DNA of 64,000 nt from contig CBDCOA010000003.1 of NCBI GenBank assembly GCA_965219585.1, positions 2,001,375 to 2,065,374 on the forward strand, read 5' to 3'. Under the pieces are notes generated by a model. It had not been told where the DNA came from. It was given only the letters and a program-made list of their open reading frames with translations, and ran no database searches. The stretch comes from Bryobacterales bacterium. Lineage in GTDB: Bacteria > Acidobacteriota > Terriglobia > Bryobacterales > UBA6623. The position numbers and the translations under genes are program-made. This document shows, one piece after another, positions 1 through 64,000 of this stretch; position 1 is the stretch's first letter, and each line of letters starts with the position of its first letter.

Positions 1-3000
1 CGGCAGCTTTGCCGATTGGTTGGAGGCGGAAGGCGTGCCGCGGGGGGCTTGGGAGGCACTGCCCGGGGACATGGAACGATTGTCGCGATCGTACGCTCTG
101 GCGGCTCTGGAGGCATTGGGCTGGCACCGCGAGAGAGGGGCGGCGGTCGATCCGTCGCGTTTGCGCAGAGAGTTGCGGGTGGTAGCGGGCCACAAGCGCT
201 TGCTGCAGTGCCTGCTGGGGATGCTGGCGGAGGCCGGGGTCTTGCAGAGGAGTGGGGCGAAATCCCGCGAGTGGGTGGTGGCCGTGGGTGCGGGAGAGAC
301 CCTGCCCGATGGCCTGGTGGAGTCACCCGCCGGGCTGGGCGAGAGCCTGGCGGAGAGGCACTTGCAGGCCACCCACGAGCTGGGTCTGCTGATGCGCTGC
401 GGGGGAGCATTGGCGGAGGTGTTACGGGGGCGGGCGGATCCGTTGGATCTGCTCTTCGGCGATGAGGGCTGCGGGGCGGCCGAGCTGTACCGGGAAGCAC
501 CGTTGCTGCGGGCCGCGAACCGCATGCTGGGTGCCGCGGTCAAGTTGCTAGTGGCAGGCTTGCCGGAGGAACGGCGTCTGCGGGTGCTGGAAGTAGGTGC
601 CGGCACGGGCAGCGCGACGGCGGAGGTGCTGGCAGCGCTCCCGAAGGGGCGGTTTGACTACGCCTACACGGACATCTCGGCGGGGTTCTTTGCGGAGGCA
701 GCGGAACGGTTCGGTTCCGCATTCCCGGGCATTGAGTACCGCGCGCTGGACATCGAGGCGGACCCGACGGCACAGGGATTGGATGCGCACGGGTATGACC
801 TCGTGATCGCCGGCAATGTGTTGCACGCGACGCGGGATCTGGAGCGGACGCTGGCGCACTGCCGTGGTCTGCTGGCGCCGGCCGGGCAGCTGGTAGCGCT
901 GGAGACCTTGCAACCGCAAGGGTGGCTGGACCTGACGTTCGGGTTGCTGGAGGGCTGGTGGCGGTTCGATGACCGCTACCGGGACGAGCACGCCGTGGTG
1001 GAGGCGGACGTTTGGCGGCAGGCCCTGGCGGAGGCGGGTTTCGGCAGCGTGGAGGTGCTTGAGGGGGGTGTCGGGGACGTGGTCGCGCACGGCGTGATCG
1101 TGGCGCGGGGGCCTCTCGAGGTCGAAGAGGCCGCTGGCCTGTGGGTGTTGGCAGGCGAAGGGTCGGAACTGGTTCGGGAACTGGCCGAGGCGCTGGTCAC
1201 GCGCAATCAGGCAGTGATCGTGGCGGGCGGCGACGCGTCCGAAGTGCCGCCGCCGGGCATCACGGCGGCATATGTCGATCCAGCGAAGCGCGAGGCCTGG
1301 CGTTCGCTGCTGGAGGACTTGCCCGCCGGGCCCCCGTTGCGGGGCGTCGTGCATCTGGGTGCGCTGACGGGGTGCGGACAAGCGGCCACGACCGAGGAAT
1401 TGGCGCATGACACAACCCGAGTGGGCTCGGAGGCATTGGCGCTGGTGCAGGGACTGCTGGACGCGGCCGTTGAGCCCGCGGACGGGCTGTGGTTCGTGAC
1501 GCTTGGCGCGCAAGTGGTCGAGCGCGAGCGAGGCGGCCAGTTGGCTGGGGCGACGCTGTGGGGCCTGGGCAAGACAGTGGCGCTGGAAGCGCCGCAGTTG
1601 TATCCGCGGCTGGTGGACCTCGACCCGTCTCAGACGGTGCGCGCCGAAATGCTCGCGGACGAGTTGCTGCATTCCGACCGGGATGCCCAAGTGGCTCACC
1701 GCGGCGACAGGCGCTATGCCGCCCGACTGGCACGCAGCGCTGGGACAGGGTGGTTGCGACTGCCAGAGGATTCGGCTTGGCGCTTGGCACGCGATCCGGA
1801 CGGGGTCTTGGCCGACCTGCAGGCAGGGCCGGCTGAGCTGGCCGCCCCCGGGCCCGGCGAGGTCCGCGTGCAAGTGACCGCGGCAGGGCTGAATTTCAAA
1901 GACGTTCTGATCGCGATGGGCCTAGTCGACGCCCACGTTCCCCTGGGATCGGAGTTCTGCGGCCAAGTGACTGCCACGGGTCCGGGAGTCACCGCGCTGG
2001 CGGTCGGCGACCGGGTGGCCGGTCTGGCAGGAGGCGCCTTCGCTTCTGAAGTCGTCACGCGCGAGGAACTGGTCGCGAAAGCACCCGCAGGAATGCCGGT
2101 GGCAGAGTTGGCAACCGTGCCGATAACGTTCGTGACCGCGGCGCTGGCCTTTGAGCTGGCTGGCGTGAAGCCGGGAGAGCGCGTATTGGTACATGCCGCG
2201 GCCGGGGGAGTGGGCCAGGCGGCCATCCAAGTGGCGGGCGCGCTGGGGGCGGTCGTGATCGCCACTGCGAGTTCCGGGAAGCGCGACCACCTGCGGTCCT
2301 TGGGAGTCGAGCACGTGTTCGACAGCCGATCGACGGAGTTCGGCGAGGAAATCCTCGCCCTGACAGAGGGTGCCGGGGTCTCGATGGTCCTGAACAGCCT
2401 GACGGGGCCGGGCTTCATCGAAGCGAGCCTGTCGTGCCTAGGCGTGGGCGGCCGCTTCGTCGAGATCGGCAAGCGTGACATCTGGAGCGGAGAGCGGATG
2501 GAAGCGGCGAGGCCGGATGTCGGCTACCGCGTCTTGGCCGTGGACCAACTCGTGATCGATGAGCCGGCCACCGTCGGCGCGGTGCTCCGAAAGGTGATGC
2601 AGCGTGTCGAACTGGGGGAGCTGCGACCGCTGGAATACAGCGCGTGGCCCCTGGCGGAGGCGGCAGCGGCCATGGAGCACATGCGGTCGGGGCGCCACAC
2701 GGGCAAGATCGTGCTCAGGTTTCCACCGCTGACGGTTGTCGGGCTGCGGCAGGACGGCACTTACCTGGTAACAGGCGGGCTCTCCGGGATAGGGCAACTT
2801 GCGGCTGGCTGGCTGGCGGACCGCGGGGCGCGCTGGATCGTGCTGAACGGCCGGCGGGAGCCCGGGCCGGAGGCCCAAGCGGCGATCACGGGCCTTCGGG
2901 AGCGCGGTGTCGAAGTGCGCGTCGAACTGGCGGACGTGACCGACTCCGGGGCCGTGGACGCGATGCTCGAGCGGATCGAAGCGGCGATGCCGCCGCTGGC

Positions 3001-3800
3001 GGGAGTGATCCATAGCGTCGGGGTGATCGCCGACGCGTCACTGGCCAACCAAGACTGGGAGAGGTTCGAGCGCGTCCTGAGCCCCAAGGTTCTGGGCGCG
3101 TGGCAATTGCACAGGGCCACCGCTTCGAGAGACTTGGATCTCTTTATCCTTTTCTCAAGTGCGGCCGGCGTGCTCGGCAGCCCGGGCCAGGCCAACCACG
3201 CGGCGGCGAACGCTTTCTTGGACCACTTGGTACGCCACCGCCGTTCGATGGGCCTTTCCGGCCAGTCGATCGCGTGGGGCCCATGGTCGGAGATCGGCGA
3301 AGCGGCGGAGCAGCGGGACAGGCTTCACAGCCGCTTCAAGAGGCTCGGGATCGGCTGGATTGCGGCATCACGCGGAATGCGGGCCTTCTCGTGGCTGGTT
3401 CGACAGGACTTGCCGGCCAGCATGGCGGCTCCGGTGGACTGGCAACAATTCTCCGTGCATCTGAAGGACAGCCAGCTGCTAGGGGAGCTGCTCGCTGGCA
3501 CCCAGCGAGTGACCGGACTCGGAACACAGGCCGGCGACATGGTGTCACGCCTGCGGAATGCGCCAGAGGAAGAGCGCGTGCAGCTGCTGACAGCCCTGCT
3601 TCAGGCCGAGTCGCAGGCGGTGCTTGGCCTCCCCGCTCCTCCCGACCCGTCGGTGGGCTTCTTCGATCTGGGCATGGATTCGCTGATGGCCGTGGAACTG
3701 ACCAATCGGCTGAACCGAGCCTTGGCTGGCGAACACCATGCGTCCAGCAGCCTCGTGTTCGACCATCCTGACATCAACGCCCTGGCCCGCCACCTGACCG
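1..3800 (+). other. PKS module A (partial): cMT ~340-1115, psiKR ~1135-1780, ER ~1780-2730, KR ~2755-3460, ACP ~3570-3800
   Basis: cMT motif [12 protein letters not shown] starts at 578. ER has HAAAGGVG (~2190-2215) and RFVEIGK with the Lys codon aag at 2471-2473. KR has TGGLSGIG and QANHAAAN with His codon cac at 3197-3199. The ACP DSL Ser codon is at 3680-3682. Confidence 0.85.
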
Positions 3801-6800
3801 CGGAGCTGGGACTGGTCGAGGATCAGCGGCCGCAGGTCTTAGGGGAGCGCGCGCCAGCGCAGCACGACAGCGAATCGATAGCGATCGTGGGCATGGCATG
3901 CCGATTCCCGCAGGGGGATGGCCTGGCTGCCTTCTGGCGGCAGTTGGAGTTGGGCGAAAGCTCGGTGGTCCATGGCCGACCCGATTCGCGGGTCCGCCTC
4001 GGAGCATTCCAGGACCGGGGCGAGAGCCAGGGCAATGACGGCCTCCGCTGGGGCGGGTTCATCGAGGGGATCGACCAGTTCGACGCGGCATTCTTCCGGA
4101 TCACACCTCCGGAGGCACGCTTGATGGACCCGCAGCATCGAATCCTGCTGGAGACCACTTGGCATGCGATTGAAGAGGCAGGGCTTTCGGCGGCTGGCCT
4201 GGCGGGGAGTCGGACGGGGGTGTACGCCGGGATCGCCGGAAGCGACTATCGGGAGCTTGTCCTGCGGGCCGGCGAAGAGGCGGCGGGCCTGTATTCCGCC
4301 ACCGGCAGCCTTGGCAGCACAGCAATCGGACGGATCGCTTTTTCGCTGGGCCTCCAGGGTCCGGCAGTGGCGGTGGACACCGCCTGCTCATCGTCGCTCG
4401 TTGCCGTCCATCAGGCCATGGCAGCCCTGCAGCGGGGCGAGGTGGACTTAGCGCTCGCCGGCGGAGTGAACGCGATCCTCACAACAACATCGGCGGAAAC
4501 CTTTGCCAAGGCCGGCGCGATCGCGCGGGACGGGCGGTGCAAGACGTTTGACGCATCGGCCGACGGGTACGTGCGGGGAGAGGGCTGCGGGATCGTGGTG
4601 CTCAAGCGCCTCTCCGAGGCCAAGGCTGACGGGGACCGGATCTGGGCCGTGCTGCGGGGGTCGGCAATAAACCAGGACGGAGCGAGCGCAGGGCTGACCG
4701 TTCCGAACGGGACCGCCCAGCAGAGGGTGATCGAAGAAGCACTCGATCGCTCCGGGCTGAAACCGGCCGACGTGGACTACCTCGAAGCGCACGGAACGGG
4801 CACAGAGCTTGGAGACCCAGTGGAAGTCCACGCCGCTGCCGCGGTGTATGGACGCGGCCGACCGGCCGAGCGACCGCTGCTGATCGGCTCGGTGAAGCCC
4901 AATGTCGGCCATCTCGAGGCGGCTGCGGGCATCGCGGGCCTGATCAAGGTCGTGCTCTCCCTGCAGCGGGGCCTGATCCCGAAGCACTTGAACCTTCAAA
5001 CTCCGAGCCCGCGAATTGATTGGAGCGGACTCCCCGTGCGGGTCACGACAGAGGCCCTTCCCTGGCCAGCGTCACCCGGGCACCCGCTGCGCGCCGGTGT
5101 GAGTTCGTTTGGCATCTCTGGCACCAATGCGCATGTCATCGTCGAGGGGCACGCGGTTACCGACGCAGACGCGCAGGTGCCTTCGGCAGGATCCGTCACG
5201 GCTTCAACGCAGCCGACCGGACCCCGGCCACCGACGGAAGATGGACTGCAACCGCGCAAGGCACGCTTGCTGCCGTTGTCGGGTCGGTCGCAAGGTGCGC
5301 TCCGCGCTCTGGCGGTTCAGTATCGGTCGTGGCTGGAACACGGGTCGGACCAATGGCTCTCGCCTGGCCAGTGGCCCACCGGGGAGGCTGGCTCCCCGTC
5401 CGATCCGCCGGTTGCCGACGTGGCCTGGAACGCCGCCGTTAGCCGGGCCCACTTCCACCACAGAGCCGGTCTCGTCTTCACAGGGGTGGAGGACTTGCAG
5501 AAGAGTCTCGACCAACTGATCGCGGGCGGGCAGGGGCGCGAGGCGGTTGAGGAGCCGAAAGTTGCGTTCGTGTTCGCGGGTCAAGGCAGCCAATGGGACG
5601 GCATGGGACGGTCGCTATACGAGAGCGAGCCAGTGGTTCGGGAGGTCCTAGACCGTTGCGAGCAGGAGATCCGGCAGCTGCGCGGAGTGTCCTTGTTGGA
5701 GGTCATGTTTGGATCGGCGGGAGCAGCGGGGGATATCGACAGCACGGCTTGGACGCAACCCGCGCTCTACGCGCTGGAGTGCGCGCTGGCTGCGCTGTGG
5801 AAGAGCGTGGGAGTACGGCCGGCGGCAGTGCTAGGGCACAGCGTGGGGGAGATAGCGGCGGCGCAGGTAGCGGGGGTGTTCGGGCTGGAAGACGGGCTGC
5901 GGTTCGCGGCGGCGAGGGGAGAGCTGATGGGGTCGCTACCGGTGGAGGGCCCGGCCGCGGGCACGATGCTGGCAGTCTTCGATTCTCCCGAACGCGTGGC
6001 GATCGCACTGACGGAGCACAATGCTGCGACAGAGGGCGTGGGCCTGAGCCTGGCCGCGGAGAACGGGACGCACCGGGTGGTTTCCGGACCGCGGGCGGAT
6101 GTGGCGGCGTTTGCAGAGCGGTTCAAGAGCGCGGGCGTGCGGGTCGTCCCGCTGAACACAAGCCAAGCGTTTCACAGCGGGCTGATGGATCCGGTGCTGG
6201 ACGAGATCGAGGCGGCGGCGAGCATGCTTGCAACGGAACCCCCGTCGGCGCCCGTGATCAGCAACGTGACCGGGCGGGCGATCCGAGACAGGGAACAACT
6301 GGACGGGGCCTACTGGAGACTGCAGGCCCGGTCACCGGTAGCGTTCGGGGAGGGGATCGCGGCTCTGGCGGACCTGGGCGCGGAGCTTGTCATCGAGATA
6401 GGGCCGGATCCGGTGCTGGGTCCGTTGGTCGAGCAGGCTTGGCCGGCTCGAGCCGCTGACGGGACGGCCACGGAACTGGCGGTGATAGCCACCCAGCGAA
6501 AGGCAGCAGGCGAGCAGAGCGCGTTCGCGGAAGCGGCGGCCCGGGCGTACGAAGCCGGGGCCCCGCTCGACTTCGAGGGACTGTTCGCAGGCGAGACTCG
6601 GCGAAGGATTCCACTGCCCATGTATCCGTTCCAGCGCCAGCGTTATTGGGTGGCCGCGCCAAAGCCTCACGTGGCGAGCGGCGGGCACGGGCTCCTGGGC
6701 ACGCGGCGGGACTCCGCGCATGGGGAGGTCACCTTCGAGAACGAGCTTTCGGCGACTGCTCCGGAGTGGCTGGCAGATCACCGGGTGTTCGGACTGGTCG

Positions 6801-9800
6801 TTGCGCCGGCGGCCCAGTATGGGGCCGCGGCTGCCGAGGCGGCCGCGCTGACCTCGGGGTCAGTCTCGGCGGAGATTGAACAGCTGCAGATACTCGCTCC
6901 CTTGGTTCTGGGCGATGCGGATCCGGACAGCGACGGCGGCGCCCCGGAGCAGACCGTGCAGGTTGTGGTGGGCCGCCCTGGACGGTCCGCCGCCCGTGAA
7001 GTGAGCATTTATAGCAAGGCCCTGGAGGCCGGGACATGGACTCTGCACGCGACTGCCCGCGCGGTGCCGTGCGCGGCGGCCGAAGAGAGTGAGACCGACC
7101 TGCAGGAACTCAAGGAAAGCCTGTCACCCGTCGGAGTGCCAGAACTCTACGGGAATCTCGCGAAGAGCGGCATCGGGTACGGTTCGTCGTTCCGGGCGGT
7201 GGAAGCGGCCTGGTCGGGGCCGGACCAATCCATCGGCGAGATTGTGCTGTCACCCGAGTTGGACAGGGGAGCTTCGCTCGTGCACCCTGCGCAGCTTGAT
7301 GGATGCATCCAAATAGTTGCCGCCATGTCAAACTTCGGCGAAAGCGAAAGCTCGGAGGGGGGCACCTACGTGCCCCTCGGCTGGGATCGGTTGCGGCTGC
7401 ACAGAGCCCTGCCCGAGCGGGTGGTGTGTCACGCCGAAAGGCGAACTCGCGAAGGCGCGGGCCTTGACAATGCGGAGGCATCCCAGACATTGGTTGCGGA
7501 CCTGGCGTTCTTCGACCCGGAGGGCGCGCAGATAGGCGGCATCAGCGGGCTCGTGTTGAGACGGGTGACACGCGTGGCGCTGTTGTCAGCGGCCGAGGAT
7601 GTCGAGGATCTGCTGTACGAGGTGGCGTGGCGGAGACGACCGCATGTGAGCGGGATCTGCCCAGCCGATTTCCTGGCACGACCGACCGAAGCGAGCAAGC
7701 TCCGGGGCAGCTTTGCCCAGAGCCTTGAGGCAGCGGGGGTTGCGCCGGCCTCGTGGGATGCCTTGTTCACGGATTTGGGCCGTCTGGCGAGGTCGTATGC
7801 GTTGGCGAGCCTGGATGGCTTGGGCTGGCGGCGCGAGGCAGGGGCGGTCGTGGATCCGTCGGACTTGCGAAAACAGCTGAAGGTGGTGGCTGACCACGAG
7901 AAGCTGTTCCTGCGCCTGCTGCACATGTTGGCGGAGGCCGGCGTGCTGACACCAAAGGCGGCAGGCCCCCGAGGCTGGACGGTGGCCACCGGTGCGGATG
8001 ATGCACTGCCAGAAGGTCTGGCGGCAGAGCCGCGGGCTCTGGGGGAGCGGCTCTTGGGACAGCACGGGCACGGCTCGCACGAACTGGGCCTGCTGATGCG
8101 CTGCGGGCAGGCCTTGGCGGACGTGCTCCGGGGAAGGGTCGACCCCTTGGATCTGCTGTTCGGAAGCGACGGCGGCGGCGCGGCGGATTTGTACCAGGAG
8201 GCGCCGGCACTGCGGGCAGCGAATCAATTGGTCGGCGCCATCGTGGCGCTGCTGGGCGCTGGCCTGCCGGAAGGCCGCAGGCTGCGGGTGCTGGAGGTCG
8301 GGGCAGGCACGGGGAGCGCGACAGCGGAGGTGCTGGCAGTTCTGCCGAGCGGGAGCTTCGACTACGTCTACTCGGACATCTCGGCCGGTTTCTTCGCAAG
8401 CGCCGAGGAGCGCTTCGGCGGGCGGCAACAGGGACTTGAGTACCGTCCGCTGGACATCGAGGCAGATCCGACGGGACAAGGGCTGGAGGCTCACGGGTTC
8501 GACCTGCTGATCGCAGCGAACGTGCTGCACGCAACGCGGGACTTGGGGGAGACGCTGGAGCATTGCCGGAAACTGCTGGCACCGGCGGGGCAGCTGGTGG
8601 CCCTGGAGGTATTGAGGCCGCAAGAGTGGCTGGACCTGACGTTCGGCCTGCTCGAAGGCTGGTGGCGGTTTGACGACAAGTATCGGGGCGATCACGCCCT
8701 GCTCGGTGCAAGTGCATGGAAGCAAGCATTGTCGGAGGCAGGCTTCGGCGAGGTGGAGGTGCTGGAAGCGGCTGTCGGCGAGGAGGTCTCGCACGGGGTG
8801 ATCGTGGCGCGGGGGCCTGTCGAGGTTGAGGAGCAGCCGGGCCTTTGGGTGCTGGCGGGAGAAGGATCGGCGCTGGTCCAGGACTTGGCCCGCAGGCTGG
8901 CCGCGCACAACCAGGCGGTGATCGTGGCTGGGCCGGACACGGAGCGCGGGGAGGCGGAAGAGCCTGGAGTCACTTCGGCTTTCATGCACACCTCGAAGCG
9001 GGAAGCGTGGCGTTCCCTGTGCGACGATCTGCCAACGGACGTTCCATTCCGGGGCGTGGTGCACCTCAGCGGCCTGGAAGGGCACGGAGAGGCGGCTTCC
9101 ACTGCTGAAATGCGAGACGACGTGGCCCGCATCGGAGCAGAGGCGCTCGCGCTGCTGCAGGGACTGGAGGACGCGGGGGCGAAGCCGCTGGACGGGGTGT
9201 GCTTCGTGACGTGTGGGGGACAAGTGGTGCACAGCGAGGGATGCGGCCAGCTGGCGGGGTCGACGCTGTGGGGCTTGGGGCCGGCGGCGGCGCTGGAGGT
9301 GCCGCAGTTGCGTCCCCGGATGGTCGATCTCGACCCGCGCGGGCGGGTCCAGTTGGATGCGCTGGTGAACGAGTTGCTGCATGCCGACCAAGAGACCCAC
9401 GTAGCGCACCGCGGGGAGGCGCGCTACGTTGCGCGGCTCGTGCGTGGCTTGCGGGCCGGAGCCCTGCAGTTGCCGCAAGGGCCAGGCTGGCGCTTGGCGC
9501 GCAAAGAGGGCGCCGCGCCGCGTGGCTTGGCGGTTGAGACCGCAGGGCTGGCTCCGCCGGCAAGCGGCGAGGTTCGCGTGGCAGTCGCCGCGGCGGGGCT
9601 GAACTTCACCGACGTGCAGAGCGAGACGGAAATTGTCGGCGAGCCCATCGCTTTGGGCCGAGAGTTCGCCGGCCAAGTGCTGGCGACCGGTCCAGGCGTG
9701 GACACGGTGGCGGTCGGCGACCGGGTGGTCGGTCTCGCTTCGGGAGCGTTTGGCCCCGAGGCGCTCACCCGCGAGGAACTCGTCACAAAGGCACCCGCCG

Positions 9801-11698
9801 GGCTGCCGGCAGCGGCGCTGGCGACGGTGCCGAGGTCTTTCGTAACGGCGGCCCTTGCCTTCGAGCTTGCCGAAATGCAGGCCGGCCAGCGAGTGTTGGT
9901 GCACGCCGGGGCCGGGGACGTGGGACTGGCGGCGATTCAGTTGGCCCGGGCGGCGGGCGCCAAGGTGATTGCGACTGCCAGCGCTTGGCAGCACGCCTGC
10001 CTGCGGTCGCTGGGCGTGGAGCACGCGTTTGACGTCGGAACGGCGGCGTTCGGCGAGCAAGTGCTCGATGCGACCGAGGGAGCCGGAGTCGAGATCGTTC
10101 TGAACAGCCTTGCGGATCCAGGCCTAGTCGAGGCGAGCCTGTCGTGCCTAGGCCAGGGCGGGTGGTTTGTCGAGCTGTCTGGGCGCGATGTCTGGAGTGC
10201 CGACAAGATGGCAAGGGTCAGGCCCGACGTCGGCTACCACGCGCTGGCGCTGGATCAACTGGTGACCCAGGAGCCTGCGAGGGTCGGGGCCTGCTTGCGA
10301 GCCGTAACGCAGCGGCTGGGGGCCGGGGAGCTGCAACCACTGCCCCACGGCGCTTGGCCCATGGCGGAGGCAGCGGCGGCGATGGAGCACATGCGGTCCG
10401 GTCGCCAGGTAGGGAAGATCGTGCTGACGTTGCCGCCGCTGGCAACCGGTCGCCTGAGGGAGGACGGCACGTACCTGGTGACGGGCGGGCTGGCAGGCAT
10501 CGGGCTGCTGGCGGCCGGCTGGCTGGCGGACCGCGGTGCGCGCTGGATCGTGCTCAACGGCCGGCGCGAGCCGGAGGCAGAAGCCGAGTCCGCAATCGCG
10601 GACCTTCGGGCCCGGGGAATCGATGTGCGCGTCGAGCTGGCGGACGTGACCGACTCGGATGCGATGGACAGCATGCTGGAGCGGATCGAAGAGGCGATGC
10701 CGCCGCTGGCGGGAGTGATCCACAGCGCCGGGGTGATCGCGGACGCCTCGCTGGCCAATCAGGGCTGGGAGCGGTTCGAGCGCGTGTTGGGCCCGAAAGT
10801 GGCGGGCGCTTGGCACCTGCACCGCGCAACTGCGGATCGGGAATTGGACCTGTTCGTGCTGTTCTCGAGCGTCGCGGGTGTCCTCGGAAGCGCCGGACAG
10901 GCGAACCACGCGGCGGCGAACGCGTTCCTGGACCAGCTCGCGCTTCATCGCCGGTCGATGGGCTTGGCCGGCCAGTCGATTGCCTGGGGCGCATGGTCCG
11001 GCACTGGGGAAGCCGAGCAGTCCTGGGAGCGGATTGCCACGCGGCTGTCCTCGGCCGGGATCGGCTGGATCGTGCCGCGCCGCGGCTTGCTGGTGCTGGG
11101 GCGTCTTGTCAGGGACGATGTGGGGACGGGCGTGGCAGCGCCGATCGACTGGGCGCAATTCGCGTCCCACCTGGCAGCGACTCCGCTCCTGCTCGAAGAA
11201 CTGGTCGAGCCGGATGAATCGTTCGCGGAACTGACAGGCGTGCCGGAGGACTTGCTCGAGCGGCTGCGGGAAGCCTCGCCCGAAGGGCGCGAGGGGATTA
11301 TGGTGGAGTTCTTGGAGGCACAGGTGCAAGCAGTGCTGGGCGTCGACTCGCCACCGAACCCGAGACAGGGCTTCTTCGATCTCGGGATGGACTCTCTGAT
11401 GGCCGTGGAGTTGAGGAACCGGCTCAACCGAGCGCTCGCGGGCGAGCACACGGTGTCGAGCACGGTCGTATTCGATTTCCCGCGCGTCGCGGCGCTGGCC
11501 CGGCACTTGATGGATAAGATTGGCGCTCTTGGCGCAGCCGGTGAGTCGGTCGACCGGCGCAGTTCGCCGGACACCTCGGCACGCGGCACGAGGACAGACC
11601 AAGAACAGGCGAGAATTGCCAGTCTGGGGGAGGATGAGTTCCTGACAGAGGCATTCGAGACGCTCGGCGAGGAGTTCTCCGACGAAGACGATGGATAA
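1..11698 (+). CDS. Type I modular polyketide synthase, 5'-truncated by the window edge. Contains (module A, partial) cMT-psiKR-ER-KR-ACP and (module B) KS-AT-DH-cMT-psiKR-ER-KR-ACP, plus an acidic C-terminal docking tail.
   Basis: The frame is open from nt 2 to TAA at 11696-11698. The first residues [13 protein letters not shown] align with the post-DH linker of later modules (GSFAEWLAAGGVP in module D), so the start lies upstream of the window. In-frame motifs: c[10 protein letters not shown] / NVLHAT; [17 protein letters not shown]; [10 protein letters not shown]; [13 protein letters not shown]; [23 protein letters not shown]; AT GQGSQW, GHSVGE, QAFHS; [13 protein letters not shown]. Confidence 0.95.
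3878..11520 (+). other. PKS module B: KS 3878-5150, AT 5561-6650 (incl. post-AT linker), DH 6680-7585, cMT 8040-8820, psiKR 8840-9480, ER(degenerate) 9485-10435, KR 10465-11170, ACP 11285-11520
   Basis: KS has the Cys/His/His motifs. AT has GHSVGE and QAFHS. The DH catalytic His codon cac is at 6779-6781, and AQLDGCIQ is present. ER reads HAGAGDVG (Asp codon 9917-9919) and WFVELSG, with Gly (10181-10183) in place of the conserved Lys. KR reads QANHAAAN (cac 10907-10909). ACP Ser is at 11393-11395. Confidence 0.85.
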
Positions 11699-14600
11699 GT
11701 TGACGAAGTACGAACGGCTTTCCAGGAAACTTCTGGCCGAACTGAACCTTCGCAAGGAGGAAATCGCCCAATTCAGGCAGCCGATCGCGATTGTCGGCAT
11801 GGCCTGCCGATTCCCCGGCGGAGAGGGGCTTGCGTCCTACTGGCGGCAGCTGGAGGAAGGCCGTTGCACGGTGACGGAGGGCCGTCCCGGTTCAGTCGCG
11901 GGCGCGCCCATCGTCGGCTCGCGGCCGGGTTCGGAGGCCCAGGACGCTCGCCGGTGGGGGTCCTTTGTCCGCGAGATCGATCGTTTCGACGCCGACTTCT
12001 TCCGGATCGCCCCGGTAGAAGCCCGGCTGCTCGACCCGCAGCAGCGGATGCTGCTGGAAACGAGCTGGCACGCGCTGGAGGAGGCCGGGATCGATCCGTC
12101 ACGCCTAGTGGAGACGCGGACCGGAGTGTACGCCGGAATCTCGACCAGCGATTATCGAGCTCTATTGGCGGCGGGCGGCGAACAGGATTCGGGGCTGTAC
12201 GCGGTTTCCGGCGTCAGTGGCAGCACCGCGATCGGGCGCGTTGCCTTTGTCCTGGGATTGCAAGGGCCGGCGATCGCCGTGGACACAGCTTGCTCGTCAT
12301 CGCTGGTGGCGTTGCATCAAGCCTGCGTCGCGCTGCAGCAGGGCGAGGCTGACCTTGCGCTGGCCGGCGGGGTCAACGCGATTCTGGCGCCGAGTGTGAC
12401 AGAAGCCACGTCGAAGGCAGGGATGCTCGCGCCCGACGGGCGCTGCAAGACATTCGACGCATCCGCGAATGGCTTTGTCCGCGGCGAGGGTTGCGGAATC
12501 GTGGTCTTGAAGCGTCTTGCGAACGCGGAGGCCGATGGCGACCGGATCTGGGCGGTGATCCCCGGATCAGCGGTGAACCATGACGGAGCAAGCGCAGGCT
12601 TGACCGTGCCGAACGGGCCCGCGCAGGAGAAGGTGATCGCCGAGGCCCTAGCCCGGGCGGGGCTAGAGCCCGCCGATGTCGACTATCTGGAGGCGCACGG
12701 GACCGGAACAGAGCTCGGAGATCCGATCGAGGTGCATGCGGCCTCTTCCGCGTACGGTTCAGGCCGCAGGGCCGGCCGACCCCTGCTGATCGGGTCCGTC
12801 AAGACAAACATTGGCCACTTGGAGTCGGCCGCGGGAGTCGCGGGGCTGATCAAGGTCGTGCTGTCCATGGACCGAGGGGTCATACCGAAGCACTTGCACT
12901 TCAGGAACCCGAATCCGCGCATCGCGTGGGAACACCTGCCTGTGGAGGTCACATCGGAGGCACTGCCCTGGCCCTCGTTCGCGGATCGGCCATGGCGTGC
13001 CGGATTGAGCTCGTTCGGATTCTCCGGGACCAACGCCCACATGCTCATCGAGGCATACGGCCGTCCCCGCGGACGCAGTGCCCAGACCAAGCCTTCGTTC
13101 TCGAAGCGAGGCTTGGCGGTGGATGTTCCGGTGAGCCTGCCTGCCCAGGCGCCGGCACTGGCCGCGGGACAAGGACCCCTGGCGCCGCGCGAACAGCGGT
13201 TGCTGCCGTTGTCGGGAAGGTCATCGAAGGCGGTGCGAGAGCTGGCGAGCCGCTACCTGGCGTGGCTGCAAGGCCGGGAGAGCGAGGCATTGGGCGAGGA
13301 GGAGTCGCAGGCCCTGCTGGCAGACATGGCCTGGACGGCGGGGCTGGGCAGGACCCATTTCGACCGCCGGGCCGGACTGGTGTGCGGGGATCTCGCGGAA
13401 CTGCGGTCCGGCTTGGAGGAAGTGGTCGCGGGCCGCGAGATCGCGCGGGCCGCTCAGGAGCCGCAGGTAGCGTTCGTCTTCACGGGCCAGGGCAGCCAGT
13501 GGGCCGGCATGGGGCGCTGGCTGTACGAGCGGGAGCCGGTGGCACGGGCCGTGCTGGACCGCTGCGAGCAGGTGATGCAGGAGTTGCGGGGTGCATCGCT
13601 GCTGGATGTGATGTTCGGCGAGCCGGCGGCGGGGAGCTTGGACGAGACGGAGTGGACGCAGCCGACGCTGTACGCGCTGGAGTGCGCGCTGGCGGCGCAG
13701 TGGGCAAGCGTGGGCGTCCGGCCGGCGGCCGTGCTGGGGCACAGCGTGGGGGAAATCGCGGCGGCGCAAGCAGCGGGGGTGTTCGGCCTGGAGGACGGGC
13801 TGCGGTTCGCGGCAGCGAGGGGCGAGTCGATGGGATCGCTGCCGACGGAAGGTCCGGCGGCCGGGGCCATGCTGGCGGTGTTCGCTCCGCAGCAGCGGGT
13901 GGCCGAGGCCCTGGCGGAGCACAACGCGGGCGCGGCGGGAGCGGGGCTGAGCCTAGCGGCGGATAACGGCACGCACCGGGTGGTGAGCGGGCCGCGGGCA
14001 GAGCTTGAGGCTATCGCAGAGCACTTCGAGCCGGCGGGAGTGCGGGTGGCCTGGCTGAACACCAGCCACGCATTTCACAGCGCCCTGATGGATCCGGCGT
14101 TGGCCGACATCGAGGGGGCTCTGGAAGCGGTGGCGCTACGGTCGCCTGCGGTGCCGCTGGTGAGCAACGTGGCCGGCCGCGCGATGCGCGCGGGCGAGCA
14201 GCTGGACGGGGCGTACTGGCGGCGGCAGGCGCGGGAGCCGGTGGCGTTCGCGGCAGGCGTGGCGGCTTTGGCGGAGATTGGCGCGGAGGTGGTGATCGAG
14301 ATCGGCCCTCAAGCGGTCCTGGGGCCGCTGGTAGAGCAAGCGTGGCCGGCGGGCAACGCCGGGGGGGCCGAGTCAAGGCCGGCGGTACTGGGGAGCCTGC
14401 GGCGGGAGGAGGGCGCGGCAGGCGGCTTTGCAGCAGCCGCGGCCGCTGCCTACGAGGCTGGCGTGGCTGTCAGTTTCGAGCATCTGTTCGCGGGCGAGAG
14501 CCGCCGACGGGTGTCCCTGCCGGTGTATCCGTTCCAGCGCGAGAGGTTCTGGGTCGATCCGCTCCAGCGGCCGACAGCGGGAGAGGGCCACGCGCTGCTG

Positions 14601-17600
14601 GGCGCGCGGCGCGAGTCGGCTCGAGGCGGGCTGACGTTCGAGACCGAGATGTACAGCTCGGCCCCGGCGTGGTTGGGGGATCACCGGGTGTTCGGCATGG
14701 TGGTGGCGCCCGGCGCCCTGTACGGCGTGCTGGGCGTGGAAGTGGCGGCATCGGCGGCCGGCGAGGGCGCGGCGGTGCTGGAGGACCTGCAATTGCACGA
14801 GCCCCTGGTGTGGGCCCAAGAGACTCCGGATGGGGTGGCTGGCGGCGAGGGGCGCAGCGTACAGGTATTCGTCGACGGGGACGAGGGGGCCTCGCCCCGG
14901 GTCGTCGAGGTCTACAGCCGAGCAGGATCGGAGGCGGCGTGGCAGTTGCACGCCACGGCACGTGTCCTGCGGGGCCGGGCGGACACGGGCGGGGCGATCG
15001 ATCCGAAGGCCCTCAGGGAGGGCCTGTCGAGCGTGGATTCGGCGGATTTCTACCGCGGCGTCGCGGAGAGAGGCATTGAGTACGGCGCGCTCTTCCGGGG
15101 GCTGGCGGCGGTCTGGTCCGGGCCAGGGGAGGCTCTCGGCGAAGTGGTGCTCCCGCCGGAGGCGGACCGGGGCGAGATGTGGCTGCACCCGGCCCAGCTG
15201 GATGCGTGCTTCCAAGTGGTTGGCACCACGGGAGGTGACGACGGGGACAGTGCCGCGGATACCTTCATGCCATTCGGATGGGAGCGCTTGTGGCTGGCCG
15301 GACCGCTGCCCGACCGCGTGCTGTGCCACGCGCGGACACGGCAGGCGAGGGGGGCGGGGGGAGCCGGCGCTGAAGCCTCCGAAGTTCAAGTTGTCGATCT
15401 AGGGTTGTACGACCAGCAGGGCATGCCTCTGGGCGGAGTCAGCGGGCTGGTCCTGAAACGGGCGACGCGGGCAGCGTTGCTGTCGGCCGTCGAAGGCGTG
15501 GATGACCTGCTGTACGAGGTGGTGTGGCGGGAGCGGCCGCAGCTGGGCGGCCCGCAGTCGGCGGATTTCCTGGCGGCCCCGGGCGTGGTGGGCGAACTCA
15601 GGGGAAGCTTTGCCGAGAACCTCGAAGCGGAAGGCGCGGCCCTGGAGTCCTGGGACGATTTGCTGGCGGGCTTGGCGCAATTGTCGCAGTCGTACGCCCT
15701 GGCGGGGATGGATGCCTTGGGCTGGCATCGCGAGACGGGCGCGATTGTCGAGCCAGAGCCGTTGCGGCGTCAGCTCCGCGTGGTTGCGGACCACCGGCAG
15801 CTCTTCCGGCGACTGCTGGAGATGCTCGAGCAGGCCGGGATCTTGCAGGCGCAGGCAACGGAATCCCCCAGCTGGGTGGTGACCGCCGGTTCGGGCGAGC
15901 CCCTGCCCGAGGGCGTGGCGGAGAACCCCCGGGCCCTTGGAGCGGAGCTCTTGGAGCGGCACCCGGCCGGATCGCAAGAACTGGGTCTGCTCATGCGCTG
16001 CGGGGATGCGCTGGCAGACGTGCTGGCGGGGCGGGTGGAACCGCTGGAGTTGCTGTTCGGCGGCGAAGATTCCGGGGCAGCGGGCTTGTACCACCACTCG
16101 CCGGGGATGCGGGCGGCGAATCGCACGCTTGGCGCCGCGGTTGGCTTGCTGGCGGCAGGCCTGCCGGAGCGGCGGCGATTGCGGGTCTTGGAAGTCGGGG
16201 CCGGCACGGGCAGCGCTACGGCGCAGGCGCTCCAGACGCTGCCGAAAGGTCGATTCGAGTATCTCTACACGGATATCTCGGCGGGGTTCTTTGCCGAGGC
16301 AGAAGAGCGGTTCGGCGCGGAGCACGCGGGGATCGACTACCGCGTGCTGGACATCGAGGCGGATCCGGAAGTGCTGGGCCTGGACGCGCACGGGCACGAC
16401 TTGATCATTGCGGCGAACGTGTTGCACGCGACCCGGGACCTGGAGAAGACGCTGGAAAATTGCCGCAGGCTGCTGGCGCCGGCCGGGCTGCTGGTGGCAT
16501 TGGAAACGTTCCGCCCCCAAGAGTGGATGGACCTGACGTTCGGGTTGTTGGAGGGCTGGTGGCGGTTCTCGGACCGGTACCGGAGCGAGCACGCAATGGC
16601 GGGAGAGGCCGCGTGGCGGCAGGCCTTGAAGGACGCCGGCTTCGGCGATGCCGAGGTGCTGCAGGGCTGTGTCGGAGATGTGGTCTGGCAGGGCGTGATC
16701 GTGGCGCGGGGGCCGCTCGAAGTGGACGAAGCGCCGGGCTTGTGGGTGCTGGCAGGGAACGGATCGGAGTTGGTTCAAGAACTGGCCGGGCGGCTGGCGA
16801 CACGCAACCAGACGGTGGTTGTGGCCGGTCCGGGGACGCGGCCCGAGGCATCGCCGCATGCGCGGATCACGAGCGCTGACGTGGACCCGGCGAAGCGGGA
16901 GGCCTGGCGTGCGCTGCTGGAGGGCCTGCCCGCCGACGCCCGCTTGCGGGGAGTGGTTCACTTGGGGGCCTTGGACGAGCGTGGGAATGCGGTCACGGCG
17001 GCCGAATTGGCGGAATGCACGGCCCGCATCGGAAAAAGTGCGCTGGCGCTGGTGCAAGGCTTGCAGGACGCGGGGGCGGAGCCTCTCGACGGCTTGTGGT
17101 TCGTGACGCGCGGCGGCCAGGTGGTCAAGCGCGACCAGGGTGGCGAGCTGGCAGGAGCGACGCTGTGGGGCTTGGGCAAGGCGGTGGCCTTGGAGGCGCA
17201 CCAGCTGCGGCCCCGCATGGTGGACCTGGACCCGCGGGAGCCGGAGCCCTTGGGCAGGCTGGTGGATGAGCTGCTGCACGCCGACCGCGAGACGCACGTT
17301 GCGCACCGGGGCGCGGCCCGCTACGCGGCCCGCCTCGCGCGCAGCGCCGGGACAGGACGGCTTGGCCTGCCCGGGGAGCCGGGCTGGCGATTGGCACGTC
17401 CCGCCGGCGGCGAGCTGGACGCCCTCGGGATCGAGCCGGCCGGGCTGGCGGCGCCGGGCGCCGGCGAGATCCGCGTGGCGGTGGCTGCGGCGGGGCTGAG
17501 CCTTCACGACGTCCTGATCGCGATGGGCACCGTGGATCAAGCAAGCCCCCTGGGCACCGAGTTTTGCGGCCGTGTGGTTGCGATCGGCCCAGGCGTCACC

Positions 17601-20600
17601 GCCGTGTCCGTCGGCGACCGGGTGATCGGACTAGCGGCGGGAGCCTACGGTCCCGAGGTCGTCACCAGCCAGGAACTGGTCGCGAAAGCCCCCGGCGAAT
17701 TCCCGGCAGCGGCATTGGCGACGATCCCGGCAGCGTTCGTGACGGCGGCGCTGGCGTTGGAACTGGGCGGCCTCGAGGCTGGCCAGAGAGTGCTGGTGCA
17801 CACCGGGGCCGGGGATGTGGGCCTGGCGGCGATCCAACTGGCGCGCGCGGCGGGCGCGGCGGTGTTCGCGACGGCAAGCACCGAGAAGCTCGCCCACTTG
17901 CGGTCACTGGGCGTCGAGCAGGTGTTCGACAGCCAACCCGCGGCGTTCGGCCAAGAAGTGCTCGCAGTCACCGCGGGAGCCGGCGTCGAAATGGTGCTGA
18001 GCAGCCTGACGGGGCCGGGCTTCATCGAGGCGAGCCTGACGTGCCTGGCGCAGGGCGGCCGGTTTGTCGAGATCGCGGGTCGCGACACTTGGAGCGCTGA
18101 ACAGATGGCCGAGGCCCGGCCGGACGTGGGCTACCACACGCTGGCCGTGGATCGACTCGTGAGCGAGGAGCCGGAAAGGGTCGGGGCCCACCTGAGGGTC
18201 GTCGCACAGGGGATGGAAAACGGGGCGCTGGTGCCGCTGCCGCACAGCGCATGGCCGCTGGCGGAGGCGGGAGGGGCCATGGAGTACTTCCGGTCGGAGC
18301 GTCCCGTCGGAAAGGCCGTGCTAACACTGCCGCGGCTGGTGACCGGGGGACTGCGCGAGGACGGGACATACCTAATCACCGGCGGGCTGGCAGGGATCGG
18401 ATTGCTGGCGGCCGGCTGGCTGGCGGACAACGGGGCGCGTTGGATCGTGCTGAACGGCCGGCGTGAGCCCGGCCCCGAAGCGGAGGCGGCGATCGCGGGT
18501 CTGCGGGAGCGGGGAGTCGAGGTGCGCGTGGAGTTGGCGGACGTGGCCGACTCGGCGGCGGTGGACGGCATGCTGGAGCGGATCGGAGCCACGATGCCGC
18601 CGCTGGCAGGAGCGATTCACAGCGCGGGCGTGCTCGCGGACGCATCGCTGGCCAACCAGGGCTGGGAGCGGTTCGAAAAGGTAATGGGGCCGAAGGTGCT
18701 CGGGGCCTGGCACCTGCACCGGGCGACCTTGGGCCGGGATCTGGACCTGTTCGTTCTGTTCTCGAGCCTCACGGGCGTTCTGGGGAACGCTGGCCAGGCG
18801 AACCACGCGGCGGCGAACGCCTTCTTGGACCAGCTGGCACGGCACCGGCAGTCGCTGGGCTTGCCCGGCCAGTCGATTGCGTGGGGGCCTTGGTCGGAGG
18901 TCGGCGAGGCCGAGGAACAGCGCTCGCGGATCGCGGAGCGCCTGGCAGCGACCGGTCTGGGCTGGATCGTTCCGCGCCGGGGCATGCGGGCTCTCGACAG
19001 GCTGCTGCGGCAAGACGTGGTGAGCGGGACCGTGCTGTCCGTGGATTGGCCGCGGTTCGGTTCTCGGCTGCCTGCCAGGCAGTCTCTGCTGGAGGAACTC
19101 GTCGCTCCCAGGGCAGCTGCGCAGAGCGCGGCCGCCAAGGTCGATCTCGTGGAGCGCCTGAGGACGGTGCCGGCTCGCGAGCGGGAAGGGTTGCTGGCCG
19201 GCTTCCTGCAGGGCGAGCTCCAGGCCGTGCTGCGGCTGGCTTCCCCGCCAGAGGTGACATCCGGGTTCTTCGACCTTGGGATGGACTCGCTGATGGCCGT
19301 GGAACTGAGGAACCGGCTGAACCGGGCGTTTCGCGGGGAGTACAAGGCTTCGAGCACGGCGGTGTTTGACTTTCCCGACATCAAGAGCCTGGCCGAGCAC
19401 TTGGCGGCAGAGCTCGGGGAAACCGAGGCTGCCTCGACGGAGCGGGAGCGGCCGGTGCCAGCGCAGGCGCTGGAGGGCGGAATCGCGATCGTCGGAATGG
19501 CGTGCCGGTTCCCGGGAGCGCGGGACCTGTCGGAATTCTGGGATGAGCTCGAGGGGGCTGGATGGGCCGTGACGCCCGGTCGACAAGGTTCCGCGGTGGG
19601 GCCGACGGAAGACGACTTTCCGGAGAGCCTGGGCGAACACGACGCTCGCCGCTGGGGCGCGTTCGTCGACGAGATAGACCAGTTTGACGCGGAGTTCTTC
19701 CGCATCGCGCCCGTGGAGGCGGAGTTGCTGGACCCGCAGCAACGCCTGTTGCTGGAGACAAGCTGGCTCGCGCTGGAGGAGGCGGGAATCGACCCGGGCC
19801 GGCTGAAGGGCGGCCGCAGCGGGGTTTATGCGGGGATCTACACCAACGACTACTCGGAGCTCATTGACCGCGCGGGGCGCAGGACGACCGACTTGTACGT
19901 GGCAACCGGCAACTCGGCCAGCACGGCGATCGGGCGAGTGGCATTCGCGCTGGGGCTGGAAGGGCCGGCGATGGCCATTGACACGGCCTGCTCGTCATCC
20001 TTGGTCGCGGTCCACCAAGCGGCGGTGGCGTTGCAGAGGGGGGAGGCGGACCTGGCGTTGGCGGGAGGCGTGAACGCGATCCTGACGACGACCGGCAGCG
20101 AACTCTTGGCCAAGGGAGGGCTGTTGGCTCCGGACGGGCGCTGCAAGACATTCGACGGGTCGGCGGACGGGTTTGTGCGGGGCGAGGGATGCGGGGTCGT
20201 GGTGCTGAAGCGCCTGCGCGAAGCGGAGGCGGACGGGGACCGCATCTGGGCAGTGATCCGGGGGTCGGCGGTGAACCAGGACGGGGCGAGCGCGGGCCTG
20301 ACGGTGCCGAACGGGCCGGCGCAGGAGCGTGTGATCGGAGACGCGCTGGCGCGGGCGGGGCTGGAACCAGCCGAGGTCGACTATCTGGAGGCACACGGGA
20401 CGGGGACAGAACTGGGCGATCCGATCGAGGTGCAGGCCGCGGCAGCGGTCTACGGGCGCGGACGGGCGCCAGATCGACCGCTGTTGATGGGATCGGTGAA
20501 GACCAACATCGGCCATCTGGAGGCAGCCGCGGGCATTGCCGGCCTGATCAAGGTCGCGCTGTCGATGGAACGCGGAGTGCTGCCGCGGCACTTGCATTTC

Positions 20601-23600
20601 GAGAAGCCGAGTCCGCGCATCGACTGGGACGCGCTGCCGGTGGAGGTGGCCGCGGAGGCTAGGCGCTGGCCGGCGACGCCGGGCCGACCGGTGCGGGCGG
20701 GGGTGAGTTCGTTCGGGCTCTCGGGAACGAATTCCCACGTAGTGCTGGAGGCGCCCGATCGCGACGGGAAAGGCCCCAGGGACCGCGCAGCCACGGCAGA
20801 ATCTGAGAGTGGCGGATCGCGGGAGCGGCTGTTGCCGTTGTCGGGAAGGTCGCCGAGGGCGGTGCGGGAGCTGGCGGGCCGCTACCTGTCGTGGCTGCGA
20901 GACCGCGACGGCGAGGCATCGGGCGAGCAGGAGTCGCGGTCCCTGCTGGCAGACATGGCTTGGACGGCAGGTCTGGGCAGGAGCCATTTCGACCATCGGG
21001 CCGGACTGGTGTGCGCTGATCTCGCGGAACTGCGGTCCGGGCTGGAGGCGGTGGTCGCGGGCCGCGAGATCGCGCGGGCCGCCCACGGGCCGCAAGTGGC
21101 GTTCGTCTTCACCGGCCAGGGCAGCCAGTGGGGCGGCATGGGGCGCTGGCTGTACGAGCGGGAGCCGGTGGCGCGGGCCGTGCTGGAGCGCTGCGAGCAG
21201 GCCATGCAGGAGTTGCGCGGGGCGTCGCTGCTGGACGTGATGTTCGGGCGGCCGGGGGCGGCCGGGGATTTGGACGACACCGGCTGGACGCAGCCGGCGC
21301 TGTACGCGCTGGAGTGCGCGCTGGCGGCGCAGTGGGCCAGCGTGGGAGTGCGGCCGGCGGCGGTGCTGGGGCACAGCGTCGGGGAGATCGCGGCGGCGCA
21401 CGTGGCGGGAGTGTTCGGCCTGGAGGACGGCCTGCGGTTCGCGGCAGCGAGGGGCGAGTCGATGGGATCGCTGCCGGTGGAAGGGGAGGCGTCCGGGGCC
21501 ATGCTGGCGGTGTTCGCTCCGCAGCAGCGGGTGGCCGAGGCGCTGGCGGAGCACGGCGGAGGCGCGGCGGAAACGGGGCTGGGCGTGGCGGCGGAGAACG
21601 GCACGCACCGGGTGGTGAGCGGGCCGCGGGCCGCGCTGGAGGCACTGGCGGAGCGCTTCGAGCTGGCGGGAGTGCGGGTGGCACGGCTGAACACCAGCCA
21701 CGCATTTCACAGCGCCCTGATGGACCCGGCGCTGGACACCATCGAGGGGGCGCTGGAGGCCGTAGAGCTGGGGACGCCTGCGGTGCCGCTGGTCAGCAAC
21801 GTGACCGGCCGGGCGCTGCGCGCGGGCGAGCGGATGGACGGGGCGTACTGGCGGCGCCAGGCGCGGGAGCCGGTGGCGTTCGCGGCAGGCGTGGCGGCCT
21901 TGGCGGAGATTGGCGCGGGGCTGGTGGTCGAGATCGGCCCGCAAGCGGTCCTAGGGCCGTTGGTGGAGCAGGCGTGGCCGGCGGGGAACGGCGGCGGGTC
22001 CGGCTCCAAGCCGGCAGTGCTGGCGAGCCTGCGGCGGGAGGAGGGCGCGGCAGGCGGCTTCGCAGCGGCCGCGGCCGCTGCGTACGAAGCGGGCGCGGCT
22101 GTCCACTTCGAGGGCTTGTTCGCGGGCGAGAGCCGGCGGCGAATGTCCCTGCCGGGGTACCCGTTCCAGCGCGAGCGGTTCTGGGTCGAGCCGCCGAAGC
22201 GACGGATCGCGGGCGGCGGCCATGCGCTGCTGGGCGTGCGGCACGAGGCGGCACGAGGCGGGGTCACGTTCGAGACCGAGATGTACAGCTCGGACCCGGC
22301 GTGGCTGGAGGAGCATCGCGTCTTCGGCATGGTGGTCGCTCCGGGCGCCCTGTACGGCGTGATGGGCGTGGAGGTGGCAGCCACGCAGAGCGGCGCGGGC
22401 GCGGCGGCGCTGGAGGACCTGCAATTGCACGAGCCGCTGGTGTGGGACCAGGCGCGGCCGGATGGGGCGGCTGGCGGCGATGGGCGCAGCGTGCAGGTGT
22501 TCGTCGACGGCGCGGCGGGGTCCTCTGGCCGAGTCTTCGAGGTTTACAGCCGAGGGGGAGCGGAGAGCGCGTGGCGGTTGCACGCCACGGCACGCGTGCG
22601 GCGGGGCCAGGCGGACACGGGCCGGGCGATCGACCCGCAGTCCCTGCGGACGGGCTTGTCGGGCGTGGACTCGACGGATTTCTACCAGAGCATCGCTGAA
22701 AGAGGCATTGAGTACGGCCCGCTCTTCCGGGGGCTTGCGGCGGTCTGGACCGGGCCCGGGGAGGCCCTCGGCGAGGTGGTGCTCCCGCCGGAGGCAGGCC
22801 GGGACGGAATGTGGATGCACCCTGCCCAGCTGGATGCGTGCTTCCAGGTGGTTGGCGCCGCGGGAAGAGACAGCGGGGAGAGCGGCGCGGATACCTACAT
22901 ACCGTTCGGATGGGAGCGCTTGTGGCTTTCTGGCCCCCTGCCCGGGCAGCTGTTGTGCCACGCGCGAACACGGGAGGCCGGGCATGCCGCAGGTGCCGGT
23001 TCCGAGGCCGCCCAGACGCTGGTGGCTGATCTTGACCTGTACGACCAGCGGGGCATGCCGCTGGGCGGAGTCAGCGGGCTGGTTCTGAAACGGGCCACGC
23101 GGGCAGCGCTGCTCTCGGCCGTCGAAGGCGTGGACGACCTGCTGTACGAACTGGTGTGGCGGGAGCGGCCGCGGATCGGCGGGCCGCAATCAGCGGACTT
23201 CCTCGCGGCACCGGCTGCGGTGCGGGGACTCGCGGGGAGCTTTGCCGAGTGGCTTGCGGCGGGAGGCGTCCCGCTGGCGTCTTGGACCGCCTTGGAGGGC
23301 GGGCTGGAGCAGTTGTCACGCTCGTACGCCATGGCCGCCTTGGAGGCCTTGGGCTGGCGGCGCCGGAAGGGGTCGGTCGTGGACCCGTCGCGGTTGCGGA
23401 GGCAGCTGAAGGTGGTGGCCGACCACCGGAAGCTGTTCAGCCGCCTGCTGGGGATGCTGGCGGAGGCCGGGCTACTGCAGGCAAGGGCGGCGGATTTGCC
23501 GGGCTGGAGCGTGGCCGTCGGCGCGAGGGAGGACCTGCCGGAGGACCTCGTGGAACCGCGGGAGCTCGCGAGGCTGTTGCGCGAGCGGCATGCGCACGGC

Positions 23601-26600
23601 TCGGTCGAGCTTGGGCTGGTGATGCGCTGCGGCGAGGCGTTGGCGGACGTGCTGCGGGGCCGGGTCGATCCACGGGAGCTGCTCGGCGGCGATCATGCCG
23701 GGGCGCAGGGCGTGTACCGGGACGCTCCGGCCATGCGGGCCGTGCACCGCATGATGGGTGCGACGGTGGGGGCGCTGGTGGCAGGCCTGCCGGAGCAGCG
23801 GCGCCTGCAGGTGCTGGAGATCGGGGCCGGCACGGGGAGCGCGACGGCGGAGGTGCTGGCAGCGCTGCCGGAGGGGCGCTTCGACTACTTCTACACCGAT
23901 ATCTTGGCGGGCTGCTTCCCCGAAGCGCGGGAGCGGTTTGGCGCGGCGATTGAGTGCCGGGTGCTCGACATCGAGGAGGATCTGGCAATTCAGGGACTGG
24001 AGGCGCACCGATACGACCTGGTGGTCGCGGCCAACGTGTTGCACGCGACGCGGGACTTGGGGAAGGCCTTGGAGAATTGCCGGAAACTGCTGGCACCGGC
24101 GGGGCAGCTGGTGACGTTGGAGGCCTTCCAGGCGGCGGCATGGCGGGACTTGACCTTCGGTCTGGCAGAGGAATGGTGGTGGTCCTCAGATCGGTACCGA
24201 GGCGAGTGCCCGCTGGTGGGGGCGAGCGTGTGGCGGCAGGCCTTGGCGGATGCTGGCTTCGGCGAGGCGGAAGTGCTTGAGGGCGCTGTCGAGGACGCAG
24301 TCTGGCACGGGGTGATCGTGGCGCGAGGCCCGTTGGAAGTGGAGCAAGATCCGGGCCTGTGGGTACTGGCGGGAGACGCATCGCCAGCGGTTTGGGAATT
24401 GGCCGAGAAGCTGGCGGCTAGCAACCAAGCCGTGATCGTGGCAGGGCAGGCGGAGGAGCGTGATTCGGCACAGCCAGCAGGGGTCACGACGGCGTATGTG
24501 GACCCGACGAGACGAGAGGCTTGGCGGGCGCTGCTGGGCGACCCGCCGGCCGAGGCCCCGTTGCGGGGCGTGGTGCACTTGGGTGCGCTGGAGGGTCGCG
24601 GCGCGGCTGCCGCGACGCCGGAACTCGCCCAGGACGTGGCCCGTATCGGGGCGAGTGCACTGGCGCTCGTGCAGGGACTGCAGGATGCCCAGGCGAAGCT
24701 TCTGGATGGCGTGTGGTTCGTGACGCGGGGCGGCCAGGCGGTCGAGCGCGAGCGGGGCGGCCAGGTGGCGGGGTCGGCGCTGTGGGGCCTAGGCAAGACC
24801 GTGGGTCTGGAGGCGCCGCAGCTGCGTGCGCGGATGGTCGATCTCGATCCGCGGCTGCCGCTGCAGCTGGACGCGCTGGTGAGCGAGTTGCTGCACGCCG
24901 ACCCGGAGACGCATATCGCTCACCGAGGTGCGACGCGTCATGCGGCCCGGCTCGTGCGCGGCCCCCGGACGGGACGGCTGCGGCTGCCAGAGGAGGCCGG
25001 CTGGCGCCTGGCGCGAGACGCCGCCGGAGCCTTGGACGCGCTGAGAGTGGAGCCTGCCAGCCTGGCCGCGCCAGGAGCGGGAGAGATCCGCGCGTCGGTG
25101 ACCGCCGCTGGGCTCGATTTTCACGACGTCTTGTTCGCAATGGGGATCGCCGACCTGCAGAGCGAGCTGGGGGCGGAGTTCTGTGGTCACGTGACGGAGA
25201 CCGGCACGGGCGTGACCGCGGTGTCTGTCGGCGACCGGGTGGTCGGTCTTGCCGCGGGAGCCTTCGGCCCCGAGGTCGTCACCAGCGAGGAATTGGTTGC
25301 GAGGGCACCCGCCGGGCTGTCGGCGGCGGCCTTGGCAACCGTGCCGACGGCATTCTTGACGGCGGCACGGGGCTTCGAGCTGGCCGGCCTTGAGGCTGGC
25401 GACAGCGTGCTGGTGCATGCCGGAGCCGGGGCCGTGGGCATGGCAGCGATCCGGCTGGCCCAAGCGGCGGGTGCGGTGGTGATCGCGACGGCGAGCGATT
25501 CCAAGGGTGCCTACGCGCAGTCGCTGGGCGTGGAGCACGTGTTCGAAGGCCAGGCCACGGCATTCGCGCAGAAGGTGCTGGATGTCACCGGGGGAGCGGG
25601 TGTCGCGATCGTGCTGAACGGCGCGGCCGGGCCCGACTGCGTCGAGGCGAGCCTGTCGTGCCTTGCCCGGGACGGGCGGTTCGTCGAAACCGTCAGGGAC
25701 GGCTCGTGGAGCTCGGAGCAGATGGCAGCGGCCAGGCCGGACGTGGCCTATCACGCTCCGGCGATCGATCAACTCCTTGTCGATGAGCCCGGGCAGATCG
25801 GGACCCAGCTGCGGGCCTTGATGCGGCGCATGGAAGCAGGAGAGTTGGAGCCGCCGCTCTACAGCGCCTGGCCGGTGGCGGAGGCGGGAGCGGCAATGGA
25901 GCTCCTGCGGTCGGGGCGCACCGAGGGCAAGCTCGCGCTGATGCTGCCGCCGCTCGCGAGCGGGGGCCTGCGCGAGGACGGGACATATCTGGTGACGGGC
26001 GGGCTCGCGGGGATCGGTCGACTCGCGGCGGGCTGGTTGGCTGACAGCGGGGCGCGCTGGATCGTGCTGAATGGCCGACGGGAGCCTGATGCCGAGGCGA
26101 GAGCGGCAATCGCGTCACTACGGGAGCGGGGAGTCGATGTGCGCACGGAGTTGGCGGACGTGACCGACCCTGCGGCCGTGGACGCCATGCTGGAGCGCAT
26201 CGAAGCCACGATGCCCGCGCTGGCGGGAGTCATTCACAGCGCGGGCGTAATTTCAGACGCGTCCCTGGCCAACCAAGACTGGGAGCGGTTCGAAGGGGTG
26301 CTGGGGCCGAAGGTGCTCGGGGCCTGGCACCTGCACCGGGCGACCGCGAACCGAGACCTGGACCTGTTCGTGCTGTTCTCAAGCATCGCGGGCGTGCTCG
26401 GAAACCCCGGACAGGCGAACTACGCGGCGGCGAACGCGTTTCTGGACCAACTGGCGCGGCACCGGCGCTCGTTGGGTCTCGCGGGCCAGTCGATCGCTTG
26501 GGGACCTTGGTCAGTCACTGGCCAGGCAGAGGAGCTGCGTTCACGGCTTGCAGAGGGGATGGCAGCGGGCGGCGTGGGCTGGATCCGTCCGCGACGGGGC

Positions 26601-29600
26601 CTGCGGGCCTTGGACAGGCTGGTGCGCCAGGACGTGGTCAACGGGACTGTGCTGTCGGTTGACTGGCCGCAGTTCGCCTCTCGCTTGCCTGTCACGCTGC
26701 CCCAGCTGGAAGAACTGGTGGCAGCCGGGCCGGCTGCGCAGGACAGGGCCGCCAAGACGGACCTCGCGGAGCGCCTGAGAGCGGTTCCGGCCGGCGAGCG
26801 CGAGGGGCTGCTGAGCGGCTTCCTGCAGGCTGAGGTCCAGTCTGTGCTGCGGCTGGCGTCGCCGCCGGATCCGACGGCAGGGTTCTTCGATCTCGGCATG
26901 GACTCGCTGATGGCGGTGGAGCTGAGGAATCGCCTGAATCGGGAATTGGGCGGCGAGTACAAGGCCTCGAGCACGGCGATGTTTGATTTTCCCGACATCA
27001 AGAGCCTAGCCGGCCACTTGGCTGCGGAACTCGGGGAGATCGAGCCAGCCCCGATCGAGCGCAAACGGCCGCTGCCAGCGCAAGGACTGGACGGCGGCAT
27101 CGCGATCGTGGGAATGGCGTGTCGATTCCCGGGAGCGCAAGACCTGCCAGGATTCTGGCGCGAACTGGAGGCGGCCGAGTGCGCAGTGACGCCGGGCCGC
27201 CAGAATTCGACGGTGGGACCGACGGACGAGGACGTCGAGGGGCTGCTGGGCGAGGACGACGCTCGTCGTTGGGGGGCGTTCGTCGAGGAAATCGACAAAT
27301 TCGATGCGGAATTCTTCCGCATCGCGCCCGTGGAGGCCGAGCTGCTGGACCCGCAGCAGCGCCTGTTGCTGGAGACAAGCTGGCTGGCGCTGGAGGAGGC
27401 TGGAATTGACCCGGGCCGGCTGAAGGGCGGCCGCACGGGGGTCTATGCGGGGATCTTGAGCAACGACTACTCGGAGCTGATTGACCGGGCGGGCCGAACG
27501 ACTTCCGACCTGTACGTGGCAACCGGCAATGCGGGCAGCACGGCGATCGGGCGAGTGGCATTCGCGCTGGGGCTGGAAGGGCCGGCGATGGCCGTGGACA
27601 CGGCCTGCTCGTCTTCCTTGGTCGCGGTCCACCAAGCAGTTGTCGCCTTGGAAAGGGGCGAGGCGGACCTGGCGCTGGCAGGAGGCGTGAACGCGATCCT
27701 GACGTCGACCGGCAACGAGCTGTTGGCCAAGGGAGGAATGCTGGCGGCAGACGGGCGCTGCAAGACATTCGATGCGTCGGCGAACGGATATGTGCGGGGC
27801 GAGGGATGCGGGGTGGTCGTGCTGAAGCGCCTGCAGGAGGCGCAGGCGGACGGGGACCGCATCTGGGCGGTAATCCGAGGGTCGGCGGTGAATCAGGACG
27901 GGGCCAGCGCGGGCCTGACGGTGCCGAACGGGCCGGCCCAGGAACGGGTGATCGGAGAGGCGCTGGCGCGGGCAGGGCTGGAACCAGCGGACGTTGACTA
28001 CCTAGAGGCGCACGGGACCGGCACGGAGCTGGGGGATCCAATCGAGGTGCAGGCTGCGGCCGCAGCCTACGGGCCCGGACGAGCGCCGGATCGCCCGCTG
28101 TTGATGGGATCGGTGAAGACCAACATCGGCCATCTGGAGGCGGCGGCGGGCGTTGCCGGCCTGATCAAGGTCGCGCTGTCGATGGAGCACGGAGTGCTGC
28201 CGCGGCACTTGCATTTCGAGAAGCCGAGTCCGCGCATCGACTGGGACGCGCTGCCGGTGGAGGTGACCGCCGAGGCCAGGCGCTGGCCGACGACGCCGGG
28301 CCGGCCGGTGCGGGCGGGGGTGAGTTCGTTCGGATTCTCGGGAACGAATTCCCACGTAGTGCTGGAGGCGCCCGATCGCAACGGGAAAGGCCCCGTGGAC
28401 AGGTCAGCCACGGCGGAATCTGAGAGTGGCGGATCGCGGGAGCGGCTGTTGCCGTTGTCGGGAAGGTCGCCGAGGGCGGTGCGGGAGCTGGCGGGCCGCT
28501 ACCTGTCGTGGCTGCGAGACCGCGACGGCGAGGCATCGGGCGAGCAGGAGTCGCGGTCCCTGCTGGCAGACATGGCTTGGACGGCAGGTCTGGGCAGGAG
28601 CCATTTCGACCATCGGGCCGGACTGGTGTGCGCTGATCTCGCGGAACTGCGGTCCGGGCTGGAGGCGGTGGTCGCGGGCCGCGAGATCGCGCGGGCCGCC
28701 CACGGGCCGCAAGTGGCGTTCGTCTTCACCGGCCAGGGCAGCCAGTGGGGCGGCATGGGGCGCTGGCTGTACGAGCGGGAGCCGGTGGCGCGGGCCGTGC
28801 TGGAGCGCTGCGAGCAGGCCATGCAGGAGTTGCGCGGGGCGTCGCTGCTGGACGTGATGTTCGGGCGGCCGGGGGCGGCCGGGGATTTGGACGACACCGG
28901 CTGGACGCAGCCGGCGCTGTACGCGCTGGAGTGCGCGCTGGCGGCGCAGTGGGCCAGCGTGGGAGTGCGGCCGGCGGCGGTGCTGGGGCACAGCGTCGGG
29001 GAGATCGCGGCGGCGCACGTGGCGGGAGTGTTCGGCCTGGAGGACGGCCTGCGGTTCGCGGCAGCGAGGGGCGAGTCGATGGGATCGCTGCCGGTGGAAG
29101 GGGAGGCGTCCGGGGCCATGCTGGCGGTGTTCGCTCCGCAGCAGCGGGTGGCCGAGGCGCTGGCGGAGCACGGCGGAGGCGCGGCGGAAACGGGGCTGGG
29201 CGTGGCGGCGGAGAACGGCACGCACCGGGTGGTGAGCGGGCCGCGGGCCGCGCTGGAGGCACTGGCGGAGCGCTTCGAGCTGGCGGGAGTGCGGGTGGCA
29301 CGGCTGAACACCAGCCACGCATTTCACAGCGCCCTGATGGACCCGGCGCTGGACACCATCGAGGGGGCGCTGGAGGCCGTAGAGCTGGGGACGCCTGCGG
29401 TGCCGCTGGTCAGCAACGTGACTGGGCGGGCGCTGCGCGAGGGCGAGCGGATGGACGGGGCGTACTGGCGGCGCCAGGCGCGGGAGCCGGTGGCGTTCGC
29501 GGCAGGCGTGGCGGCCTTGGCGGAGATTGGCGCGGGGCTGGTGGTCGAGATCGGCCCGCAAGCGGTCCTAGGGCCGCTAGTGGAGCAGGCGTGGCCGGCG

Positions 29601-32600
29601 GGGAACGGCGGCGGGTCCGGCTCCAGGCCGGCGGTGCTGGCGAGCCTGCGGCGGGAGGAGGGCGCGGCAGGCGGCTTCGCAGCGGCCGCGGCCGCTGCGT
29701 ACGAGGCCGGCGCGGCTGTCCACTTCGAGGGCTTGTTCGCGGGCGAGAGCCGCCGGCGGGTGTCCCTGCCGGGGTACCCCTTCCAGCGCGAGCGGTTCTG
29801 GGTCGAGCCGCCGAAGCGACGGATCGCGGGCGGCGGCCACGCGCTGCTGGGCACGCGCCGCGACATGGTCGGCGGGGAAGTCACGTTCGAAACGCAGATG
29901 TTCGCTTCGGCCCCGGAGTGGCTGGGAGACTACTCGGTGCTCGGACTGATCGTGGTCCCCGGGTCCCTGTACGGAGCGGCGGCCGTGGAGACAGCGGGCG
30001 CGATGCCCGGAATGGCCGGGGTCGTGGTCGAGGACCTGCATGTGCAGGTGCCCATGCACTTCGCAGGCGAAGACGGGCACAGCGAGCCTGACGACCGCGG
30101 AAAGACCGTGCAGGTGGTCGTCAAGGACACGGAAGAATCGGCGGCTCGTCGCATGGAGCTCTACAGCCAAGGCCCGGAGGACACGTGGACGCTGCACGCA
30201 GCGGCACGGCTGGGGAGGCCTGCCGACCGTGTCGATTTGCCGGCTGCAGTGGACATTGAAGCGCGCAGGTCGGGGCTTTCGCCCAAGAGCGCGCCAGACA
30301 TCTACCGAGGTCTTGCCGCCACCGGCATCGAGTACGGAGAGGCACTCCGCAGCGTCGAGGCTGTTTGGTCGAGCCAAGGAGAGGCAGTGGCCGAAATTGC
30401 GCTCCCCGGCGGATTGGAGCCGATGGGGTCGTGGCTGCATCCGGCTCAAATCGAGGGCTTCTTCCAGCTAGCCGCCCTGTTGGCGAATGACACGGAGGGG
30501 GCGAGGCCGGGCGCGCTCATTCCTTCCGGATGGGAGCGGCTGTGGCTTGTCGGCCCCCTGCCGGAGCGCCTAGTTTGCTGCGCGCGGATGCGCGCCTCCA
30601 ACGGCGTGGGACTGCAGCGGGCCGGGGATTCCGGGGCCCAGGTTGCAGACCTTGACTTGTACGACCCCCGGGGCATGCCTCTGGGCGGGGTCAGCGGGCT
30701 GGCGTTGAAGCCGACCACGCGGGCAGCGTTGTTGTCTGCAGCCGGGGGCGTGGAGGACCTCTTGTACGAGGTCGTATGGCGGGAGCAACCTTGGGTGAGC
30801 GGGTTGCAATCGGCCGGGTTCCTGGCGGCGCCGAGCGCGGCCGGCGAACTCAGGGGAACCTTCATCGAGAAGCTTGAAGCGGAAGGTGCAGTCCTGGAGT
30901 CTTGGGAAGAGCTGCTGGGGGGGCTGGCGCAAGTGTCGCGGTCGTACGCCCTGGCGGGGATGGAGGCCTTGGGCTGGCATCGCGAGACAGGCGCGATTGT
31001 CGAGCCGGAGCCGTTGCGGAGGCAGCTGAGAGTAGTCGCGGACCACCAGCATCTCTTCCGGCGCCTGCTGGGGATGCTGGAGAAGGCCGGGGTGTTGCAG
31101 GCGCGGGAGACGGAATCCCCAAGCTGGGTGGTGACCGTTGGTTCAGGCGAGCCCTTGCCCGAGGGTGTGGCGCAGAATCCCCGGGCCTTGGCAGAGGGAT
31201 TCTTGGAGCGGCATCCGTCCGGATCGCACGAGATGAGTCTGCTAATGCGTTGCGGGGATGCGTTGGCGGACTTGCTGGCGGGGCGGGTGGAACCGCTGGA
31301 GCTGCTGTTCGGCGGTGAGTTTGCCGGACTGGCGGACTTGTACCACCACTCGCCGGGGATGCGGGCGGCGAATCGCATGCTCGGCGCCGCGGTCGGCTTG
31401 CTGGCGGCAGGCCTGCCAGAGGGACGGCGATTGCGGGTTCTGGAAGTGGGGGCCGGCACGGGCAGCGCCACGGCGGAGGCGCTCAAGGCTCTGCCGGCAG
31501 GTCGCTTCGAATACCTCTTCACGGATCTCTCGGCGGGGTTCTTCGCCGAGGCGGAAGAGCGCTTCGGCGCGACCGACGCGGGGATCGAGTACCGAGTGCT
31601 GAACATCGAGGCGGCCCCTGAAGGCCTGGGCCTGCCAGCGCACAGGCACGACGTGATCATTGCCGCGAACGTGCTGCACGCGACCCGGGACCTGGCCAAG
31701 ACGCTGGAGAATTGCCGGAGGCTGCTGGCGCCGGCAGGGCTGCTCCTGGCATTGGAGACCTTCCGCCCCCAGGAGTGGATGGACCTGACGTTCGGGGCGC
31801 TGGAGGGCTGGTCCCGCTTCTCGGACCAATACCGGAGCGAGCACGCAATGGCGGACGAGGGCGTGTGGCGGCAGGCCTTGGCGGACACCGGCTTCGGCGA
31901 GGTAGAGGTGCTGGAGGGCGGCGTCGGAGATGTGGTCTGGCAGGGGGTGCTCGTGGCGCGAGGGCCACTCGAGGTGGCCGACACGCCGGGCCTGTGGGTG
32001 CTGGCAGGAAACGGATCGGCAGCGGCCCAGGAGCTGGCCGGCCGACTGGCGACCCGCAACCAGACGGTGATCGTGGCGGGTCAGGGGACGATGCCCGAAG
32101 CGTCGCAGCATGCGCGCATCACGGCCGCCGACATGGACCCGGCGAAGCGGGAGGCCTGGCGTGCGCTGCTAGAGGGCCTGCCTGCCGAGGCCCGCTTGCG
32201 GGGCGTGGTGCACCTGGGGGCCTTGAACGAGCAAGGCAATGCGGTCACGACAGCCAAACTGGCGGAATGCACGACCCGCATCGGAGAGAGTGCGCTGGCT
32301 CTGGTGCAAGGGTTGCAGGACGCGGGGGCGGAGCCGCTCGACGGCCTGTGGTTCGTGACGCGGGGCGGCCAGGTCGTCAAGCGCGACCAAGGTGGCGAGC
32401 TGGCCGGGGCGATGCTCTGGGGCTTGGGCAAGGCGGTGGCCATGGAGGCGGACCAGCTGCGGCCCCGCATGGTGGATCTGGACCCGCGGGAGCCGGAGCC
32501 GATGGACAGGTTGGTGGATGAGCTGCTGCACGCCGACCGCGAGACGCACGTTGCTCACCGGGGCGCGGCCCGCTTTGCAGCCCGCCTCGTAAGCAGCGCC

Positions 32601-35600
32601 CGGACAGGACGCCTTGGCCTGCCAGGGGAGCCGGGCTGGCGCCTGACACGCGACACGGGCGGCGCGCCGGACGCCCTCAGGGTTGAGTCGGCCGGGCTGG
32701 CCGCGCCGGGTCCCGGCGAGGTCCGCGTGGCGGTGGCCGCGGCCGGGCTGAATTCTCACGACGTCCTGATCGCGATGGGCATCTCGGACCAGCACAGTCC
32801 GCTGGGCACGGAGTTCTGCGGCCAGGTGACCTCGACCGGCGCGGGCGTGACCGAGGTGTCAGCCGGCGACCGGGTGGTCGGCCTTGCCTCGGGAGCCTTC
32901 GGCCCGGAGGTCCTCGCAAGCGAGGAACTGGTCGCGAAGGCCCCCGACGGATTCCCGGCGGCGGCGCTGGCGGCGATCCCTGCGGCGTTTGTGACGGCCG
33001 AGCTGGCATTGGAACTGGGCGGCCTCGAGGCTGGCCACAGAGTGCTGGTGCACGCGCGGGAGGGGGATGTGGGCCTAGCGGCGGTCCAACTGGCGCGCGC
33101 GGCGGGCGCGGAGGTGCTTGCAACGGCAAGCACCGACATGCTTGCCTACCTGCGGTCGCTGGGTGTCGAGCACGTGTTCGACAGCCAAGCCACGGATCTC
33201 GGCCAGGAAGTGCTCGCGGCGACCGCGGGAGCCGGCGTCGGAATGGTGCTGAACAGCCTGGCGGAGCCGGGCTTCATCGAAGCGAGCCTGGCGTGCCTGG
33301 AGCAGGGCGGCCGGTTTGTCGAGATCGCGGGACGGGACACCTGGAGCGCCGAGCGGATGGCGGAGGCCAGGCCGGACGTGGGCTACCACGTGCTGGCCTT
33401 GGATCGGCTCGCGAGCGACGAGCCGGCGAGGGTGGGGACCCAGCTGAGGTCCGCGGTGCGGAGGATGGGAGCCCGCAAACTGGAGCCGCTGCCGCACAGC
33501 GCATGGCCGCTGGCGGAGGCAGGGGCAGCGATGGAGTACTTCCGGTCGGAGCGTCCCGTCGGCAAGGTGGTGCTGACGCTGCCGCGGCTGGCGACCGGGG
33601 GCCTGCGGGAGGACGGAACGTACCTGGTGACCGGAGGGCTGGCTGGGATCGGATTGCTGGCGGCCGACTGGCTGGCGGACTGCGGCGCGCGCTGGGTCGT
33701 GTTGAACGGCCGCCAAGAACCGGATGCCGAAGCGAAGCCGGCGATCGAGGCCCTGCGGAAGCTGGGAGTCGAAGTGCGCGTGGAGGTGACGGACGTGACC
33801 GACTCGGCGGCCGTGGACGGCATGCTGGAGCGGATCGAACGCACCATGCCGCCGCTGGCGGGAGTGATTCACAGCGCGGGGGTGCTCGCGGACGCCACCC
33901 TGGCCAACCAGGGCTGGGAACGATTCGAACGGGTGATCGGGCCGAAGGTGCTAGGGGCCTGGCACCTGCACACGGCAACCGCAGGCCGGGACTTGGACTT
34001 CTTCGTTCTGTTCTCGAGCATTGCGGGCGTGTTGGGAAACGCCGGCCAGGCGAACCACGCGGCGGCCAACGCGTTTCTGGACCAGTTGGCGTGGCATCGG
34101 CGGTCGATGGGCCTAGCGGGCCAGTCGATTGCGTGGGGGCCTTGGTCGGAGGTTGGCGAGGCCGAGGAACAGCGTGCGCGGATCGCGGAGCGCTTGGCAG
34201 CGAGCGGCGTGGGATGGATCGTTCCGCGCCGAGGCCTGCGAGTGCTCGACAGTCTCGTGCGGCGGGACGTGGTGTGCGCGACTGTGCTGTCGGTGGATTG
34301 GTCTCAGTTCGCGTCCCACCTGCCTGCCACCCTGCCACTGCTGCGAGAACTGGTGGCTCCGAGGGCCGGTGGACGGGGTGTGGCCGCCAAGGTCGACCTC
34401 GTCGAGCGCCTCAGAGCGGTGTCGGCTCGCGAGCGCGAACGGCTCTTGGCCGGCTTCCTGCAGGGCGAGGTTCAGGCCGTCCTGCGGCTGGCTTCCCCGC
34501 CCGAGGTGACCTCCGGGTTCTTCGACCTTGGGTTGGACTCGCTGATGGCCGTGGAACTGGGGAATCGTCTGAACCGGGCGTTCGGCGGGGAGTACAAGCC
34601 CACGAGCACGGAGGTGTTTGACTTTCCCGACATCAAGAGCCTGGCCGGACACTTGGCGGCAGCGTTCGGGGAGATCGAGGAAGCCCCGGCCGGGCCGGAA
34701 CGGCCGGTCCCGACGCTAGGACAGGAGGGCGGCATCGCGATCGTGGGCATGGCGTGTCGATTCCCGGGAGCGCGGGACCTGTCGGCATTTTGGGATGAAC
34801 TGGCCGGGGCCGGATGCGCAGTGACGCCGGGTCGCCAGGGTTCGTCGGTGGGGCCCTCGGAAGGGGATTTTCCGGAACAAGTGGGCGAACAGGACGCTCG
34901 TCGCTGGGGGGCGTTCGTCGACGAGATCGACCTGTTTGACGCAGAGTTCTTCCGCATCGCGCCCGTGGAGGCAGAGGTGCTGGACCCGCAACAGCGGATC
35001 TTGCTGGAGACGAGTTGGCTGGCGCTGGAGGAGGCGGGGATCGACCCGGGCCGGCTGAGAGGCGGCCGCACCGGCGTGTACGTGGGGATTGCGACCAACG
35101 ACTATTCGGAGGTGATTGAGCGAGGGGGGCGAAGGACGGGCGATTTGTACGTGGCGACCGGGAATTCGGGCAGCACTGCAATCGGGCGAGTGGCATTCTC
35201 GCTCGGGCTGGAAGGGCCGGCGATGGCCGTGGACACGGCCTGCTCGTCTTCCCTGGTCGCACTCCACCAAGGGGTGGCGGCGTTGGAGCGGGGCGAGGCG
35301 GACTTGGTGCTGGCGGGAGGGGTGAACGCGATCCTGACGCCGACCAGCACCGAACTGCTGGCCAAGGGGGGGATGCTGGCGCCGGACGGCGTGTGCAAGG
35401 CATTCGATGCGGCGGCAAATGGGTTCGTGCGAGGCGAGGGATGCGGGGTCGTGGTGCTGAAGCGTCTGCGGGAAGCGGAGGCGGACGGGGACCGCATCTG
35501 GGCTGTGATCCGGGGTTCGGCGGTGAACCAGGACGGGGCCAGCGCGGGCCTGACGGTGCCGAACGGGCCGGCCCAGGAGCGGGTGATCGGACAGGCGCTG

Positions 35601-38600
35601 GCGCGGGCAGGGCTCGAGCCGGCAGAAGTCGACTACCTAGAGGCGCACGGCACCGGGACGGAACTGGGGGATCCGATCGAGGTGCGGGCCGCTGCTGCGG
35701 CCTACGGGCGTGGCAGGGCGGCGAATCGACCTCTGTTGATGGGATCGGTGAAGACAAACATCGGCCACCTGGAAACGGCGGCGGGAATCGCCGGGCTGAT
35801 CAAGGTGGTGCTGTCGATGGAGCACGGAATGTTGCCGAAGCACCTGCATTGCCGGCAGCTGAATCCGCGCATCGACTGGGACGCGCTGCCCGTGGAGGTG
35901 ACAACGGAGGCCCGGCCGTGGCCGGCTTCGCCGGACCGACCGGTGCGGGCGGGAGTGAGTTCCTTCGGATTCTCCGGAACGAATTCGCACGTGGTCTTGG
36001 AAGCCCCCGAGAGTCACCGTCGCGGGCATGGCCCCTTGATGCCGATCGCCGCGGCGCAGGCTGGAACCGGCGGTCCCCCGGAGCCGCGCGGGAAGCGGCT
36101 CTTGCCGCTCTCCGGGAAGTCTTCGCTGGCGGTGCGGGAGTTGGCGGGCCGCTACCTGTCTTGGCTGGAGAGCCGGGGCGGCGTGCTGGGCCAGGGGGAA
36201 GAGTCGGAATCGCTGCTGGCCGACATGGCGTGGACGGCGGGAGCCGGCAGGAGCCACTTCGAGCACCGGGCCTCGGTGGTGTTCGGGGACCTATCGGAAC
36301 TGCGGGCCGCGCTGGAGGAGCTGGCCGCGGACCGGGAGATCGCGCGCGCAGCCCAAGAGCCGCAGGTAGCTTTCGTGTTCACGGGCCAAGGCAGCCAGTG
36401 GGCTGGCATGGGGCGCTGGCTGTACGAGCGGGAGCCGGTGGCACAGGCAGTGCTGGACCGCTGCGAAAAGGTAATGCAGGAATTGCGGGGAGCGTCCCTG
36501 CTGGAGGTGATGTTCGGGCAGCCGGGAGCGGCCGGGGATTTGGACGACACCGGATGGACGCAGCCGGCGCTGTACGCGCTGGAGTGCGCGCTGGCGGCAC
36601 AGTGGGCGAGCGTCGGACTGTCTCCGGTGGCCGTGCTGGGCCACAGCGTGGGAGAGATCGCGGCGGCGCAAGTGGCGGGGGTGTTCGAGCTGGAGGACGG
36701 TCTGCGGTTTGCGGCGGCGAGGGGCGAGTTGATGGGATCGCTGCCGGTGGACGGGCCGGAGGCAGGGGCCATGCTGGCGGTGTTCGCCTCGCCGCAGCGG
36801 GTGAGTCAGGCGCTGGAGGAGCACGCTGCGGGCGATGACGGATCGGGGCTGAGCCTAGCGGCGGAAAACGGGACGCACCGCGTGGTCAGCGGGCCGTTGG
36901 AGGAGGTGGAGACACTGGCAAAGCGCTTCGAGCAGGCGGGAGTGCGGGTGGCGCGGCTGAACACGAGCCACGCGTTCCATAGCACCCTGATGGACCCAGT
37001 GCTGGACGACATCGAGGAGGCGCTGGAGGCAGTGACCCTGGGTTCGCCCGCAGTAGCCTTGGTGAGCAACGTCACGGGCCGGGCGGTGCGCGAGGGCGAG
37101 CGGCTGGACGGGGCGTACTGGCGGCGGCAGGCGCGCGAGCCGGTAGCCTTCGCGGCCGGCGTACAGGCACTGGCGGAAATCGGCGTCGATGTAGTCGTCG
37201 AGATCGGCCCGCAGGCGATCTTGGGGCCGTTGGTCGAGCAGGCGTGGCCGGCCGAGAGCAGCGACGGAGCGGTTTCGGGACCGAGAGTGGTGGAGAGCCT
37301 CCGACGGGAGGCGGGCGGGGCGAACGGCTTCTCCGCAGCCGTGGCCGGCGCATATGAGGCCGGGGCGGCGATCAGCTTCGAGGGCCTGTTTGCCGGCGAG
37401 ATCAGGCGAAGGGTGCCCCTGCCCGGCTACCCGTTCCAGCGGAAGAGGTTCTGGATTGAGCAAGGCAAGCGCAAGGTGACCGAAGAGGGCCATGCGCTGC
37501 TGGGGGCGCGGCGCGACTCGGCACGAGGCGGGATGGCGTTCGAGACGGACCTGCACGCCACGGACCCGGCTTGGCTGGCAGATCACCGGGTGTTCGGCAT
37601 GGTAGTGGCGCCGGGTGCCTTGTACGGGGTGCTGGGGGTGGAAGCGGCAGCGACGACCGGCGGAACCGATGCAGTGGTGCTGCAGGACCTACAGTTGCAC
37701 GAGCCTATGATATGGCTCGAAGAGCCGGAGGATGGGCCGCCTGCCGGCGAGGGGCGCACCGTGCAGGTGTTCGTGGACGGAGCGGAGGGATCTTCAGGCC
37801 GGCTCTTCGAGGTCTACAGCCAAGGCAGCGGGGAGACTGCGTGGCAGTTGCACGCCACGGCGCGCGTGGAGCGGGGCGAGGCGGGCACGCCCGAAGCGAT
37901 CGGCCTGGGGGCACTCAGGGAGACCCTGTCGAGGGTGGACTCGACCGACTTTTACCGGAGCATCAGGAGGCGAGGCATTGTGCACGGTCCCGCCTTCCAG
38001 GGGCTGGCGGCCATCTGGTCCGGCCCGGGGGAGGCCATCGGCGAGGTGGTGCTCTCATCGCAGGCAGGTCCTGGCAGGTTGTGGATGCATCCGGCGCAGC
38101 TGGATGCGTGCTTCCAGGTGGTCGTCGCCACCGTAAGGGACGCCGAAGAGTTCGATTCAGACACCTACATGCCCATCGGATGGGAGCGCATGTGGCTTGC
38201 GGGCCCCGTGCCGGAGCGGATGTTCTGCCATGCGCGGTTGCTTGAGAGGCCCGATGCAGGTACCCCGGGTCCCGGGCCCGCCGAAGTGTTGGTTGCGGAA
38301 CTTGGGCTGTACGACATGCAGGGCGCGGCCCTGGGCGGAGTCAGGGGACTGGTGCTGAAACGCGCGACGCGTGCCGCGCTGGTGTCCGCCATCGAAGGCG
38401 TGGAGGACCTGCTGTACGAGACGGCGTGGCGGAAACAGCCCCGGGCAGGCAGACAGCGGGCAGCCGATCTCCCAGCGGCACAGGCCGGGTTGGAGCAACT
38501 CAGGGGCAGCTTTGCCGAGAGCCTTGCGTCGGAAGGCGTACCGCCGGAGGCTTGGTCCGCCCTGCATGAGGATCTCGACCGGTTGGCACGGTCATACGCC

Positions 38601-41600
38601 ATGGCAGGGCTGGAAGCCTTGGGCTGGCGGCGCGAGAAGGGTGCGGTCGTAGATCTGTCCCTGGCGCAAGAGCAGCTGAAGGTCGTGGGGGACCACCGGA
38701 GACTGTTCGGGCGGATGCTCGCCATGCTGGCCGAGGCCGGGGTCTTGCAGGCGGAGGCGGAGGGCACCCCGGGCTGGGCGGTGGCCGTCGGCGCGGACGA
38801 CGACTTGCCAGAAGGACTGGCGTCGGAACCTGGGGCCGTCGGGGCGCGGCTGCTGGAGCGGCATGCACACGGCGCGCACGAGCTGGGCGTGCTAATTCGC
38901 TGCGGGGAGACGCTAGCGGACGTGCTGCGGGGCCACGCGGATCCGCTAGAAGTGCTGTCCGGCCCCGAAGGTGCCGGGCTGGCGGACATCTACCGGCACG
39001 CACCGGGGATGCGCGCGGCGAACCGTATGGTCGGCAAGACGGTGGCAGCGCTCGTGGCGGGCCTGCCCAAGGGCCGTCCTTTGCGGGTGCTCGAGATCGG
39101 GGCCGGCACGGGCAGCACGACGGCGGAGGTGCTGGCAGTGCTGCCGGCGGGTCGATTCAGCTATGTCTGCACGGACAGCTCCCAGAGTTGCCTCGCAGAG
39201 ACAGAGGCGCGATTCGGTGCGGGAGTCGAGTCCCGGGTGCTGGACATCGAGGCGGACCCGGCAGGCCAGGGGCTGGAGCCGCACCGATACGACCTGGTGA
39301 TCGCGGCGGACGTGCTGCACGCAACACGGGACCTCGGGAAGACACTGGAGCATTGCCGGAGGCTGCTGGCGCCGGCTGGGCACTTGGTGGTGCTGGAGTC
39401 CCTGCGCCCGCAGGCATGGCGGGACCTGACGTTCGGGTTGATGGAGGGTTGGTGGCGATTCGCGGACCCGTACCGGGACGATCAAGCCTTGGCGGGAGCG
39501 AGCGCGTGGCGGCAGGCGTTGGAGGAATCGGGCTTCGGTGACGTGGAAGTGCTGGAGAGCGGCGCGGAGGACACGGCCTGGCAAGGGGTGATCGTAGCGC
39601 GGGGCCAATTCGAAGCGGAGGAAGAGCCGGGCGTGTGGGTGCTGGCCGGAGGGGCTTCAGCGCTGGCTCAGGAGCTGGCCGAGAAGCTGGAGACACGCAA
39701 TCAGGCGGTCGTCTTGGCGAGGCACGACACGGACCAACTGGCAGGAGTCACGACGGCGTATGTGGACCCGACGAGGCGAGAGGCCTGGAGCTCGCTGCTG
39801 GCGGATCTGCGCAGCGAGGCCCCTCTGCGAGGCGTGGTGCACCTAGGCGCCCTAGAGGGCCACGGAGCAACGGCGACGACGCCGGAACTGGCACAAGACA
39901 TGGCCCGGATCGGGGAGGGGGCTCTGGCGCTGCTCCAGGGGCTGCAGGACGTGGGGGCTGAGCCCCTGGAAGGCATGTGGTTCGTTACGCGGGGTGGCCA
40001 AGTGGTCGAGCGCGAGCGAGGCGGCCAATTGGCAGGGGCGACGCTGTGGGGCTTGGCTAGGGCGGTGGCGCTGGAGGCACCGCAGTTGCGCTTGCGCATG
40101 GTCGATCTCGATCCGCGGGCACCGCTCCAGGCGGACTCGCTGCTAGACGAATTGCTGGATGCCGACCGGGAGACGCTCGTGGCTCACCGAGGCGCCACCC
40201 GCCATGCAGCGCGGCTCGTGCGGGCCGCCCGGACGGGCCGCCTGCGGCTGCCGGAGGAGGCGGGTTGGCGCCTTGCCCCGGGCACCGGCGGAAGCCTGGA
40301 TGACCTGAGGGTAGAGCCCGCAGGCCTGCCCGCACCGGGAGAAGGCAAGATCCGCGCATCCGTGAGCGCGGCAGGACTCAACTTCTACGACGTCTTGTCC
40401 GCAATGGGGGTTGTCGATCTGTACAACCCCCTGGGCGCGGAGTTCTGCGGTCGGGTAATCGCGATCGGTCCGGGCGTAACCTCAGTGGCAGTTGGAGACC
40501 GGGTGGCCGGCCTCGCCGCGGGAGCCTTCGGCCCCGAGGTTGTCACGAGCGAGGAACTGGTCGCGAAGTCGCGTTCCGGCTTGCCGGCGGCGGCGCTGGC
40601 AACCGTGCCGACGACTTTCCTGACAGCGGCCATAGCTTTCGAGCTGGCCGGCCTCCAAGCCGGCGACCGGGTGCTAGTGCACGCCGGGGCCGGCGGTGTG
40701 GGCTTGGCGGCAATCCGCTTGGCCCAGGCTGGCGGCGCGGAGGTGATCGCGACGGCGAGCAGCTGGAAGCGCCCGTATCTGCGGTCGCTGGGCGTGCAGC
40801 ACGTGTTCGACAGCCGAACCACGGCCTTCGGCGAGAAAGTTCTGGCGGTTACCGGGGGAGCGGGCGTCGAGGTCGTGCTGAACAGCCTGACGGGCCCGGG
40901 ATTCATCGAGGCGAGCCTTGCGTGCCTGGGCCAGGGCGGCAGGTTCGTCGAGATCGCCAAGCGCGACATCTTCAGCGCGGAGCAGATGGCGGCGGCCAGG
41001 CCAGATGTCGACTACCACATCCTGGCGCTCGATCAACTCGTGATCGATGAGCCGGAGAGAGTCGGAACACAGCTGCGGGCGTTGATGGATCGGATCGACT
41101 CCAAGGATTTGGAGCCGCTCCCGCACAGCGCATGGCCCCTAGCGGAGGCGAGCGCGGCGATGGAGCACATGCGGTCGGCGCGCCATGTGGGCAAGATTGT
41201 GCTGACGCTGCCGTCGCTGGCGTCCGGCGGGCTGCGGGGGAACGGCACGTATCTGGTGACGGGCGGCCTAGCTGGGATTGGACGACTGGCGGCGACCTGG
41301 CTGGCTGACAACGGGGCGCGCTGGATCGTGCTGAACGGCCGGCGGGAGCCCGACTCCGAAGCCGGCGCAGCAATCGCGGCGCTGCGGGAGCGGGGAGTCA
41401 CGGTGCAGGTGGAACTGGCGGACGTGACCGACTCCGCTGCCCTAGACTCCATGCTAGAGAGGGTCGAGGCTGCGATGCCGCCGCTGGCAGGGGTGATTCA
41501 CAGCGCGGGGGTAATCGCCGACGCATCGCTGACCAACCAAGACTGGGGGGGATTCGAGCGAGTCTTGGAGCCGAAAGTGCTTGGGGCCTGGCACCTGCAC

Positions 41601-44600
41601 AGGGCGACGGCGGACCGGGACTTGGATCTGTTCGTGATGTTCTCGAGCATTGCTGGCGTGCTGGGGAATGCAGGTCAGGCGAACTACGCGGCGGCGAACG
41701 CGTTTCTGGACCAGTTGGCGCGGCACCGGCGGTCGGTGGGATTGGTCGGCCAAGCGATCGCGTGGGGGGCTTGGTCGGAAGTGGGCGAAGCAGAAGAGCG
41801 GCGTGCTCGGATCGCGCAGCAGTTGGCGGCGGCCGGCCTGGGCTGGATCACGCCGGAACGTGGCCTGCGTGTCTTCGACAAGCTGCTGCGGCAAGACTTG
41901 GTTGCCCCGGCAGCGGTCTCGATGGACTGGCAACGGTTCGCAGCCCTTCTGTCAGCGGACCAGCCCCTGCTGGACGAGCTTGTGGACTCCAAGCCCGTAG
42001 CAGAGGAGACAGCCCCAACGCTCGATCTCAGGAACCGTCTGCGAGAGGCGTCGCCCGGGGATCGCGAAGCCCTGCTAATGGAAATCGTGCAGGGCGAGGT
42101 CCAAGCGGTCCTGCAGCTTGCCTCACCCCCAGACCCGGCCGTCGGCTTCTTCGATCTCGGCATGGATTCGTTGATGGCGATTGAGCTGACGAACAGGTTG
42201 AACAGGTTGTTGACTGGCGAGTACCGGCTGGCTAACACCGCCGTGTTTGACCATGTCGACATCGCGAGCCTCGCACGACACCTGGCCGTGGAACTGCGTG
42301 TCGTTGAAGATGAGAGCCCGGAACCCGAACGGGCCGCGGCCCGCAGGCCGGAGGATGGCGGGATCGCTGTAGTCGGAATGGCGTGCAGGTTCCCGGGCGG
42401 GCAGGACCTGTTCAGGTTCTGGCAACAGCTCGAGGACGGGGGCAGCGCAATCACGGCGGAACGGCCAGGGGATCTCTGGGTCCATGCTGTCAGCGATTCC
42501 AAGGCGAGCTCTTCAGTCCGAGAAGCCGGTCGTTGGGGAGCGTTCATCGACGGGATCGACCAGTTCGATCCCGGCTTCTTCCGGATCACACCGATCGAGG
42601 CAGAGGGGATCGATCCGCAGCACCGGCTGCTGTTGGAGACAAGCTGGCACGCGCTAGAAGACGCAGGGATTAATCCCGGCTCTCTGCGTGGCCGCCGAGC
42701 CGGGGTTTTCGTGGGGATTTCAGGCAGCGAGTACAAGGATCTGATCCAGGCAAGCGAGAGCGACTTCTTCGATATCACGGCCCTGGAAGGGAACAGTACG
42801 AGCACTGGGGTCGGCCGCGTCGCGCACTTCCTCGGCCTCGAGGGTCCGGCAATGCCCGTGGACACGACGTGCTCTTCGTCGTTGGTGGCACTGCACCAGG
42901 CTTCGGCGGCACTGCGCTTGGGAGAAGCCGACCTGGCGCTGGCGGGGGGCGTGAACGCGATTCTCTCGAAGCGTGCGACCTACGGGATGGCCGGAGTGGG
43001 ACTGCTGTCGAATGACGGGCAGTGCAGGGCCTTCGATGCCTCGGCCAACGGATACGTGCGAGGAGAGGGCTGCGGCATGGTGGTCCTGAAGCGCCTGGCT
43101 GACGCAAAACGCGACGGGGACCCAATCTGGGCAGTGATCCGAGGATCGGCCGTGAACCACAACGGGGGCGGGGCGGGCCTGACCGTGCCGAACCTTGGGG
43201 CGCAGAGTCGGCTGCTCAGGGAAGCGCTCGCGAGCGCCGGGTTGGAGCCCCCCGACGTGGACTATCTTGAGGCACATGCGACGGGGTCGCTGCTTGGGGA
43301 CTCAGTCGAGTTGCAGGCCGCAGCCGAGGTGTACGGGGCGGGACGATCTTCCGACAGACCCCTGCTGCTGGGGTCCGTGAAGTCGAACATTGGGCACTTG
43401 GAGGCCGCTTCCGGCGTGGCTAGCCTGATCAAGGTTGTCCTAGCGATGCAGCGGCGGACCATTCCCAGGCACCTGCACTTCCGCGAGCCAAGCCCTGAGA
43501 TCGATTGGGGAAACTTGCCAGTGAAGGTCACGTCGGACGAAACTCCGTGGCTTTCGGCACAGCCTGGCTGCCCCTTGAGGGCAGGCATCAGTTCCTTCGG
43601 GCTCTCGGGCACAAACGCACACGTGCTCGTCGAGAGTTGCCAAACGACGGGCACCCATTCCGAGCGGGCGGCGCTCTCCGTGGCAGTCCCGATGCACTCT
43701 TCCGCGGGCTCAGAAACCACGGAGGGATCGTTCCGGGAGCGGGAGACAAGGCTGCTGCCGCTGTCGGGGCGGTCCGCGAGGGCGGTCCGCGACCTAGCCG
43801 GCCAATACTTGTCTTGGCTCGAACAGAATGCGGAGCGGCCAGCCGCGGAACACGAGGGTTCGGACCCGCCTGCCACCAGTGCAGACGCTGCCTCGCTGCT
43901 TGCGGACATGGCGTGGACGGCGGGAGTGGGCCGGAACCACTTTGGCCATCGGGTGGGATTGGTGTTCGGAAGTGCCGACGAACTGCGGGAAAGGTTGACA
44001 GCATTGGCAAGTGCGCGCGACGCCGCCCACTTTGCCGGACGTGCACCGAGTGTGGCATTTGTGTTTGCGGGCCAAGGCAGCCAGTGGCCAGCCATGGGGA
44101 GGGCACTCTACGAGAGAGAGCCAGACGGGCGGGCGATCTTGGAGCGCTGTGACCGGGTTATGCGGAAAGTGCGCGGGGTATCGCTGGTGGATGCGATGCT
44201 CGGTCGGCCAGGTGCCGCCGACGATCAGGGCGATCCGCTTTGGGCGGAACCGGGGCTGTACGCGGTGGAGTGTGCGCTGGCGGCCCTGTGGGAGAGGGTG
44301 GGGGTACGACCAGTCACGGTGCAGGGACACGGCGTGGGCGAGTTGGCGGCGGCCAAGGTTGCCGGAGTGTTCGGCCTGGAAGACGGCCTGCGACTCGCAG
44401 CGGCGCGGGGTGCGCTGAGTAGTTCCTTGCCCACAACAGGTCCGCGCGCCGGAACCCTCCTAGCCGTCTCCGCTCCCATGGAACGCTTGGAGACTGCCTT
44501 GGGCGCGCTGAATTCCGATTCAAGTCACGCTGGGCCGAGCGTGGTGTTGGATTCCGGGACACACCGCCTAGTCCATGGACCGGTGGCGGACATGGAACGG

Positions 44601-45158
44601 CTGGAAGCGCTGATCTCGGCTGAAGGGCTGCGGACGGAGAGGGTGAAGCCGGGGAGGGCTTCGCACGGCAGGTTGGCGGAAGCAGGACTCCATGAACTCG
44701 AATCGGCATTCCAAGGGACAAAGATGACGGTGCCGTCAGTGACCTTGGCCAGTTCGACCACCGGTCGCGATGTCGAGCCAGCCAAGCTGCTGGAGGCGAC
44801 GTACTGGCGACGCCAGGCTAGCGAGCCGGCAATCGACGGACGCAGTGCGGAGGCACCGCAGACACGGAAGGCGGGAATGGTCCTGGAGATCGGCTTCGAC
44901 GGGGACCCGCTGCGGGTCGTGGGCCAGGATTCGCCCAAGGCAGACACCAATGTCGACCCGGCACCTGAGCAGGGGATAAGCCTCCGGCAAGAATCTGGCA
45001 GTTCCAGCGGCTTTGCGACGGCGGTGGCCGCGGCGTACGAGGCTGGCGCGGCGCTCTCGTTCGAAGGGCTGTTCACCGGGGAGAGGCGCCGAAAGGTGCC
45101 GCTGCCGGGCTATCCGTTCCAGCGGGAGCGCTACTGGGTCACGCCCTCCAAGCATTAG
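11691..45158 (+). CDS. Giant type I modular polyketide synthase, 11,155 aa. Four complete KS-AT-DH-cMT-psiKR-ER-KR-ACP modules (C, D, E, F) followed by a terminal KS-AT(Ser->Gly) didomain with no ACP or TE.
   Basis: ATG at 11691 overlaps the gene 1 stop by 8 nt (gacgATGGATAAgt). One uninterrupted ORF runs to TAG at 45156-45158. The IA(I/V)[10 protein letters not shown] starts lie at 11784, 19482, 27099, 34734 and 42363. GHSVGE/HAFHS ATs, HxxxGxxxxP DHs, LE(V/I)GAGTG cMTs, TGGLAGIG KRs and GxDSL ACPs recur with about 7.6-kb period. Confidence 0.95.
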   Translation: MDKLTKYERLSRKLLAELNLRKEEIAQFRQPIAIVGMACRFPGGEGLASYWRQLEEGRCTVTEGRPGSVAGAPIVGSRPGSEAQDARRWGSFVREIDRFDADFFRIAPVEARLLDPQQRMLLETSWHALEEAGIDPSRLVETRTGVYAGISTSDYRALLAAGGEQDSGLYAVSGVSGSTAIGRVAFVLGLQGPAIAVDTACSSSLVALHQACVALQQGEADLALAGGVNAILAPSVTEATSKAGMLAPDGRCKTFDASANGFVRGEGCGIVVLKRLANAEADGDRIWAVIPGSAVNHDGASAGLTVPNGPAQEKVIAEALARAGLEPADVDYLEAHGTGTELGDPIEVHAASSAYGSGRRAGRPLLIGSVKTNIGHLESAAGVAGLIKVVLSMDRGVIPKHLHFRNPNPRIAWEHLPVEVTSEALPWPSFADRPWRAGLSSFGFSGTNAHMLIEAYGRPRGRSAQTKPSFSKRGLAVDVPVSLPAQAPALAAGQGPLAPREQRLLPLSGRSSKAVRELASRYLAWLQGRESEALGEEESQALLADMAWTAGLGRTHFDRRAGLVCGDLAELRSGLEEVVAGREIARAAQEPQVAFVFTGQGSQWAGMGRWLYEREPVARAVLDRCEQVMQELRGASLLDVMFGEPAAGSLDETEWTQPTLYALECALAAQWASVGVRPAAVLGHSVGEIAAAQAAGVFGLEDGLRFAAARGESMGSLPTEGPAAGAMLAVFAPQQRVAEALAEHNAGAAGAGLSLAADNGTHRVVSGPRAELEAIAEHFEPAGVRVAWLNTSHAFHSALMDPALADIEGALEAVALRSPAVPLVSNVAGRAMRAGEQLDGAYWRRQAREPVAFAAGVAALAEIGAEVVIEIGPQAVLGPLVEQAWPAGNAGGAESRPAVLGSLRREEGAAGGFAAAAAAAYEAGVAVSFEHLFAGESRRRVSLPVYPFQRERFWVDPLQRPTAGEGHALLGARRESARGGLTFETEMYSSAPAWLGDHRVFGMVVAPGALYGVLGVEVAASAAGEGAAVLEDLQLHEPLVWAQETPDGVAGGEGRSVQVFVDGDEGASPRVVEVYSRAGSEAAWQLHATARVLRGRADTGGAIDPKALREGLSSVDSADFYRGVAERGIEYGALFRGLAAVWSGPGEALGEVVLPPEADRGEMWLHPAQLDACFQVVGTTGGDDGDSAADTFMPFGWERLWLAGPLPDRVLCHARTRQARGAGGAGAEASEVQVVDLGLYDQQGMPLGGVSGLVLKRATRAALLSAVEGVDDLLYEVVWRERPQLGGPQSADFLAAPGVVGELRGSFAENLEAEGAALESWDDLLAGLAQLSQSYALAGMDALGWHRETGAIVEPEPLRRQLRVVADHRQLFRRLLEMLEQAGILQAQATESPSWVVTAGSGEPLPEGVAENPRALGAELLERHPAGSQELGLLMRCGDALADVLAGRVEPLELLFGGEDSGAAGLYHHSPGMRAANRTLGAAVGLLAAGLPERRRLRVLEVGAGTGSATAQALQTLPKGRFEYLYTDISAGFFAEAEERFGAEHAGIDYRVLDIEADPEVLGLDAHGHDLIIAANVLHATRDLEKTLENCRRLLAPAGLLVALETFRPQEWMDLTFGLLEGWWRFSDRYRSEHAMAGEAAWRQALKDAGFGDAEVLQGCVGDVVWQGVIVARGPLEVDEAPGLWVLAGNGSELVQELAGRLATRNQTVVVAGPGTRPEASPHARITSADVDPAKREAWRALLEGLPADARLRGVVHLGALDERGNAVTAAELAECTARIGKSALALVQGLQDAGAEPLDGLWFVTRGGQVVKRDQGGELAGATLWGLGKAVALEAHQLRPRMVDLDPREPEPLGRLVDELLHADRETHVAHRGAARYAARLARSAGTGRLGLPGEPGWRLARPAGGELDALGIEPAGLAAPGAGEIRVAVAAAGLSLHDVLIAMGTVDQASPLGTEFCGRVVAIGPGVTAVSVGDRVIGLAAGAYGPEVVTSQELVAKAPGEFPAAALATIPAAFVTAALALELGGLEAGQRVLVHTGAGDVGLAAIQLARAAGAAVFATASTEKLAHLRSLGVEQVFDSQPAAFGQEVLAVTAGAGVEMVLSSLTGPGFIEASLTCLAQGGRFVEIAGRDTWSAEQMAEARPDVGYHTLAVDRLVSEEPERVGAHLRVVAQGMENGALVPLPHSAWPLAEAGGAMEYFRSERPVGKAVLTLPRLVTGGLREDGTYLITGGLAGIGLLAAGWLADNGARWIVLNGRREPGPEAEAAIAGLRERGVEVRVELADVADSAAVDGMLERIGATMPPLAGAIHSAGVLADASLANQGWERFEKVMGPKVLGAWHLHRATLGRDLDLFVLFSSLTGVLGNAGQANHAAANAFLDQLARHRQSLGLPGQSIAWGPWSEVGEAEEQRSRIAERLAATGLGWIVPRRGMRALDRLLRQDVVSGTVLSVDWPRFGSRLPARQSLLEELVAPRAAAQSAAAKVDLVERLRTVPAREREGLLAGFLQGELQAVLRLASPPEVTSGFFDLGMDSLMAVELRNRLNRAFRGEYKASSTAVFDFPDIKSLAEHLAAELGETEAASTERERPVPAQALEGGIAIVGMACRFPGARDLSEFWDELEGAGWAVTPGRQGSAVGPTEDDFPESLGEHDARRWGAFVDEIDQFDAEFFRIAPVEAELLDPQQRLLLETSWLALEEAGIDPGRLKGGRSGVYAGIYTNDYSELIDRAGRRTTDLYVATGNSASTAIGRVAFALGLEGPAMAIDTACSSSLVAVHQAAVALQRGEADLALAGGVNAILTTTGSELLAKGGLLAPDGRCKTFDGSADGFVRGEGCGVVVLKRLREAEADGDRIWAVIRGSAVNQDGASAGLTVPNGPAQERVIGDALARAGLEPAEVDYLEAHGTGTELGDPIEVQAAAAVYGRGRAPDRPLLMGSVKTNIGHLEAAAGIAGLIKVALSMERGVLPRHLHFEKPSPRIDWDALPVEVAAEARRWPATPGRPVRAGVSSFGLSGTNSHVVLEAPDRDGKGPRDRAATAESESGGSRERLLPLSGRSPRAVRELAGRYLSWLRDRDGEASGEQESRSLLADMAWTAGLGRSHFDHRAGLVCADLAELRSGLEAVVAGREIARAAHGPQVAFVFTGQGSQWGGMGRWLYEREPVARAVLERCEQAMQELRGASLLDVMFGRPGAAGDLDDTGWTQPALYALECALAAQWASVGVRPAAVLGHSVGEIAAAHVAGVFGLEDGLRFAAARGESMGSLPVEGEASGAMLAVFAPQQRVAEALAEHGGGAAETGLGVAAENGTHRVVSGPRAALEALAERFELAGVRVARLNTSHAFHSALMDPALDTIEGALEAVELGTPAVPLVSNVTGRALRAGERMDGAYWRRQAREPVAFAAGVAALAEIGAGLVVEIGPQAVLGPLVEQAWPAGNGGGSGSKPAVLASLRREEGAAGGFAAAAAAAYEAGAAVHFEGLFAGESRRRMSLPGYPFQRERFWVEPPKRRIAGGGHALLGVRHEAARGGVTFETEMYSSDPAWLEEHRVFGMVVAPGALYGVMGVEVAATQSGAGAAALEDLQLHEPLVWDQARPDGAAGGDGRSVQVFVDGAAGSSGRVFEVYSRGGAESAWRLHATARVRRGQADTGRAIDPQSLRTGLSGVDSTDFYQSIAERGIEYGPLFRGLAAVWTGPGEALGEVVLPPEAGRDGMWMHPAQLDACFQVVGAAGRDSGESGADTYIPFGWERLWLSGPLPGQLLCHARTREAGHAAGAGSEAAQTLVADLDLYDQRGMPLGGVSGLVLKRATRAALLSAVEGVDDLLYELVWRERPRIGGPQSADFLAAPAAVRGLAGSFAEWLAAGGVPLASWTALEGGLEQLSRSYAMAALEALGWRRRKGSVVDPSRLRRQLKVVADHRKLFSRLLGMLAEAGLLQARAADLPGWSVAVGAREDLPEDLVEPRELARLLRERHAHGSVELGLVMRCGEALADVLRGRVDPRELLGGDHAGAQGVYRDAPAMRAVHRMMGATVGALVAGLPEQRRLQVLEIGAGTGSATAEVLAALPEGRFDYFYTDILAGCFPEARERFGAAIECRVLDIEEDLAIQGLEAHRYDLVVAANVLHATRDLGKALENCRKLLAPAGQLVTLEAFQAAAWRDLTFGLAEEWWWSSDRYRGECPLVGASVWRQALADAGFGEAEVLEGAVEDAVWHGVIVARGPLEVEQDPGLWVLAGDASPAVWELAEKLAASNQAVIVAGQAEERDSAQPAGVTTAYVDPTRREAWRALLGDPPAEAPLRGVVHLGALEGRGAAAATPELAQDVARIGASALALVQGLQDAQAKLLDGVWFVTRGGQAVERERGGQVAGSALWGLGKTVGLEAPQLRARMVDLDPRLPLQLDALVSELLHADPETHIAHRGATRHAARLVRGPRTGRLRLPEEAGWRLARDAAGALDALRVEPASLAAPGAGEIRASVTAAGLDFHDVLFAMGIADLQSELGAEFCGHVTETGTGVTAVSVGDRVVGLAAGAFGPEVVTSEELVARAPAGLSAAALATVPTAFLTAARGFELAGLEAGDSVLVHAGAGAVGMAAIRLAQAAGAVVIATASDSKGAYAQSLGVEHVFEGQATAFAQKVLDVTGGAGVAIVLNGAAGPDCVEASLSCLARDGRFVETVRDGSWSSEQMAAARPDVAYHAPAIDQLLVDEPGQIGTQLRALMRRMEAGELEPPLYSAWPVAEAGAAMELLRSGRTEGKLALMLPPLASGGLREDGTYLVTGGLAGIGRLAAGWLADSGARWIVLNGRREPDAEARAAIASLRERGVDVRTELADVTDPAAVDAMLERIEATMPALAGVIHSAGVISDASLANQDWERFEGVLGPKVLGAWHLHRATANRDLDLFVLFSSIAGVLGNPGQANYAAANAFLDQLARHRRSLGLAGQSIAWGPWSVTGQAEELRSRLAEGMAAGGVGWIRPRRGLRALDRLVRQDVVNGTVLSVDWPQFASRLPVTLPQLEELVAAGPAAQDRAAKTDLAERLRAVPAGEREGLLSGFLQAEVQSVLRLASPPDPTAGFFDLGMDSLMAVELRNRLNRELGGEYKASSTAMFDFPDIKSLAGHLAAELGEIEPAPIERKRPLPAQGLDGGIAIVGMACRFPGAQDLPGFWRELEAAECAVTPGRQNSTVGPTDEDVEGLLGEDDARRWGAFVEEIDKFDAEFFRIAPVEAELLDPQQRLLLETSWLALEEAGIDPGRLKGGRTGVYAGILSNDYSELIDRAGRTTSDLYVATGNAGSTAIGRVAFALGLEGPAMAVDTACSSSLVAVHQAVVALERGEADLALAGGVNAILTSTGNELLAKGGMLAADGRCKTFDASANGYVRGEGCGVVVLKRLQEAQADGDRIWAVIRGSAVNQDGASAGLTVPNGPAQERVIGEALARAGLEPADVDYLEAHGTGTELGDPIEVQAAAAAYGPGRAPDRPLLMGSVKTNIGHLEAAAGVAGLIKVALSMEHGVLPRHLHFEKPSPRIDWDALPVEVTAEARRWPTTPGRPVRAGVSSFGFSGTNSHVVLEAPDRNGKGPVDRSATAESESGGSRERLLPLSGRSPRAVRELAGRYLSWLRDRDGEASGEQESRSLLADMAWTAGLGRSHFDHRAGLVCADLAELRSGLEAVVAGREIARAAHGPQVAFVFTGQGSQWGGMGRWLYEREPVARAVLERCEQAMQELRGASLLDVMFGRPGAAGDLDDTGWTQPALYALECALAAQWASVGVRPAAVLGHSVGEIAAAHVAGVFGLEDGLRFAAARGESMGSLPVEGEASGAMLAVFAPQQRVAEALAEHGGGAAETGLGVAAENGTHRVVSGPRAALEALAERFELAGVRVARLNTSHAFHSALMDPALDTIEGALEAVELGTPAVPLVSNVTGRALREGERMDGAYWRRQAREPVAFAAGVAALAEIGAGLVVEIGPQAVLGPLVEQAWPAGNGGGSGSRPAVLASLRREEGAAGGFAAAAAAAYEAGAAVHFEGLFAGESRRRVSLPGYPFQRERFWVEPPKRRIAGGGHALLGTRRDMVGGEVTFETQMFASAPEWLGDYSVLGLIVVPGSLYGAAAVETAGAMPGMAGVVVEDLHVQVPMHFAGEDGHSEPDDRGKTVQVVVKDTEESAARRMELYSQGPEDTWTLHAAARLGRPADRVDLPAAVDIEARRSGLSPKSAPDIYRGLAATGIEYGEALRSVEAVWSSQGEAVAEIALPGGLEPMGSWLHPAQIEGFFQLAALLANDTEGARPGALIPSGWERLWLVGPLPERLVCCARMRASNGVGLQRAGDSGAQVADLDLYDPRGMPLGGVSGLALKPTTRAALLSAAGGVEDLLYEVVWREQPWVSGLQSAGFLAAPSAAGELRGTFIEKLEAEGAVLESWEELLGGLAQVSRSYALAGMEALGWHRETGAIVEPEPLRRQLRVVADHQHLFRRLLGMLEKAGVLQARETESPSWVVTVGSGEPLPEGVAQNPRALAEGFLERHPSGSHEMSLLMRCGDALADLLAGRVEPLELLFGGEFAGLADLYHHSPGMRAANRMLGAAVGLLAAGLPEGRRLRVLEVGAGTGSATAEALKALPAGRFEYLFTDLSAGFFAEAEERFGATDAGIEYRVLNIEAAPEGLGLPAHRHDVIIAANVLHATRDLAKTLENCRRLLAPAGLLLALETFRPQEWMDLTFGALEGWSRFSDQYRSEHAMADEGVWRQALADTGFGEVEVLEGGVGDVVWQGVLVARGPLEVADTPGLWVLAGNGSAAAQELAGRLATRNQTVIVAGQGTMPEASQHARITAADMDPAKREAWRALLEGLPAEARLRGVVHLGALNEQGNAVTTAKLAECTTRIGESALALVQGLQDAGAEPLDGLWFVTRGGQVVKRDQGGELAGAMLWGLGKAVAMEADQLRPRMVDLDPREPEPMDRLVDELLHADRETHVAHRGAARFAARLVSSARTGRLGLPGEPGWRLTRDTGGAPDALRVESAGLAAPGPGEVRVAVAAAGLNSHDVLIAMGISDQHSPLGTEFCGQVTSTGAGVTEVSAGDRVVGLASGAFGPEVLASEELVAKAPDGFPAAALAAIPAAFVTAELALELGGLEAGHRVLVHAREGDVGLAAVQLARAAGAEVLATASTDMLAYLRSLGVEHVFDSQATDLGQEVLAATAGAGVGMVLNSLAEPGFIEASLACLEQGGRFVEIAGRDTWSAERMAEARPDVGYHVLALDRLASDEPARVGTQLRSAVRRMGARKLEPLPHSAWPLAEAGAAMEYFRSERPVGKVVLTLPRLATGGLREDGTYLVTGGLAGIGLLAADWLADCGARWVVLNGRQEPDAEAKPAIEALRKLGVEVRVEVTDVTDSAAVDGMLERIERTMPPLAGVIHSAGVLADATLANQGWERFERVIGPKVLGAWHLHTATAGRDLDFFVLFSSIAGVLGNAGQANHAAANAFLDQLAWHRRSMGLAGQSIAWGPWSEVGEAEEQRARIAERLAASGVGWIVPRRGLRVLDSLVRRDVVCATVLSVDWSQFASHLPATLPLLRELVAPRAGGRGVAAKVDLVERLRAVSARERERLLAGFLQGEVQAVLRLASPPEVTSGFFDLGLDSLMAVELGNRLNRAFGGEYKPTSTEVFDFPDIKSLAGHLAAAFGEIEEAPAGPERPVPTLGQEGGIAIVGMACRFPGARDLSAFWDELAGAGCAVTPGRQGSSVGPSEGDFPEQVGEQDARRWGAFVDEIDLFDAEFFRIAPVEAEVLDPQQRILLETSWLALEEAGIDPGRLRGGRTGVYVGIATNDYSEVIERGGRRTGDLYVATGNSGSTAIGRVAFSLGLEGPAMAVDTACSSSLVALHQGVAALERGEADLVLAGGVNAILTPTSTELLAKGGMLAPDGVCKAFDAAANGFVRGEGCGVVVLKRLREAEADGDRIWAVIRGSAVNQDGASAGLTVPNGPAQERVIGQALARAGLEPAEVDYLEAHGTGTELGDPIEVRAAAAAYGRGRAANRPLLMGSVKTNIGHLETAAGIAGLIKVVLSMEHGMLPKHLHCRQLNPRIDWDALPVEVTTEARPWPASPDRPVRAGVSSFGFSGTNSHVVLEAPESHRRGHGPLMPIAAAQAGTGGPPEPRGKRLLPLSGKSSLAVRELAGRYLSWLESRGGVLGQGEESESLLADMAWTAGAGRSHFEHRASVVFGDLSELRAALEELAADREIARAAQEPQVAFVFTGQGSQWAGMGRWLYEREPVAQAVLDRCEKVMQELRGASLLEVMFGQPGAAGDLDDTGWTQPALYALECALAAQWASVGLSPVAVLGHSVGEIAAAQVAGVFELEDGLRFAAARGELMGSLPVDGPEAGAMLAVFASPQRVSQALEEHAAGDDGSGLSLAAENGTHRVVSGPLEEVETLAKRFEQAGVRVARLNTSHAFHSTLMDPVLDDIEEALEAVTLGSPAVALVSNVTGRAVREGERLDGAYWRRQAREPVAFAAGVQALAEIGVDVVVEIGPQAILGPLVEQAWPAESSDGAVSGPRVVESLRREAGGANGFSAAVAGAYEAGAAISFEGLFAGEIRRRVPLPGYPFQRKRFWIEQGKRKVTEEGHALLGARRDSARGGMAFETDLHATDPAWLADHRVFGMVVAPGALYGVLGVEAAATTGGTDAVVLQDLQLHEPMIWLEEPEDGPPAGEGRTVQVFVDGAEGSSGRLFEVYSQGSGETAWQLHATARVERGEAGTPEAIGLGALRETLSRVDSTDFYRSIRRRGIVHGPAFQGLAAIWSGPGEAIGEVVLSSQAGPGRLWMHPAQLDACFQVVVATVRDAEEFDSDTYMPIGWERMWLAGPVPERMFCHARLLERPDAGTPGPGPAEVLVAELGLYDMQGAALGGVRGLVLKRATRAALVSAIEGVEDLLYETAWRKQPRAGRQRAADLPAAQAGLEQLRGSFAESLASEGVPPEAWSALHEDLDRLARSYAMAGLEALGWRREKGAVVDLSLAQEQLKVVGDHRRLFGRMLAMLAEAGVLQAEAEGTPGWAVAVGADDDLPEGLASEPGAVGARLLERHAHGAHELGVLIRCGETLADVLRGHADPLEVLSGPEGAGLADIYRHAPGMRAANRMVGKTVAALVAGLPKGRPLRVLEIGAGTGSTTAEVLAVLPAGRFSYVCTDSSQSCLAETEARFGAGVESRVLDIEADPAGQGLEPHRYDLVIAADVLHATRDLGKTLEHCRRLLAPAGHLVVLESLRPQAWRDLTFGLMEGWWRFADPYRDDQALAGASAWRQALEESGFGDVEVLESGAEDTAWQGVIVARGQFEAEEEPGVWVLAGGASALAQELAEKLETRNQAVVLARHDTDQLAGVTTAYVDPTRREAWSSLLADLRSEAPLRGVVHLGALEGHGATATTPELAQDMARIGEGALALLQGLQDVGAEPLEGMWFVTRGGQVVERERGGQLAGATLWGLARAVALEAPQLRLRMVDLDPRAPLQADSLLDELLDADRETLVAHRGATRHAARLVRAARTGRLRLPEEAGWRLAPGTGGSLDDLRVEPAGLPAPGEGKIRASVSAAGLNFYDVLSAMGVVDLYNPLGAEFCGRVIAIGPGVTSVAVGDRVAGLAAGAFGPEVVTSEELVAKSRSGLPAAALATVPTTFLTAAIAFELAGLQAGDRVLVHAGAGGVGLAAIRLAQAGGAEVIATASSWKRPYLRSLGVQHVFDSRTTAFGEKVLAVTGGAGVEVVLNSLTGPGFIEASLACLGQGGRFVEIAKRDIFSAEQMAAARPDVDYHILALDQLVIDEPERVGTQLRALMDRIDSKDLEPLPHSAWPLAEASAAMEHMRSARHVGKIVLTLPSLASGGLRGNGTYLVTGGLAGIGRLAATWLADNGARWIVLNGRREPDSEAGAAIAALRERGVTVQVELADVTDSAALDSMLERVEAAMPPLAGVIHSAGVIADASLTNQDWGGFERVLEPKVLGAWHLHRATADRDLDLFVMFSSIAGVLGNAGQANYAAANAFLDQLARHRRSVGLVGQAIAWGAWSEVGEAEERRARIAQQLAAAGLGWITPERGLRVFDKLLRQDLVAPAAVSMDWQRFAALLSADQPLLDELVDSKPVAEETAPTLDLRNRLREASPGDREALLMEIVQGEVQAVLQLASPPDPAVGFFDLGMDSLMAIELTNRLNRLLTGEYRLANTAVFDHVDIASLARHLAVELRVVEDESPEPERAAARRPEDGGIAVVGMACRFPGGQDLFRFWQQLEDGGSAITAERPGDLWVHAVSDSKASSSVREAGRWGAFIDGIDQFDPGFFRITPIEAEGIDPQHRLLLETSWHALEDAGINPGSLRGRRAGVFVGISGSEYKDLIQASESDFFDITALEGNSTSTGVGRVAHFLGLEGPAMPVDTTCSSSLVALHQASAALRLGEADLALAGGVNAILSKRATYGMAGVGLLSNDGQCRAFDASANGYVRGEGCGMVVLKRLADAKRDGDPIWAVIRGSAVNHNGGGAGLTVPNLGAQSRLLREALASAGLEPPDVDYLEAHATGSLLGDSVELQAAAEVYGAGRSSDRPLLLGSVKSNIGHLEAASGVASLIKVVLAMQRRTIPRHLHFREPSPEIDWGNLPVKVTSDETPWLSAQPGCPLRAGISSFGLSGTNAHVLVESCQTTGTHSERAALSVAVPMHSSAGSETTEGSFRERETRLLPLSGRSARAVRDLAGQYLSWLEQNAERPAAEHEGSDPPATSADAASLLADMAWTAGVGRNHFGHRVGLVFGSADELRERLTALASARDAAHFAGRAPSVAFVFAGQGSQWPAMGRALYEREPDGRAILERCDRVMRKVRGVSLVDAMLGRPGAADDQGDPLWAEPGLYAVECALAALWERVGVRPVTVQGHGVGELAAAKVAGVFGLEDGLRLAAARGALSSSLPTTGPRAGTLLAVSAPMERLETALGALNSDSSHAGPSVVLDSGTHRLVHGPVADMERLEALISAEGLRTERVKPGRASHGRLAEAGLHELESAFQGTKMTVPSVTLASSTTGRDVEPAKLLEATYWRRQASEPAIDGRSAEAPQTRKAGMVLEIGFDGDPLRVVGQDSPKADTNVDPAPEQGISLRQESGSSSGFATAVAAAYEAGAALSFEGLFTGERRRKVPLPGYPFQRERYWVTPSKH
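11784..19410 (+). other. PKS module C: KS 11784-13060, AT 13467-14555, DH 14585-15480, cMT 15945-16725, psiKR 16745-17380, ER(degenerate) 17385-18335, KR 18363-19060, ACP 19180-19410
   Basis: AT has GHSVGE and HAFHS. DH has DHRVFGMVVAP and AQLDACFQ. ER reads HTGAGDVG and RFVEIAG (Gly 18078-18080 at the Lys position). KR reads QANHAAAN (cac 18804-18806). ACP Ser is at 19287-19289. Confidence 0.85.
19482..27030 (+). other. PKS module D: KS 19482-20755, AT 21096-22190, DH 22215-23100, cMT 23565-24335, psiKR 24355-25000, ER(degenerate) 25005-25950, KR 25981-26680, ACP 26800-27030
   Basis: DH has EHRVFGMVVAP and AQLDACFQ. ER reads HAGAGAVG and RFVETVRD, with no Lys. KR has the canonical QANYAAAN (tac 26421-26423). 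ACP Ser is at 26904-26906. Confidence 0.85.
20800..22235 (+). repeat. AT-domain repeat, copy 1 (module D KS-AT linker + AT + post-AT linker)
   Basis: Copy 2 lies exactly 7617 nt downstream. 20800-21805 is identical by direct reading. The supplied track confirms this: shadow ORFs 20809..21240, 20882..21694 and 21109..21705 translate identically to 28426..28857, 28499..29311 and 28726..29322. 21806-22235 differs by roughly a dozen substitutions. Confidence 0.9.
27099..34665 (+). other. PKS module E: KS 27099-28372, AT 28713-29807, DH0 29832-30720, cMT 31190-31970, psiKR 31990-32625, ER(degenerate) 32630-33585, KR 33615-34310, ACP 34435-34665
   Basis: The DH motif reads WLGDYSVLGLIVVPG, with Tyr codon tac 29931-29933 where the other modules have His. 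It also reads AQIEGFFQ, with Glu 30453-30455 where the others have Asp. ER reads HAREGDVG and RFVEIAG. KR reads QANHAAAN (cac 34056-34058). ACP reads GLDSL (Ser 34539-34541). Confidence 0.85.
28417..29852 (+). repeat. AT-domain repeat, copy 2 (module E)
   Basis: See copy 1. Identity decays upstream of ~28417 (KS region about 90% at protein level) and ends abruptly after HALLG at 29852, where the divergent module E DH begins. Confidence 0.9.
34734..42300 (+). other. PKS module F: KS 34734-36010, AT 36366-37455, DH 37488-38360, cMT 38840-39610, psiKR 39630-40255, ER 40260-41212, KR 41243-41940, ACP 42065-42300
   Basis: DH has DHRVFGMVVAP and AQLDACFQ. ER has HAGAGGVG (~40679-40703) and RFVEIAK with Lys codon 40959-40961. 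KR has QANYAAAN (tac 41685-41687). ACP Ser is at 42168-42170. This is the only complete module in which every reductive motif is canonical. Confidence 0.85.
42363..45158 (+). other. Terminal KS-AT0 didomain: KS 42363-43635, AT-like 44052-45155. No ACP, TE, reductase or condensation domain follows.
   Basis: KS has VDTTCSSS, EAHATGS and SNIGHLEAASG, so Cys/His/His are present. The AT-like region has GQGSQW but reads VQGHGVGE, with Gly codon ggc at 44331-44333 at the active-site Ser position, and RASHG where the other modules have HAFHS. The ORF stops right after the post-AT linker YPFQRERYWVTPSKH. Confidence 0.85.
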
Positions 45159-45782
45159 CGGTTGCGAACTCAAGGGAATCTCGATGGTGGATCGCACGTC
45201 AGGAGATCGTATAGGCCAACTGCGGTACCTTGGAACAGCACGGAGTTGCTCGAACGCAGCTGGTCGGGAGGCTTCGGTCAGGCTGGCTAGTCCTAGCCCA
45301 CGGCCTGCGAGCAGCGGTGACGCCAGCGGCCGCCGGTGGCATCTGGCATTCGCCAGCCAAATTCAACACCAGAAGCCCGGACGTACGAGTCCGACACGAC
45401 CGAGACCGACTGGCGGCGTGATGCTGGAAGCACCCCATGGCAGCCGGGCAGTTGTCGTGCGAGATGGCGCAGGGAGCCTGCTCCTACCATGCCGGAGCGT
45501 CAATCCGCACCGCGCTGGCTCGCCAAGGGTTTCCGTTGAGGTGGCTGCAGGCGTTCGCTCTGGGATGAGTGCGCATCGGGCTGATTGGGCCACTAGACCC
45601 GGCATTGACCGCGACCCAATCCGCCAGCAAACCCTCTGCTGCCGTCCGTCTTGTGCAACGGACTACTCGCGAGGAGTTCAGCCCGCTTCCGCAGCAGCCT
45701 TGAGCGCTTCTGCGGACTGGCCAGGTTCGGAGGCAATGGCAGTGCAAGGCGAGCTGAAGCGGCTGCTAGGTGTCGTGTAGCC

Positions 45783-46931
45783 ATGAGTGAACCTCTCGTC
45801 TCGGGCAGCACTGCGGACCGTCGCCAACCGTCCGGGGTGCCAAGCCTCTCATATATGTTCCCGTTCATTCCGCCCAAGGTGTGGATTCGACTGCTTTGGG
45901 AACACAACGGATCACAACTTCGTCATTGGCCTCACTTAGCACAGCAGCTTCTGACCAGCATCCTGGCGAGCCCCTTGAAGTGGGCCGAGCGCATTCAATT
46001 CGACCAACGGATTGCCAGAACACCGATCGAGGAGGCCCCGCTGACGATTCTGGGCCTCCCACGCAGTGGGACTACTCACTTGCACAACTTGCTCGCTCAA
46101 GATCCAAGGCACGGGTTCGTCTCCACGTTTCAAGCGATTGCACCGGAGTGTTGTCTGAGCGGGGGAGAAACACTCCAACGGTGGGTTGCAAAGCATCTTC
46201 CAAGCAATCGACCAATGGACAGCGTAGAATTCGCACTGGAGCACCCACAAGAGGAAGAATTTGCGATAGCCAACTTGAGCCATATGTCGTTCTACCATGC
46301 AATGTGGTTCCCGAGACTCTCAACGGAATATTTTGGCAAGTATGTCCTTATGTATGGACTGAAATCCGAAGAATTCATCGAGTGGAGAAAAACCTATCTT
46401 GACGTCGTACGCAAGGCCCAATATTATTCCAAGAGGCGTCGAATCATACTCAAGAATCCGTTAAGCATTTTCAGAATACCTGCAATTCTCAAGATCTTCC
46501 CAAGCATGAAGTTCATCCACATTGTGAGGAATCCATTTCTGCTATACCAATCCTTGTGCAATGCAATGCGACAGCTCTCCTTTGGATTAGACTATTCGGA
46601 CAAAGAAATCGAGAACTTTGGCATCATGTACTATACGATCGGACTGAATTCATACCTCCAAGACCGTAAGCTGATTCCGTCAGGAAACTTGATTGAAGTG
46701 CGATATGAAGATCTAATTGCAAATCCAATTCCTGAACTTGAGCAGGTTTATACACAACTCGATCTCCGCGAATGGGAACAACACAAGGGTCACATTTCTG
46801 AATATATTCGCTCCATATCAGACTACAAGAAAAATCGTTACAAGATTAGCAAGTCAGCGATTGACCGGGTAAATGACGCTTGGGGTTTTGCGGTAAAGGA
46901 GTGGGGGTATAGCGCGCCAGAACCGCAGTAA
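45783..46931 (+). CDS. Stand-alone PAPS-dependent sulfotransferase (TPST-like / Sulfotransfer_3-type)
   Basis: The 5'-PSB loop is LGLPRSGTTHLHNLLAQDP. The 3'-PB segment is FPSMKFIHIVRNPFLLYQS, which fits the ...FPxAKFIhIVRdPxxxxxS pattern. Stop TAA is at 46929-46931. The start is uncertain: ATG 45783 or the in-frame ATG 45855 (MFPFIPPKVW), where the GC drop begins. The track ORF start at 45651 is an upstream extension with no support. Confidence 0.85.
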   Translation: MSEPLVSGSTADRRQPSGVPSLSYMFPFIPPKVWIRLLWEHNGSQLRHWPHLAQQLLTSILASPLKWAERIQFDQRIARTPIEEAPLTILGLPRSGTTHLHNLLAQDPRHGFVSTFQAIAPECCLSGGETLQRWVAKHLPSNRPMDSVEFALEHPQEEEFAIANLSHMSFYHAMWFPRLSTEYFGKYVLMYGLKSEEFIEWRKTYLDVVRKAQYYSKRRRIILKNPLSIFRIPAILKIFPSMKFIHIVRNPFLLYQSLCNAMRQLSFGLDYSDKEIENFGIMYYTIGLNSYLQDRKLIPSGNLIEVRYEDLIANPIPELEQVYTQLDLREWEQHKGHISEYIRSISDYKKNRYKISKSAIDRVNDAWGFAVKEWGYSAPEPQ

Positions 46932-47380
46932 GGGGCAGTTGTATCAGAAATGAGGCCCCGGGGCACATCGTACCACTTCGGGCACAGCGGCTTGGTCGCC
47001 GATCAGCAGAGGGCCGGCCGAGCGAGGAACACCAGCGGAGCGATTGGAGTTGAGGATCGAGGCTTGCTTGCGAATCCAGACAGACAAGTCGTTGGGCAAG
47101 GCAACCGTGCCTAGCGACAATTGTTCATGTCGGCGTGTTGCCTCATCTCCGGATGTTCTCTGGATTCCCATCGTCGGCAACTCGCTGTGAATGGAAAGGT
47201 CTTGGGGAAATTCTTGGGCACGGGTCGAAGTGCCGCGCCAAATCATCGACGGCGGGCGATTTGGAGAATTGCTCTTTCCACCACGCCGAGCGCTTCGTAC
47301 TGGCTCGAGGCCCTCGGAGAGCCCCGCTGTGCGGCCGCGTACGCCTGCCGGCTGACCGGGCGGCATGTTGATTGAGCCCA

Positions 47381-48769
47381 TCAATCAGCACTGAAACCGA
47401 TCCTGCTGAGGAAATCAGTGGTCAGGCGTGCACATTCCGCTGGCCGTTCAAGTTGGGCGAGATGAGTGGTGCCGGGGATCGACTCAAAGTCAACGGACTC
47501 GACATGGCTAAGGTCACACGGTGGCAGGAAATAGTGACGGATGCTTGGATCCGCACCGATCACCTTTGTCGGCAAAGGGAAGAACTCTACATCGACCATG
47601 CGCGAGAACGTGGGCATAGCAGCCAAGATCTGGGCCTCGTAATTGGGCGGGCACCGAAGTTCGAAGGCTCCGTCTGGCACATATCGGAGGGTAGTCCGCG
47701 CCATCAACTCCGCCACGTTCGGAACCAAGCGCTCCATTCCTGGCGAAGCGTTCATGAGCTTGACGAATTTCCATTCGCTTGGAAACAGACCGAGCCGATT
47801 GCGAGTTCTCATGGCCGCCTGCCGACATGCAGATTCGAAGATCCGGTGCTTGGACTCTGACGCACAGAAAGGTGGATCGAAACAGACGAGGGCTGAGAAC
47901 TCGCTCTCGAGGGACGGTGACAAGACCGCCGCTAAGCTCGAGACGGAATGAAAGACACCAGCTTTCGGATGCACGCCGAATGCCCGATCCACCGTCTGAC
48001 ACACTGCCTCCAAATCTCTGCGAAAGGAAGGAATGGTGTGGTGCGACCTCTCAGCCAGCGGGTTCGCGCCTTGATTTCGAAGGTCGAACAGCAACAGGTC
48101 GAACTTGTCGAGCAAAAGCGACCAGTACGGGAAATAGAGGTCTATAGCGAGACCGTTGCCCGAGCTCACCACTAGGCGTGGGCCGTCTGGATTCCCGTGC
48201 TGCCGCAACAGGATCACGGCGCCGTCTTGTAGCCGCAGCTCCTCGACCCGATGAGGCGAAGGCAATTCGAAGTGAGCGGTTGCCCCGCTTGGCAAATATG
48301 GCCTCACGACTGGTGCCCCCGGAAGCGCGATCCAAGAGCCAACAGGTCGCGACCCCGACGACTTAGCAGACCATTGCCGACCGTCGCAATCGACGTGCAA
48401 GCCTTGATTCCCATCGAGCAGTCGGCATGCAGCGGGCCGGCTCCCAGCTAGCCGAATTCTAGCAGCCTGCGGCAAGAGACTGAGTCCTGAAAGATGGCTG
48501 AGTTGCGCGACCGTGGACAGGCTCTGTCCACCGGGCCCGGCCCGCCGCCCATATGCACCGACTTCCTCGCGAGCGAACCGGGTGTCGACTTCAGGCTGAA
48601 TCCGCGGGTAACCCTCCACAGCCGCAAACACCATAGAGGTGTGACCGATGGCGAGCATTAGGACCGGCAAGTTCGACGATGACTTGAAAGTGCGGCTGCG
48701 CAGCTCGCAGCTGTGCGCCGCCGTTCCATAGAAGAGGAGGTTAGAATCACCCTGCGCGACACTGTGCAT
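47381..48769 (-). CDS. Alpha/beta-hydrolase fold protein (candidate thioesterase/esterase). The fold occupies the C-terminal ~300 aa (~47381-48310). The N-terminal ~150 codons of the ORF are of doubtful coding value.
   Basis: Motifs: the oxyanion-region strand PRLVVSSGNGLAIDLYFPYW...FDLRNQG; a nucleophile-elbow-like GVFHSVSS (Ser275 codon 47945-47947), aligned to GHSxGG; and a C-terminal ESIPGTTHLAQLERPAE with the catalytic-His context (His436 codon 47462-47464). There is no Met between codons ~45 and 320. GTG at 48307-48305 is a possible real start. Confidence 0.65.
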   Translation of the reverse strand: MHSVAQGDSNLLFYGTAAHSCELRSRTFKSSSNLPVLMLAIGHTSMVFAAVEGYPRIQPEVDTRFAREEVGAYGRRAGPGGQSLSTVAQLSHLSGLSLLPQAARIRLAGSRPAACRLLDGNQGLHVDCDGRQWSAKSSGSRPVGSWIALPGAPVVRPYLPSGATAHFELPSPHRVEELRLQDGAVILLRQHGNPDGPRLVVSSGNGLAIDLYFPYWSLLLDKFDLLLFDLRNQGANPLAERSHHTIPSFRRDLEAVCQTVDRAFGVHPKAGVFHSVSSLAAVLSPSLESEFSALVCFDPPFCASESKHRIFESACRQAAMRTRNRLGLFPSEWKFVKLMNASPGMERLVPNVAELMARTTLRYVPDGAFELRCPPNYEAQILAAMPTFSRMVDVEFFPLPTKVIGADPSIRHYFLPPCDLSHVESVDFESIPGTTHLAQLERPAECARLTTDFLSRIGFSAD

Positions 48770-49067
48770 GGAGGCCGGGCGGGCCGTTGGGTCCTAGCGA
48801 AGTTCACCCGCGATTGCTTCGCGCCTTTCGGCAGCGTCGAACTCGAACTTCCCTAGCGTGGCCCTATGCATGGGCCTCCGGAGTTTTTCTGATCAGCCTC
48901 TCACGCTCGTCCCAGACACGAATGTCGCGTCCGGACCGATGCGACCGAACCGACGCCGACTGTTGCGGCGTGGATGGCGAACCTCTCAGTTCGGCAGGCT
49001 GGTTGGTGGAGTCGACAAGCGTGCAGAGTTCGGGCCACTGAGCGGGGACTGGTGCTAGCATTTCGAT

Positions 49068-50402
49068 GTGCGGTCCTCCAAACGGGCGAGAGAGCTCACA
49101 AATCCGGTGCCGAACCCACCGCGACGTGCTGCAACATATCGCGCCGGGACACCTTGCAGACGGCTTGGACGGCGAAAGTTCCTGCAAGGACTTGGCGGGA
49201 TCTCGGTTGGCAGTCGACTCCTTCCGGTGGCACCACGTCCCATGTCGGCGCAGGACTCGCAGCGATTCCTGTCGGCCATCGGCAAGGATCCACGAATGAT
49301 CGTCCACGACGCCGAGTCGGCGGTCTTGGAGACTCCGGTCGAGTTGCTGCGGGAGCATACGCTGACGCCGAAAGAGTACATCTTCGTGCGCAACAACCAA
49401 GTCCTGCCAGGAGCCCTGACTCTGGCTCCGTACCCATCCGAGAGCTGGAACCTCGAATTGAGCGGTCTGGTGACGCCAGCGCGGACGGTCAGCTTGTCGG
49501 AACTGATGCGGCTCGAGCAGACCCTGACGGTCGCGGTGCTGCAGTGCGCAGGCAACGGCCGCGCCTTCTACGCGCGATCCGCCATGACATCGGGCACGCA
49601 GTGGCGCCGCGGCGGGATGGCGCAAGTCTCTTGGGCGGGGGTTCGCCTGAGAGACTTGCTCGACTCGCTCGACTTGCGAGTGAGCGCAAGTGCTAGGTTC
49701 GTCACGGCCGAGGGGCATGATCCGGCGGCGACGCCGGCGGACGACGGCTATGAACAGAGCGTCCCGCTGGAGGATGTGCTGGACACCGCACTGCTTGCGA
49801 CGAGCATGAACGGCGAACCCATACCGGCCATCCACGGCGGTCCGCTGCGCCTGGTGATACCGGGCTACTACGGGTCCATGAATGTGAAGTGGCTGAGCCG
49901 GCTGCGGTTTGAAGAAGAGCGTTCGTCCAGCCGCCACCACGCGCAGAGATACCGCACGTTTCGAGATCGGATCGAGCCGGGCACTGCTCCGGAAGTGACC
50001 GAAGAGACCACCAACTCGACTTGGCGCCAGAAGATCAAGAGCGTCATCTGGGAGCCTGCAGAAGAAGAGCGCCGCTTTCCCGGCCCATTCAAGGTCAGCG
50101 GCGTCGCATGGAACGACGGACGGACGGAGATTGTCGCTGCCGAGCTTTCCACGGATGGCGGGAACACATGGTGCCGAGTGAATCTCGAAACGCCGCTGAG
50201 CCCTTATGGCTGGCATCCATGGCACGCGACGCTTTGGTACGAGGGGAACGGACTGCTCAGGCCCGGCGGCACGGTCGAAGATCTCCGCGTGCGAGCGTTC
50301 GATGCCTACGGGCGGTCCCAGCCGGACGACGGTTCGGTGCATTGGAATCCGTCCGGTTACGAATGGTACGGAGTGGATCGCGTCAAGGTCAATCTGCACT
50401 GA
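49068..50402 (+). CDS. Sulfite-oxidase-family molybdopterin oxidoreductase (SorA/SUOX-like catalytic + dimerisation domains) with a Tat signal
   Basis: The twin-arginine motif is GRRKFLQGLGG. The Mo-ligand Cys context is VLQCAGNGRAFY (compare CAGNRR). The conserved GGPLRLVIPGYYGSMNVKWL segment is present, and the C-terminal beta-rich domain reads GVAWNDG...STDGGNTW. Start codon choice is uncertain because the n-region is long. Confidence 0.8.
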   Translation: MRSSKRARELTNPVPNPPRRAATYRAGTPCRRLGRRKFLQGLGGISVGSRLLPVAPRPMSAQDSQRFLSAIGKDPRMIVHDAESAVLETPVELLREHTLTPKEYIFVRNNQVLPGALTLAPYPSESWNLELSGLVTPARTVSLSELMRLEQTLTVAVLQCAGNGRAFYARSAMTSGTQWRRGGMAQVSWAGVRLRDLLDSLDLRVSASARFVTAEGHDPAATPADDGYEQSVPLEDVLDTALLATSMNGEPIPAIHGGPLRLVIPGYYGSMNVKWLSRLRFEEERSSSRHHAQRYRTFRDRIEPGTAPEVTEETTNSTWRQKIKSVIWEPAEEERRFPGPFKVSGVAWNDGRTEIVAAELSTDGGNTWCRVNLETPLSPYGWHPWHATLWYEGNGLLRPGGTVEDLRVRAFDAYGRSQPDDGSVHWNPSGYEWYGVDRVKVNLH

Positions 50403-50641
50403 ACCCGCATTCGGACAGCTGCTAGCTTCGAGCTGGCGGGTCAGCTGGAGACCTCAGGCCCCATATCGGCATCAGCGCCGCAAACACTTCAGCGGTTGGG
50501 CGAACATGCAAGACCAAGGGCCCAATATCCCGGCCGCCTTATATATAATGGGCGCAGACCGCCGACGGCCCAGGCCTTCGGGCCAGCGGTGATCCGGTGA
50601 GTGAGTTGTCTGGAGCAAGCCGGCGCCCCGCAACTTCTGTA

Positions 50642-52939
50642 ATGCGAGCACTGCCGCTATTGATCGCGGCAGCACTGCCGGCCTACTCCGAGCCCGCCCG
50701 CGAGATCTCTTTCTCATCCGAGCAGCGCGCCTACTGGGCGCTCCAGCCGGTCGAGCGCCCGAGCCCGCCAGCGATTTCCGGCGAGGCTTGGATCCGCAAC
50801 CCGGTGGACGCGTTCGTGATGGCCAAGCTCTCCGACGAGAGCTTGGCGCCATCTCCGCAAGCCGACAAGGCGGCCCTCGTCCGACGGCTATTCTTCGACC
50901 TGACCGGCCTGCCACCCTCGCCCGAGGACGTGTCCGCATTCGTCGCGGACGATTCCCCGGAAGCCTACGAGAGGCTGGTCGAGCGCCTCCTGGCGTCGCC
51001 CCACTACGGAGAGCGCTGGGGCCGCCACTGGCTCGACTTGGCTCGCTACGCGGAGAGCGGGGGTTTCGAACAGGACATCACCCGGCCCAACGCCTGGCGC
51101 TACAGGGACTATGTCAGCGACGCCTTCAACGCGGACAAGCCCTACGACACGTTCGTGCAGGAACAGATCGCAGGGGACGAGCTGTGGCCGGAGCGATCGG
51201 ACGCCCGGATCGCCACTGCCTTCAACCGGAACTATGCCGAAGAGCCGAACCAGAAGGACCTTCTGCTGGCGCGGCAGGAAACGCTGCACGACATCACCAG
51301 CGTCGTCGGATCCACGTTCTTGGGGCTCACCTTTGGATGCGCCCAGTGCCACGACCACAAGTTTGATCCGATCACGCAGCGCGACTACTACCGCCTGCAA
51401 GCGTTCTTTGCAAGCGTCAACCACGTCAATTCCTTCCCCATGGTGCCTGCGGCCGAGTACAGGGAGTACGAGCGCAAGCTGGCGATCTGGGAAGAGAAGA
51501 CTGCGGCGATTTGGCAGGAGATGTACGAGCTCCTCGAGCCGTTGCGGAAATTCACCCCGAAACAGCTCCTCCATCGCTACCCGGATTACGTCATCGAGGC
51601 TATCGAGACTCCGGCGGACCGGCGGGATCCGGATCAGGAATGGATGGCTAGCCTGCTGAGCACGAAGGTCTGCGGAACGTGCCCGATCGAGCCCAAGCCG
51701 TACCTAGACCCCGGCTTCCGGGGCAGGGCGAGAAGGGTCAAGGGGGAGGCCAAGGAGCGATTCGAAGAACTCGAGGCCGAGCTGGCGAAGTTCGCACACC
51801 TCAAGCCTGCCGATTTGCCGCGCGGCACGGGAATCTACGACGTCAGCTCGAACCCGCCGGCGACCTATGTCCTCGGCAACGGGCTCTATACGAACCCCAG
51901 CGAGGAGGTGCAGCCCGGGTTCCTTTCGATTCTCGACCCCGCGCCGGCGACCGTCGTCCCGCCACCGGACGGCCGGTCCACGGGCCGGCGGTCCGCCCTT
52001 GCCAAGTGGCTGACCGACCCGGCTAACCCGCTGGTCGCGCGGGTGATGGCGAACCGCATCTGGCACCACCACTTCGGACGCGGGATCGTCGCGACTCCCA
52101 GCGATTTCGGGGCGATGGGAGAGAGGCCCACGCATCCGGAGCTGCTCGACTGGCTGGCCTCGGAATTCGTGGACAGCGGCTGGAGCGTCAAGCACCTCCA
52201 TCGGACGATCGTGCGCTCAAGCACCTACCGCCAGGCCGCGAAGCCCGACCCGGCCGGGGCATCAGATGACAGTGCGGCTCGGGCCGAACAGGCCGATCCC
52301 TCTAACCGCCTGCTCTGGAAGTTTCCCGCGCGGCGTCTGGAAGCCGAAGTCGTGCGCGACGCCGCCCTGTCCGTGGCCGGGCTGCTGAATCCAACCATTG
52401 GCGGGCCGAGCGTCTTTCCGCCGTTGCCGGAGGGAGTGCCCAAGCCGCCAGGCGGATGGGACGTGACCGAATCGCCTGCCGAACACCGCCGGCGCAGCGT
52501 CTACGTGTTCGTGCGGAGAAACATGCCCCTGCCCTTCCTCGCGAACTTCGATTTCCCGGACACGCACGAGTCTTGCGGCAAGCGCTACCGCACCACGACC
52601 GCTCCCCAGGCGCTTTCCCTGCTGAACGCCCACGAACCCTCCGAATGGGCGCGGGCATTCGCCGGGCGGGTCATGGAGTCCGCCGGTTCCGACGCGGCGA
52701 AACAGGTCGAGACGGCCAACCGCCTCGCCTACGGGCGCGCTCCAAACCCCCGCGAGAAGGATGTCGCCCTCACTTTCTTGGAGCGCCAAGCGCAGATCGT
52801 GGCCGACCGGCCGGAAGCTGCCGCGCCGGCGTCGGTGCCCGACCCGCTTCCGCCCGAGGTGTCGCCGCAGCACGCTGCCGCGCTCGTCGACTACTGCCTG
52901 ATGTTGCTGAACTCGAACGAGTTCGTCTACAGTCTCTGA
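50642..52939 (+). CDS. DUF1549 (PSCyt2) / DUF1553 (PSD1) domain protein, secreted
   Basis: The signal peptide is MRALPLLIAAALPAYSEPA from ATG 50642; the track ORF starts at an in-frame GTG at 50597. Family hallmarks: YWALQPV, NPVDAFV, RRLFFDLTGLPPSPEDV, GCAQCHDHKFDP (CxxCH at 51338-51352), and the DUF1553-type RRSVYVFVRRN...APQALSLLN. Stop TGA is at 52937-52939. Confidence 0.85.
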   Translation: MRALPLLIAAALPAYSEPAREISFSSEQRAYWALQPVERPSPPAISGEAWIRNPVDAFVMAKLSDESLAPSPQADKAALVRRLFFDLTGLPPSPEDVSAFVADDSPEAYERLVERLLASPHYGERWGRHWLDLARYAESGGFEQDITRPNAWRYRDYVSDAFNADKPYDTFVQEQIAGDELWPERSDARIATAFNRNYAEEPNQKDLLLARQETLHDITSVVGSTFLGLTFGCAQCHDHKFDPITQRDYYRLQAFFASVNHVNSFPMVPAAEYREYERKLAIWEEKTAAIWQEMYELLEPLRKFTPKQLLHRYPDYVIEAIETPADRRDPDQEWMASLLSTKVCGTCPIEPKPYLDPGFRGRARRVKGEAKERFEELEAELAKFAHLKPADLPRGTGIYDVSSNPPATYVLGNGLYTNPSEEVQPGFLSILDPAPATVVPPPDGRSTGRRSALAKWLTDPANPLVARVMANRIWHHHFGRGIVATPSDFGAMGERPTHPELLDWLASEFVDSGWSVKHLHRTIVRSSTYRQAAKPDPAGASDDSAARAEQADPSNRLLWKFPARRLEAEVVRDAALSVAGLLNPTIGGPSVFPPLPEGVPKPPGGWDVTESPAEHRRRSVYVFVRRNMPLPFLANFDFPDTHESCGKRYRTTTAPQALSLLNAHEPSEWARAFAGRVMESAGSDAAKQVETANRLAYGRAPNPREKDVALTFLERQAQIVADRPEAAAPASVPDPLPPEVSPQHAAALVDYCLMLLNSNEFVYSL

Positions 52940-54408
52940 TGCCGATCATGCCCGAACAGACCAATCGCCCGCGGACGGCTGCCACCCGGCCTTCTCGACG
53001 CGCGTTCCTGTCGCGGACCGGGAGCGGCCTGGGCAGCATCGCGCTGGCTCACCTGCTCGCTTCCGAAGGAGTTCTGGCACCGGCCCAAGCTGCCGCGCCG
53101 GCGAAGCGAGCGCATCACGCGCCGCGGGCAAAGGCCGTCATCTGGCTGTTCATGGAGGGCGGCCCCAGCCACATCGACCTCTTCGACCCGAAGCCGGAGC
53201 TCGACAAGCTAGCCGGCCAGGTCACCCCGAGCTCGTTCAACCTGCCCGTCACGAGTGCGACGGGGTCGCATCGCATGCCGCTCGTCGCCTCGCAACGAGA
53301 GTGGCAGCAGCACGGCCAGAGCGGGCTGTGGGTCTCGGACTGGTATCCGCATGTCGCGGAGCACGTGGACGACCTGGCGGTCATCCGGTCCTGCTGGTCG
53401 GACGGCGTGAACCATGTCGGCGCCAACCGGCAGATGAACACCGGTTCGATCCTAGCGGGACGGCCCTCGCTAGGCGCATGGACAAGTTACGGGCTGGGCT
53501 CGGCCAATCGCGACCTGCCGGCATTCGTCGTGCTGACGGACCACAAGGTGGTAAGAGGAGGCGCGACGAACTGGAGCTCGGGCTTCCTGCCAGCGACCTA
53601 CCAAGGCACGCACTTGCGCAACGACGGCCCTCCGATCCTGCACTTGCAGCCCCCGGACAATGTCACGGATGCGCAGCAGCGCAGCCGGCTGGACCTGCTG
53701 CGGGAGCTCAACAGCATGCACGCGGACAAGTGGCCGGCGGAGGACGAGCTGGAAGCTCGCATCGAGTCGTACGAGCTCGCCTACCGGATGCAGGCGTCGG
53801 CCCCGGAGGCCACGGATTTGAACAGCGAGTCCGAGGCGACCAAGCGCCTGTACGGCCTTGACGAGGATGCGACGCGGCAGTTCGGGACAAATTGCCTGCT
53901 CGCGCGCCGCTTGGTCGAGCACGGCGTCCGATTCGTAGAGGTGTACTGCGGCAGCGGCAGCGGCTGGGACGCTCACACCGGCCTGGAAGCCAATCACGAG
54001 AAATGGTGCAAGGTGTCGGACAAGCCGGTCGCGGCCTTGCTCAAGGACTTGAAGTCTCGCGGGCTTCTGCAAGACACTCTGGTGGTCTGGGGCGGCGAGT
54101 TCGGGCGGACGCCCTTCACCGACACGAACTCCCTAGCCCAAAACGCGGGAGAGTACGGGCGCGATCACAATCCGTGGGGCTTCACCATCTGGATGGCCGG
54201 CGGCGGAATTCGCGGCGGGCGGGCGATCGGCGCGACCGACGCGATCGGCTTCCGCGCGGTCGACAAGCCGTACCACGTTCACGACATTCACGCCACGATG
54301 CTGCACATGCTCGGCCTGAACCACCTCAATCTGACGTACTTGCACAACGGGCGCGCCGAGCGGCCGACCATCAACGGGGGCGTGCTGATGGACGAGGTTC
54401 TATCCTGA
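52939..54408 (+). CDS. DUF1501 family protein (sulfatase / alkaline-phosphatase-superfamily-like), Tat signal
   Basis: ATG 52939-52941 overlaps the upstream stop (TGATG). The N-terminus MPIMPEQTNRPRTAATRPSRRAFLSRTGSGLGSIALAHLLA is a Tat-type signal. IWLFMEGGPSHIDLFDPKPEL and VWGGEFGRTP...GRDHNPWGF are typical of DUF1501. The track ORF start at 52456 lies inside the upstream gene. Confidence 0.85.
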   Translation: MPIMPEQTNRPRTAATRPSRRAFLSRTGSGLGSIALAHLLASEGVLAPAQAAAPAKRAHHAPRAKAVIWLFMEGGPSHIDLFDPKPELDKLAGQVTPSSFNLPVTSATGSHRMPLVASQREWQQHGQSGLWVSDWYPHVAEHVDDLAVIRSCWSDGVNHVGANRQMNTGSILAGRPSLGAWTSYGLGSANRDLPAFVVLTDHKVVRGGATNWSSGFLPATYQGTHLRNDGPPILHLQPPDNVTDAQQRSRLDLLRELNSMHADKWPAEDELEARIESYELAYRMQASAPEATDLNSESEATKRLYGLDEDATRQFGTNCLLARRLVEHGVRFVEVYCGSGSGWDAHTGLEANHEKWCKVSDKPVAALLKDLKSRGLLQDTLVVWGGEFGRTPFTDTNSLAQNAGEYGRDHNPWGFTIWMAGGGIRGGRAIGATDAIGFRAVDKPYHVHDIHATMLHMLGLNHLNLTYLHNGRAERPTINGGVLMDEVLS

Positions 54409-54508
54409 CGCCGAAGTCCTTCGGTCCGGGGCCTCGGTCAATCGTCGGGCAGCGGCTGCACGGCAGCCAAGCACCCAAGGGTTGCCGGCAAGCGTCACTC
54501 GCGGCGCA

Positions 54509-56983
54509 TCAATAGTTGACCCACATCGGGCTGCCCCAAGCTACGTTGCCGTCTGCCTGCTCGACCCGCACGTAGTAATACTGCATGCCGCGGCCCTCGC
54601 GCGGGTCTTGGTCCAAGTACTCGAACTCGGCCTCCTGGCCTTCCGGCTCGTGCACGTAGACCACCTCGCCATCGCGCAGCACGTTGACCTTGGCAATGTC
54701 GGTCGTGCCTCTCACCTTCACCGAGATCGGCAGCGGCTCGGGCGCGAAGAACTCGTCACCCATGAAGTGCTCGCCCATGCGCACGTCAAGCACGATGTTG
54801 TCCGTCGCCCCGTAGGTGTGGCGCCGACGGATCGAATCGAGGATGCCCTCCCGCGTGACCCGATCCGTGTAGACCATCGTGTACGAGTAGTGGGTCGAGC
54901 CGTGATCCGAGCTGACCGTGGTCCCCAGCCGATATCCCTTGTTCCATGCGTTGCGAACCACGCCGATCGGCACATAGCCGCCCGGAGCGTCGGCCGGCTC
55001 GCCGCTCTTGGCAGACAGCGGCGCCCCGATGTACTCGTAGTTCGTGCGCGCCCCTTGCATGATTTCCACAACCGGTTCGATTTCAGGATCGTTGTCGCGC
55101 CAGTCCGTGCCCATGCGCGTGCCCGACGTGTGCGAGATCGCGATGCCGCCCATGCGGCGCACGGCCTCATAGAGGTGCTTCGTGTCGTCGCGCACGACGT
55201 TGCCGGTGGCGACGCCCGGGATGTCGCCGATCGGATTCCGACCCAAGGCATAGCTCTCTTGGTCGCGCATGATGAACGGCGTGACCTCGCCCGTGCGGTC
55301 CGCGAAGAAGATGTTGCGGTGCCCGTTGGGCTGTGTCACGCTGCGCTCGTAGCCGAAGATGCTCGTATAGGCCCCTGGCACGTGGTGCATGTCGGTCATC
55401 TTCTGCGAAAACCACCACCAGTAGTCGTAGGCTCCGCCTTGGTGGTCCGTTGACGCGCCGAAGTCCATCGCCGCGGCGTCGATCATGTAGCGGTAGAACT
55501 CTTGCAAGTTGCCGTCGTTGCCGCCCCCGCCGTCCCAGCTCAGCTCGGTGTGGCGGTGAAAGTCTCCTCTGACGATCTGCACGCTGCGCCCCCGGACGGT
55601 CGTGCGGTATCCGCGAATCGCGTCCAAGTCCGCAGCCTCGTTCGGATGCCAGGGCTTGATCTCGACATCCTCCAGCTCGAACCCGACCAAGCTCGGGGCC
55701 GTCGCGGCCCCCTCCGGAGCGATCCGCCCGACCCAAGTCTCGCCTCGGATCGGCCTGTGCGCGTAAGCGGTCGTGCGGTTGTCGGTGGGCCATGCCAGCC
55801 ACAAGTCGCCATCCGCAGCGTTGGCGAAGCTGATGCGGGTGCTCGATCGCCCGAAGCTGTGCGGGATCGGCGCCGCCGCCGTCCACGACGAGCCATCCAA
55901 GCGAGTCAGCCAGTACTCCCAGTAGCCCCTGGTGCCTGTGTTCTCGCCGCGGTGGCGAATCAAACGCTTGGCAGCCACTCGCACGTGTCCGCGCGCATCC
56001 ACCAACACATGCGGATGGTACGTCCACTTCGGCGTGCCTTCGCCCGCCGCAAAGACAGCCTGCAGCGGCTGTGCCGTGGTCTCCAGCCTCCCGCCAGCGT
56101 ACGCTGCGATATTCACCTCGCGATCCGCTCCGATGACGACTCCCGGCTGCCGCGGCCGAATGTTGAAACCCGTGTCCTTGCCCCAATTGGCGCCGCCGGA
56201 TTCCCAAGCCACCCAAACGCGATCGTCGCCGTCGACCGCTACGGTGGCCTTGACCTCGTGGCGGCCGCTGGCCGCCACAGCGATTTCCGGGACAGCCAGC
56301 GCACCGCCGCGCACGCCGGTCAGCATTACGTCGTAATTCCCGCTCGCATAGCTGTCGTAGGCGACCCAGATCGTGCCCCCGGAATCAAACGCGACCGCAG
56401 GCTCCCAGTGGTTCGCGGGCTGCCTGGTGATCTGGATCGGATCGGACCAGCCGCCTTCGCCGGAGTATGTCTTGAGGAAAATGTTCGAGTGCCGGCCGCG
56501 GAATCCCTGCCAAGCCAGCGCCAGGCTGCCCTTGCCATCGCTCGCCATGCGCGGGTTGATATCCGGCATCGGATGGTCGGTCAGCCGGATGAGCGGGCCC
56601 CAAGCCTGCTCGCCCGGGTCGTACGAGCGGGCGTACATGTCCCAGTTCCCGTCGAGCATCTGCGACCACGCAATCCACAAGCGGCCATCCCCGTCCACGG
56701 CGGCCTGCGGCAGCCAGACATCGCCGCTGGTGTTCGGCACGAAGCGCATGTTGCCCCAAGTCCCGTCCTTCCACTGCCGGACCACGATCTCGTCGCGCCG
56801 GTCCGCGTAGGCCATCCACGCCAGCCAGAGCGAGCCGTCGGGGCCGGCCGCAAGCGAGGGCAGGTCGTCTTCGCGCATCTGCGATCCCGCCATGGTGACG
56901 TCGGCCAGATCCTGGGCCGCGAGCGGAATGTCCGCAGGGCCGCACAACAGCAATCCAAGAACGAGCAAACAGTCACGCCGCAT
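54509..56983 (-). CDS. Secreted protein: N-terminal beta-propeller-like repeats + C-terminal PHP/CehA-McbA-like metallohydrolase domain
   Basis: ATG at 56983 is preceded by GGAGGGA (rc of 56990-57000). The signal peptide is MRRDCLLVLGLLLCGPADIPLAAQ. The motif D-G-x-(L/I)W(L/I/V)AW recurs: GSLWLAW, GRLWIAW, GSLALAW, GTIWVAY, DRVWVAW, GDLWLAW. Metal-ligand-like motifs are GDFHRHTE, STDH, GHRN, SHTSG, SSDHGSTH and ATDN. The C-terminus YYYVRVEQADGNVAWGSPMWV matches the family tail. Confidence 0.6.
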   Translation of the reverse strand: MRRDCLLVLGLLLCGPADIPLAAQDLADVTMAGSQMREDDLPSLAAGPDGSLWLAWMAYADRRDEIVVRQWKDGTWGNMRFVPNTSGDVWLPQAAVDGDGRLWIAWSQMLDGNWDMYARSYDPGEQAWGPLIRLTDHPMPDINPRMASDGKGSLALAWQGFRGRHSNIFLKTYSGEGGWSDPIQITRQPANHWEPAVAFDSGGTIWVAYDSYASGNYDVMLTGVRGGALAVPEIAVAASGRHEVKATVAVDGDDRVWVAWESGGANWGKDTGFNIRPRQPGVVIGADREVNIAAYAGGRLETTAQPLQAVFAAGEGTPKWTYHPHVLVDARGHVRVAAKRLIRHRGENTGTRGYWEYWLTRLDGSSWTAAAPIPHSFGRSSTRISFANAADGDLWLAWPTDNRTTAYAHRPIRGETWVGRIAPEGAATAPSLVGFELEDVEIKPWHPNEAADLDAIRGYRTTVRGRSVQIVRGDFHRHTELSWDGGGGNDGNLQEFYRYMIDAAAMDFGASTDHQGGAYDYWWWFSQKMTDMHHVPGAYTSIFGYERSVTQPNGHRNIFFADRTGEVTPFIMRDQESYALGRNPIGDIPGVATGNVVRDDTKHLYEAVRRMGGIAISHTSGTRMGTDWRDNDPEIEPVVEIMQGARTNYEYIGAPLSAKSGEPADAPGGYVPIGVVRNAWNKGYRLGTTVSSDHGSTHYSYTMVYTDRVTREGILDSIRRRHTYGATDNIVLDVRMGEHFMGDEFFAPEPLPISVKVRGTTDIAKVNVLRDGEVVYVHEPEGQEAEFEYLDQDPREGRGMQYYYVRVEQADGNVAWGSPMWVNY

Positions 56984-57110
56984 GGGAAGTTCCCTCCATC
57001 TTGGCCCGGGCATCCGCGCCCGAACTGCCAAGAGTCTACCGCAGCGCCGAGAGCCGCGGACTGCCATGCAAGTGTTGAGGGCTGTCCGGCTCGGTCGACC
57101 GAGCCGGCGG

Positions 57111-59330
57111 CTAGAACTTGCTGCTCCGTTCGACGGAGCGGACCGAAGCCGTCCCGGACAGCGCCGACTCGACCTTGTCGAGCTGCAGCTTGTCGGCAAC
57201 TTCCACAACGAACGCGATCGCCACTTGGTCGTCGCGCCGGCCGTTGTGGGATTCAATCTTGACGATGTTCAGCCCTTCGTTGGCGACGATGCTCGTCAAG
57301 TCCTTGAGGATCCCTTGGCGATCGTCGACGAAGGCCGTCAGCCTCACTTGGTACGTTGAGCCTTCCTTGGGAGCCCACCGCACGTCGATCCGGCGCTCGG
57401 CGTCGAACAGCAGGTTCTGGACATTGGCACAGGCGTGGGAATGCACGCCCACCCCCTTGCCGCGTGTCACGTAGCCGACAATCGGCTCGCCCGGGATCGG
57501 GTTGCAGCAGCGCGCCCGATAGATCAGCACGTCATCGATTCCGCGGACTTCGAGCGTGCCGTCGCTTTGCGAGGCCAGGCTGGCATCCAGATCCTCGGGC
57601 ACGGGGGGCTTCTTGCGCAGCTGCGACGGGTCGGGCACCGCACCTTCCGGAAACAGCTTGCGTAGAACCTGGCGCACGGAGTAGCGCCCGAAACCGAGAC
57701 GCGCGTATAGCGCGTCCGTGCTCGAACAGCCGTATTCGCGGCATACGGCCTCCAGCCTGTCGGCGGTGATGCGCCGCAGGGGCACCTTGAAGATCCGGGC
57801 CTCCTTCTCCAACAGCCGCTGGCCGATCTCGATCGCTTGCTGGCGGCGCTCGGCATTGAGCCACTGCTTGATCTTGTTGCGGGCCCGCGAGGTCTTCACG
57901 AAGGACAGCCAGTCCTGCGCGGGATGACTGCCCGGCTTGGTCAGCACTTCCACGATCTCGCCATTGGTGAGCGGGCGCTTCAGCTGCGCGATCTGACCGT
58001 CCACCTTCGCTCCCACGCAAGTGTGGCCGACCTCGGTGTGGATGGCATAGGCGAAGTCCACCGGCGTCGCGTCCCGGGGCAAGGTGATGACCTTTCCCCG
58101 CGGCGTGAACACGTAGACCTCCTCGGGGTAGAGCTCGACCTTCAGCGTGGACAGGAAATCCGTGGAGTCGCGCATTTCCCGCTGCCACTCCACCAGCCGC
58201 CGCAGCCACGCCATCTGGCCGTCAGCCGTGTCCGGGCCGCGCCGCCCCTCCTTGTACTTCCAGTGCGCGCAGATGCCCTCTTCGGCCATTGCGTGCATTT
58301 CCTCGGTGCGGATCTGGACCTCGAAGCGCTGGCCGTCCTGCGTGATGACCGAGGTGTGCAGGGACTGGTACAGGTTGGGGCGCGGCAGCGCGACGAAATC
58401 CTTGATGCGGCCCGGCACCGGCTGCCACTGCCCGTGGATCACGCCCATCGCCGCGTAGCAATGCGTCTTGGTATCTGTGATCACGCGCAGGGCCAGCAGG
58501 TCGTAGACCATGTCGAACGTCACGTTCTGGCGCTCCAGCTTCTGATGGATCGAATAGGGCCGCTTGATGCGGCCCTCCACCCGCGCGGGGATCCCTGCCT
58601 GCCCGAGCTTCTGCTCCAGCGCCGCCTGCGTTTCCGCCAGGAATTCCTCGCTCGATTCGCGCCGCGACTCGATCTGGGCGATGATCGTCTCGTACGCTCG
58701 CGGCTCCAGGTAGGCGAAAGCCAGGTCCTCGAGCTCGCTGCGAATCTTGCCCATGCCCAGCCGCAGCGCCACTGGAGCGTAGATTTCGCGCGTCTCCAGC
58801 GCGATCCTCTGCTGCCGCTCGGCGTCGAGCGCGTACAGCGTCCGCATGTTGTGCATGCGGTCGGCCAGCTTGATCAGGATCACGCGGATGTCCTTGACCA
58901 TGGCCAGCAGCATCTTGCGGAACGTTTCCGCCTGGCGCGCCTCGGAGGAGTGGTAGCGCAGCCGCCCGATCTTGGTCACGCCGTCCACGCAGCGCGCCAC
59001 GCCGTCGCCGAACTCGCGGCGCAGCTGCGGCACGGTCACCGGCGTGTCCTCCACAATGTCGTGCAGCAGCCCGCTGGCGAGCGCGGCCTGGTCCAGCCGC
59101 ATGTCGGCCAGCATGTGCGCCACTTCGAGCGAGTGCGCCAGATAAGGGTCGCCGCTCTTGCGCTTCTGGCCGCGATGCCGCTCGGCGGCGAACGCGAAGG
59201 CGCGCCGCAGCAGTTCAGGATCCTGGCCCGGCCGCTGGTCGAGCAGCTTGCGCTCCAGTTCCTCGTAGCGCCCCAGCATCGCCGCGGGGACCGCTTCCCC
59301 TTCAGGCGTGATCCGGCTCTTGGCGGACAT
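57111..59330 (-). CDS. rel: Bifunctional (p)ppGpp synthetase/hydrolase (RelA/SpoT homologue)
   Basis: Four domains are recognisable:
- HD: HRGQKRKSGDPYLAHSLEVA...LLHDIVEDT.
- Synthetase: RIKRPYSIHQKLERQ...YDLLALRVIT.
- TGS: VYVFTPRGKVITLPRDATPVDFAYAIHTEVG.
- ACT: VRLTAFVDDRQGILKDLTSIVA.
ATG at 59330 has GGAG upstream. Confidence 0.95.
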   Translation of the reverse strand: MSAKSRITPEGEAVPAAMLGRYEELERKLLDQRPGQDPELLRRAFAFAAERHRGQKRKSGDPYLAHSLEVAHMLADMRLDQAALASGLLHDIVEDTPVTVPQLRREFGDGVARCVDGVTKIGRLRYHSSEARQAETFRKMLLAMVKDIRVILIKLADRMHNMRTLYALDAERQQRIALETREIYAPVALRLGMGKIRSELEDLAFAYLEPRAYETIIAQIESRRESSEEFLAETQAALEQKLGQAGIPARVEGRIKRPYSIHQKLERQNVTFDMVYDLLALRVITDTKTHCYAAMGVIHGQWQPVPGRIKDFVALPRPNLYQSLHTSVITQDGQRFEVQIRTEEMHAMAEEGICAHWKYKEGRRGPDTADGQMAWLRRLVEWQREMRDSTDFLSTLKVELYPEEVYVFTPRGKVITLPRDATPVDFAYAIHTEVGHTCVGAKVDGQIAQLKRPLTNGEIVEVLTKPGSHPAQDWLSFVKTSRARNKIKQWLNAERRQQAIEIGQRLLEKEARIFKVPLRRITADRLEAVCREYGCSSTDALYARLGFGRYSVRQVLRKLFPEGAVPDPSQLRKKPPVPEDLDASLASQSDGTLEVRGIDDVLIYRARCCNPIPGEPIVGYVTRGKGVGVHSHACANVQNLLFDAERRIDVRWAPKEGSTYQVRLTAFVDDRQGILKDLTSIVANEGLNIVKIESHNGRRDDQVAIAFVVEVADKLQLDKVESALSGTASVRSVERSSKF

Positions 59331-59431
59331 GGTAAAGCTCCGGCTCGCTGGCTCCCAGCAAGAAAACGGCCCGAGACCCCACGGGCCTCAGGCCGAATTA
59401 TAAGACGTGCGCCGCGCCGCGGCAACGGCAC

Positions 59432-60307
59432 CTACTCGTCAGTCGTGAAGGTATCGATCGTGCTCTCCTCGGCCTTGCGCTTGCGCGTGTCCAGAGCGGT
59501 CTGCACCCACTCGTCGGCACTCGCCAGAAGCTCGTCGTGCTCTTCCTTGGTCGCCGCGAAGTCCGCCTTCTCGCGGTAGAGCAGGTTTACGTAGGCCATC
59601 GCGTCGTCATAGTCGGGATCGATCTCGATCGCCTTTTCCAGCGATGTCAAGCCCTCGTCAATGATGGGCATGATCTCCTCGGAGAGGCCGGCATACTCCT
59701 CGCGCTGCGCCCGACTCAGGCGCCCCCTGAGCACGATGGGCCCCTCGTCTTCCTGCTTCATGCCCACGTTGGCGCGGAACTCCAAGCGCGGCTCGTAGGA
59801 CTGCGTCCACGAGATGACGCCAATGGTGTAGTACGACTCCTTGTGGTCGGGCTGGAGCTCTAGCACCTTGCCGTGCCATTCCTTGGCCAAGTCCATCTTC
59901 TTCATGTTGAAGTAGAGCGACGCGATGCTCTGCAGGGCGGTCGAATTCTCCGGATCGTCCTGCAGCACGGCCTTGAAGCCGTCCAAGGCCCTGTTCGCGA
60001 TGTCGATGTTCTCTTGGTACTCAGCGCCGGGCTGGTACTGCATCATCACGGAGTATGCACCGTACACGCGAGCCGCCTTGAGTTCCGGGTCAAGGTCCGC
60101 CGCGGCCTCGAAATAGTCACCGGCACGGACGAAATCGCCCGCCGAGAACGCGCCCACTCCCTTGTTCAGCGAGTTCCGCGCCTGCAACGCCGCGATGCTG
60201 GTCACGCCGTACTGCTGCATCAGGAACAGCAGGGCGCCTACTACGACGAGCACCACGACCAACACGATGGCCCCGATCTTGATGACTTTTTGCTTATCGA
60301 TTTCCAT
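59432..60307 (-). CDS. Membrane-anchored TPR-repeat protein (Tol/Ton-cluster associated)
   Basis: There is an N-terminal TM helix IKIGAIVLVVVLVVVGALLFL. TPR-like helical repeats follow: FSAGDFVRAGDYFEAAADLDP, ALQSIASLYFNMKKMDLAKEWHGKVLELQP and LTSLEKAIEIDPDYDDAMAYVNLLY. Confidence 0.7.
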   Translation of the reverse strand: MEIDKQKVIKIGAIVLVVVLVVVGALLFLMQQYGVTSIAALQARNSLNKGVGAFSAGDFVRAGDYFEAAADLDPELKAARVYGAYSVMMQYQPGAEYQENIDIANRALDGFKAVLQDDPENSTALQSIASLYFNMKKMDLAKEWHGKVLELQPDHKESYYTIGVISWTQSYEPRLEFRANVGMKQEDEGPIVLRGRLSRAQREEYAGLSEEIMPIIDEGLTSLEKAIEIDPDYDDAMAYVNLLYREKADFAATKEEHDELLASADEWVQTALDTRKRKAEESTIDTFTTDE

Positions 60308-60377
60308 TGTTCACTCCGTTGCCCGGGTCGCGACGACCGCCGGGCACTGCGCCCGGCGCCATGCCGCAAGCACTAGC

Positions 60378-60797
60378 CTACTCGATCTGCTCCGTCAGCA
60401 GCCCGATCTTGTCCACGCCGGCGCCCTTGCCGAGGTCGATGATCTTGGCCACGTCCTGGTAGTCCAGCTGCGGCGCCCCGCGCACGAACATGACCCGCTC
60501 GGCGCGCGTCTTGAAGATGTCCCTCAGGTTCTCTTCGAGCGTGTCCAGCGTCGAGGGATCGCGATTGATCATGATGCTGCGATCCGCGTTGATCGAGACC
60601 ACAACCGTGCGCGCATTGGGCTGCTCCTGCTGCTCGCCCTCATTGGGCTGCGGCACCAGCGCCTCCAACCCCTTGGGGGTGATCGGCGTGATGACCATAA
60701 AGATGATCAACAGCACCAAAAGCACGTCGATCAAGGGCGTCATGTTGATATAGGGCACGGACTTTGAGCCGCCCGAACCGCCAACCGCCATTCCCAT
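60378..60797 (-). CDS. exbD: ExbD/TolR family biopolymer transport protein
   Basis: ATG at 60797 is preceded by AGGAGG. INMTPLIDVLLVLLIIFMVITP is the ExbD TM signature. The track start at 60962 is an unsupported extension overlapping the upstream exbD. Confidence 0.85.
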   Translation of the reverse strand: MGMAVGGSGGSKSVPYINMTPLIDVLLVLLIIFMVITPITPKGLEALVPQPNEGEQQEQPNARTVVVSINADRSIMINRDPSTLDTLEENLRDIFKTRAERVMFVRGAPQLDYQDVAKIIDLGKGAGVDKIGLLTEQIE

Positions 60798-60841
60798 GGT
60801 GAATGTCCTCCTGTTTGTTTGCGTGCTCGAGAGTCGCGGCG

Positions 60842-61324
60842 CTAGCTGAAGCCGCCCGTACCCTCTTCCTTCTCTGTCAGCAACCCGACCTGGTCGACGC
60901 CGGACGTCCGCACGGCATTGACCACTTCCACGACGCGCTCGTAGCGCGATCGTGCGTCGCACTTGACGTAGACCGTCTTGTCGATGCGATTGCTGACTAC
61001 GTCGCTGACGCGCGACGTGAGCTCATCCAGCGCGTCCAGCTTGGACGTGCCCAGAAACACTTGGCCGTCGCGAGTCACCGCCACGACAACGGCATCCTCC
61101 GCGTCCGCCTCGTCCATTGCGACCGGGTTGCGCGTGCGCACCAAGTCGACGCTGACGCCCTTGCTGAGCATGGGCGTGATCACCATGAAGATGATCAGCA
61201 GCACGAGCATCACGTCCACCATCGGCGTGACGTTGATCTCGTTGATGGCGGCCATGCCGCCACGCGTGCCTTTCCTGACGCCTTCCTCTTCGACCTCGAT
61301 CAGGCCCTTTTCTTCTTCCGCCAT
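60842..61324 (-). CDS. exbD: ExbD/TolR family biopolymer transport protein
   Basis: INVTPMVDVMLVLLIIFMVITP is the TM signature. The C-terminal periplasmic domain reads VYVKCDARSRYERVVEVVNAVRTSGVDQVGLLT. Confidence 0.85.
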   Translation of the reverse strand: MAEEEKGLIEVEEEGVRKGTRGGMAAINEINVTPMVDVMLVLLIIFMVITPMLSKGVSVDLVRTRNPVAMDEADAEDAVVVAVTRDGQVFLGTSKLDALDELTSRVSDVVSNRIDKTVYVKCDARSRYERVVEVVNAVRTSGVDQVGLLTEKEEGTGGFS

Positions 61325-61441
61325 GCTGGTTACCTCGTTCCCGGGCGGTCGGTCGGCAGCGCGCCCTCCGGGGTCGCCGCCTCCCGACCGCTACACGATA
61401 CTACAGCCGGTCAATCCGCTGCGGCTTGCGCCCAGCGAACC

Positions 61442-62152
61442 TCAACCGCTCCTCTTCAGGAAGTAGTCGATCAGCTCAGAGCTGGCGTTCTCCATCTCGA
61501 CGTCGAAGCCCTCGACCTTCGAGTTGAAGTAGTTGAACATCCACACGGCCGGCAGCGCGACAAACAGGCCGATCGCGGTGGCGACCAGCGCCTCCGAGAT
61601 GCCGCCGGCAACGGCGCCAAGTCCGGTGGATCGCTCCTGGGAGATGCCCTGGAACGCGTTGATGATGCCGACCACGGTGCCGAACAGGCCCACGAACGGC
61701 GCTGTCGAGCCGATCGTGGCCAAGCCGCTCAGCCCGCGGTTCAGCTCGGCGTGGGTGATCGCCTGGGCCCGCTCCAAGGCGCGCTTGGAAGCGTCGACCG
61801 TGCGGCCCGGCACGTCGCTGCCCGCGTCGTGCGACTTGAACTCGGCCAGCCCTGCGGAAACCACCTTGGCGAGGTGGCTCTTCTTGAAGCCTTCGGAGAG
61901 CTTGATGGCCTCGTCGAGCTTGCCGTTGCGCAGGGCGCCGGCCACAGCCGGGGCGAACGCCTTGGACTGCTTCTTGGCGGCGAAGTACGCCAATCCACGG
62001 TCGATCATCACTCCGATCGACCACGCCGACATCAGGAACATGACGATGACGACGGCCTTGGCCGCGAATCCCATCTGGTTCCACATCGACATCGTGTCGA
62101 ATCCGACTTCCTGCTGCAGCAAGAAGGCGGTAGTTGCGAATTGCGAAAGCAT
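61442..62152 (-). CDS. exbB: MotA/TolQ/ExbB proton-channel protein
   Basis: Three TM segments are apparent. The conserved C-terminal half is GLATIGSTAPFVGLFGTVVGIINAF...GGISEALVATAIGLFVALPAVWMFNYF. AGGAGG lies upstream of ATG 62152. Confidence 0.9.
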   Translation of the reverse strand: MLSQFATTAFLLQQEVGFDTMSMWNQMGFAAKAVVIVMFLMSAWSIGVMIDRGLAYFAAKKQSKAFAPAVAGALRNGKLDEAIKLSEGFKKSHLAKVVSAGLAEFKSHDAGSDVPGRTVDASKRALERAQAITHAELNRGLSGLATIGSTAPFVGLFGTVVGIINAFQGISQERSTGLGAVAGGISEALVATAIGLFVALPAVWMFNYFNSKVEGFDVEMENASSELIDYFLKRSG

Positions 62153-62282
62153 GTTGCTTGTTTTTCCTCCTAAAGAGACAACGGAATCCGTTGACCAACT
62201 GTTCGTGTCGAGCCGTGCGGGCGGCGGCCTTCCGCCGCCCTTGCGGTCCGACTCCCCGGGGGGAGACTCTAGGACGCTAACC

Positions 62283-63032
62283 TCAGCCGCTGAGAGTGAA
62301 GTTCACGTCGATATTTGTCAGCACCTCGACCGCCTCGCCGTTTAGCAGCGTCGGCTTGTAGCGCCACTGCTTCACGGCAGCCAGCGCGGCCGGGACCAAG
62401 AGCGGGTGGCCGGACATAACCTCCAGCTTCTGGATCGAGCCGTCCTTGGAAATCACGGCCGAGAGCTTGACCGTGCCCTGGATGCGCGCCTGGCGGGCCA
62501 GCGGCGGGTACTGCGGGCGCACCTGGCGCGTGAGGCGGGCCTTGGCGACATTGCCGCCCACGCGAATGCGCTTGGGCGGGGCCTTCTTCTTGACCGGCGG
62601 AGGGGGCGGGGGCGGGGGCGCGTTCGAAGCCGCGGACGTGATGATTCCGCCGAGCACGCCGCCGAGCTGCCCGCCGACGCTGCCGCCGGGCACGCCGCCG
62701 ACCACGCCGGCGATGCCGGCGCTAGGCGCCGCGATGTCCTCTTCGATGATCGCAACCTTGTCGGGGATGGCGACCGGCTGCGTGAGGGCGCCGCTGTCAA
62801 ATTCCTTGGGAACGGCCTTCACCACCACGGCCGCAGGCGGGGGCGGCGGGGGCGGCGGAGGCGGGGGCGCCGTCAGGAAGCTCACGAAGTCGGCGTCCGG
62901 CAGCTCGTAGTAGTTGATCAGCGGGATCAACAGCACGACGCCGACCAACAACAGCTGCAGGACGGTGGACAGAATGACGGACCATTTCGAGGTCCCCTTC
63001 TGAACGTTTTCCATTAATGCGTCTTCAAACAT
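62283..63032 (-). CDS. tonB: TonB family energy transducer
   Basis: The gene has an N-terminal TM helix (WSVILSTVLQLLLVGVVLLIPL), poly-Pro spacers (PPPPPPPPPPPP and PPPPPPPP) and a C-terminal TonB domain (RPQYPPLARQARIQGTVKLSAVISKDGSIQKLEVMSGHPLL...AVKQWRYKPTLLNGEAVEV). Confidence 0.9.
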   Translation of the reverse strand: MFEDALMENVQKGTSKWSVILSTVLQLLLVGVVLLIPLINYYELPDADFVSFLTAPPPPPPPPPPPAAVVVKAVPKEFDSGALTQPVAIPDKVAIIEEDIAAPSAGIAGVVGGVPGGSVGGQLGGVLGGIITSAASNAPPPPPPPPVKKKAPPKRIRVGGNVAKARLTRQVRPQYPPLARQARIQGTVKLSAVISKDGSIQKLEVMSGHPLLVPAALAAVKQWRYKPTLLNGEAVEVLTNIDVNFTLSG

Positions 63033-63066
63033 GGTTGCAAGTTCCTCCCAAGATACCTTGCCATAC

Positions 63067-64000
63067 TCAAGCTCGCCGTCCCGCCCGCGAGCCGGGGGCC
63101 CGCGCGGTCAGCAGACCTTGGCCCCACAGCAGCACCGGGCTGGCGATGAAGATCGAGGAGTAAGTGCCCACCAGCACGCCCACCACGAGGGCGAACGAGA
63201 AGCTGCGCAGGACTTCCCCCCCAAAGACAAACAGACACACCACAGCGATCAATGTCAAGCCCGACGTCAGCACGGTGCGGCTGAGCGTCTGGTTGATGCT
63301 GAGATTCAGCAGTTCGGTCAAGCTGGACCTCCGGATCGCGTTGCGGTTCTCGCGGACACGGTCGAAAATCACGATCGTATCATTCATCGAGTAGCCAACT
63401 AGTGTCAACAATGCTGCCACTACTGTCAACTCGATTTCCCGCCCGAACAGCGAGAAGAACCCGATAGTGATAAAAACGTCATGGAAGACGGCGATCACGG
63501 CGGCGACGCCGTAGATCCACTCGAACCGGAATGCAATGTAGACTAGCATACCCGCAAGTGCGAATAGGGTAGCTTTGATGGCCTGCCACTGCAATTCCGC
63601 CCCGATTTTCGGCCCAACGACCTCAACTCCGCCGATATGGAACGCTCCCAGCTCCGTTTCCTGCTTCACGGCGGAGAGGACGCTTTGGGGCACGCCCGGA
63701 ACCGCGTCGAACTCCGAGGAGTCGCGCACCAGGCCCGAGCGCGGCGCCTGGTCGCGCCAGGCAACGAGCGCCTCGGCCGCGCTGACCAGCTCCTGGCTGC
63801 TGTGGCCGGCGTCGCGGAGGGCCGGGCTCGCCATCAGCCGCTGGCCCAGCGCGTCGGAACTGGCGTTGTTGAAATCCAGCTTGCCCCCGGCGATGGGATA
63901 GATCTCGCGCAGGGTCTCGATCACCTGCGACTTGCCGGAGGTCTCGACCACCTCGCCGGCCAGATCCAAGTCGATCTTGAGCTCGTGGCTGTCTCCGCTG
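63067..64000 (-). CDS. secF: Protein translocase subunit SecF (N-terminus beyond the window end)
   Basis: The conserved SecF core is AIKATLFALAGMLVYIAFRFEW...AVIAVFHDVFITIGFFSLFGREIELTVVAALLTLVGYSMNDTIVIFDRVRENR. The reading frame stays open to nt 64000 (…SGDSHELKIDLDLAGEVV…), so the track's Met at 63969 is not the real start. Confidence 0.85.
   Translation of the reverse strand, partial: SGDSHELKIDLDLAGEVVETSGKSQVIETLREIYPIAGGKLDFNNASSDALGQRLMASPALRDAGHSSQELVSAAEALVAWRDQAPRSGLVRDSSEFDAVPGVPQSVLSAVKQETELGAFHIGGVEVVGPKIGAELQWQAIKATLFALAGMLVYIAFRFEWIYGVAAVIAVFHDVFITIGFFSLFGREIELTVVAALLTLVGYSMNDTIVIFDRVRENRNAIRRSSLTELLNLSINQTLSRTVLTSGLTLIAVVCLFVFGGEVLRSFSFALVVGVLVGTYSSIFIASPVLLWGQGLLTARAPGSRAGRRA

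Follow-up and report, generated by a model that had tools for sequence, protein, structure and literature searches.

In the demurilactone polyketide synthase (PKS), the dehydratase (DH) domains of modules 6 and 8 carry a His-to-Tyr replacement that corresponds to retained hydroxyls, and their inactivity is backed by the structure of the product (PMC9673147). Recombination or gene conversion has homogenised the modules of the mycolactone PKS, swapping blocks the size of a domain, and extension module 2 of MlsA1 has an apparently inactive DH and ER beside sequence identical to that of other modules (PMC2569948). Natural DHs that have lost the catalytic His are covered by a review (PMC7327777). 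An inactive DH can also be retained outside a module; TerB, a PKS-like fungal protein that acts in trans with an iterative PKS, has an inactive DH and an inactive cMT and mediates protein interactions (PMC8251887). Among the solved structures, the curacin DHs CurF, CurH, CurJ and CurK (3kg6-3kg9) are active His/Asp enzymes with a double hotdog fold, and the deposited inactive mutants CurK H996F (5tz5), CurJ H978F (5tz6), and CurK D1169N (5tz7) show that the fold is intact after loss of either member of the dyad. DH-like enoyl isomerases and pyran synthases, and the FabZ-type His/Glu dehydratases, share the hotdog scaffold and a dyad that departs from the canonical one; in FabZ, Glu can act as the acid.

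The window, a 64,000-nucleotide stretch of DNA, comes from an uncultured soil acidobacterium of the Bryobacterales (Acidobacteriota). It contains a giant ORF (11691-45158, + strand; 11,155 aa) without stop or frameshift that encodes a modular cis-AT PKS with cMT domains. It is likely that the DH of module E of this PKS is catalytically inactive and structurally maintained, a DH0. The features on which the analysis rests are as follows.

28416-29852, + strand: KS-AT linker, AT, and post-AT linker of module E, nearly identical to module D.
29838-30740, + strand: DH of module E, a full-length double hotdog by Pfam, phmmer, AF2, and Foldseek, residues ~6050-6350 of the ORF.
29853-30656, + strand: divergent island, ~55-60 % nucleotide identity to each paralogous module, from sliding identity and change points.
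29931-29933, + strand: Tyr6081 (TAC) in place of the catalytic His of HxxxGxxxxP, in the motif YSVLGLIVVP (29931-29960).
30324-30353, + strand: degenerate GYxYGPxF motif, GIEYGEALRS (Pro to Glu, Phe to Leu), by motif comparison.
30453-30455, + strand: Glu6255 (GAG) in place of the catalytic Asp of DxxxQ/H, in the motif HPAQIEGFFQ (30438-30467).
30516-30542, + strand: altered LPFxW motif, LIPSGWERL (Phe to Ser), by motif comparison.
30657-34400, + strand: DH C-terminus, cMT, psiKR, ER, and KR of module E, 84-92 % nucleotide identity to module C.
33051-33074, + strand: NADPH-binding motif of the module E ER, HAREGDVG (canonical HAAAGGVG), by motif comparison.
33870-33902, + strand: LAD (B-type) motif of the module E KR, by motif comparison.
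34044-34070, + strand: active-site motif of the module E KR, GQANHAAAN, with His in place of the catalytic Tyr, by motif comparison.
42363-45158, + strand: terminal KS-AT0, with the KS Cys present (DTTCSS) and the AT Ser replaced by Gly (GHGVG).
45651-46931, + strand: discrete sulfotransferase gene (PF13469, by Pfam); the nearest solved structures are chains 2z6v and 2zq5.

In the five-module alignment, modules B, C, D, and F have (D/E)HRVFG(M/L)VVAP across the HxxxGxxxxP region and AQLD(A/G)C(F/I)Q across the DxxxQ/H region, whereas module E has DYSVLGLIVVP and AQIEGFFQ. The sequence-only reading had reported these changes as His-to-Tyr and Asp-to-Glu, and the codons bear this out, with TAC at 29931-29933, where the paralogues have CAC or CAT, and GAG at 30453-30455. 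The check that it proposed, alignment with DH structures, gave the same answer; in phmmer alignments to the solved DHs of CurF (3kg6) and CurK (3kg9/5tz5), Tyr6081 falls on the catalytic His and Glu6255 on the catalytic Asp. The YGPxF-like and PFGW-like strings, intact in the paralogues and in 144 relatives, read IEYGEALR and IPSGW in module E. The module E DH lacks three sequence attributes of a competent DH: the catalytic His, the catalytic Asp, and the GYxYGPxF and LPFxW motifs. It is off consensus at 6 of 30 columns with at least 80 % conservation, compared with 0-2 in the paralogues, and all four signature motifs are affected.

Demurilactone provides the closest precedent. Its DH_M6 has the same substitution in the same motif (DYRVLG, DYSVLG in module E), the full-length DH is kept in both, and the paper describes degenerate GYxYGPxF and LPFxW motifs together with an inactive ER whose damaged NADPH motif, HAPTGDVGAA (PMC9673147), can be compared with HAREGDVG in module E. 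However, demurilactone is made by a Streptomyces PKS without cMT (PMC9673147), whereas in module E the Asp is also replaced, by Glu, and both ER and cMT are present. TerB (PMC8251887) is like module E in retaining a dead DH, although here the DH is a domain inside a bacterial module. Assignment of the module E DH as an enoyl isomerase or pyran synthase was rejected; these keep the His (PMC7327777) and have the Asp replaced, whereas in module E the His is absent. The FabZ-type dehydratases retain the His as well, and module E does not fit them either. With both dyad residues replaced, the motifs altered, and both a His-to-Tyr precedent and inactive curacin dyad mutants available, the earlier call that this DH is dead is well supported; by itself such a call is routine annotation. 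Two observations in other pathways count against it. For epothilone module 4/5, the DH of a neighbouring module reportedly dehydrates in place of the missing one. In monensin, a His-to-Phe change failed to abolish dehydration in two out of six modules (PMC7327777).

The domain has not lost its architecture. It matches Pfam PKS_DH_N (PF21089; 38.2 bits, profile 1-103, cut-off 27 bits) and PS-DH (PF14765; 69.3 bits, profile 10-164, cut-off 23.7 bits), full-length and above the cut-offs, yet with the lowest scores among the five DHs. The curacin DHs are its best matches in both sequence and fold (phmmer against CurF DH, E=1.4e-15), although identity to these active enzymes is only 20-25 %. An AF2 model from a 30-sequence alignment predicts a confident double hotdog (pLDDT 88.7, pTM 0.89; with a 5-sequence alignment pLDDT was 50.8), and Foldseek gave TM 0.8-0.89 between this model and CurK, CurF, CurH, and MAS-like DHs. 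Between the module E DH and its paralogues dN/dS is 0.37-0.49, compared with 0.36-0.43 for pairs of intact DHs, and mean identity to 139 outgroup DHs is 32.3 %, compared with 34-37 % for the others, which is only a modest extra divergence. Sequence and model thus combine the hallmarks of a DH0: fold and length are kept, the dyad His is lost, and there is purifying selection. Because its dN/dS is like that of intact DH pairs and the double hotdog is confidently predicted, the module E DH is not freely decaying. Lacking the dyad, it would be incapable of syn-elimination of water, and it may be kept as a folded spacer, since the cMT in this PKS family nearly always sits behind a DH; a DH precedes the cMT in 45 out of 48 cases. 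In related metagenomic PKSs, the other Tyr-variant DHs (P0052; P0024/L003) sit in cMT modules without ER.

An inactive DH at this position has consequences for the predicted product. Module E would pass on a 2-methyl-3-hydroxyacyl chain, with a D-hydroxyl from its B-type KR, and as no dehydration would occur, the module E ER would be without substrate. The final module is a non-extending KS-AT0, and the ORF ends six codons past the post-AT linker YPFQRERYWV, without ACP or TE. A search for a frameshift that would carry the PKS on into the sulfotransferase ORF found many stops and no domain matches in the intervening frames. Module F would therefore be the last extending module, placing the module E hydroxyl at C5 of the final ACP-bound chain. 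As the sulfotransferase gene follows the PKS, this hydroxyl would be the obvious group for the adjacent sulfotransferase to act on, or for release by closure of a delta-lactone. It is probable that one hydroxyl is left on an otherwise reduced, methyl-branched chain, and it is reasonable to expect an alpha-methyl-beta-hydroxy group, in the delta position on the module F ACP, as a handle for sulfation or lactonisation. Retention of the beta-hydroxyl, and module E as the only oxygenated position, assume that the His-type KRs (A, B, C, E) are active, which comparative data favour without proving it. The dead DH is thus predicted to mark the sole position where oxygen survives in this acidobacterial polyketide, so that metabolomics or heterologous expression would have a concrete mass and structure to look for. 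Literature searches turned up neither this cluster nor any acidobacterial PKS that is accompanied by a sulfotransferase.

The ER next to this DH shows no sign of having decayed beyond that of module C; each has eight unique substitutions, and dN/dS is 0.39, compared with 0.29-0.34 elsewhere. This equal degeneracy of the ERs counts against a dead DH, although ongoing conversion from module C can account for it.

Tyr and Glu, a conservative pair that recurs in three unrelated DHs, could instead of simple loss be a selected alternative pair in the active site, either retaining chemistry (slow or altered dehydration, alpha-epimerisation, double-bond or ring chemistry, or action on a gem-dimethylated intermediate without an alpha-proton) or plugging and stabilising the empty site with their longer side chains. 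Glu is present in three of five Tyr-variant DHs, compared with 4 out of 198 His-bearing DHs (Fisher p=2e-4). The three Tyr/Glu DHs share only 36-41 % identity with one another, and nearer His/Asp relatives exist for all of them, suggesting that the pairing arose repeatedly. In addition, P0024 also has Phe-to-Leu in YGPxF, the module E DH is under purifying selection, and the cMT region of module E has 16 unique substitutions, compared with four in the sister module C. However, His-to-Tyr is one C-to-T transition and Glu is the commonest replacement of Asp (7 out of 11), so mutation bias and structural constraint can yield the pairing. The characterised Tyr-variant DHs, those of demurilactone, go with retained hydroxyls, the absence of ER from the other Tyr-variant modules is as expected if there is no enoyl product, and known neofunctionalised DH-like domains retain the His. 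A selected pair is therefore unlikely. It is likewise doubtful that Tyr/Glu is recurrent and selected in the DHs of cMT modules, with at least three independent origins, as a plug for an architectural DH supporting the methyltransferase or as a new activity whose substrates are intermediates with alpha-methyl or gem-dimethyl groups. P0024 was considered as an orthologue of the module E DH and rejected (bootstrap 0; 41 % identity; the His/Asp domain P0022 is nearer).

The module E DH lies in an island with an abrupt left edge. Modules D and E have no differences over 28416-29422, a 1007-nt perfect repeat, and only 14 mismatches over 28416-29852. At 29852/29853 the mismatch rate jumps from 1.6 % to about 43 %, and maximum likelihood places the change point between D and E at 29853 (likelihood-ratio statistic 446), in agreement with the sequence-only reading, which had identity to module D ending abruptly at nt 29852, the AT/DH junction; the change point relative to module C is at 30657. 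It is proposed that the ~800-nt island 29853-30656 escaped homogenisation between flanks formed by the module D-identical AT and the module C-like cMT-ER-KR. It may have stayed unconverted either by heteroduplex formation halting where homology ends, or because replacement by an active DH would alter the product. The mycolactone PKS shares the homogenised modules and domain-sized blocks (PMC2569948); however, in mycolactone the domains share 97-100 % identity and few changes set the inactive DH apart, whereas the module E DH is an island of ~55 % nucleotide identity and homogenisation is patchier (63-100 %). For PKS evolution, this would be a clean case of a domain-sized island resisting concerted evolution on both flanks.

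Alternatively, such an island could derive from beyond the cluster, through recombination with a different PKS or horizontal transfer, and the sequence-only reading regarded the module E DH as phylogenetically foreign, like that of module B and not like the near-identical DHs of C, D, and F. The likeness to B does not hold. Protein identity is 45 % to B, 50 % to C, 47 % to D, and 44 % to F, and at the nucleotide level no sliding window places B above C. Unrelated DHs in the database have the shared strings GEVTFE, TVQVVV, and TWTLHA as their consensus, which makes these retained ancestral states. Neither did the DH tree suggested as a check recover a split of B/E from C/D/F, with bootstraps of 43 for B+E and 47 for E+CDF. 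The C/D/F clade itself stands, with a bootstrap of 100, although at 78, 65, and 63 % amino acid identity its members were overstated as near-identical. As for foreign origin, the abrupt left boundary, the domain-sized island, the nucleotide identity of about 55 % to all other modules, and a GC3 a little lower than that of the ORF (0.79, compared with 0.83) would fit import. However, among 1.84 billion representatives searched exhaustively with HMMER, no DH is nearer than 43-47 % identity, which leaves the paralogues in the window (44-50 %) as the nearest known DHs, and the five DHs cluster together in 68 % of bootstraps. Nor is the composition deviant, as GC3 and codon usage match those of the module B DH, and GC3 is 0.77-0.84 in the other DHs. 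The intact DH of module B is just as divergent, and a conversion tract meeting non-homologous sequence is expected to give an abrupt edge. Since old paralogy with homogenisation of C, D, and F suffices and no donor is needed, import is quite unlikely, and the module E DH would be an old paralogue from the DH clade of this cluster, left untouched by the gene conversion that homogenises the neighbouring sequence.

It is very improbable that module E, or even the complete assembly line, has lost its function and is decaying, which would make the dead DH a symptom without meaning for the product. The PKS does end in a KS-AT0 without ACP or TE, with the stop right at the AT/DH junction, four of the six ER NADPH motifs deviate from GGVG, four KRs have no catalytic Tyr, and the module E DH is the most derived of the five. 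However, the uninterrupted 11,155-codon ORF is kept in three strains or metagenome-assembled genomes (MAGs), dN/dS is 0.15-0.45 across all domains, and synonymous changes outnumber the others between strains (60 to 38). Many unrelated PKSs have His-type KRs as a conserved feature of cMT and ER modules whose DH and ER are intact, and the KR Tyr is, according to a review, "sometimes replaced by histidine".

These strain comparisons come from the only relatives found in a scan of GTDB genomes, two near-identical MAGs (99.3-99.4 % identity) with 2-3 changes within the DH, which are too close to inform on Tyr/Glu conservation or lineage-specific dN/dS; no relative turned up among the JGI metagenome contigs scanned. 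An assembly chimera at the AT/DH junction, caused by the 1-kb block identical in modules D and E, is hardly credible despite the perfect repeat directly upstream and one MAG contig (L001) that starts at the repeat edge (window 29433), as the reading frame is continuous, the flanking domains are in normal module order, and an independent MAG contig (L002; JAJDZN010000329), colinear with window 25974-40740 at 99.3 % identity, runs across both repeat and junction with its own differences at six sites inside the D/E-identical block.

The window contains the greater part of a giant cis-AT polyketide synthase (PKS). Pfam and motif scans identified a repeated KS-AT-DH-cMT-ER-KR-ACP module order, in which the extending modules are lettered A to F and are followed by a terminal KS-AT0. 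The same locus is present in two MAGs labelled Bryobacterales bacterium (Acidobacteriota), at 99.3-99.4 % nucleotide identity. The features concerned are as follows.

Left edge of the window to 11698: first PKS ORF, which holds module B
11691-45158: second PKS ORF, 11,155 codons, which holds modules C, D, E and F
29838-30740 (+): DH of module E, with Tyr6081 and Glu6255 at the catalytic His and Asp sites
42363-45158: terminal KS-AT0, with GHGVG for GHSxG (Ser to Gly) and RASHG for HAFH; no ACP and no TE
45651-46931: discrete sulfotransferase gene (PF13469), approximately 450 nt after the PKS

Just downstream of the cluster, at 50597-54405, are PSCyt2/PSD1 (DUF1549/DUF1553) and DUF1501 genes. 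The PSCyt2/PSD1 pair is typical of Planctomycetota and Solibacter-like Acidobacteria, and these genes fit the placement of the matching MAGs in Bryobacterales.

Translation of 29832-30720 and alignment of the five modules exactly reproduced the motifs of the sequence-only reading, in which the DH of module E had been called dead. Modules B, C, D and F have (D/E)HRVFG(M/L)VVAP and AQLD(A/G)C(F/I)Q, where module E has DYSVLGLIVVP and AQIEGFFQ; codon 29931-29933 is TAC in module E and CAC or CAT in its paralogues, and codon 30453-30455 is GAG. In a phmmer comparison with all PDB chains, the best matches were curacin DHs, with the Tyr aligned to the His of the CurF motif HHQVFGKVLFP and the Glu to the Asp of HPALLDAAFQ. 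Both residues are therefore at the catalytic positions, and the placement does not contradict the call. Of the 30 columns conserved to at least 80 % among 144 DH domains, module E deviates at six, including the His, the Asp, the Leu before the Asp, and the Phe of YGPxF, compared with none to two in the paralogues; the divergent DH of module B keeps 30 out of 30. The Phe of LPFxW is also replaced, by Ser. None of the other four DHs scores as low in Pfam (69+38 bits in E against 157-175), although the match is full-length and above threshold.

With both dyad residues replaced at aligned sites and further signature motifs altered, the call stands, and the domain is most likely a structurally retained, catalytically dead DH, as predicted from these replacements. 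In the demurilactone PKS, modules 6 and 8 carry the same His-to-Tyr change, at precisely the positions whose hydroxyls survive in the product, and the module 6 motif reads DYRVLG against DYSVLG in module E (PMC9673147). Further natural His-loss DHs are listed in a review, according to which neofunctional DH-like domains have the His kept and the Asp changed (PMC7327777). The PDB entries CurK H996F, CurJ H978F, and CurK D1169N are titled as inactive mutants. Two caveats apply to the retained hydroxyl. In the epothilone PKS, the DH of a neighbouring module is reported to dehydrate in place of a missing one. His-to-Phe replacement left dehydration going in two of six monensin modules (PMC7327777). 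The module E domain belongs to a well-known kind, the naturally inactive DH kept in its module (DH0); the Bryobacterales PKS that holds it is highly recombining and uncharacterised. The domain helps product prediction and is in itself unsurprising.

The dead DH may be retained as an architectural element ahead of the cMT. In this PKS family the DH precedes the cMT in 45 out of 48 cases, which fits such a role. The other Tyr-variant DHs in related metagenomic PKSs are in cMT modules without an ER: the module of P0052 is DH-cMT-KR and, on contig L003, which carries P0024, a tblastn search with module E passes from psiKR directly to KR, as expected where no enoyl intermediate forms. The fragments whose DH has Tyr for the catalytic His, P0024 (L003, 3015-6203), P0092, P0052, and P0126, show no close kinship to the module E DH or to each other. 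Several frame changes occur along one module of L003, making its sequence quality doubtful.

Among 208 DHs scored at both dyad positions, Glu accompanies Tyr in three out of five (module E, P0024, and P0092) and His in four out of 198 (Fisher P=2e-4), which might suggest that Tyr-Glu is a selected configuration. The three domains share 36-41 % identity with one another, and the nearest relatives of each carry His/Asp. A selected configuration is nevertheless an improbable reading, as the pairing can be explained by mutation bias and structural constraint: one transition suffices for His-to-Tyr, and Asp is replaced by Glu more often than by any other residue.

Aligned at the nucleotide level with the other four modules, module E proves to be a mosaic. 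Its KS shares 85-90 % identity with the KS of D and of F, and its AT shares a 1007-nt stretch with that of module D (28416-29422 against 20799-21805) at 100 % identity, followed by just 14 mismatches up to 29852. The reported abrupt end of this identity is real, approximately 43 % of positions differing from 29853 (change point 29853, likelihood-ratio statistic 446). The right edge of the divergent island is softer, near 30657, beyond which the cMT, psiKR, ER, and KR are 84-92 % identical to module C; the island of approximately 800 nt is thus the DH domain minus its final 30 or so residues. One MAG contig (L001) begins at 29433, the edge of the perfect repeat, as assemblers behave at a repeat. 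The other (L002, JAJDZN010000329) is colinear across the repeat and junction with SNPs of its own within the repeat, therefore an assembly artefact at the junction was set aside. Inside the repeat, L002 differs from the window at six sites; the identity between D and E points either to a gene conversion that is very recent in this strain or to a consensus collapsed by the assembly.

The domain had also been described as foreign and as resembling the DH of module B. In protein identity C is nearest to it (50 %), followed by D (47 %), B (45 %), and F (44 %), and nucleotide identity to C equals or exceeds that to B in every window compared. When 1.84 billion cluster representatives were searched exhaustively with HMMER, 1042 matched at E<=1e-10, none with more than 47 % identity. 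In neighbour-joining trees of the five DHs with 25 of the closest outside DHs, bootstrap support was 100 for C+D+F, 68 % for all five, 43 % for B+E, 47 % for E+(C,D,F), and 0 % for E+P0024. The proposed B/E versus C/D/F split is not supported. The shared strings GEVTFE, TVQVVV, and TWTLHA are the consensus of unrelated DHs and are ancestral states lost in the C/D/F clade, not B/E synapomorphies. GC3 is 0.79 (0.77 in the module B DH) and codon usage does not stand out from that of the other DHs. Judged by these comparisons, the descriptions as foreign and as SPECIFICALLY B-like do not stand; the simplest history is old paralogy, with C, D, and F homogenised later and B and E not.

Nei-Gojobori dN/dS for the module E DH is 0.44 against C, 0.49 against D, and 0.37 against B, compared with 0.36-0.43 for intact DH pairs, these values being rough with dS near saturation. 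Compared with 139 outside DHs, the module E domain averages 32.3 % identity, that of B 34.4 %, and those of C, D, and F 35-37 %. The acceleration of divergence in E is real but modest. The domain is not decaying freely: the PKS ORF is without interruption, inter-strain changes over 14.8 kb number 60 synonymous against 38, and an AlphaFold2 model (30-sequence alignment) is a confident double hotdog (pLDDT 88.7, pTM 0.89) that Foldseek places on CurK, CurF, CurH, and MAS-like PKS DHs at TM 0.8-0.89.

The ER NADPH motif of module E, HAREGDVG (33051-33074), is the most deviant of the six. Canonical GGVG occurs only in A (HAAAGGVG) and F (HAGAGGVG), with GAVG in D and GDVG in B and C, and is found in almost all related PKS ERs; an ER called inactive in the demurilactone PKS reads HAPTGDVGAA (PMC9673147). 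Some 'fully reducing' modules may, given these motifs, leave double bonds. Counted by unique substitutions, however, the ER of E shows no more degeneration than that of C. Its cMT-ER-KR block resembles that of module C, and is therefore probably renewed time and again by gene conversion. The mycolactone PKS presents a similar case, an apparently inactive DH and ER being kept in a single module of an assembly line that recombines (PMC2569948). In the cMT region (31437-32100), module E has 16 unique substitutions where all other modules agree, compared with four in its sister C; VLDIEAD to VLNIEAA and EGWWRF to EGWSRF are among them. Its SAM-binding motifs, GAGTG and NVLHAT, are intact.

In four of the six KRs, those of A, B, C, and E, His stands in place of the catalytic Tyr (GQANHAAAN; 34044-34070 in E); D and F keep the Tyr. 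Among 150 related metagenomic PKS proteins, all 10 cMT+ER modules have the His-type KR, and in these the DH dyads are intact and the ER motifs canonical, whereas ER modules without a cMT carry Tyr. The His type looks like a conserved, cMT-linked subtype. This comparison, the intact DH of module B, and a review in which the Tyr is 'sometimes replaced by histidine' (PMC7327777) led to its being taken as active, as a prediction.

Module E is accordingly predicted to give a 2-methyl-3-hydroxy unit, in which the LAD motif indicates that the hydroxyl should be D-configured. The HAFH signature, present in the PKS ATs, denotes malonyl specificity, which would leave the cMT domains as the source of the methyl branches. 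As the final KS-AT0 has neither ACP nor TE, F would be the last extender and the module E hydroxyl would sit at C5. The ORF stops six codons past the post-AT linker YPFQRERYWV, at the type of AT/DH junction where the identity between D and E breaks. The adjacent sulfotransferase, whose closest solved relatives are chains 2z6v and 2zq5, lies where GC falls from approximately 0.70 to 0.53 (46000-48000) and may be a separately acquired tailoring gene. With a predicted C5 hydroxyl and such a gene next to the PKS, sulfation or delta-lactonisation is plausible, as the sequence-only reading proposed. The next gene (47381-48769, -) has only faint NCBIfam matches, to an SDR-family oxidoreductase (PRK05855) and a bifunctional enol-lactonase/decarboxylase (PcaDC).

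Follow-up and report, generated by a model that had tools for sequence, protein, structure and literature searches.

Among the questions raised by this locus, the central one is how a giant polyketide synthase (PKS) finishes its chain when its last encoded domains are a ketosynthase (KS) and an acyltransferase-like domain devoid of its nucleophile (AT0), followed by neither a carrier protein (ACP) nor a release domain. The stretch of DNA that was analysed, referred to here as the window, is 64,000 nucleotides long and stems from a Bryobacterales MAG. A preliminary description of the same DNA had offered a split module, a non-elongating KS and a decaying vestige as explanations, and had regarded all of them as atypical for cis-AT systems. 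As judged from sequence comparison, KS-AT0 is an end-piece conserved at the C-terminus of cis-AT synthases that belong to a large reducing, C-methylating family with Sup-group architecture, and the window holds a multimodular, sulfotransferase-bearing, locally ACP-less form of such a Sup-type end-piece synthase.

The terminal didomain and its stop codon

The assembly line that precedes the terminal didomain (20..42362, + strand), delineated by Pfam, a motif scan and an HMM map, consists of ORF1 (20..11698, +) and the first 10,224 residues of ORF2 (11691..45158, +; 11,155 aa). ORF1 runs past the left edge of the window, which thus falls short of the start of the gene cluster. One partial and five complete modules of the type KS-AT-DH-cMT-ER-KR-ACP were recognized by Pfam searches of each module and by the domain HMM map, the Sup-type order KS-AT-DH-MT-ER-KR-ACP being present in 6/6 modules visible in the window. 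The upstream acyltransferases carry GHSVGE/HAFHS in the motif scan, with five active in-cis ATs, and the synthase as a whole, spread over two ORFs, exceeds 15,000 aa and counts at least 6.5 modules. The last in-cis ACP (42066..42293, +) has its phosphopantetheine Ser in the motif GMDSL (42159-42173); the module called F in the preliminary description is module E in the present numbering.

This ACP is followed by a full KS-AT didomain (Pfam, 42363-45155). The terminal KS (42363..43652, +; Pfam ketoacyl-synt, E 4.6e-84, and Ketoacyl-synt_C, E 1.9e-39) has Cys10394 as its nucleophile, within DTTCSSS (codon TGC at 42870), and two active-site His, the first within EAHATGS (43269-43289) and the second within GSVKSNIGHLEA, at 43386. 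Alignments show that both Lys and His of GSVKSNIGH are kept, with NIGHLEA at 43386-43406; motifs and Pfam thereby confirm the earlier report of a KS with Cys and both His after the last ACP. The domain keeps the HGTGT histidine whose loss would indicate a KS0, and has a Cys where a loading KSQ or KSS would have Gln or Ser. Two motifs depart from the norm: NHNG, recognized in alignments as a class signature, stands where NQDG is expected (43155-43172), and HGTGT is altered in all terminal KSs, to HATGS in the window and to HGAGS elsewhere. This alteration, together with the loss of the NxDG Asp, could signal a changed reaction rather than ordinary elongation.

The KS is connected by a linker domain (43653..44042, +; Pfam KAsynt_C_assoc, with CurL-like and RhiE-like linker families; dN/dS 0.34) to a full-length AT-like domain (44043..44942, +; Pfam Acyl_transf_1, E 2.4e-36), in which the nucleophile Ser is indeed replaced by Gly (GHGVGE, GGC at 44331-44333), as previously noted. 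GQGSQW is preserved at 44070, and the C-terminal motifs are degraded. The HAFHS region had been called unrecognisable; RASHG does stand in its place (44655), but the alignment retains the catalytic His of HAFH. In the closest orthologue (L082) this His is additionally lost and GQGSQW is changed. The protein then ends with the post-AT linker (44943..45158, +; YPFQRERYW at 45111-45137, TAG at 45156-45158), its C-terminus reading YPFQRERYWVTPSKH-TAG, so that, as described before, the stop falls directly after the linker, six residues past its motif (YPFQRERYWV). No docking tail follows the post-AT linker at the ORF2 C-terminus.

A frameshift or premature stop that truncates a longer ORF, which the preliminary description had named as a conventional explanation, was ruled out: stop and frame are identical in four agreeing independent assemblies (L001 from ENA, L002 from Logan, and L003 and L004, two MAGs), with zero indels across 42363-45782, and L082, which is 86% identical, has the same stop. 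No PP-binding, thioesterase, reductase or condensation domain was found 3' of AT0, in keeping with the earlier statement that no off-loading domain is encoded in cis or in the next 600 nt. The non-coding, unstranded spacer between the PKS stop and the start of the sulfotransferase gene (45159..45782, 624 nt) holds no domain remnants, tblastn with the DH-to-ACP part of the last module giving a best E of 0.29. Its identity of about 78% to the L082 spacer corresponds to a neutral rate of divergence, and its strain SNP density is approximately twice that of coding DNA; decayed DH, KR, ACP or TE domains 3' of the stop were rejected on these grounds.

Selection speaks against decay of the KS. Measured against L082, dN/dS is 0.16 in the terminal KS, the lowest value in the region, 0.22 in the upstream module and 0.35 in AT0, and the strain SNPs within the terminal KS comprise eight synonymous and two non-synonymous changes. 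The idea of a decaying vestige consequently fails for the KS; as regards the AT, it holds to the extent that the domain is catalytically dead and drifting, yet it is still constrained. These patterns identify the KS-AT0 end as a normal, selected end-piece, not a decaying one-off.

Related loci and downstream genes

The same arrangement recurs in relatives. In a metagenome scan anchored on the hydrolase described below, in which loci of at least 10 kb were counted (n = 51), a terminal KS of end-piece type was present in 37. The adjacent KS keeps Cys-His-His, and also Lys, in 37/37 of these; the NxDG Asp is replaced by N in 35/37 and by S in the other two, and across all 37 the AT nucleophile is lost or the AT is deleted. 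A free-standing ACP of 70-90 aa lies directly upstream of the hydrolase in 33/37, as part of an operon, ACP-(PPTase)-hydrolase, that neighbours the terminal KS; the locus L008, for instance, shows the order PKS stop, 61 nt, ACP, phosphopantetheinyl transferase (PPTase), hydrolase. Genome loci that end in KS-AT0 or in a KS with its AT deleted were found in Alphaproteobacteria (L005, L006) and Acidimicrobiia (L008-L011), as well as in L079-L082, and the hydrolase adjoins every terminus of these genome and metagenome loci. The relatives include 'Candidatus Poriferisocius'.

Many KS-AT-DH-cMT-ER-KR-ACP ('Sup-type') synthases, from several phyla, terminate in this end-piece. Mono-modular relatives (L005, L006, L008, L081, P0249, P0316) of about 3,200-3,500 aa end in KS-AT0, and in the end-pieces of other lineages the AT is truncated or deleted. 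The same C-terminal end was seen in the metagenome loci L102, L128, L137, L139 and L158 and in P0014, P0023, P0047, P0050, P0072, P0076, P0085, P0094 and P0106, the long synthases used for comparison being drawn from a representative protein library. Furthermore, about 75 of 120 database matches to AT0 have no Ser, and these end at the post-AT linker. The architecture is therefore atypical, as first proposed, with respect to textbook cis-AT systems, but within the end-piece family it is the rule. Internal AT0 modules with an ACP of their own occur in the family members P0241 and P0352, indicating that AT0 modules can function with the AT of a neighbour, and an unrelated synthase, P0270, contains KS-AT0(truncated)-ACP-TE in cis.

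Operationally, the end-piece class was defined by a KS that keeps Cys, both His and Lys, with NxNG (or S/T) instead of NxDG and with HGTGT relaxed, by loss of the AT nucleophile or truncation or deletion of the AT, by a stop after the post-AT linker, and by an adjacent hydrolase and an adjacent free ACP; the window displays the KS motifs, the AT loss and stop, and the adjacent hydrolase, and differs in the free ACP. Shared motif changes were used to group the terminal KSs, since their monophyly has just 50% bootstrap support in an NJ tree. The terminal KS of the window is closer in raw identity to the KSs of its own modules (60-62%) than to other terminal KSs (53-57%). The KSs of the window and of the mono-modular relatives cluster with 100% bootstrap support versus actinobacterial and myxobacterial KSs, in a tree without an authenticated SupA reference.

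Free-standing ACPs were searched for with two HMMs, one built from in-cis and free ACPs and the other from free ACPs only; in the 64-kb window both returned the six in-cis ACPs only, with --max and down to E = 50, and an HMM search of 12 kb of L082 found none either. The role of a trans ACP at the window locus would hence be assigned by analogy with the relatives.

The first gene downstream of the spacer (45783..46931, +) encodes a free-standing sulfotransferase of 382 aa (Pfam Sulfotransfer_3, E 2e-33) with the PAPS loop PRSGTT and a GC content of 48.7%, versus 70% for the PKS. L082 has a copy that is 78% identical, and L086 a related gene. Its nearest solved chains, 2z6v and 2zq5, which we take to be mycobacterial Stf-type lipid sulfotransferases, were the sole PDB sequence matches at E <= 0.01, the same search detecting no similarity to the CurM sulfotransferase at this threshold. 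Further downstream, tblastn with the PPTase of L079 located the C-terminal ~60 residues of a probable Sfp-type PPTase remnant (47196..47354, +; E 9e-5 in a 5-kb search space), and L082 has a fragmented PPTase at the corresponding place. Insertion of the sulfotransferase into the PPTase gene, suggested by weak N-terminal PPTase-like matches at 45348-45500 (E 0.016-0.16), was dropped in view of the gene order in L082, namely sulfotransferase, metallophosphoesterase, PPTase fragments.

The alpha/beta hydrolase that adjoins the terminal KS-AT0 (47381..48309, - strand) belongs to a family with the motifs HGNG, GVFHSxS and THLxQLE. Its start is uncertain, GTG at 48307-48309, TTG at 48295-48297 and TTG at 48265-48267 being the candidates, and a 462-aa ORF call that reaches 48769 is probably over-extended. 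The protein is 87% identical to its L082 counterpart and 42-47% identical to the hydrolases that adjoin the L005, L006, L079 and L081 synthases. The family numbers 1,108 relatives. Ser117, Asp249, His278 and the HGNG motif are invariant, and the Ser-Asp-His triad is intact. Foldseek matches of its AF2 model (pLDDT 92) were PKS thioesterase and esterase folds, with the CurM TE (3qit) at rank 2 (E 2e-13).

Finishing of the chain

At the end of the enzyme, selection is strongest on the terminal KS, which is accompanied by a free ACP and a hydrolase of a specific family; selection and gene linkage, taken together, provide a concrete model for chain finishing in Sup-type synthases. In this model, to which we assign a probability of roughly one half, KS-AT0 is a split terminal module whose KS, regarded as a working enzyme, would take the chain and either extend it or hand it to a trans ACP. 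On Cys10394 the KS would receive the completed chain that the last in-cis ACP carries, and it would probably perform one final decarboxylative condensation with malonyl carried by the free-standing ACP, which may have been charged by an active upstream AT. The dead AT would persist solely as a scaffold that holds the linker domain and the post-AT linker around the KS, the alpha/beta hydrolase would free the product from the trans ACP, and the acquired sulfotransferase would tailor the product in the sub-lineage of the window. The scheme builds on observed conservation and selection, on catalytic residues that are intact and on the linkage of the genes; a literature search retrieved no biochemical data on any end-piece family member. 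Of the explanations first proposed, the split module with a partner in trans is thus the best supported, with the modification that the relatives point to a free ACP and a hydrolase (33/37) rather than to a DH/KR/ACP protein. An ACP-TE protein that docks to the C-terminus had also been named as a conventional explanation; the relatives largely show a trans ACP and hydrolase, but the ACP was not found in the window. Arguments against the model are this missing ACP, which is likewise absent from the 12 kb of L082, the reduction of the local PPTase to a remnant, the altered HGTGT and NxDG motifs and the bootstrap support of just 50% for a single clade of terminal KSs.

A bolder version, put forward tentatively, considers the Cys-His-His/NxNG KS, together with its scaffold AT0, a free ACP and the hydrolase, as a distinct termination or hand-over module, with the window as a multimodular offshoot that lost the local ACP and PPTase and bears a sulfotransferase. 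Such a module might extend the chain one last time, without reduction, onto a type-II-like ACP, and it would be the hallmark of a PKS family that ranks among the most abundant in sponge-type microbiomes. The KS of the window would then recruit an ACP from elsewhere or pass its chain to the hydrolase directly, and the product would be a sulfated poly-methyl-branched lipid.

The strongest competitor to the split terminal module, though an improbable one at about a fifth, is a gatekeeper KS whose Cys accepts the chain without elongating it. The hydrolase would off-load either this KS directly or the last in-cis ACP, so that neither a further C2 unit nor a trans ACP would be needed at the window locus. 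The failure of the HMM searches of the window and of L082 to detect a free ACP, the relaxed HGTGT and lost NxDG Asp of every terminal KS, and a dead AT0 that leaves no dedicated extender supply are all consistent with it. It is only decarboxylative condensation, however, that requires the two KS His and the Lys, and known non-elongating KS0 domains typically have no HGTGT His. The transfer reading, already raised in the preliminary description, survives as a rival but loses weight, as no terminal KS examined (37/37 and the window) has lost either His or the Lys; the free ACP that accompanies 33/37 relatives also argues against it.

It is rather unlikely that the didomain initiates chains instead, KS-AT0 and the free ACP being a displaced loading unit and the hydrolase alone terminating. 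Giant relatives (L084/L085, L086, L087, P0275) do begin with a homologous N-terminal KS-AT0, with KS Cys changed to Ser (DTASSSS) and AT Ser to Gly, and have the same free ACP and hydrolase just upstream, while P0246 places a canonical KS(Ser)-AT-ACP loading module ahead of a Sup-type module. The C-terminal KSs, on the other hand, have Cys in all cases examined except P0282 (Gly), whereas the N-terminal ones have Ser; the NxDG Asp is kept in the N-terminal set and lost in the C-terminal one; and a KS with Cys is poorly suited to act as a dedicated decarboxylase, as is known from KSQ and related loading domains.

Slightly less probable still is a conventional split module, in which KS-AT0 would pair with a separate DH/KR/ACP(-TE) protein, possibly encoded upstream of the window. 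The start of the gene cluster does lie outside the window, and trans-AT systems offer well-known cases of split modules, but more than 40 related loci have only ACP, PPTase and hydrolase beside the terminus, with no DH/KR/ACP partner, and both the missing docking tail and the truncated or deleted ATs of relatives stand against such a pairing. Lastly, a vestigial module or an assembly or sequencing artefact, with a longer true protein or a KS that is dead weight, is very improbable, and for the KS effectively refuted: the didomain is 52-56% identical to upstream KS-ATs that share 64-94% among themselves, its GC is 65-67% against 70%, and the AT catalytic residues drift, but the stop recurs in four assemblies and the orthologue, the KS has a dN/dS of 0.16, downstream remnants are absent and the architecture recurs across phyla.

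Comparison with known systems

By analogy, the window resembles LovG/LovB-type release from reducing iterative PKSs, in which the synthase, reducing and C-methylating, has no release domain of its own and is served by a separate serine hydrolase, here a candidate one; the fungal systems differ in having no extra KS-AT0 and no free ACP. Off-loading of the CurM/OLS type, which leads to terminal alkenes, likewise has a sulfotransferase (ST) and a hydrolase of alpha/beta fold where the PKS ends. In that system ACP-ST-TE is fused behind a KR-containing last module, which supplies a beta-hydroxyacyl-ACP; in the window the two are separate genes with no ACP-ST-TE fusion, and KS-AT0 intervenes; CurM-type, sulfotransferase-assisted off-loading was rejected, as the sulfotransferase is not CurM-like by sequence (2z6v and 2zq5 only) and the family hydrolase occurs without any sulfotransferase in 37/37 metagenome loci.

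The KSQ/KSS-AT-ACP loading didomains resemble the N-terminal KS(Ser)-AT0 units of the giant relatives (L084, L086, P0275), which share ancestry with the Sup-type KS clade; the window differs from them in its retained Cys and in its C-terminal place after the last ACP. Split modules of trans-AT systems, and KSs with a vestigial AT ('AT docking'), also combine a KS with a non-functional AT-like scaffold, with the AT acting from elsewhere and the protein ending after the KS region, the carrier being on another polypeptide. In the window, in contrast, the system is of the cis-AT kind, five in-cis ATs are active, AT0 is full-length and, unlike KS0 domains, the terminal KS keeps both His.

A further close parallel is the Sup ('sponge symbiont ubiquitous') PKS, of which SupA itself reportedly ends in KS-AT. 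The window shares with this group the reducing module with a C-methyltransferase, the malonyl-type AT and the abundance in sponge-type metagenomes. In PMC3908369, PMC4245539 and PMC9864124, which cite Fieseler et al. 2007 for SupA, the Sup group is described as having a FAS-like reducing module, KS-AT-DH-MT-ER-KR-ACP, with a malonyl-type AT, and as 'unusually small'; according to PMC4245539 and PMC9864124, Sup-type synthases dominate PKS surveys of sponge microbiomes. The mono-modular Sup-like relatives found here have a small ACP, a PPTase and a hydrolase as accessory genes, whereas the window is multimodular rather than a single 'unusually small' module, has a sulfotransferase and locally has no free ACP. 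A Cys-His-His KS with NxNG, a lost AT nucleophile and a stop after the post-AT linker constitute a signature for annotation, where genome-mining tools that expect ACP-TE ends would label such clusters truncated. The synthase of the window enlarges this family by a giant, multimodular member, whose acquired sulfotransferase is a hint that sulfated, methyl-branched lipids may be made.

The assembly line and its C-terminal end

Two polyketide synthase (PKS) reading frames run in the same direction within the window: ORF1 (20..11698, + strand), which continues past the left edge, and ORF2 (11691..45158, + strand), which encodes 11,155 aa. Per-module Pfam scans and a domain-HMM map reveal five complete modules and one partial module, all sharing the order KS-AT-DH-cMT-ER-KR-ACP and acyltransferases with GHSVGE/HAFHS motifs, and the five upstream KS-ATs are 64-94% identical among themselves. 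The ATG of ORF2 overlaps the ORF1 stop by 8 nt (11691-11698), with ~50 aa beyond the last ACP of ORF1 and 31 aa ahead of the first KS of ORF2; docking elements could fit into this boundary, a normal ACP|KS junction between proteins, whereas the C-terminus of ORF2 is bare.

At that C-terminus, the last in-cis ACP motif (GMDSL, 42159, + strand) precedes a complete KS-AT didomain (42363-45155, + strand; Pfam E-values of 4.6e-84 for ketoacyl-synt, 1.9e-39 for Ketoacyl-synt_C and 2.4e-36 for Acyl_transf_1), which shares 52-56% identity with the five KS-ATs upstream of it. The preliminary description of this end as an intact KS followed by an AT with a Ser-to-Gly change (AT0) and a stop just past the post-AT linker is correct: the KS carries DTTCSSS (Cys codon 42870), EAHATGS and GSVKSNIGH, the AT retains GQGSQW but has GHGVGE as its nucleophile motif (GGC at 44331-44333), and ORF2 stops 6 residues past the linker motif YPFQRERYWV. 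HAFHS is indeed changed, to RASHG; as a minor correction to that description, the catalytic His is still in register in the alignment.

Within the reductive domains, the KR motif GQANYAAAN, the normal site of the catalytic Tyr, reads GQANHAAAN in four of the six window modules, at 3185 (ORF1 aa 1056), 10895 (aa 3626), 18792 (ORF2 aa 2368) and 34044 (aa 7452), with Tyr only at 26409 (aa 4907) and 41673 (aa 9995). The His form is found in all mono-modular relatives examined (L005, L006, L008, P0249, P0282, P0316, P0243, P0245); in this family either His takes over the role of Tyr or the majority of KRs do no work, which would idle the DH and ER acting after them as well. Module D (27099-34733) has Tyr in place of the catalytic His of its DH (DYSVLGLIVVP) and an eroded NADPH motif in its ER (HAREGDVG), yet its KS-AT is 94% identical to that of the adjoining module C. 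This suggests that the module was duplicated recently and then lost its reductive activities; such near-identity also carries a risk of assembly collapse.

Conservation of the terminus

A frameshift or premature stop truncating a longer gene, envisaged initially, was ruled out. The region is covered by two Bryobacterales MAG contigs (L003, 100%; L004, 99%), an ENA scaffold (L001) and a Logan contig (L002), all with zero indels over 42363-45782 and an identical stop, and the orthologue L082 (86% amino-acid identity) stops at the identical residue. The 624-nt spacer before the next gene lacks remnants of DH, MT, ER, KR or ACP (best tblastn E 0.29), and is 78% identical to the L082 spacer, a divergence that is about neutral (dS 0.25-0.3).

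Although anomalous with respect to textbook systems, the KS-AT0 end is a shared trait within its family. The nearest reference-genome loci each encode a one-module synthase, 3,200-3,500 aa long and ordered KS-AT-DH-cMT-ER-KR-ACP-KS-AT0. In Alphaproteobacteria (L005, L006) the AT0 carries the Ser-to-Gly change and is shortened at its C-terminus; in Acidimicrobiia (L008-L011, including 'Ca. Poriferisocius') the AT is wholly deleted and the KS, linker and post-AT linker are kept; and three metagenome assemblies (L079, L080, L081) display the same terminal pattern. Among the best 120 database matches to the window AT0, ~75 have G, D, E, A or another residue in place of the nucleophile Ser, terminate no more than a few residues from the post-AT linker and, where the KS part is included, keep its Cys and both His; full-length examples from a 50%-identity representative library are P0249, P0256, P0261 and P0316. 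Shortened AT0 forms align to the AT profile at positions ~1-116 and ~207-296 only, and the part removed is therefore the small subdomain.

Dead ATs also occur elsewhere in the representative library, where P0241, P0260, P0265, P0307 and P0352 harbor internal modules with motifs such as GHGVGE or GYGAGE and their own ACP. In wider-family synthases with internal AT0, the first module's AT alone is often intact, as if a cis-AT lineage were on its way to shared ATs.

Cys, both His and Lys are retained by every C-terminal KS, that of the window included. These KSs have another residue where the NQDG loop has Asp (NHNG in the window; NQNG, NQSG or SQTG elsewhere) and show a relaxed HGTGT (HATGS in the window; HGAGS or HGAGT elsewhere), whereas module KSs display NQDG and HGTGT without exception. 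The Gly-to-Ala change is tolerable, since the working sponge PKS SwfA has HATGT (PMC3908369). In an NJ tree, KSs of the 'sponge symbiont ubiquitous' (Sup) type all form a single clade with 100% bootstrap, but a clade of terminal KSs obtains only 50%; since, in addition, raw identity places the window terminal KS nearer to its own module KSs, common descent of terminal KSs is suggested by their shared substitutions, but not proven.

Nei-Gojobori dN/dS between the window and L082 is 0.16 for the terminal KS, 0.22 for the preceding module part, 0.34 for the KS-AT linker and 0.35 for AT0. Strain SNPs agree in direction (8 synonymous and 2 non-synonymous in the KS; 6 and 6 in linker plus AT0), and the L082 AT0 is further eroded, GQGSQW having become GHGSRW and the remaining His being gone (RTSDS). 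These data therefore indicate that the KS is kept as an enzyme, whereas the AT is kept for its fold and no longer for catalysis; the terminal KS is conserved, under selection and catalytically complete, and the AT is dead and dispensable.

Genes beside the terminus

An alpha/beta hydrolase, located at 47381-48309 (- strand) in the window, adjoins every terminus examined. Its identity is 87% with the L082 hydrolase and 42-47% with the L005, L006, L079 and L081 hydrolases. Database relatives at E < 1e-10 number 1,108, and Ser117, Asp249, His278 and the oxyanion motif HGNG are invariant in the family. The AF2 model is confident (pLDDT 92), and the best Foldseek matches of this predicted structure include curacin TE (3qit), esterases, zearalenone lactonases and acyl-CoA hydrolase. 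Strain-level indels occur in this region: L003 lacks a 240-nt stretch (48280-48519) that lies just before the hydrolase start or overlaps it, and the 462-aa call for this ORF is thus probably too long. Genes at 49068-64000 appear housekeeping-like (molybdopterin oxidoreductase, PSCyt2/PSD1 (DUF1549/DUF1553), DUF1501 proteins, RelA/SpoT, a TPR protein, TonB, SecF), which places the cluster end at ~48.8 kb.

A metagenome scan anchored on the hydrolase yielded 80 loci, 51 of them of at least 10 kb. A KS lies beside the hydrolase in 37 of these 51, and is of the terminal type in every case, with Cys-His-His in 37/37 and, in place of the NxDG Asp, N in 35 and S in 2; where the AT has not been deleted, its nucleophile position is occupied by G, D or A, and by Ser in a single case, and the stop follows after 1-190 codons. 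A free-standing ACP of 70-90 aa is found immediately upstream of the hydrolase in 33 of the 37, 11 of which additionally carry a PPTase, as in L008 (PKS stop, 61 nt, ACP, PPTase, hydrolase); a sulfotransferase occurs in none of the 37. The terminal KS is thus in genetic linkage with the hydrolase and, in most cases, with a free ACP.

The window departs from this norm in being multimodular and sulfotransferase-bearing, with a PPTase remnant only and no local free ACP. The sulfotransferase (45783-46931), between PKS and hydrolase, has a GC content of 48.7% (GC3 55%), whereas the PKS has 70% (GC3 84%) and the spacers on either side have 64%, and its L082 copy is 78% identical, suggesting horizontal gain before the window/L082 split. 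L001 and L002 lack a 19-nt stretch past the sulfotransferase stop (46961-46979), a further strain-level indel. The stretch at 47196-47354 (+ strand, ~60 codons; E 9e-5 in a 5-kb search) resembles the C-terminal end of the Sfp-type PPTase found with such clusters elsewhere; the remainder of that gene is missing, as is the metallophosphoesterase of L082, whose layout is otherwise that of the window (PKS, sulfotransferase, metallophosphoesterase, PPTase fragments, convergent hydrolase). No free-standing ACP was detectable across the 64-kb window, nor was one seen in 12 kb of L082. The hydrolases closest to that of the window (55-67% identity) come from other giant synthases, namely L084/L085 (Bryobacterales; one gene called at 29,714 aa in L084), L086 (9,369 aa) and L087, where hydrolase and free ACP, and in L086 also a sulfotransferase, lie just upstream of the synthase; by analogy, the missing ACP may therefore be at the other cluster end, past the left edge.

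Chain release and comparison with known synthases

In the proposed mechanism, the terminal KS would receive the chain from the last in-cis ACP and condense it with malonyl on a free ACP, loaded by an upstream AT, and the hydrolase would free the product; AT sharing is proposed on the basis of the internal AT0 modules of P0241 and P0352. An unrelated low-GC library synthase, P0270 (5,097 aa), ends in cis with KS-AT0(truncated, GLGLGE)-ACP-TE, and shows the same logic on a single chain.

The main rival, in which the terminal KS is a non-elongating gatekeeper, would fit the lack of a local ACP and the altered KS motifs, but both His are kept universally. The giant synthases suggest a displaced loading function, since they begin with KS(Cys->Ser, DTASSSS)-AT0(Ser->Gly; GCGVGE or GRGAGE) followed by the next KS with no cis ACP (L084 11174-20933; L085; L086 12771-20909; L087 7827-9671; P0275); this reading is contradicted by the Cys of the terminal KS and by an NxDG state that differs from that of the N-terminal units. 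That the didomain is a vestigial module, or is completed by a conventional DH-KR-ACP partner protein, is unlikely.

The window synthase matches the Sup group in module type and accessory genes and possibly in provenance, and SupA reportedly possesses an additional C-terminal KS/AT region. Sup synthases are small, mono-modular, FAS-like PKSs, ubiquitous in sponges, whose proposed products are methyl-branched fatty acids (PMC3908369, PMC4245539, PMC9864124). The window synthase is not a single small module, and its membership is supported by architecture only. The nearest solved relatives of the sulfotransferase are 2z6v and 2zq5 rather than CurM ST. Overall, the system is best seen as a multimodular version of a known, biochemically unexplained synthase type that bears a sulfotransferase and lacks a local ACP.

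Follow-up and report, generated by a model that had tools for sequence, protein, structure and literature searches.

The Sup PKS clusters (supA–E) of sponge symbionts, reportedly described by Fieseler et al. in 2007 and Hochmuth et al. in 2010, are proposed makers of methyl-branched fatty acids, with accessory genes reported to encode a hydrolase, PPTase, ACP and permease as discrete proteins. The Sup PKS is monomodular (PMC4245539), and SupE of clone pAPKS18 is a permease of the ∼557-aa class (table in PMC3908369). In the Swf clusters, a FAS-like PKS (SwfA) is accompanied by a thioester-reductase-sulfotransferase (SwfB) and a radical SAM protein (SwfC) (PMC3908369). In CurM and Ols, by comparison, a PAPS-type sulfotransferase (ST) and an α/β-hydrolase-fold TE are found at the PKS end, in the order KR-ACP-ST-TE. 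In sulfolipid-1, a single lipid bears both a sulfate ester, carried on trehalose, and polymethyl-branched, partly hydroxylated acyl chains from Pks2, whose methyl branches derive from methylmalonyl-CoA. We know of no established acceptor for the mycobacterial sulfotransferases Stf1 (2ZQ5) and Stf9 (2Z6V).

The window, the whole stretch of 64,000 nucleotides analysed here, comes from a Bryobacterales (Acidobacteriota) MAG, an uncultured bacterium of soil type, and takes in the 3′ end of a PKS locus of the lipid type whose beginning it does not reach. A sequence-only reading of this DNA had described a PKS with a KS-AT0 end and no TE of its own, followed in a patch of lower GC by a discrete ST with both PAPS motifs intact and by a convergent α/β-hydrolase with an HS..S elbow and a C-terminal His, and each of these elements is borne out by the features listed below and by the comparisons that follow.

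Table 1. Features of the PKS, ST and hydrolase region, in window coordinates
Feature	Position	Strand	Remarks
PKS ORF1	20..11698	+	5′-truncated by window start; ..cMT-ER-KR-ACP (module A), then KS-AT-DH-cMT-ER-KR-ACP (module B)
PKS ORF2	11691..45158	+	11155 aa; modules C–F = 4× KS-AT-DH-cMT-ER-KR-ACP, then terminal KS-AT0
Module E DH	29838..30731	+	Predicted inactive: catalytic His→Tyr (LGDYSVLG); DxxxQ Asp→Glu
Module E ER	32709..33575	+	NADPH motif broken: VLVHAREGDVG vs HAGAGGVG in other modules
Terminal KS	42363..43481	+	Cys/His/His kept; motifs atypical: DTTCSSS, EAHATGS, NIGHL
Terminal AT0	44058..45047	+	Nucleophile Ser→Gly; GHGVGE instead of GHSxGE
GC-rich PKS-ST spacer	45159..45782		624 bp; present in all three ST-bearing lineages
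Stand-alone PAPS-type ST	45783..46931	+	382 aa; Stf1/Stf9-like lipid ST subfamily; foreign GC
PPTase pseudogene relic (Sfp/HetI-type)	46956..47375	+	C-terminal part only, contains stop; between ST and hydrolase
α/β-Hydrolase	47381..48307	−	308 aa from GTG 48307; convergent to ST; conserved PKS-family accessory enzyme
Hydrolase triad codons	Ser 47945-47947, Asp 47549-47551, His 47462-47464	−	Ser-Asp-His

The stop of ORF1 overlaps the start of ORF2. The extension AT motifs in ORF2 (GHSVGE/HAFH) are malonyl-specific, so that methyl branches would be supplied by the cMT domains and not, as in sulfolipid-1, by methylmalonyl-CoA; the predicted product of the PKS family is a saturated poly-α-methyl-branched acyl chain. 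The protein terminates 36 aa past AT0, immediately behind the post-AT linker YPFQRERYWV, and neither an ACP nor a TE was found after the terminal KS-AT0 of the window PKS. About 30 independent loci share this ending, ...KR-ACP-KS-AT with a tail of 31–46 aa; in nearly all of them the terminal AT Ser is substituted, and Cys/His/His are retained by the terminal KS across the family. This family, laid out as a loading module, n × [KS-AT-DH-cMT-ER-KR-ACP] and a terminal KS-AT0 without ACP or TE, is very large and widespread, and PPTase, small-ACP and permease genes usually go with it; the window synthase is a multi-module version of it.

By architecture and gene content, the family looks like the sponge-symbiont Sup type, with which the window PKS has its module type in common. 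Homologues of the window hydrolase are also very abundant and diverse in sponge metagenomes, namely Aplysina (MKWU) and Petrosia or Sarcotragus (LXNI/LXNJ), where they lie in a PKS-[ACP]-PPTase-hydrolase-permease cassette, with a permease that is likewise of the ∼557-aa class and a KS-AT0 terminus throughout. However, the window differs from Sup in having at least six modules on two giant proteins instead of one module, in its Bryobacterales host, in the decay of its PPTase gene, in the absence of a small ACP and a permease from the vicinity, and in the addition of a DH0/ER0 module and an ST.

The hydrolase ORF has no Pfam match at E ≤ 0.01; its homologues, of which more than 2800 are found at E ≤ 1e-40, match PF12697. 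The nucleophile elbow (FHSVS), Asp264 and His293 (numbered on the translation of window 47381–48340) are invariant in the family, and in an AlphaFold model Ser, Asp and His all occupy canonical triad positions. In hydrolases of the window clade, Ser takes the place of the oxyanion-region His in 'SHGNG', a point against the off-loading role proposed below. The full ORF spans 47381–48769 on the minus strand, with conservation in a second lineage limited to 47381–∼48320 (88% nt, 84% aa); the start at GTG 48307 fits the boundary of ∼48310 given by the sequence-only reading. dN/dS is 0.19–0.23. Of 40 related loci that are 8 kb or longer, 31 have a PKS of the same architecture next to the hydrolase homologue and 19 have a PPTase, and the link to the PKS is also present in closer relatives (L015, L016, L018, L099 and L100). 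Taken together, these comparisons show the protein to be a conserved accessory enzyme of the PKS family itself, predicted to be a serine hydrolase.

Normally this hydrolase is encoded with an Sfp/HetI-type PPTase; PptH-like metallophosphoesterase, small-ACP and permease genes are often part of the same set. In relatives of the locus, a Metallophos-family gene is fused head-to-tail with the PPTase gene beside the hydrolase gene, an organization reminiscent, by family and arrangement, of the PptT/PptH pair of M. tuberculosis (PMC8557913). In the window, by contrast, the Metallophos gene is gone, and the PPTase relic is evidently a remnant of an ancestral hydrolase><PPTase<Metallophos cassette.

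The ST matches PF13469 (Sulfotransfer_3) at 1.5e-33 and retains the 5′-PSB loop (GLPRSGTTH) and the 3′-PB segment R249-x7-S257, both named residues being invariant across 27 homologues. In keeping with the source organism, STs 100% and 99% identical to it are found on Bryobacterales MAG contigs. The CurM/Ols analogy previously drawn for the ST did not withstand profile and fold comparison. The closest structures are those of Stf9 and Stf1 (profile E-values 9e-25 and 1e-19; TM 0.64 and 0.63), which rank first in both sequence and structure comparisons at an identity of only 17–18%, whereas the Ols and CurM STs, although within the same broad Sulfotransfer_3-like group, align at 3e-9 and 8e-8 over the C-terminal half of the domain only and superpose with TM 0.36–0.37. 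Members of the window subfamily are fused to a thioester/fatty-acyl reductase, a fatty-acid hydroxylase or a desaturase, and these lipid-modifying partners show it to be, by prediction, a lipid-hydroxyl sulfotransferase subfamily. The reductase fusions include the SwfB-like R-STs P0534 and P0474 (E about 1e-54 to 1e-60). A homologue at 41% identity has a P450 and a type III PKS as neighbours. As in Swf, a reducing FAS-like PKS is found with a separately encoded ST, and the expected product is a sulfated aliphatic compound; unlike in Swf, the ST stands alone without a reductase domain, cMT domains and a KS-AT0 end are present in the PKS, and sulfation would take place on a secondary hydroxyl in mid-chain instead of at a reduced terminus.

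The source of such a hydroxyl is suggested by the modules. Inspection of motifs upheld the earlier caveat that module F is fully reducing, with DH, ER and KR all intact, and that only module E could furnish a hydroxyl. The His→Tyr and Asp→Glu changes of the module E DH are unique among all DHs examined, and no other module has both a dead DH and a dead ER, a combination that would leave one hydroxyl on the chain. The His at the catalytic-Tyr position of its KR is the norm in the family (27 of 36). From the motifs of this one module we infer that module E is the sole source of a hydroxyl.

We give roughly even odds (about 0.5) to the reading that the PKS, off-loading by the family hydrolase and an acquired lipid ST together yield a sulfated polymethyl hydroxy-fatty acid, that is, a sulfolipid. 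Module E would leave a β-hydroxyl that becomes a δ-hydroxyl once module F has extended the chain; the hydrolase, acting in trans, would free the completed acyl chain by hydrolysis, or pass it on by transfer, taking it either off the last ACP or off the terminal KS Cys; and the ST, with PAPS, would O-sulfonate the lone hydroxyl, the sulfate staying on the final lipid. A polymethyl hydroxy-acyl chain with a sulfate ester is a theme that the proposed product would share with sulfolipid-1. The off-loading role is one that we infer purely from conserved synteny, and the hydrolase could instead serve as an acyltransferase or have an editing function as a thioesterase.

It is unlikely, in our judgement, that the ST is a passenger on mobile DNA with an unrelated acceptor, its place beside the PKS simply inherited by descent, as its foreign look and the mobile-element debris at its flanks could imply. 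GC is 0.46–0.49 across 46000–46999, the patch holding the ST (48.7% GC, 55% GC3), compared with 0.57–0.60 in the hydrolase region and 0.64–0.71 in the PKS, a context of 64–70% for an ST of 46–49%; GC3 is 48–55% for the ST and 72–75% for the PKS. Transposase fragments adjoin the ST (ISAzo13-type in L007, IS1595-type in L003), the Metallophos and PPTase genes beside it have decayed, and ST homologues at 41–46% identity lie in diverse neighbourhoods that lack a type I PKS, those at ∼45% mostly without any PKS neighbour. However, an ST dN/dS of 0.17–0.22 indicates purifying selection on a gene that has been kept functional, and the fusion partners of the subfamily indicate lipid-hydroxyl acceptors. 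The PKS-spacer-ST order is collinear in three lineages that are 13–21% apart in DNA, although still fairly closely related (79–87% nt identity), and the position of the ST and its spacer are held despite three different rearrangements of the DNA downstream. The spacer, ∼620 bp in each lineage with indels, has a mean column identity of 82% in an alignment that also takes in flanking coding sequence; no ORF consistent across lineages and no Rfam match was found in it, nor was a promoter or terminator predicted in the 624 bp of the window. These comparisons show that the ST was gained later, by horizontal transfer, and inserted between the PKS and its accessory cassette, and it is, as far as the sequences tell, a lineage-specific add-on kept directly after the PKS in three lineages.

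Alternatively, the hydrolase may form a δ-lactone with the module E hydroxyl, or transfer the acyl chain to a small ACP, a glycerolipid or a sugar, with the ST acting downstream; we hold this to be quite improbable. Its closest solved relatives by sequence are ZenA-type zearalenone lactonases (1.3e-8), a δ-hydroxyl is predicted, many relatives encode a small discrete ACP beside the hydrolase, and the terminal KS has its catalytic triad but no ACP of its own. Against this, the hydrolase is also conserved in clusters where the DH motifs are intact in every visible module, so lactone formation cannot be its general role; its fold matches are generic, and no small ACP was found in window 45100–64000.

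A discrete-protein form of the CurM/Ols logic, in which the ST makes a sulfate leaving group and the hydrolase releases the chain with elimination or decarboxylation to an alkene or other displacement product, has the neighbourhood of both enzymes to a TE-less PKS, the distant kinship of the STs and a CurM TE at rank 10 (E 9e-12) among the structural matches of the hydrolase in its favour, but is highly improbable given the Stf1/9-type ST, generic esterases that match the hydrolase equally well or better, the lack of any sequence-level match between it and the CurM TE, the occurrence of the hydrolase family with this PKS family but no ST in all 64 closer loci, and a fully reducing module F that would leave no β-hydroxyl; no β-hydroxyacyl-ACP is predicted.

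The sequence-only reading had also treated the ST and hydrolase as a pair, the obvious candidate for tailoring and off-loading. Each is indeed retained with the PKS, the ST in three lineages and the hydrolase in the loci counted above, but not as a pair: the ST is absent from all 64 closer hydrolase loci in metagenomes, mostly from sponges, and the ST-bearing lineage L005 has no hydrolase nearby, so that the two discrete proteins appear to be inherited separately. The suggestion that no discrete-protein version had been described was too strong, since a separate hydrolase is reportedly found in the Sup type. The swf clusters likewise combine a PKS with a separate R-ST (PMC3908369).

The sulfolipid reading, and with it a functional tie between ST and PKS as opposed to a passenger gene, gains from two further loci, L018 and L100, in which an ST of another subfamily, of native GC (69%), has a stop that overlaps the PKS/KS start by 11 nt. 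This second ST is, by its subfamily, one recruited independently of that in the window. Its translational coupling to the same PKS family suggests that sulfation of the family product seems to have been repeatedly selected for, and the locus points to a sulfated methyl-branched lipid, not to curacin-style alkene chemistry.

The stand-alone PAPS-type sulfotransferase (ST) and the convergent alpha/beta-hydrolase that the sequence-only reading had placed in a low-GC patch beside the PKS are borne out, coordinates included, because the domain match, the intact motifs, the gene extents and the GC profile agree. The association of ST, hydrolase and PKS is genuine and hangs together better than a chance arrangement would. 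GC is 0.64–0.71 in the PKS, 0.57–0.60 over the hydrolase and 0.46–0.49 over the ST, whose GC3 (48–55% versus 72–75% in the PKS) marks its composition as foreign, and mobile-element debris lies on the flanks of the window-type ST. The spacer between PKS and ST is kept in three lineages, with a mean column identity of 82% in an alignment that includes some flanking coding sequence. Gene callers disagree on its content, the alignment contains indels and shows neither a coding pattern nor a consistent ORF, and the spacer matches nothing in Pfam or Rfam; on these grounds, a hidden gene or RNA was rejected. A promoter and terminator scan of window 45000–49200 returned nothing above chance. The molybdoenzyme beyond the hydrolase is a sulfur-oxyanion enzyme close to the ST, and may be an unrelated neighbour.

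Features downstream of PKS ORF2 (window coordinates)
Feature	Coordinates	Strand	Remarks
Spacer	45159-45782		624 bp, GC-rich; directly after PKS ORF2 (11691-45158, 11155 aa)
ST gene	45783-46931	+	382 aa
PPTase relic, Sfp/HetI-type	46956-47375	+	pseudogene, internal stop; 39% identity over last 69 residues to the PPTase of relative L016
Alpha/beta-hydrolase gene	47381-48307	-	convergent; 308 aa from GTG 48307
Sulfite-oxidase-type molybdoenzyme	49068-50402	+	PF00174 + PF03404; directly beyond hydrolase
PSCyt2/PSD1 gene	50597-52939		after molybdoenzyme
DUF1501 gene	52456-54408		after molybdoenzyme

Mapping of the PKS with HMMs built from the window's own domains gives ...cMT-ER-KR-ACP followed by KS-AT-DH-cMT-ER-KR-ACP for ORF1 (modules A and B), and four KS-AT-DH-cMT-ER-KR-ACP modules (C–F) followed by KS-AT for ORF2. 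The extension ATs read GHSVGE...HAFH and are of the malonyl type; the methyl branches therefore come from the cMT domains. In module F, the DH (HRVFG..P), ER (HAGAGGVG) and KR motifs are all intact, with only KS-AT0 and no ACP downstream, whereas module E, alone among the modules, has its DH His replaced by Tyr (LGDYSVLG), Asp replaced by Glu in DxxxQ, and a broken ER NADPH motif (HAREGDVG). This agrees with the earlier motif reading, in which F looked fully reducing and E was the only predicted source of a hydroxyl or keto group. These motifs predict a polymethyl acyl chain that is saturated and bears a single hydroxyl, which would occupy the delta position relative to the thioester once module F has acted.

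Further features of the megasynthase were observed. The ORF1 stop (11698) and the ORF2 start (11691) overlap by 8 nt, which suggests that the two genes are translationally coupled. The catalytic-Tyr position of the KR (YAAAN motif) is His (QANHAAAN) in 27 of the 36 KR domains of the PKS family, including those of window modules A, B, C and E (e.g. module C, ∼18365–18900), with only D and F keeping Tyr among the window modules; His as the family norm at this position is unusual among PKS ketoreductases. A two-module duplication pattern among modules C–F was looked for and rejected, pairwise identities being 67–76% with no clear pairing.

At the end of ORF2, the nucleophile Ser of the last AT is replaced (GHGVGE) and the protein stops 36 residues on, directly after the post-AT linker PLPGYPFQRERYWV, while the terminal KS retains its Cys, His and His. 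All of the ∼30 PKS 3' ends visible in hydrolase-homologue loci read ...KR-ACP-KS-AT plus 31–46 residues, and almost every one of them has another residue in place of the terminal AT Ser; a KS-AT0 without ACP or TE is therefore a family hallmark. Truncation of the PKS by insertion of the ST is ruled out, since the same end, with a like tail length, occurs in ∼30 loci that have no ST. Visible 5' ends have the form KS(Cys→Ser)-AT-ACP. In the loading modules of three relatives (L018:10771–13770, L064:1829–4800 and L099:12803–16000) the KS Cys is replaced by Ser (DTASSSS); the loading ATs of L018 and L064 also lack Ser (GRGAGE and GLGVGE), and L099 begins instead with ACP-KS(S)-AT(GHSAGE)-ACP.

Although the hydrolase reading frame extends without a stop to 48769, a second lineage, L003, conserves only 47381–∼48320 (88% nt, 84% aa). 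The long 462-aa version was rejected as its N-terminal ∼150 residues are not conserved there, and the start was moved to the GTG, which gives the length of the closest homologues. The protein is under purifying selection (dN/dS 0.19–0.23) and carries the elbow F-H-S-V-S, an unusual but family-wide variant of Gly-x-Ser-x-Gly. S132, D264 and H293 do not vary among 18 sequences and, in the AlphaFold model (pLDDT 75.6), follow strands 126–130 (elbow), 258–263 and 283–288, the canonical triad positions. In the window clade (the window, P0122 and P0123), the otherwise invariant His of 'SHGNGLA', after strand 3 in the oxyanion-hole region, is Ser ('SSGNGLA'). The window ORF matches nothing in Pfam at 0.01, whereas its homologues carry PF12697, and NCBIfam offers no informative family for either the hydrolase or the ST. 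A type II (editing) thioesterase (PF00975-type, ∼250 aa, GxSxG) was rejected because there is no such Pfam or NCBIfam match and the hydrolase has 308 residues, a lid and the FHSVS elbow.

Gene neighbourhoods tie this hydrolase to the PKS family. When metagenomes were scanned with the hydrolase alignment, 342 relatives emerged, from which 80 loci were kept. Among the 40 loci that span at least 8 kb (hydrolase ∼39–61% identical), a type I PKS is present in 31 and the same PPTase family in 19, usually in the order PKS, [small ACP], PPTase, hydrolase, permease; the 16 most distant loci (hydrolase at most 40% identical) have priA, fmt or sulfatase genes as neighbours and no PKS. Closer homologues of the hydrolase (54–80% identity) keep the same company in three complete genomes, as hydrolase, 73-aa ACP, ST and 9369-aa PKS (L018), hydrolase, PPTase, Metallophos and 7980-aa PKS (L099), and hydrolase, ACP, PPTase, Metallophos, ST, KS and 8579-aa PKS (L100). 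In L015 and L016, such homologues face a Sfp/HetI-type PPTase gene and a Metallophos gene in convergent orientation. The hydrolase is thus very probably a dedicated partner of the PKS, and conserved synteny would make it the leading candidate for the off-loading function that the PKS lacks. The Metallophos gene, which encodes a calcineurin-like phosphoesterase, adjoins or overlaps that of the PPTase in L003:11281–12940, L015:3598–5246, L016:6450–8269, L099:10911–12484 and L100:4489–6050, and is absent from the window lineage, though present in L003, L015 and L016. By analogy, this gene pair may recall PptH/PptT of M. tuberculosis (PMC8557913).

The ST matches PF13469 (Sulfotransfer_3, 1.5e-33, profile positions 1–215 of 216). 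Across 27 homologues, R94, G96, T97, T98 and H99 of the 5'-phosphosulfate loop PRSGTTH and R249 and S257 of the 3'-phosphate R-x7-S motif (VRNPFLLYQS) are invariant. The structural model (pLDDT 86) has its best Foldseek matches in Stf9 (2z6v) and Stf1 (2zq5), at TMq 0.64 and 0.63, with TPSTs at TM ∼0.45 and the CurM and Ols STs (4gbm, 4gox) at TMq 0.37 and 0.36 (E 2e-5 and 8e-5). Single-sequence comparison gives Stf9 at 9e-13, Stf1 at 1e-9, the Ols ST (4gox) at 0.18 and no match to the CurM ST; the ST-family profile finds Stf9 (9e-25) and Stf1 (1e-19) over almost their full length, but the Ols ST (3e-9) and CurM ST (8e-8) over the C-terminal half only (∼184–319). By sequence and model comparison, the window ST is accordingly placed as lipid-type and Stf1/Stf9-like, not CurM/Ols-type. 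An exhaustive HMMER search returned 840 cluster representatives at E ≤ 1e-30, almost every one a free-standing protein of ∼370 aa; the few long relatives are fusions with a thioester reductase (P0534 and P0474, sharing the SwfB thioester reductase-ST architecture of the sponge swf clusters), with a fatty-acid desaturase (P0459) or with a fatty-acid hydroxylase (P0427). At L013:8001–12864, the genes after a 41%-identical ST encode a GPP34/P450 fusion, an ICMT-type methyltransferase, a type III PKS and an RND pump; this may be a sulfated phenolic-lipid cluster. The fusion partners and the P450, methyltransferase and type III PKS neighbours suggest that the acceptors are lipid hydroxyls.

Whether the ST belongs to the PKS can be judged from its distribution. 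Two Bryobacterales (Acidobacteriota) MAG contigs carry the ST at 100% and 99% identity, exact or near-exact copies occur on metagenome contigs of the same sample series, and the arrangement PKS end-spacer-ST is collinear in two further lineages, L003 (87% nt, ST 78% aa) and L005 (79% nt, ST 74% aa). Downstream of the ST, the DNA is reshuffled: in the window the PPTase relic and then the hydrolase follow; in L003, Metallophos, a frameshifted PPTase, an IS fragment and then the hydrolase; in L005, unrelated genes, with no hydrolase nearby. In L007, near-identical to the window, an ISAzo13-type transposase fragment lies between ST and hydrolase. A second, different ST occurs in L018 and L100, remotely related to that of the window, with native GC (69%) and the PSB loop GTGRCGST; with an 11-nt overlap between its stop and the PKS/KS start, it is translationally coupled to the PKS. 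STs have therefore joined this PKS family at least twice. The foreign composition of the window ST, the mobile-element debris, the absence of an ST from all 64 closer hydrolase metagenome loci (mostly sponge), and the fact that ∼45%-identical ST homologues are mostly not beside a PKS would suit a passenger gene. Against this stand the same ST position in three lineages despite the reshuffled downstream DNA, its dN/dS of 0.17–0.22 and the coupled ST of L018 and L100; a mere passenger is unlikely, and the ST probably acts on the PKS product.

We propose that the assembly line would build a polymethyl-branched chain keeping one hydroxyl, from module E; that the family hydrolase would free the chain from the last ACP or the terminal KS; and that the ST would sulfonate the module-E hydroxyl with PAPS to give a sulfated hydroxy-lipid in which the sulfate is retained. 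The proposal starts from the observed domain order and motifs, the conservation of the KS-AT0 end and hydrolase with the PKS, the intact catalytic residues of ST and hydrolase, and the ST subfamily with its fusion partners. We give the whole package a probability of about 0.5, and the assignment of the exact ST acceptor is tentative. That the hydrolase, acting on a chain with a predicted delta-hydroxyl, forms a lactone or transfers the acyl chain is rather improbable.

The sequence-only reading had seen in the pair a candidate trans-acting sulfation and release system, with CurM/Ols as the precedent and a straight beta-sulfate elimination already doubted; the comparisons made here do not bear out the CurM/Ols analogy. 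The ST is not of that type, and the hydrolase shows no sequence-level match to the CurM TE 3qit, which ranks tenth among >1000 generic alpha/beta-hydrolase structural matches at 16% identity, too low for residue-level comparison. Nor are the two genes a co-inherited unit, given the 64 closer hydrolase loci devoid of an ST and L005, which has the ST without a nearby hydrolase; and a KR-only last module delivering a beta-hydroxyacyl-ACP is contradicted by the intact DH, ER and KR of module F, followed by KS-AT0. The CurM/Ols mechanism was rejected on three counts, namely the subfamily of the ST, how the hydrolase is distributed and the motifs of module F, and the locus is not a discrete CurM system. 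A variant in which sulfate on the module-E delta-hydroxyl of the tethered chain is the leaving group, with release by the hydrolase or KS-AT0 coupled to sulfate displacement or elimination, is highly improbable, and true sulfate-as-leaving-group chemistry as such hardly to be expected. If true, the variant on the tethered chain would be a trans-acting, discrete-protein sulfate activation at a remote position, and an inverted delta-lactone, a remote alkene or ring closure would be possible. An ST and a hydrolase beside a PKS do not always mean curacin-type chemistry.

The sponge hydrolase loci are likened by architecture and gene content to sup (sponge symbiont ubiquitous PKS) clusters, and may belong to them, given their abundance, diversity, cMT-containing single module and permease. 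Many of the 80 hydrolase loci come from contig sets MKWU, LXNI and LXNJ, which are Aplysina aerophoba, Petrosia ficiformis and Sarcotragus foetidus sponge metagenomes (PMC5099237, PMC5649159). The sup clusters are proposed makers of methyl-branched fatty acids (PMC4245539, PMC3908369, PMC4210886), and the SupE protein of Aplysina clone pAPKS18 appears as a permease in PMC3908369. Among hydrolase cluster names and the matches of the Aplysina-hydrolase search, the name 'Sup' does not occur, only 'alpha/beta hydrolase'. The window PKS shares with Sup the reducing cMT module KS-AT-DH-MT-ER-KR-ACP, but has at least six modules in a Bryobacterales MAG, from metagenomes not labelled as sponge, whereas Sup has a single extension module in a sponge symbiont. 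Sponge hydrolase loci carry the full accessory set, whereas the window has only the hydrolase and the PPTase relic, with no permease and no small discrete ACP found in a search near its hydrolase. The cluster type is known but functionally unsolved; the multi-module form, the Acidobacteria host and the added ST are new here.

Few PKS families match this one in abundance in sponge and other metagenomes (>2800 hydrolase homologues found), and the literature consulted has never shown its product or its release mechanism. As universal hallmarks of the family, the KS-AT0 end and its dedicated hydrolase (Ser-Asp-His) are the obvious candidates for off-loading, and in the giant co-linear versions the motifs of each module are a far better guide to the product than in the presumed iterative sponge enzymes. 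The attachment of two unrelated STs to the family predicts sulfated polymethyl lipids; that Sup-like PKSs twice independently recruited STs and so make an undescribed class of such lipids is plausible, though slightly less likely than not, and is a milder and more probable reading than the leaving-group one. Standard fatty-acid analysis misses alkyl sulfates (PMC3908369) and would likewise miss sulfated polymethyl lipids. The locus thus yields concrete, testable predictions on the release step and product class of an abundant PKS family.

Follow-up and report, generated by a model that had tools for sequence, protein, structure and literature searches.

The closest described counterparts of the sulfotransferase (ST) considered here are the mycobacterial enzymes Stf9 (PDB 2z6v) and Stf1 (2zq5), single-domain proteins with a 5′-phosphosulfate loop and a 3′-phosphate motif. 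ST domains of the same superfamily also occur in association with polyketide synthases (PKSs)—that is, in CurM of the curacin pathway (4gbm) and in an olefin synthase (4gox)—where the domain is fused between ACP and TE. With respect to base composition, the nearest parallel is offered by AT-rich accessory genes and islands in GC-rich genomes, which, like the present gene, combine low GC with atypical codons over long divergence. The locus described below, from an uncultured soil member of the Bryobacterales (Acidobacteriota), resembles each of these systems in part. It lies in a stretch of 64 kb with a GC content of 0.679, referred to as the window (W), and comprises the following features, in window coordinates:

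11691..45158, + strand: cis-AT modular PKS gene, 11,155 aa, GC 0.70, GC3 0.83 (open reading frame list and Pfam).
45159..45782 (624 nt), no strand: non-coding PKS–ST spacer, GC 0.64, homologous throughout in all three lineages compared.
45783..46931, + strand: ST, a stand-alone PAPS-type sulfotransferase (Sulfotransfer_3, Pfam PF13469; Stf1/Stf9-like), 382 aa.
46190..46875, no strand: core low-GC segment, GC 0.42, wholly within the ST reading frame (codons ~137–365).
46932..47105, no strand: ST-downstream segment, still homologous with the related lineage L003 (alignments and blastn synteny blocks).
47381..48343, − strand: α/β-hydrolase gene, zearalenone-lactonase-like (PDB 8clt, E = 2.3e-8), GC 0.58–0.59, GC3 0.65.

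The ST protein matches PF13469 over profile positions 1–215 of 216, with E = 1.5e-33 and a score of 117.4 bits (curated cut-off, 27), and its start codon, ATG 45783, is common to the three aligned orthologues (W and the related lineages L003 and L005). All family-invariant residues in a 40-sequence alignment are retained, including RSGTTHL (residues 94–100) and R249...S257; the motifs LPRSGTTHL (residues 92–100) and IVRNP...S (R249, S257), which we take to be the 5′-phosphosulfate-binding loop and the 3′-phosphate-binding motif, respectively, fall in invariant columns. An AlphaFold2 model (pLDDT 88, pTM 0.87) showed one ST fold, whose top matches in the PDB are all sulfotransferases; Stf9 and Stf1 lead both the structural comparison (Foldseek E = 7e-11 and 6e-10; TM ~0.6) and the profile search (E = 3e-22 and 1e-18). 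The dN/dS among the three orthologues is 0.17–0.22. Judged by its sequence, ST is intact, codes for a PAPS sulfotransferase of the Stf-like kind, and evolves under purifying selection. Unlike Stf9 and Stf1, to which it is 16–18% identical, it belongs to another phylum and is tied to a modular PKS; its most likely role is in tailoring within the PKS cluster, where ST would most likely O-sulfate the polyketide product using PAPS, with gene linkage suggesting the acceptor. The product recorded for this gene is a protein of 238 aa that starts at nucleotide 46215, near the main GC step described below, and lacks the PAPS-binding loop, such that cluster mining or automated annotation could miss or misjudge the enzyme.

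The similarity to the ST domains of CurM and the olefin synthase is weaker in profile (E = 1.6e-7 and 6e-9) and fold (Foldseek E ~3e-5) comparisons. As in those systems, an α/β hydrolase is found near ST in two of the lineages, but it is absent beside ST in L005. In contrast to the fused domains, ST is here encoded on its own, starting 624 nt beyond the PKS stop codon, and the PKS ends in KS-AT0 (post-AT linker) without a terminal ACP: in a Pfam scan of its last 1052 aa, the order is ACP-KS-AT0, and neither ACP nor TE follows. The active site of the terminal AT reads GHGVGE (Ser to Gly) in all three lineages, in which the terminal KS also retains its Cys, His, and His. In the last complete module, a motif scan found DH, MT, and ER motifs, which do not by themselves imply activity; with DH and ER motifs present, no β-hydroxyl would be expected, unlike in the CurM-type substrate, a β-hydroxyacyl-ACP made by a last module with KR only. 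CurM-like off-loading was rejected because the PKS/ST architecture does not fit it. A literature search for sulfotransferase–PKS clusters in Acidobacteria returned nothing relevant.

A preliminary description of this DNA had noted a sharp compositional break at ST from hand counts of single 60-nt lines, which proved exact for ST (GC 0.517 at 45841–45900, 0.367 at 46441–46500, and 0.467 at 46741–46800) and the PKS (0.783 at 21301–21360 and 0.667 at 30241–30300), and held for the hydrolase reading frame (0.591), with the spacer at 46.9–47.4 kb, put at ~52%, recomputed as 0.61. The full profile of GC, GC3, and codon adaptation bore out the strong deviation of ST from the rest of the window and from the PKS at whose 3′ end it lies. 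ST has a GC of 0.487, with GC1/GC2 of 0.525/0.386 and a GC3 of 0.548, whereas the PKS has GC1/GC2/GC3 of ~0.75/0.52/0.80–0.83. In windows of 700 nt, GC outside 45–47.5 kb averages 0.684 (sd 0.033, minimum 0.571), and the minimum of the whole stretch, 0.429, lies at 46201; 60-nt lines with a GC of 0.50 or lower make up 12 of 20 inside ST and 3 of 1046 outside it, the latter all at 63.0–63.5 kb. The codon adaptation index, with native genes as reference and the PKS cut into 382-codon chunks, is 0.380 for ST versus a PKS mean of 0.646 (sd 0.056, minimum 0.523). Host-rare codons are enriched, among them TTA (7.9 vs. 0.2 per 1000) and ATA (10.5 vs. 0.9).

Segmentation placed a weak step at ~45842 (0.65 to 0.56), in agreement with the earlier proposal that the drop starts near ATG 45855, and the main step at ~46190, where GC falls to 0.42; recovery occurs at ~46875 (to 0.58) and ~48147 (to 0.64). 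A two-change-point likelihood over 43–50 kb gave GC values of 0.649, 0.423, and 0.614, with a log-likelihood ratio of 58.9. Thus, the sharpest discontinuity lies within the reading frame, near codon 137, rather than at the boundary of a gene, and GC declines in order from the PKS (0.70) through the spacer (0.64) and the 5′ part of ST (0.57) to its 3′ part (0.42). When the deficit of ~0.21 is decomposed—host 0.70, ST protein written in host codons 0.587, observed 0.488—synonymous codon choice accounts for about half of it and amino-acid composition for the other half. Phe, Tyr, Met, Ile, Asn, and Lys, with AT-rich codons, are raised in ST and Gly, Ala, Arg, and Pro lowered, most strongly over the C-terminal two-thirds. 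The composition-normalized dinucleotide signature is host-like (δ* of 73 vs. 71.5 ± 23.5 in host windows). The same ST sequence recurs in several independent assemblies (two NCBI metagenome-assembled genomes plus ENA and Logan contigs) and is therefore no assembly artefact. A chimera of a high-GC N-terminal part and a low-GC C-terminal part was also considered and rejected: both parts best match the same high-GC relatives (L009 and L010), and in the model one domain spans the GC step.

The GC anomaly is specific to this ST clade. Among 64 homologues with flanking sequence, gene GC tracks flank GC (mean difference −0.021, sd 0.026, minimum −0.081, compared with ~−0.19 here), on which basis low GC as a trait of the whole family was rejected. 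Outside the clade, the nearest relatives, at 45–46% identity, have GC values of 0.62–0.69, equal to their flanks, and lie on high-GC contigs; low-GC family members are 30–35% identical to ST, L012 (GC 0.30) being the one exception at 37%, and in no case does a low-GC relative exceed ~39%. In a neighbor-joining tree, the ST clade has a weakly bootstrapped placement and a long stem branch (0.42).

The preliminary description had attributed the composition to a comparatively recent horizontal transfer of ST, perhaps with the whole 45.2–49.0 kb patch, from a much lower-GC donor onto the end of a native PKS. The strongly deviating base composition (GC and GC3) and codon adaptation index fit such an event, as do the location of ST on the margin of the conserved block, with synteny to L005 ending 27 nt after the stop codon, and an insertion sequence (IS) fragment 11 nt past that stop in the sister strain L001. 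However, the PKS–spacer–ST block is also present in L003 and L005, whose STs are 78% and 74% identical to that of the window in amino acids and equally low in GC (0.459 and 0.477), with the same 5′-to-3′ gradient. For the three lineage pairs, dS is 0.56, 0.91, and 1.04 for ST versus 0.24, 0.46, and 0.44 for the PKS; the two sets of divergences rank alike, which does not agree with a recent acquisition. The same low-GC ST at the same site in related lineages—it is present there in all three that are known—indicates an old, stable feature instead of a recent foreign graft, and is the very finding that the preliminary description had named as contradicting its own proposal. Furthermore, the left spacer is homologous in all three lineages and thus offers no fresh junction, the nearest relatives and the dinucleotide signature lend no support to a much lower-GC donor, and third-position changes are balanced, without amelioration. 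We therefore regard recent transfer as extremely improbable.

The spacer diverges at Jukes–Cantor distances of 0.24 and 0.61, near the PKS dS, and has no match in Pfam, NCBIfam, or Rfam and no similarity to PKS domains. A hidden coding sequence or PKS relic within it was rejected on these grounds and because substitutions show no 3-nt periodicity, despite indels in multiples of three. No ST-less relative of the PKS was found, the query with the terminal AT0 having reached only proteins shorter than 800 aa, with identities of at most 48% across the greater part of AT0 and up to 60% in partial matches.

The absence of transposases and tRNAs at the borders that had been noted earlier was confirmed within the 64-kb window: neither a transposase reading frame nor a tRNA was found, and a search for direct repeats flanking the ST region was negative. 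In L001, a 99%-identical strain, a fragment of an ISAzo13 transposase (PF07592, E = 6.5e-23; L001:11160–11411, − strand) replaces ~140 nt of 46932..47105. This transposase was dismissed as a border element of ST since it is confined to L001, the window keeping the ancestral sequence common to L003. The block shared by W and L003 continues for ~170 nt past the stop codon at a GC of ~0.6. The suggestion that the whole patch is foreign holds in so far as the hydrolase, too, departs from the PKS, with a GC3 of 0.65 and a codon adaptation index of 0.44 (~3.6 sd under the PKS chunks), but the patch is not one unit, with a spacer at GC 0.64 that is homologous in three lineages and a hydrolase found in one further lineage only. 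The latter is 84% identical in amino acids, over 323 aa, to its counterpart at L003:13375–14376 (− strand), with a dS of 0.335 and a dN/dS of 0.25; in L003, other genes separate it from ST. The 462-aa form of the hydrolase reading frame, running to 48769, is probably over-extended. Between W and L003, dS climbs as GC3 drops, from 0.24 in the PKS through 0.335 in the hydrolase and 0.41 in the N-terminal part of ST to 0.69 in its C-terminal part.

The direction of substitution was read from polarized third-position changes in ST, 37 of them AT to GC and 41 GC to AT, over three lineages and 78 substitutions, for which the outgroup is saturating. The two ingroup lineages differ, with a net GC gain in W (22:15) and a net loss in L003 (15:26). 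From these counts, an equilibrium GC3 of 0.80 is rejected at p = 5e-10 and one of 0.64 at p = 0.0035, the implied equilibrium being 0.48 in ST, compared with 0.72 in the PKS and 0.57 in the spacer. A non-stationary two-state likelihood fit, which assumes a clock, gave an ST equilibrium of 0.31 with a root value of 0.655, rejecting values of at least 0.64 at p < 0.01, and found the PKS to be stationary at 0.78. By arithmetic on the substitution counts, AT-to-GC change per AT site is ~0.20 in both ST and the PKS, whereas the GC-to-AT rate per site is ~2.5 times higher in ST. Thus, ST is not ameliorating toward the GC content of its host.

This persistence would also be compatible with an old transfer, from a donor of ~45–50% GC and before the three lineages split, with the composition since held by selection, whether for AT-rich DNA to which a nucleoid-associated silencer of the cluster could bind or for rare codons that would limit translation of ST. 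The GC, GC3, and GC2 of ST equal those of family members in hosts of 47–52% GC (GC3 and GC2 of 0.55 and 0.39), which keeps an old low-GC donor among the possible sources; the composition has been held over a dS of ~1 without amelioration, and host-rare codons, including TTA and ATA, are enriched. Precedents counted in favor of this reading are the retention of AT-rich acquired genes under xenogeneic silencing, discussed together with AT-rich acquired DNA in GC-rich genomes (PMC8476142), and Pseudomonas aeruginosa, for which no systematic amelioration was found (PMC8461475). However, low-GC relatives are at most ~39% identical to ST, and rare codons turn over among the three orthologues, so that their sites are not fixed; bldA-like TTA control through position-fixed rare codons was rejected, with only TTA 269 and AGA 178 (alignment positions) common to all three. 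The GC difference between the N- and C-terminal parts (0.135) exceeds that of every family member (mean 0.025, sd 0.023), which means that ST cannot just be a donor gene preserved unchanged. Silencing of such a locus would call for a host protein of the H-NS, Lsr2, MvaT, Rok, or MucR type bound to the AT-rich tract; we know of no xenogeneic silencer described in Acidobacteria, which was counted against this reading. Unlike known AT-rich islands, ST is a single 1.15-kb gene in a biosynthetic cluster, with its main step inside a reading frame and a window without mobility genes, and since its nearest homologues are high in GC, a foreign origin is itself unproven. On balance, an old transfer of this kind seems unlikely.

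A further alternative is that a high-GC family member decayed toward AT in situ, at a block edge where recombination and GC-biased gene conversion would be rarer, with GC falling toward the 3′ breakpoint. All of the nearest relatives are high in GC, GC falls monotonically from the PKS to the 3′ part of ST and jumps back at the breakpoint, and dS climbs along the same gradient. The higher ancestral GC3 favored by the likelihood fit (0.655, falling), the host-like dinucleotide signature, and the long stem branch (0.42), along which amino acids moved toward those with AT-rich codons, point the same way. Against this, the tree places the clade with weak bootstrap support, GC has on balance risen slightly in W, and the block shared with L003 extends ~170 nt beyond the stop codon at a GC of ~0.6, which argues that the edge itself is not AT-rich. 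In situ decay is thus judged distinctly unlikely.

Weighing these observations, we consider it probable that the low-GC ST is a long-standing, stably inherited member of a giant Bryobacterales PKS cluster, with its own compositional steady state, on which the GC-raising force is most likely weak or ineffective. The PKS–spacer–ST block would already have existed in an ancestor shared by three or more species-level lineages and since been inherited as a unit, with ST resting at a GC3 of ~0.5 and not drifting toward the host value of 0.8. The force keeping its neighbors at a GC3 of ~0.8 may be codon selection or GC-biased gene conversion; if it is weak or ineffective on ST, AT-biased mutation would set the composition there. 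Some points weigh against such a steady state: the GC-raising force acts on the neighbors, including the non-coding spacer (GC 0.64), yet would spare ST, and the support comes from three lineages and 78 substitutions, with W and L003 differing in direction. As for its source, ST may possibly have entered by an old transfer or have been recruited as a high-GC family member that then drifted toward AT. Selection for regulation, with the AT-rich ST body kept as a putative silencer nucleation site or as a rare-codon throttle on sulfation, is quite improbable; if true, it would explain a composition unmoved toward the host over a dS of ~1.

The feature itself is of an ordinary kind, and its persistence mildly unusual, the puzzle being that ST holds a GC3 of ~0.5 beside genes at 0.8. 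It also calls for caution in island calling, since a dip of ~20 GC points, ordinarily taken as the mark of a recent island, is here old and vertically inherited, with no amelioration. As for chemistry, the sequence predicts a polyketide from this uncultured member of the Bryobacterales that probably carries a sulfate group.

The discontinuity at the sulfotransferase gene (ST) is real and extreme by GC segmentation, 700-nt windows, and the codon adaptation index. Most of the window, which has an overall GC of 0.679, is made up of two huge polyketide synthase (PKS) ORFs, and the genes concerned are as follows:

20-11698, +: giant PKS ORF 1, GC 0.685, GC3 0.80
11691-45158, +: giant PKS ORF 2, GC 0.701, GC3 0.83
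45783-46931, +: ST ORF, 382-aa Sulfotransfer_3 protein
47381-48769, -: alpha/beta hydrolase ORF, zearalenone lactonase-like (PDB 8clt, E = 2e-8)

Outside 45-47.5 kb, 700-nt windows have a mean GC of 0.684 (sd 0.033, minimum 0.571), and the lowest value in the whole window, 0.429, lies at 46201. Likelihood segmentation placed a weak step at ~45842 (0.65 to 0.56) and the main step at ~46190, where GC falls to 0.42, with returns to 0.58 at ~46875 and 0.64 at ~48147; the deepest trough thus lies inside a single ORF, without gene borders as its limits. The codon adaptation index, measured against native genes, is 0.380 for ST versus 0.646 ± 0.056 for PKS chunks. The 60-nt hand counts in the preliminary description proved exact on recomputation, and its ~52% for the 46.9-47.4 kb spacer was corrected to 0.61. 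The same sequence occurs in several independent assemblies, so the contig is not chimeric. A second, milder dip (62925-63675, GC 0.51-0.57), the sole other site in the window with 60-nt lines of GC ≤0.50, covers the 3′ part of ORF 63067-63969 together with the stretch that separates two minus-strand ORFs.

Close ST relatives in the protein collection form only three clusters (99%, 78%, and 74% identity), with the next matches at 46%. In all three corresponding contigs—a 99%-identical strain (L001) and two further lineages (L003 and L005)—ST was found directly 3′ of the orthologous giant PKS gene. ST has a GC of 0.459 in L003 and 0.477 in L005, next to PKS sequence of 0.67, with the same 5′-to-3′ gradient as in the window's lineage (W). 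The preliminary description had read ST, and perhaps the whole 45.2-49.0 kb patch, as a recent transfer; equally low-GC orthologues occupy a conserved position in L003 and L005, the outcome named beforehand as refuting this. The discontinuity marks a functional gene that is old and stably kept and was not grafted in recently.

The 624-nt spacer between PKS and ST aligns over its full length among the related loci and diverges about as fast as PKS synonymous sites, with neither codon periodicity nor similarity to PKS domains. Beyond ST, synteny between W and L003 runs to 47105 and restarts at the hydrolase, and that between W and L005 stops 27 nt past the ST stop; decay of ST GC tied to the edge of this conserved block is a live rival explanation of the dip. 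In L003, ST is separated from the hydrolase by a metallophosphoesterase gene, a small ORF, and an IS1595 fragment, and L005 has no hydrolase beside ST. The hydrolase shares 84% identity with a 333-aa protein of L003, so its 462-aa ORF is probably over-extended at the 5′ end; it is atypical too (GC3 0.65, codon adaptation index 0.44). No tRNA was found in the window. At the ST borders there are no notable direct or inverted repeats and no Rfam match, and promoters or terminators are not convincingly enriched. In L001, a 75-residue C-terminal piece of an ISAzo13-family transposase (11160-11411, -) lies 11 nt past the ST stop and takes the place of ~140 nt (window ~46933-47070) still common to W and L003, making this a later, strain-specific event.

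Nei-Gojobori estimates were obtained for the pairs W-L003 / W-L005 / L003-L005:

ST: dS 0.56 / 0.91 / 1.04; dN/dS 0.17-0.22
PKS, last 3100 aa: dS 0.24 / 0.46 / 0.44; dN/dS 0.28-0.29

The divergences rank alike, indicating that ST and PKS were co-inherited, with ST evolving about twice as fast. Between W and L003, dS climbs with falling GC3, from 0.24 (PKS) through 0.335 (hydrolase) and 0.41 (ST N-terminal part) to 0.69 (ST C-terminal part). When L005 served as the outgroup, ST had 37 AT→GC versus 41 GC→AT third-position changes along the W and L003 lineages, counts that reject equilibrium GC3 values of 0.80 (p = 5e-10) and 0.64 (p = 0.0035); the implied equilibria are 0.48 for ST, 0.72 for PKS, and 0.57 for the spacer. 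A non-stationary likelihood model with two states gave a poorly constrained ST equilibrium of 0.31 with a root of 0.655, rejected equilibria of at least 0.64 (p < 0.01), and found PKS stationary at 0.78. The two lineages moved in opposite directions (AT→GC:GC→AT 22:15 in W, 15:26 in L003), and ST shows no consistent shift towards host composition. Arithmetic on the third-position counts gives ~0.2 AT→GC changes per AT site in both genes, and a per-site GC→AT rate ~2.5 times higher in ST than in PKS.

As for the much lower-GC donor proposed for ST, none is indicated, its nearest relatives being high-GC and its Karlin composition-normalised dinucleotide distance (73 versus 71.5 ± 23.5) ordinary for this genome. 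For the 64 distant family members whose flanks extend 2 kb or more, GC relative to the flank averages -0.021 (sd 0.026, minimum -0.081), versus ~-0.19 for the window ST; the N-half minus C-half difference averages 0.025 (sd 0.023) across the family, versus 0.135 between the N- and C-terminal parts here. Outside the clade, the three nearest homologues have flank-like GC (0.62-0.69) and N-to-C differences of 0.05-0.07, and homologue GC correlates positively with identity to the window ST (Spearman 0.55). A chimeric ST was rejected, the best matches of both halves being the same high-GC genes. In a neighbour-joining tree, the ST clade is monophyletic on a long stem (0.42) and sits, not firmly, beside a large, mostly high-GC group. 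The ancestor was possibly high-GC, and the balance leans slightly towards long residence in this lineage. The two closest of these, P0005 and P0004 (loci L089 9201-10625 and L093 3331-5313; 46% identity), each have a cytochrome P450 gene immediately downstream, suggesting that members of the subfamily often use hydroxylated small molecules as substrates.

In a 40-sequence alignment, ST keeps every family-invariant residue, including the RSGTTHL loop and the RNP...S motif, and its AlphaFold2 model (pLDDT 88, pTM 0.87) is one sulfotransferase domain across both GC regimes. Mycobacterial Stf9 and Stf1 are the best solved relatives; tyrosylprotein sulfotransferases and the PKS-embedded CurM and olefin-synthase ST domains are more distant. 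A public product has only 238 aa (46215-46931); its start, Met145 (nt 46215), coincides exactly with the GC step, and the PAPS-binding loop is missing from it. It is probably a gene-calling truncation, an artefact of the composition shift. ST proteins of the clade are depleted in Gly/Ala/Arg/Pro (0.24 versus 0.32) and enriched in Phe/Tyr/Met/Ile/Asn/Lys (0.28 versus 0.20), a shift that peaks in the C-terminal part. Rewritten with host codon usage, the protein would be encoded at a GC of 0.587 (observed 0.488; host 0.70), and its closest homologues at 0.63-0.67. Selection for AT-richness, keeping ST GC low, is also a live rival.

PKS ORF 2 (11,155 aa) ends ACP-KS-AT0 with no ACP or TE after it (end region 42363-45158), an architecture at odds with CurM-like ST-TE release. 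The terminal AT reads GHGVGE instead of GHSVGE (catalytic Ser→Gly) and the terminal KS triad (Cys, His, His) is intact; the substitution, the KS triad, and the KS-AT0 ending without ACP/TE are kept in all three lineages, with dN/dS of 0.17-0.26 for KS and 0.39-0.47 for AT0. Judging by conserved linkage alone, tailoring O-sulfation of the polyketide is the most likely role of ST. The two giant PKS ORFs share 8 nt (11691-11698), consistent with translational coupling. Adjacent modules are nearly identical at 18.7-29.4 kb (PKS2 residues ~2764-5900), the AT domains near residues 3227 and 5766 differing at few positions only, which points to a recent duplication of modules or to gene conversion within the megasynthase. 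A sulfite-oxidase-family molybdopterin oxidoreductase (Oxidored_molyb + Mo-co_dimer; 49068-50402, +) lies 2 kb from ST. The source organism belongs to a Bryobacterales (Acidobacteriota) MAG lineage, and the downstream DUF1549/DUF1553/DUF1501 genes would suit a soil Acidobacterium or Planctomycete.

In the best-supported account, ST would have been recruited once, early, into the PKS cluster and would since have stood at its own compositional equilibrium, near GC3 0.5, the likely cause being that the GC-raising force active on neighbouring genes is ineffective on ST. Other cases of persisting atypical composition are known (PMC8461475, PMC8476142), and ST adds a further example.
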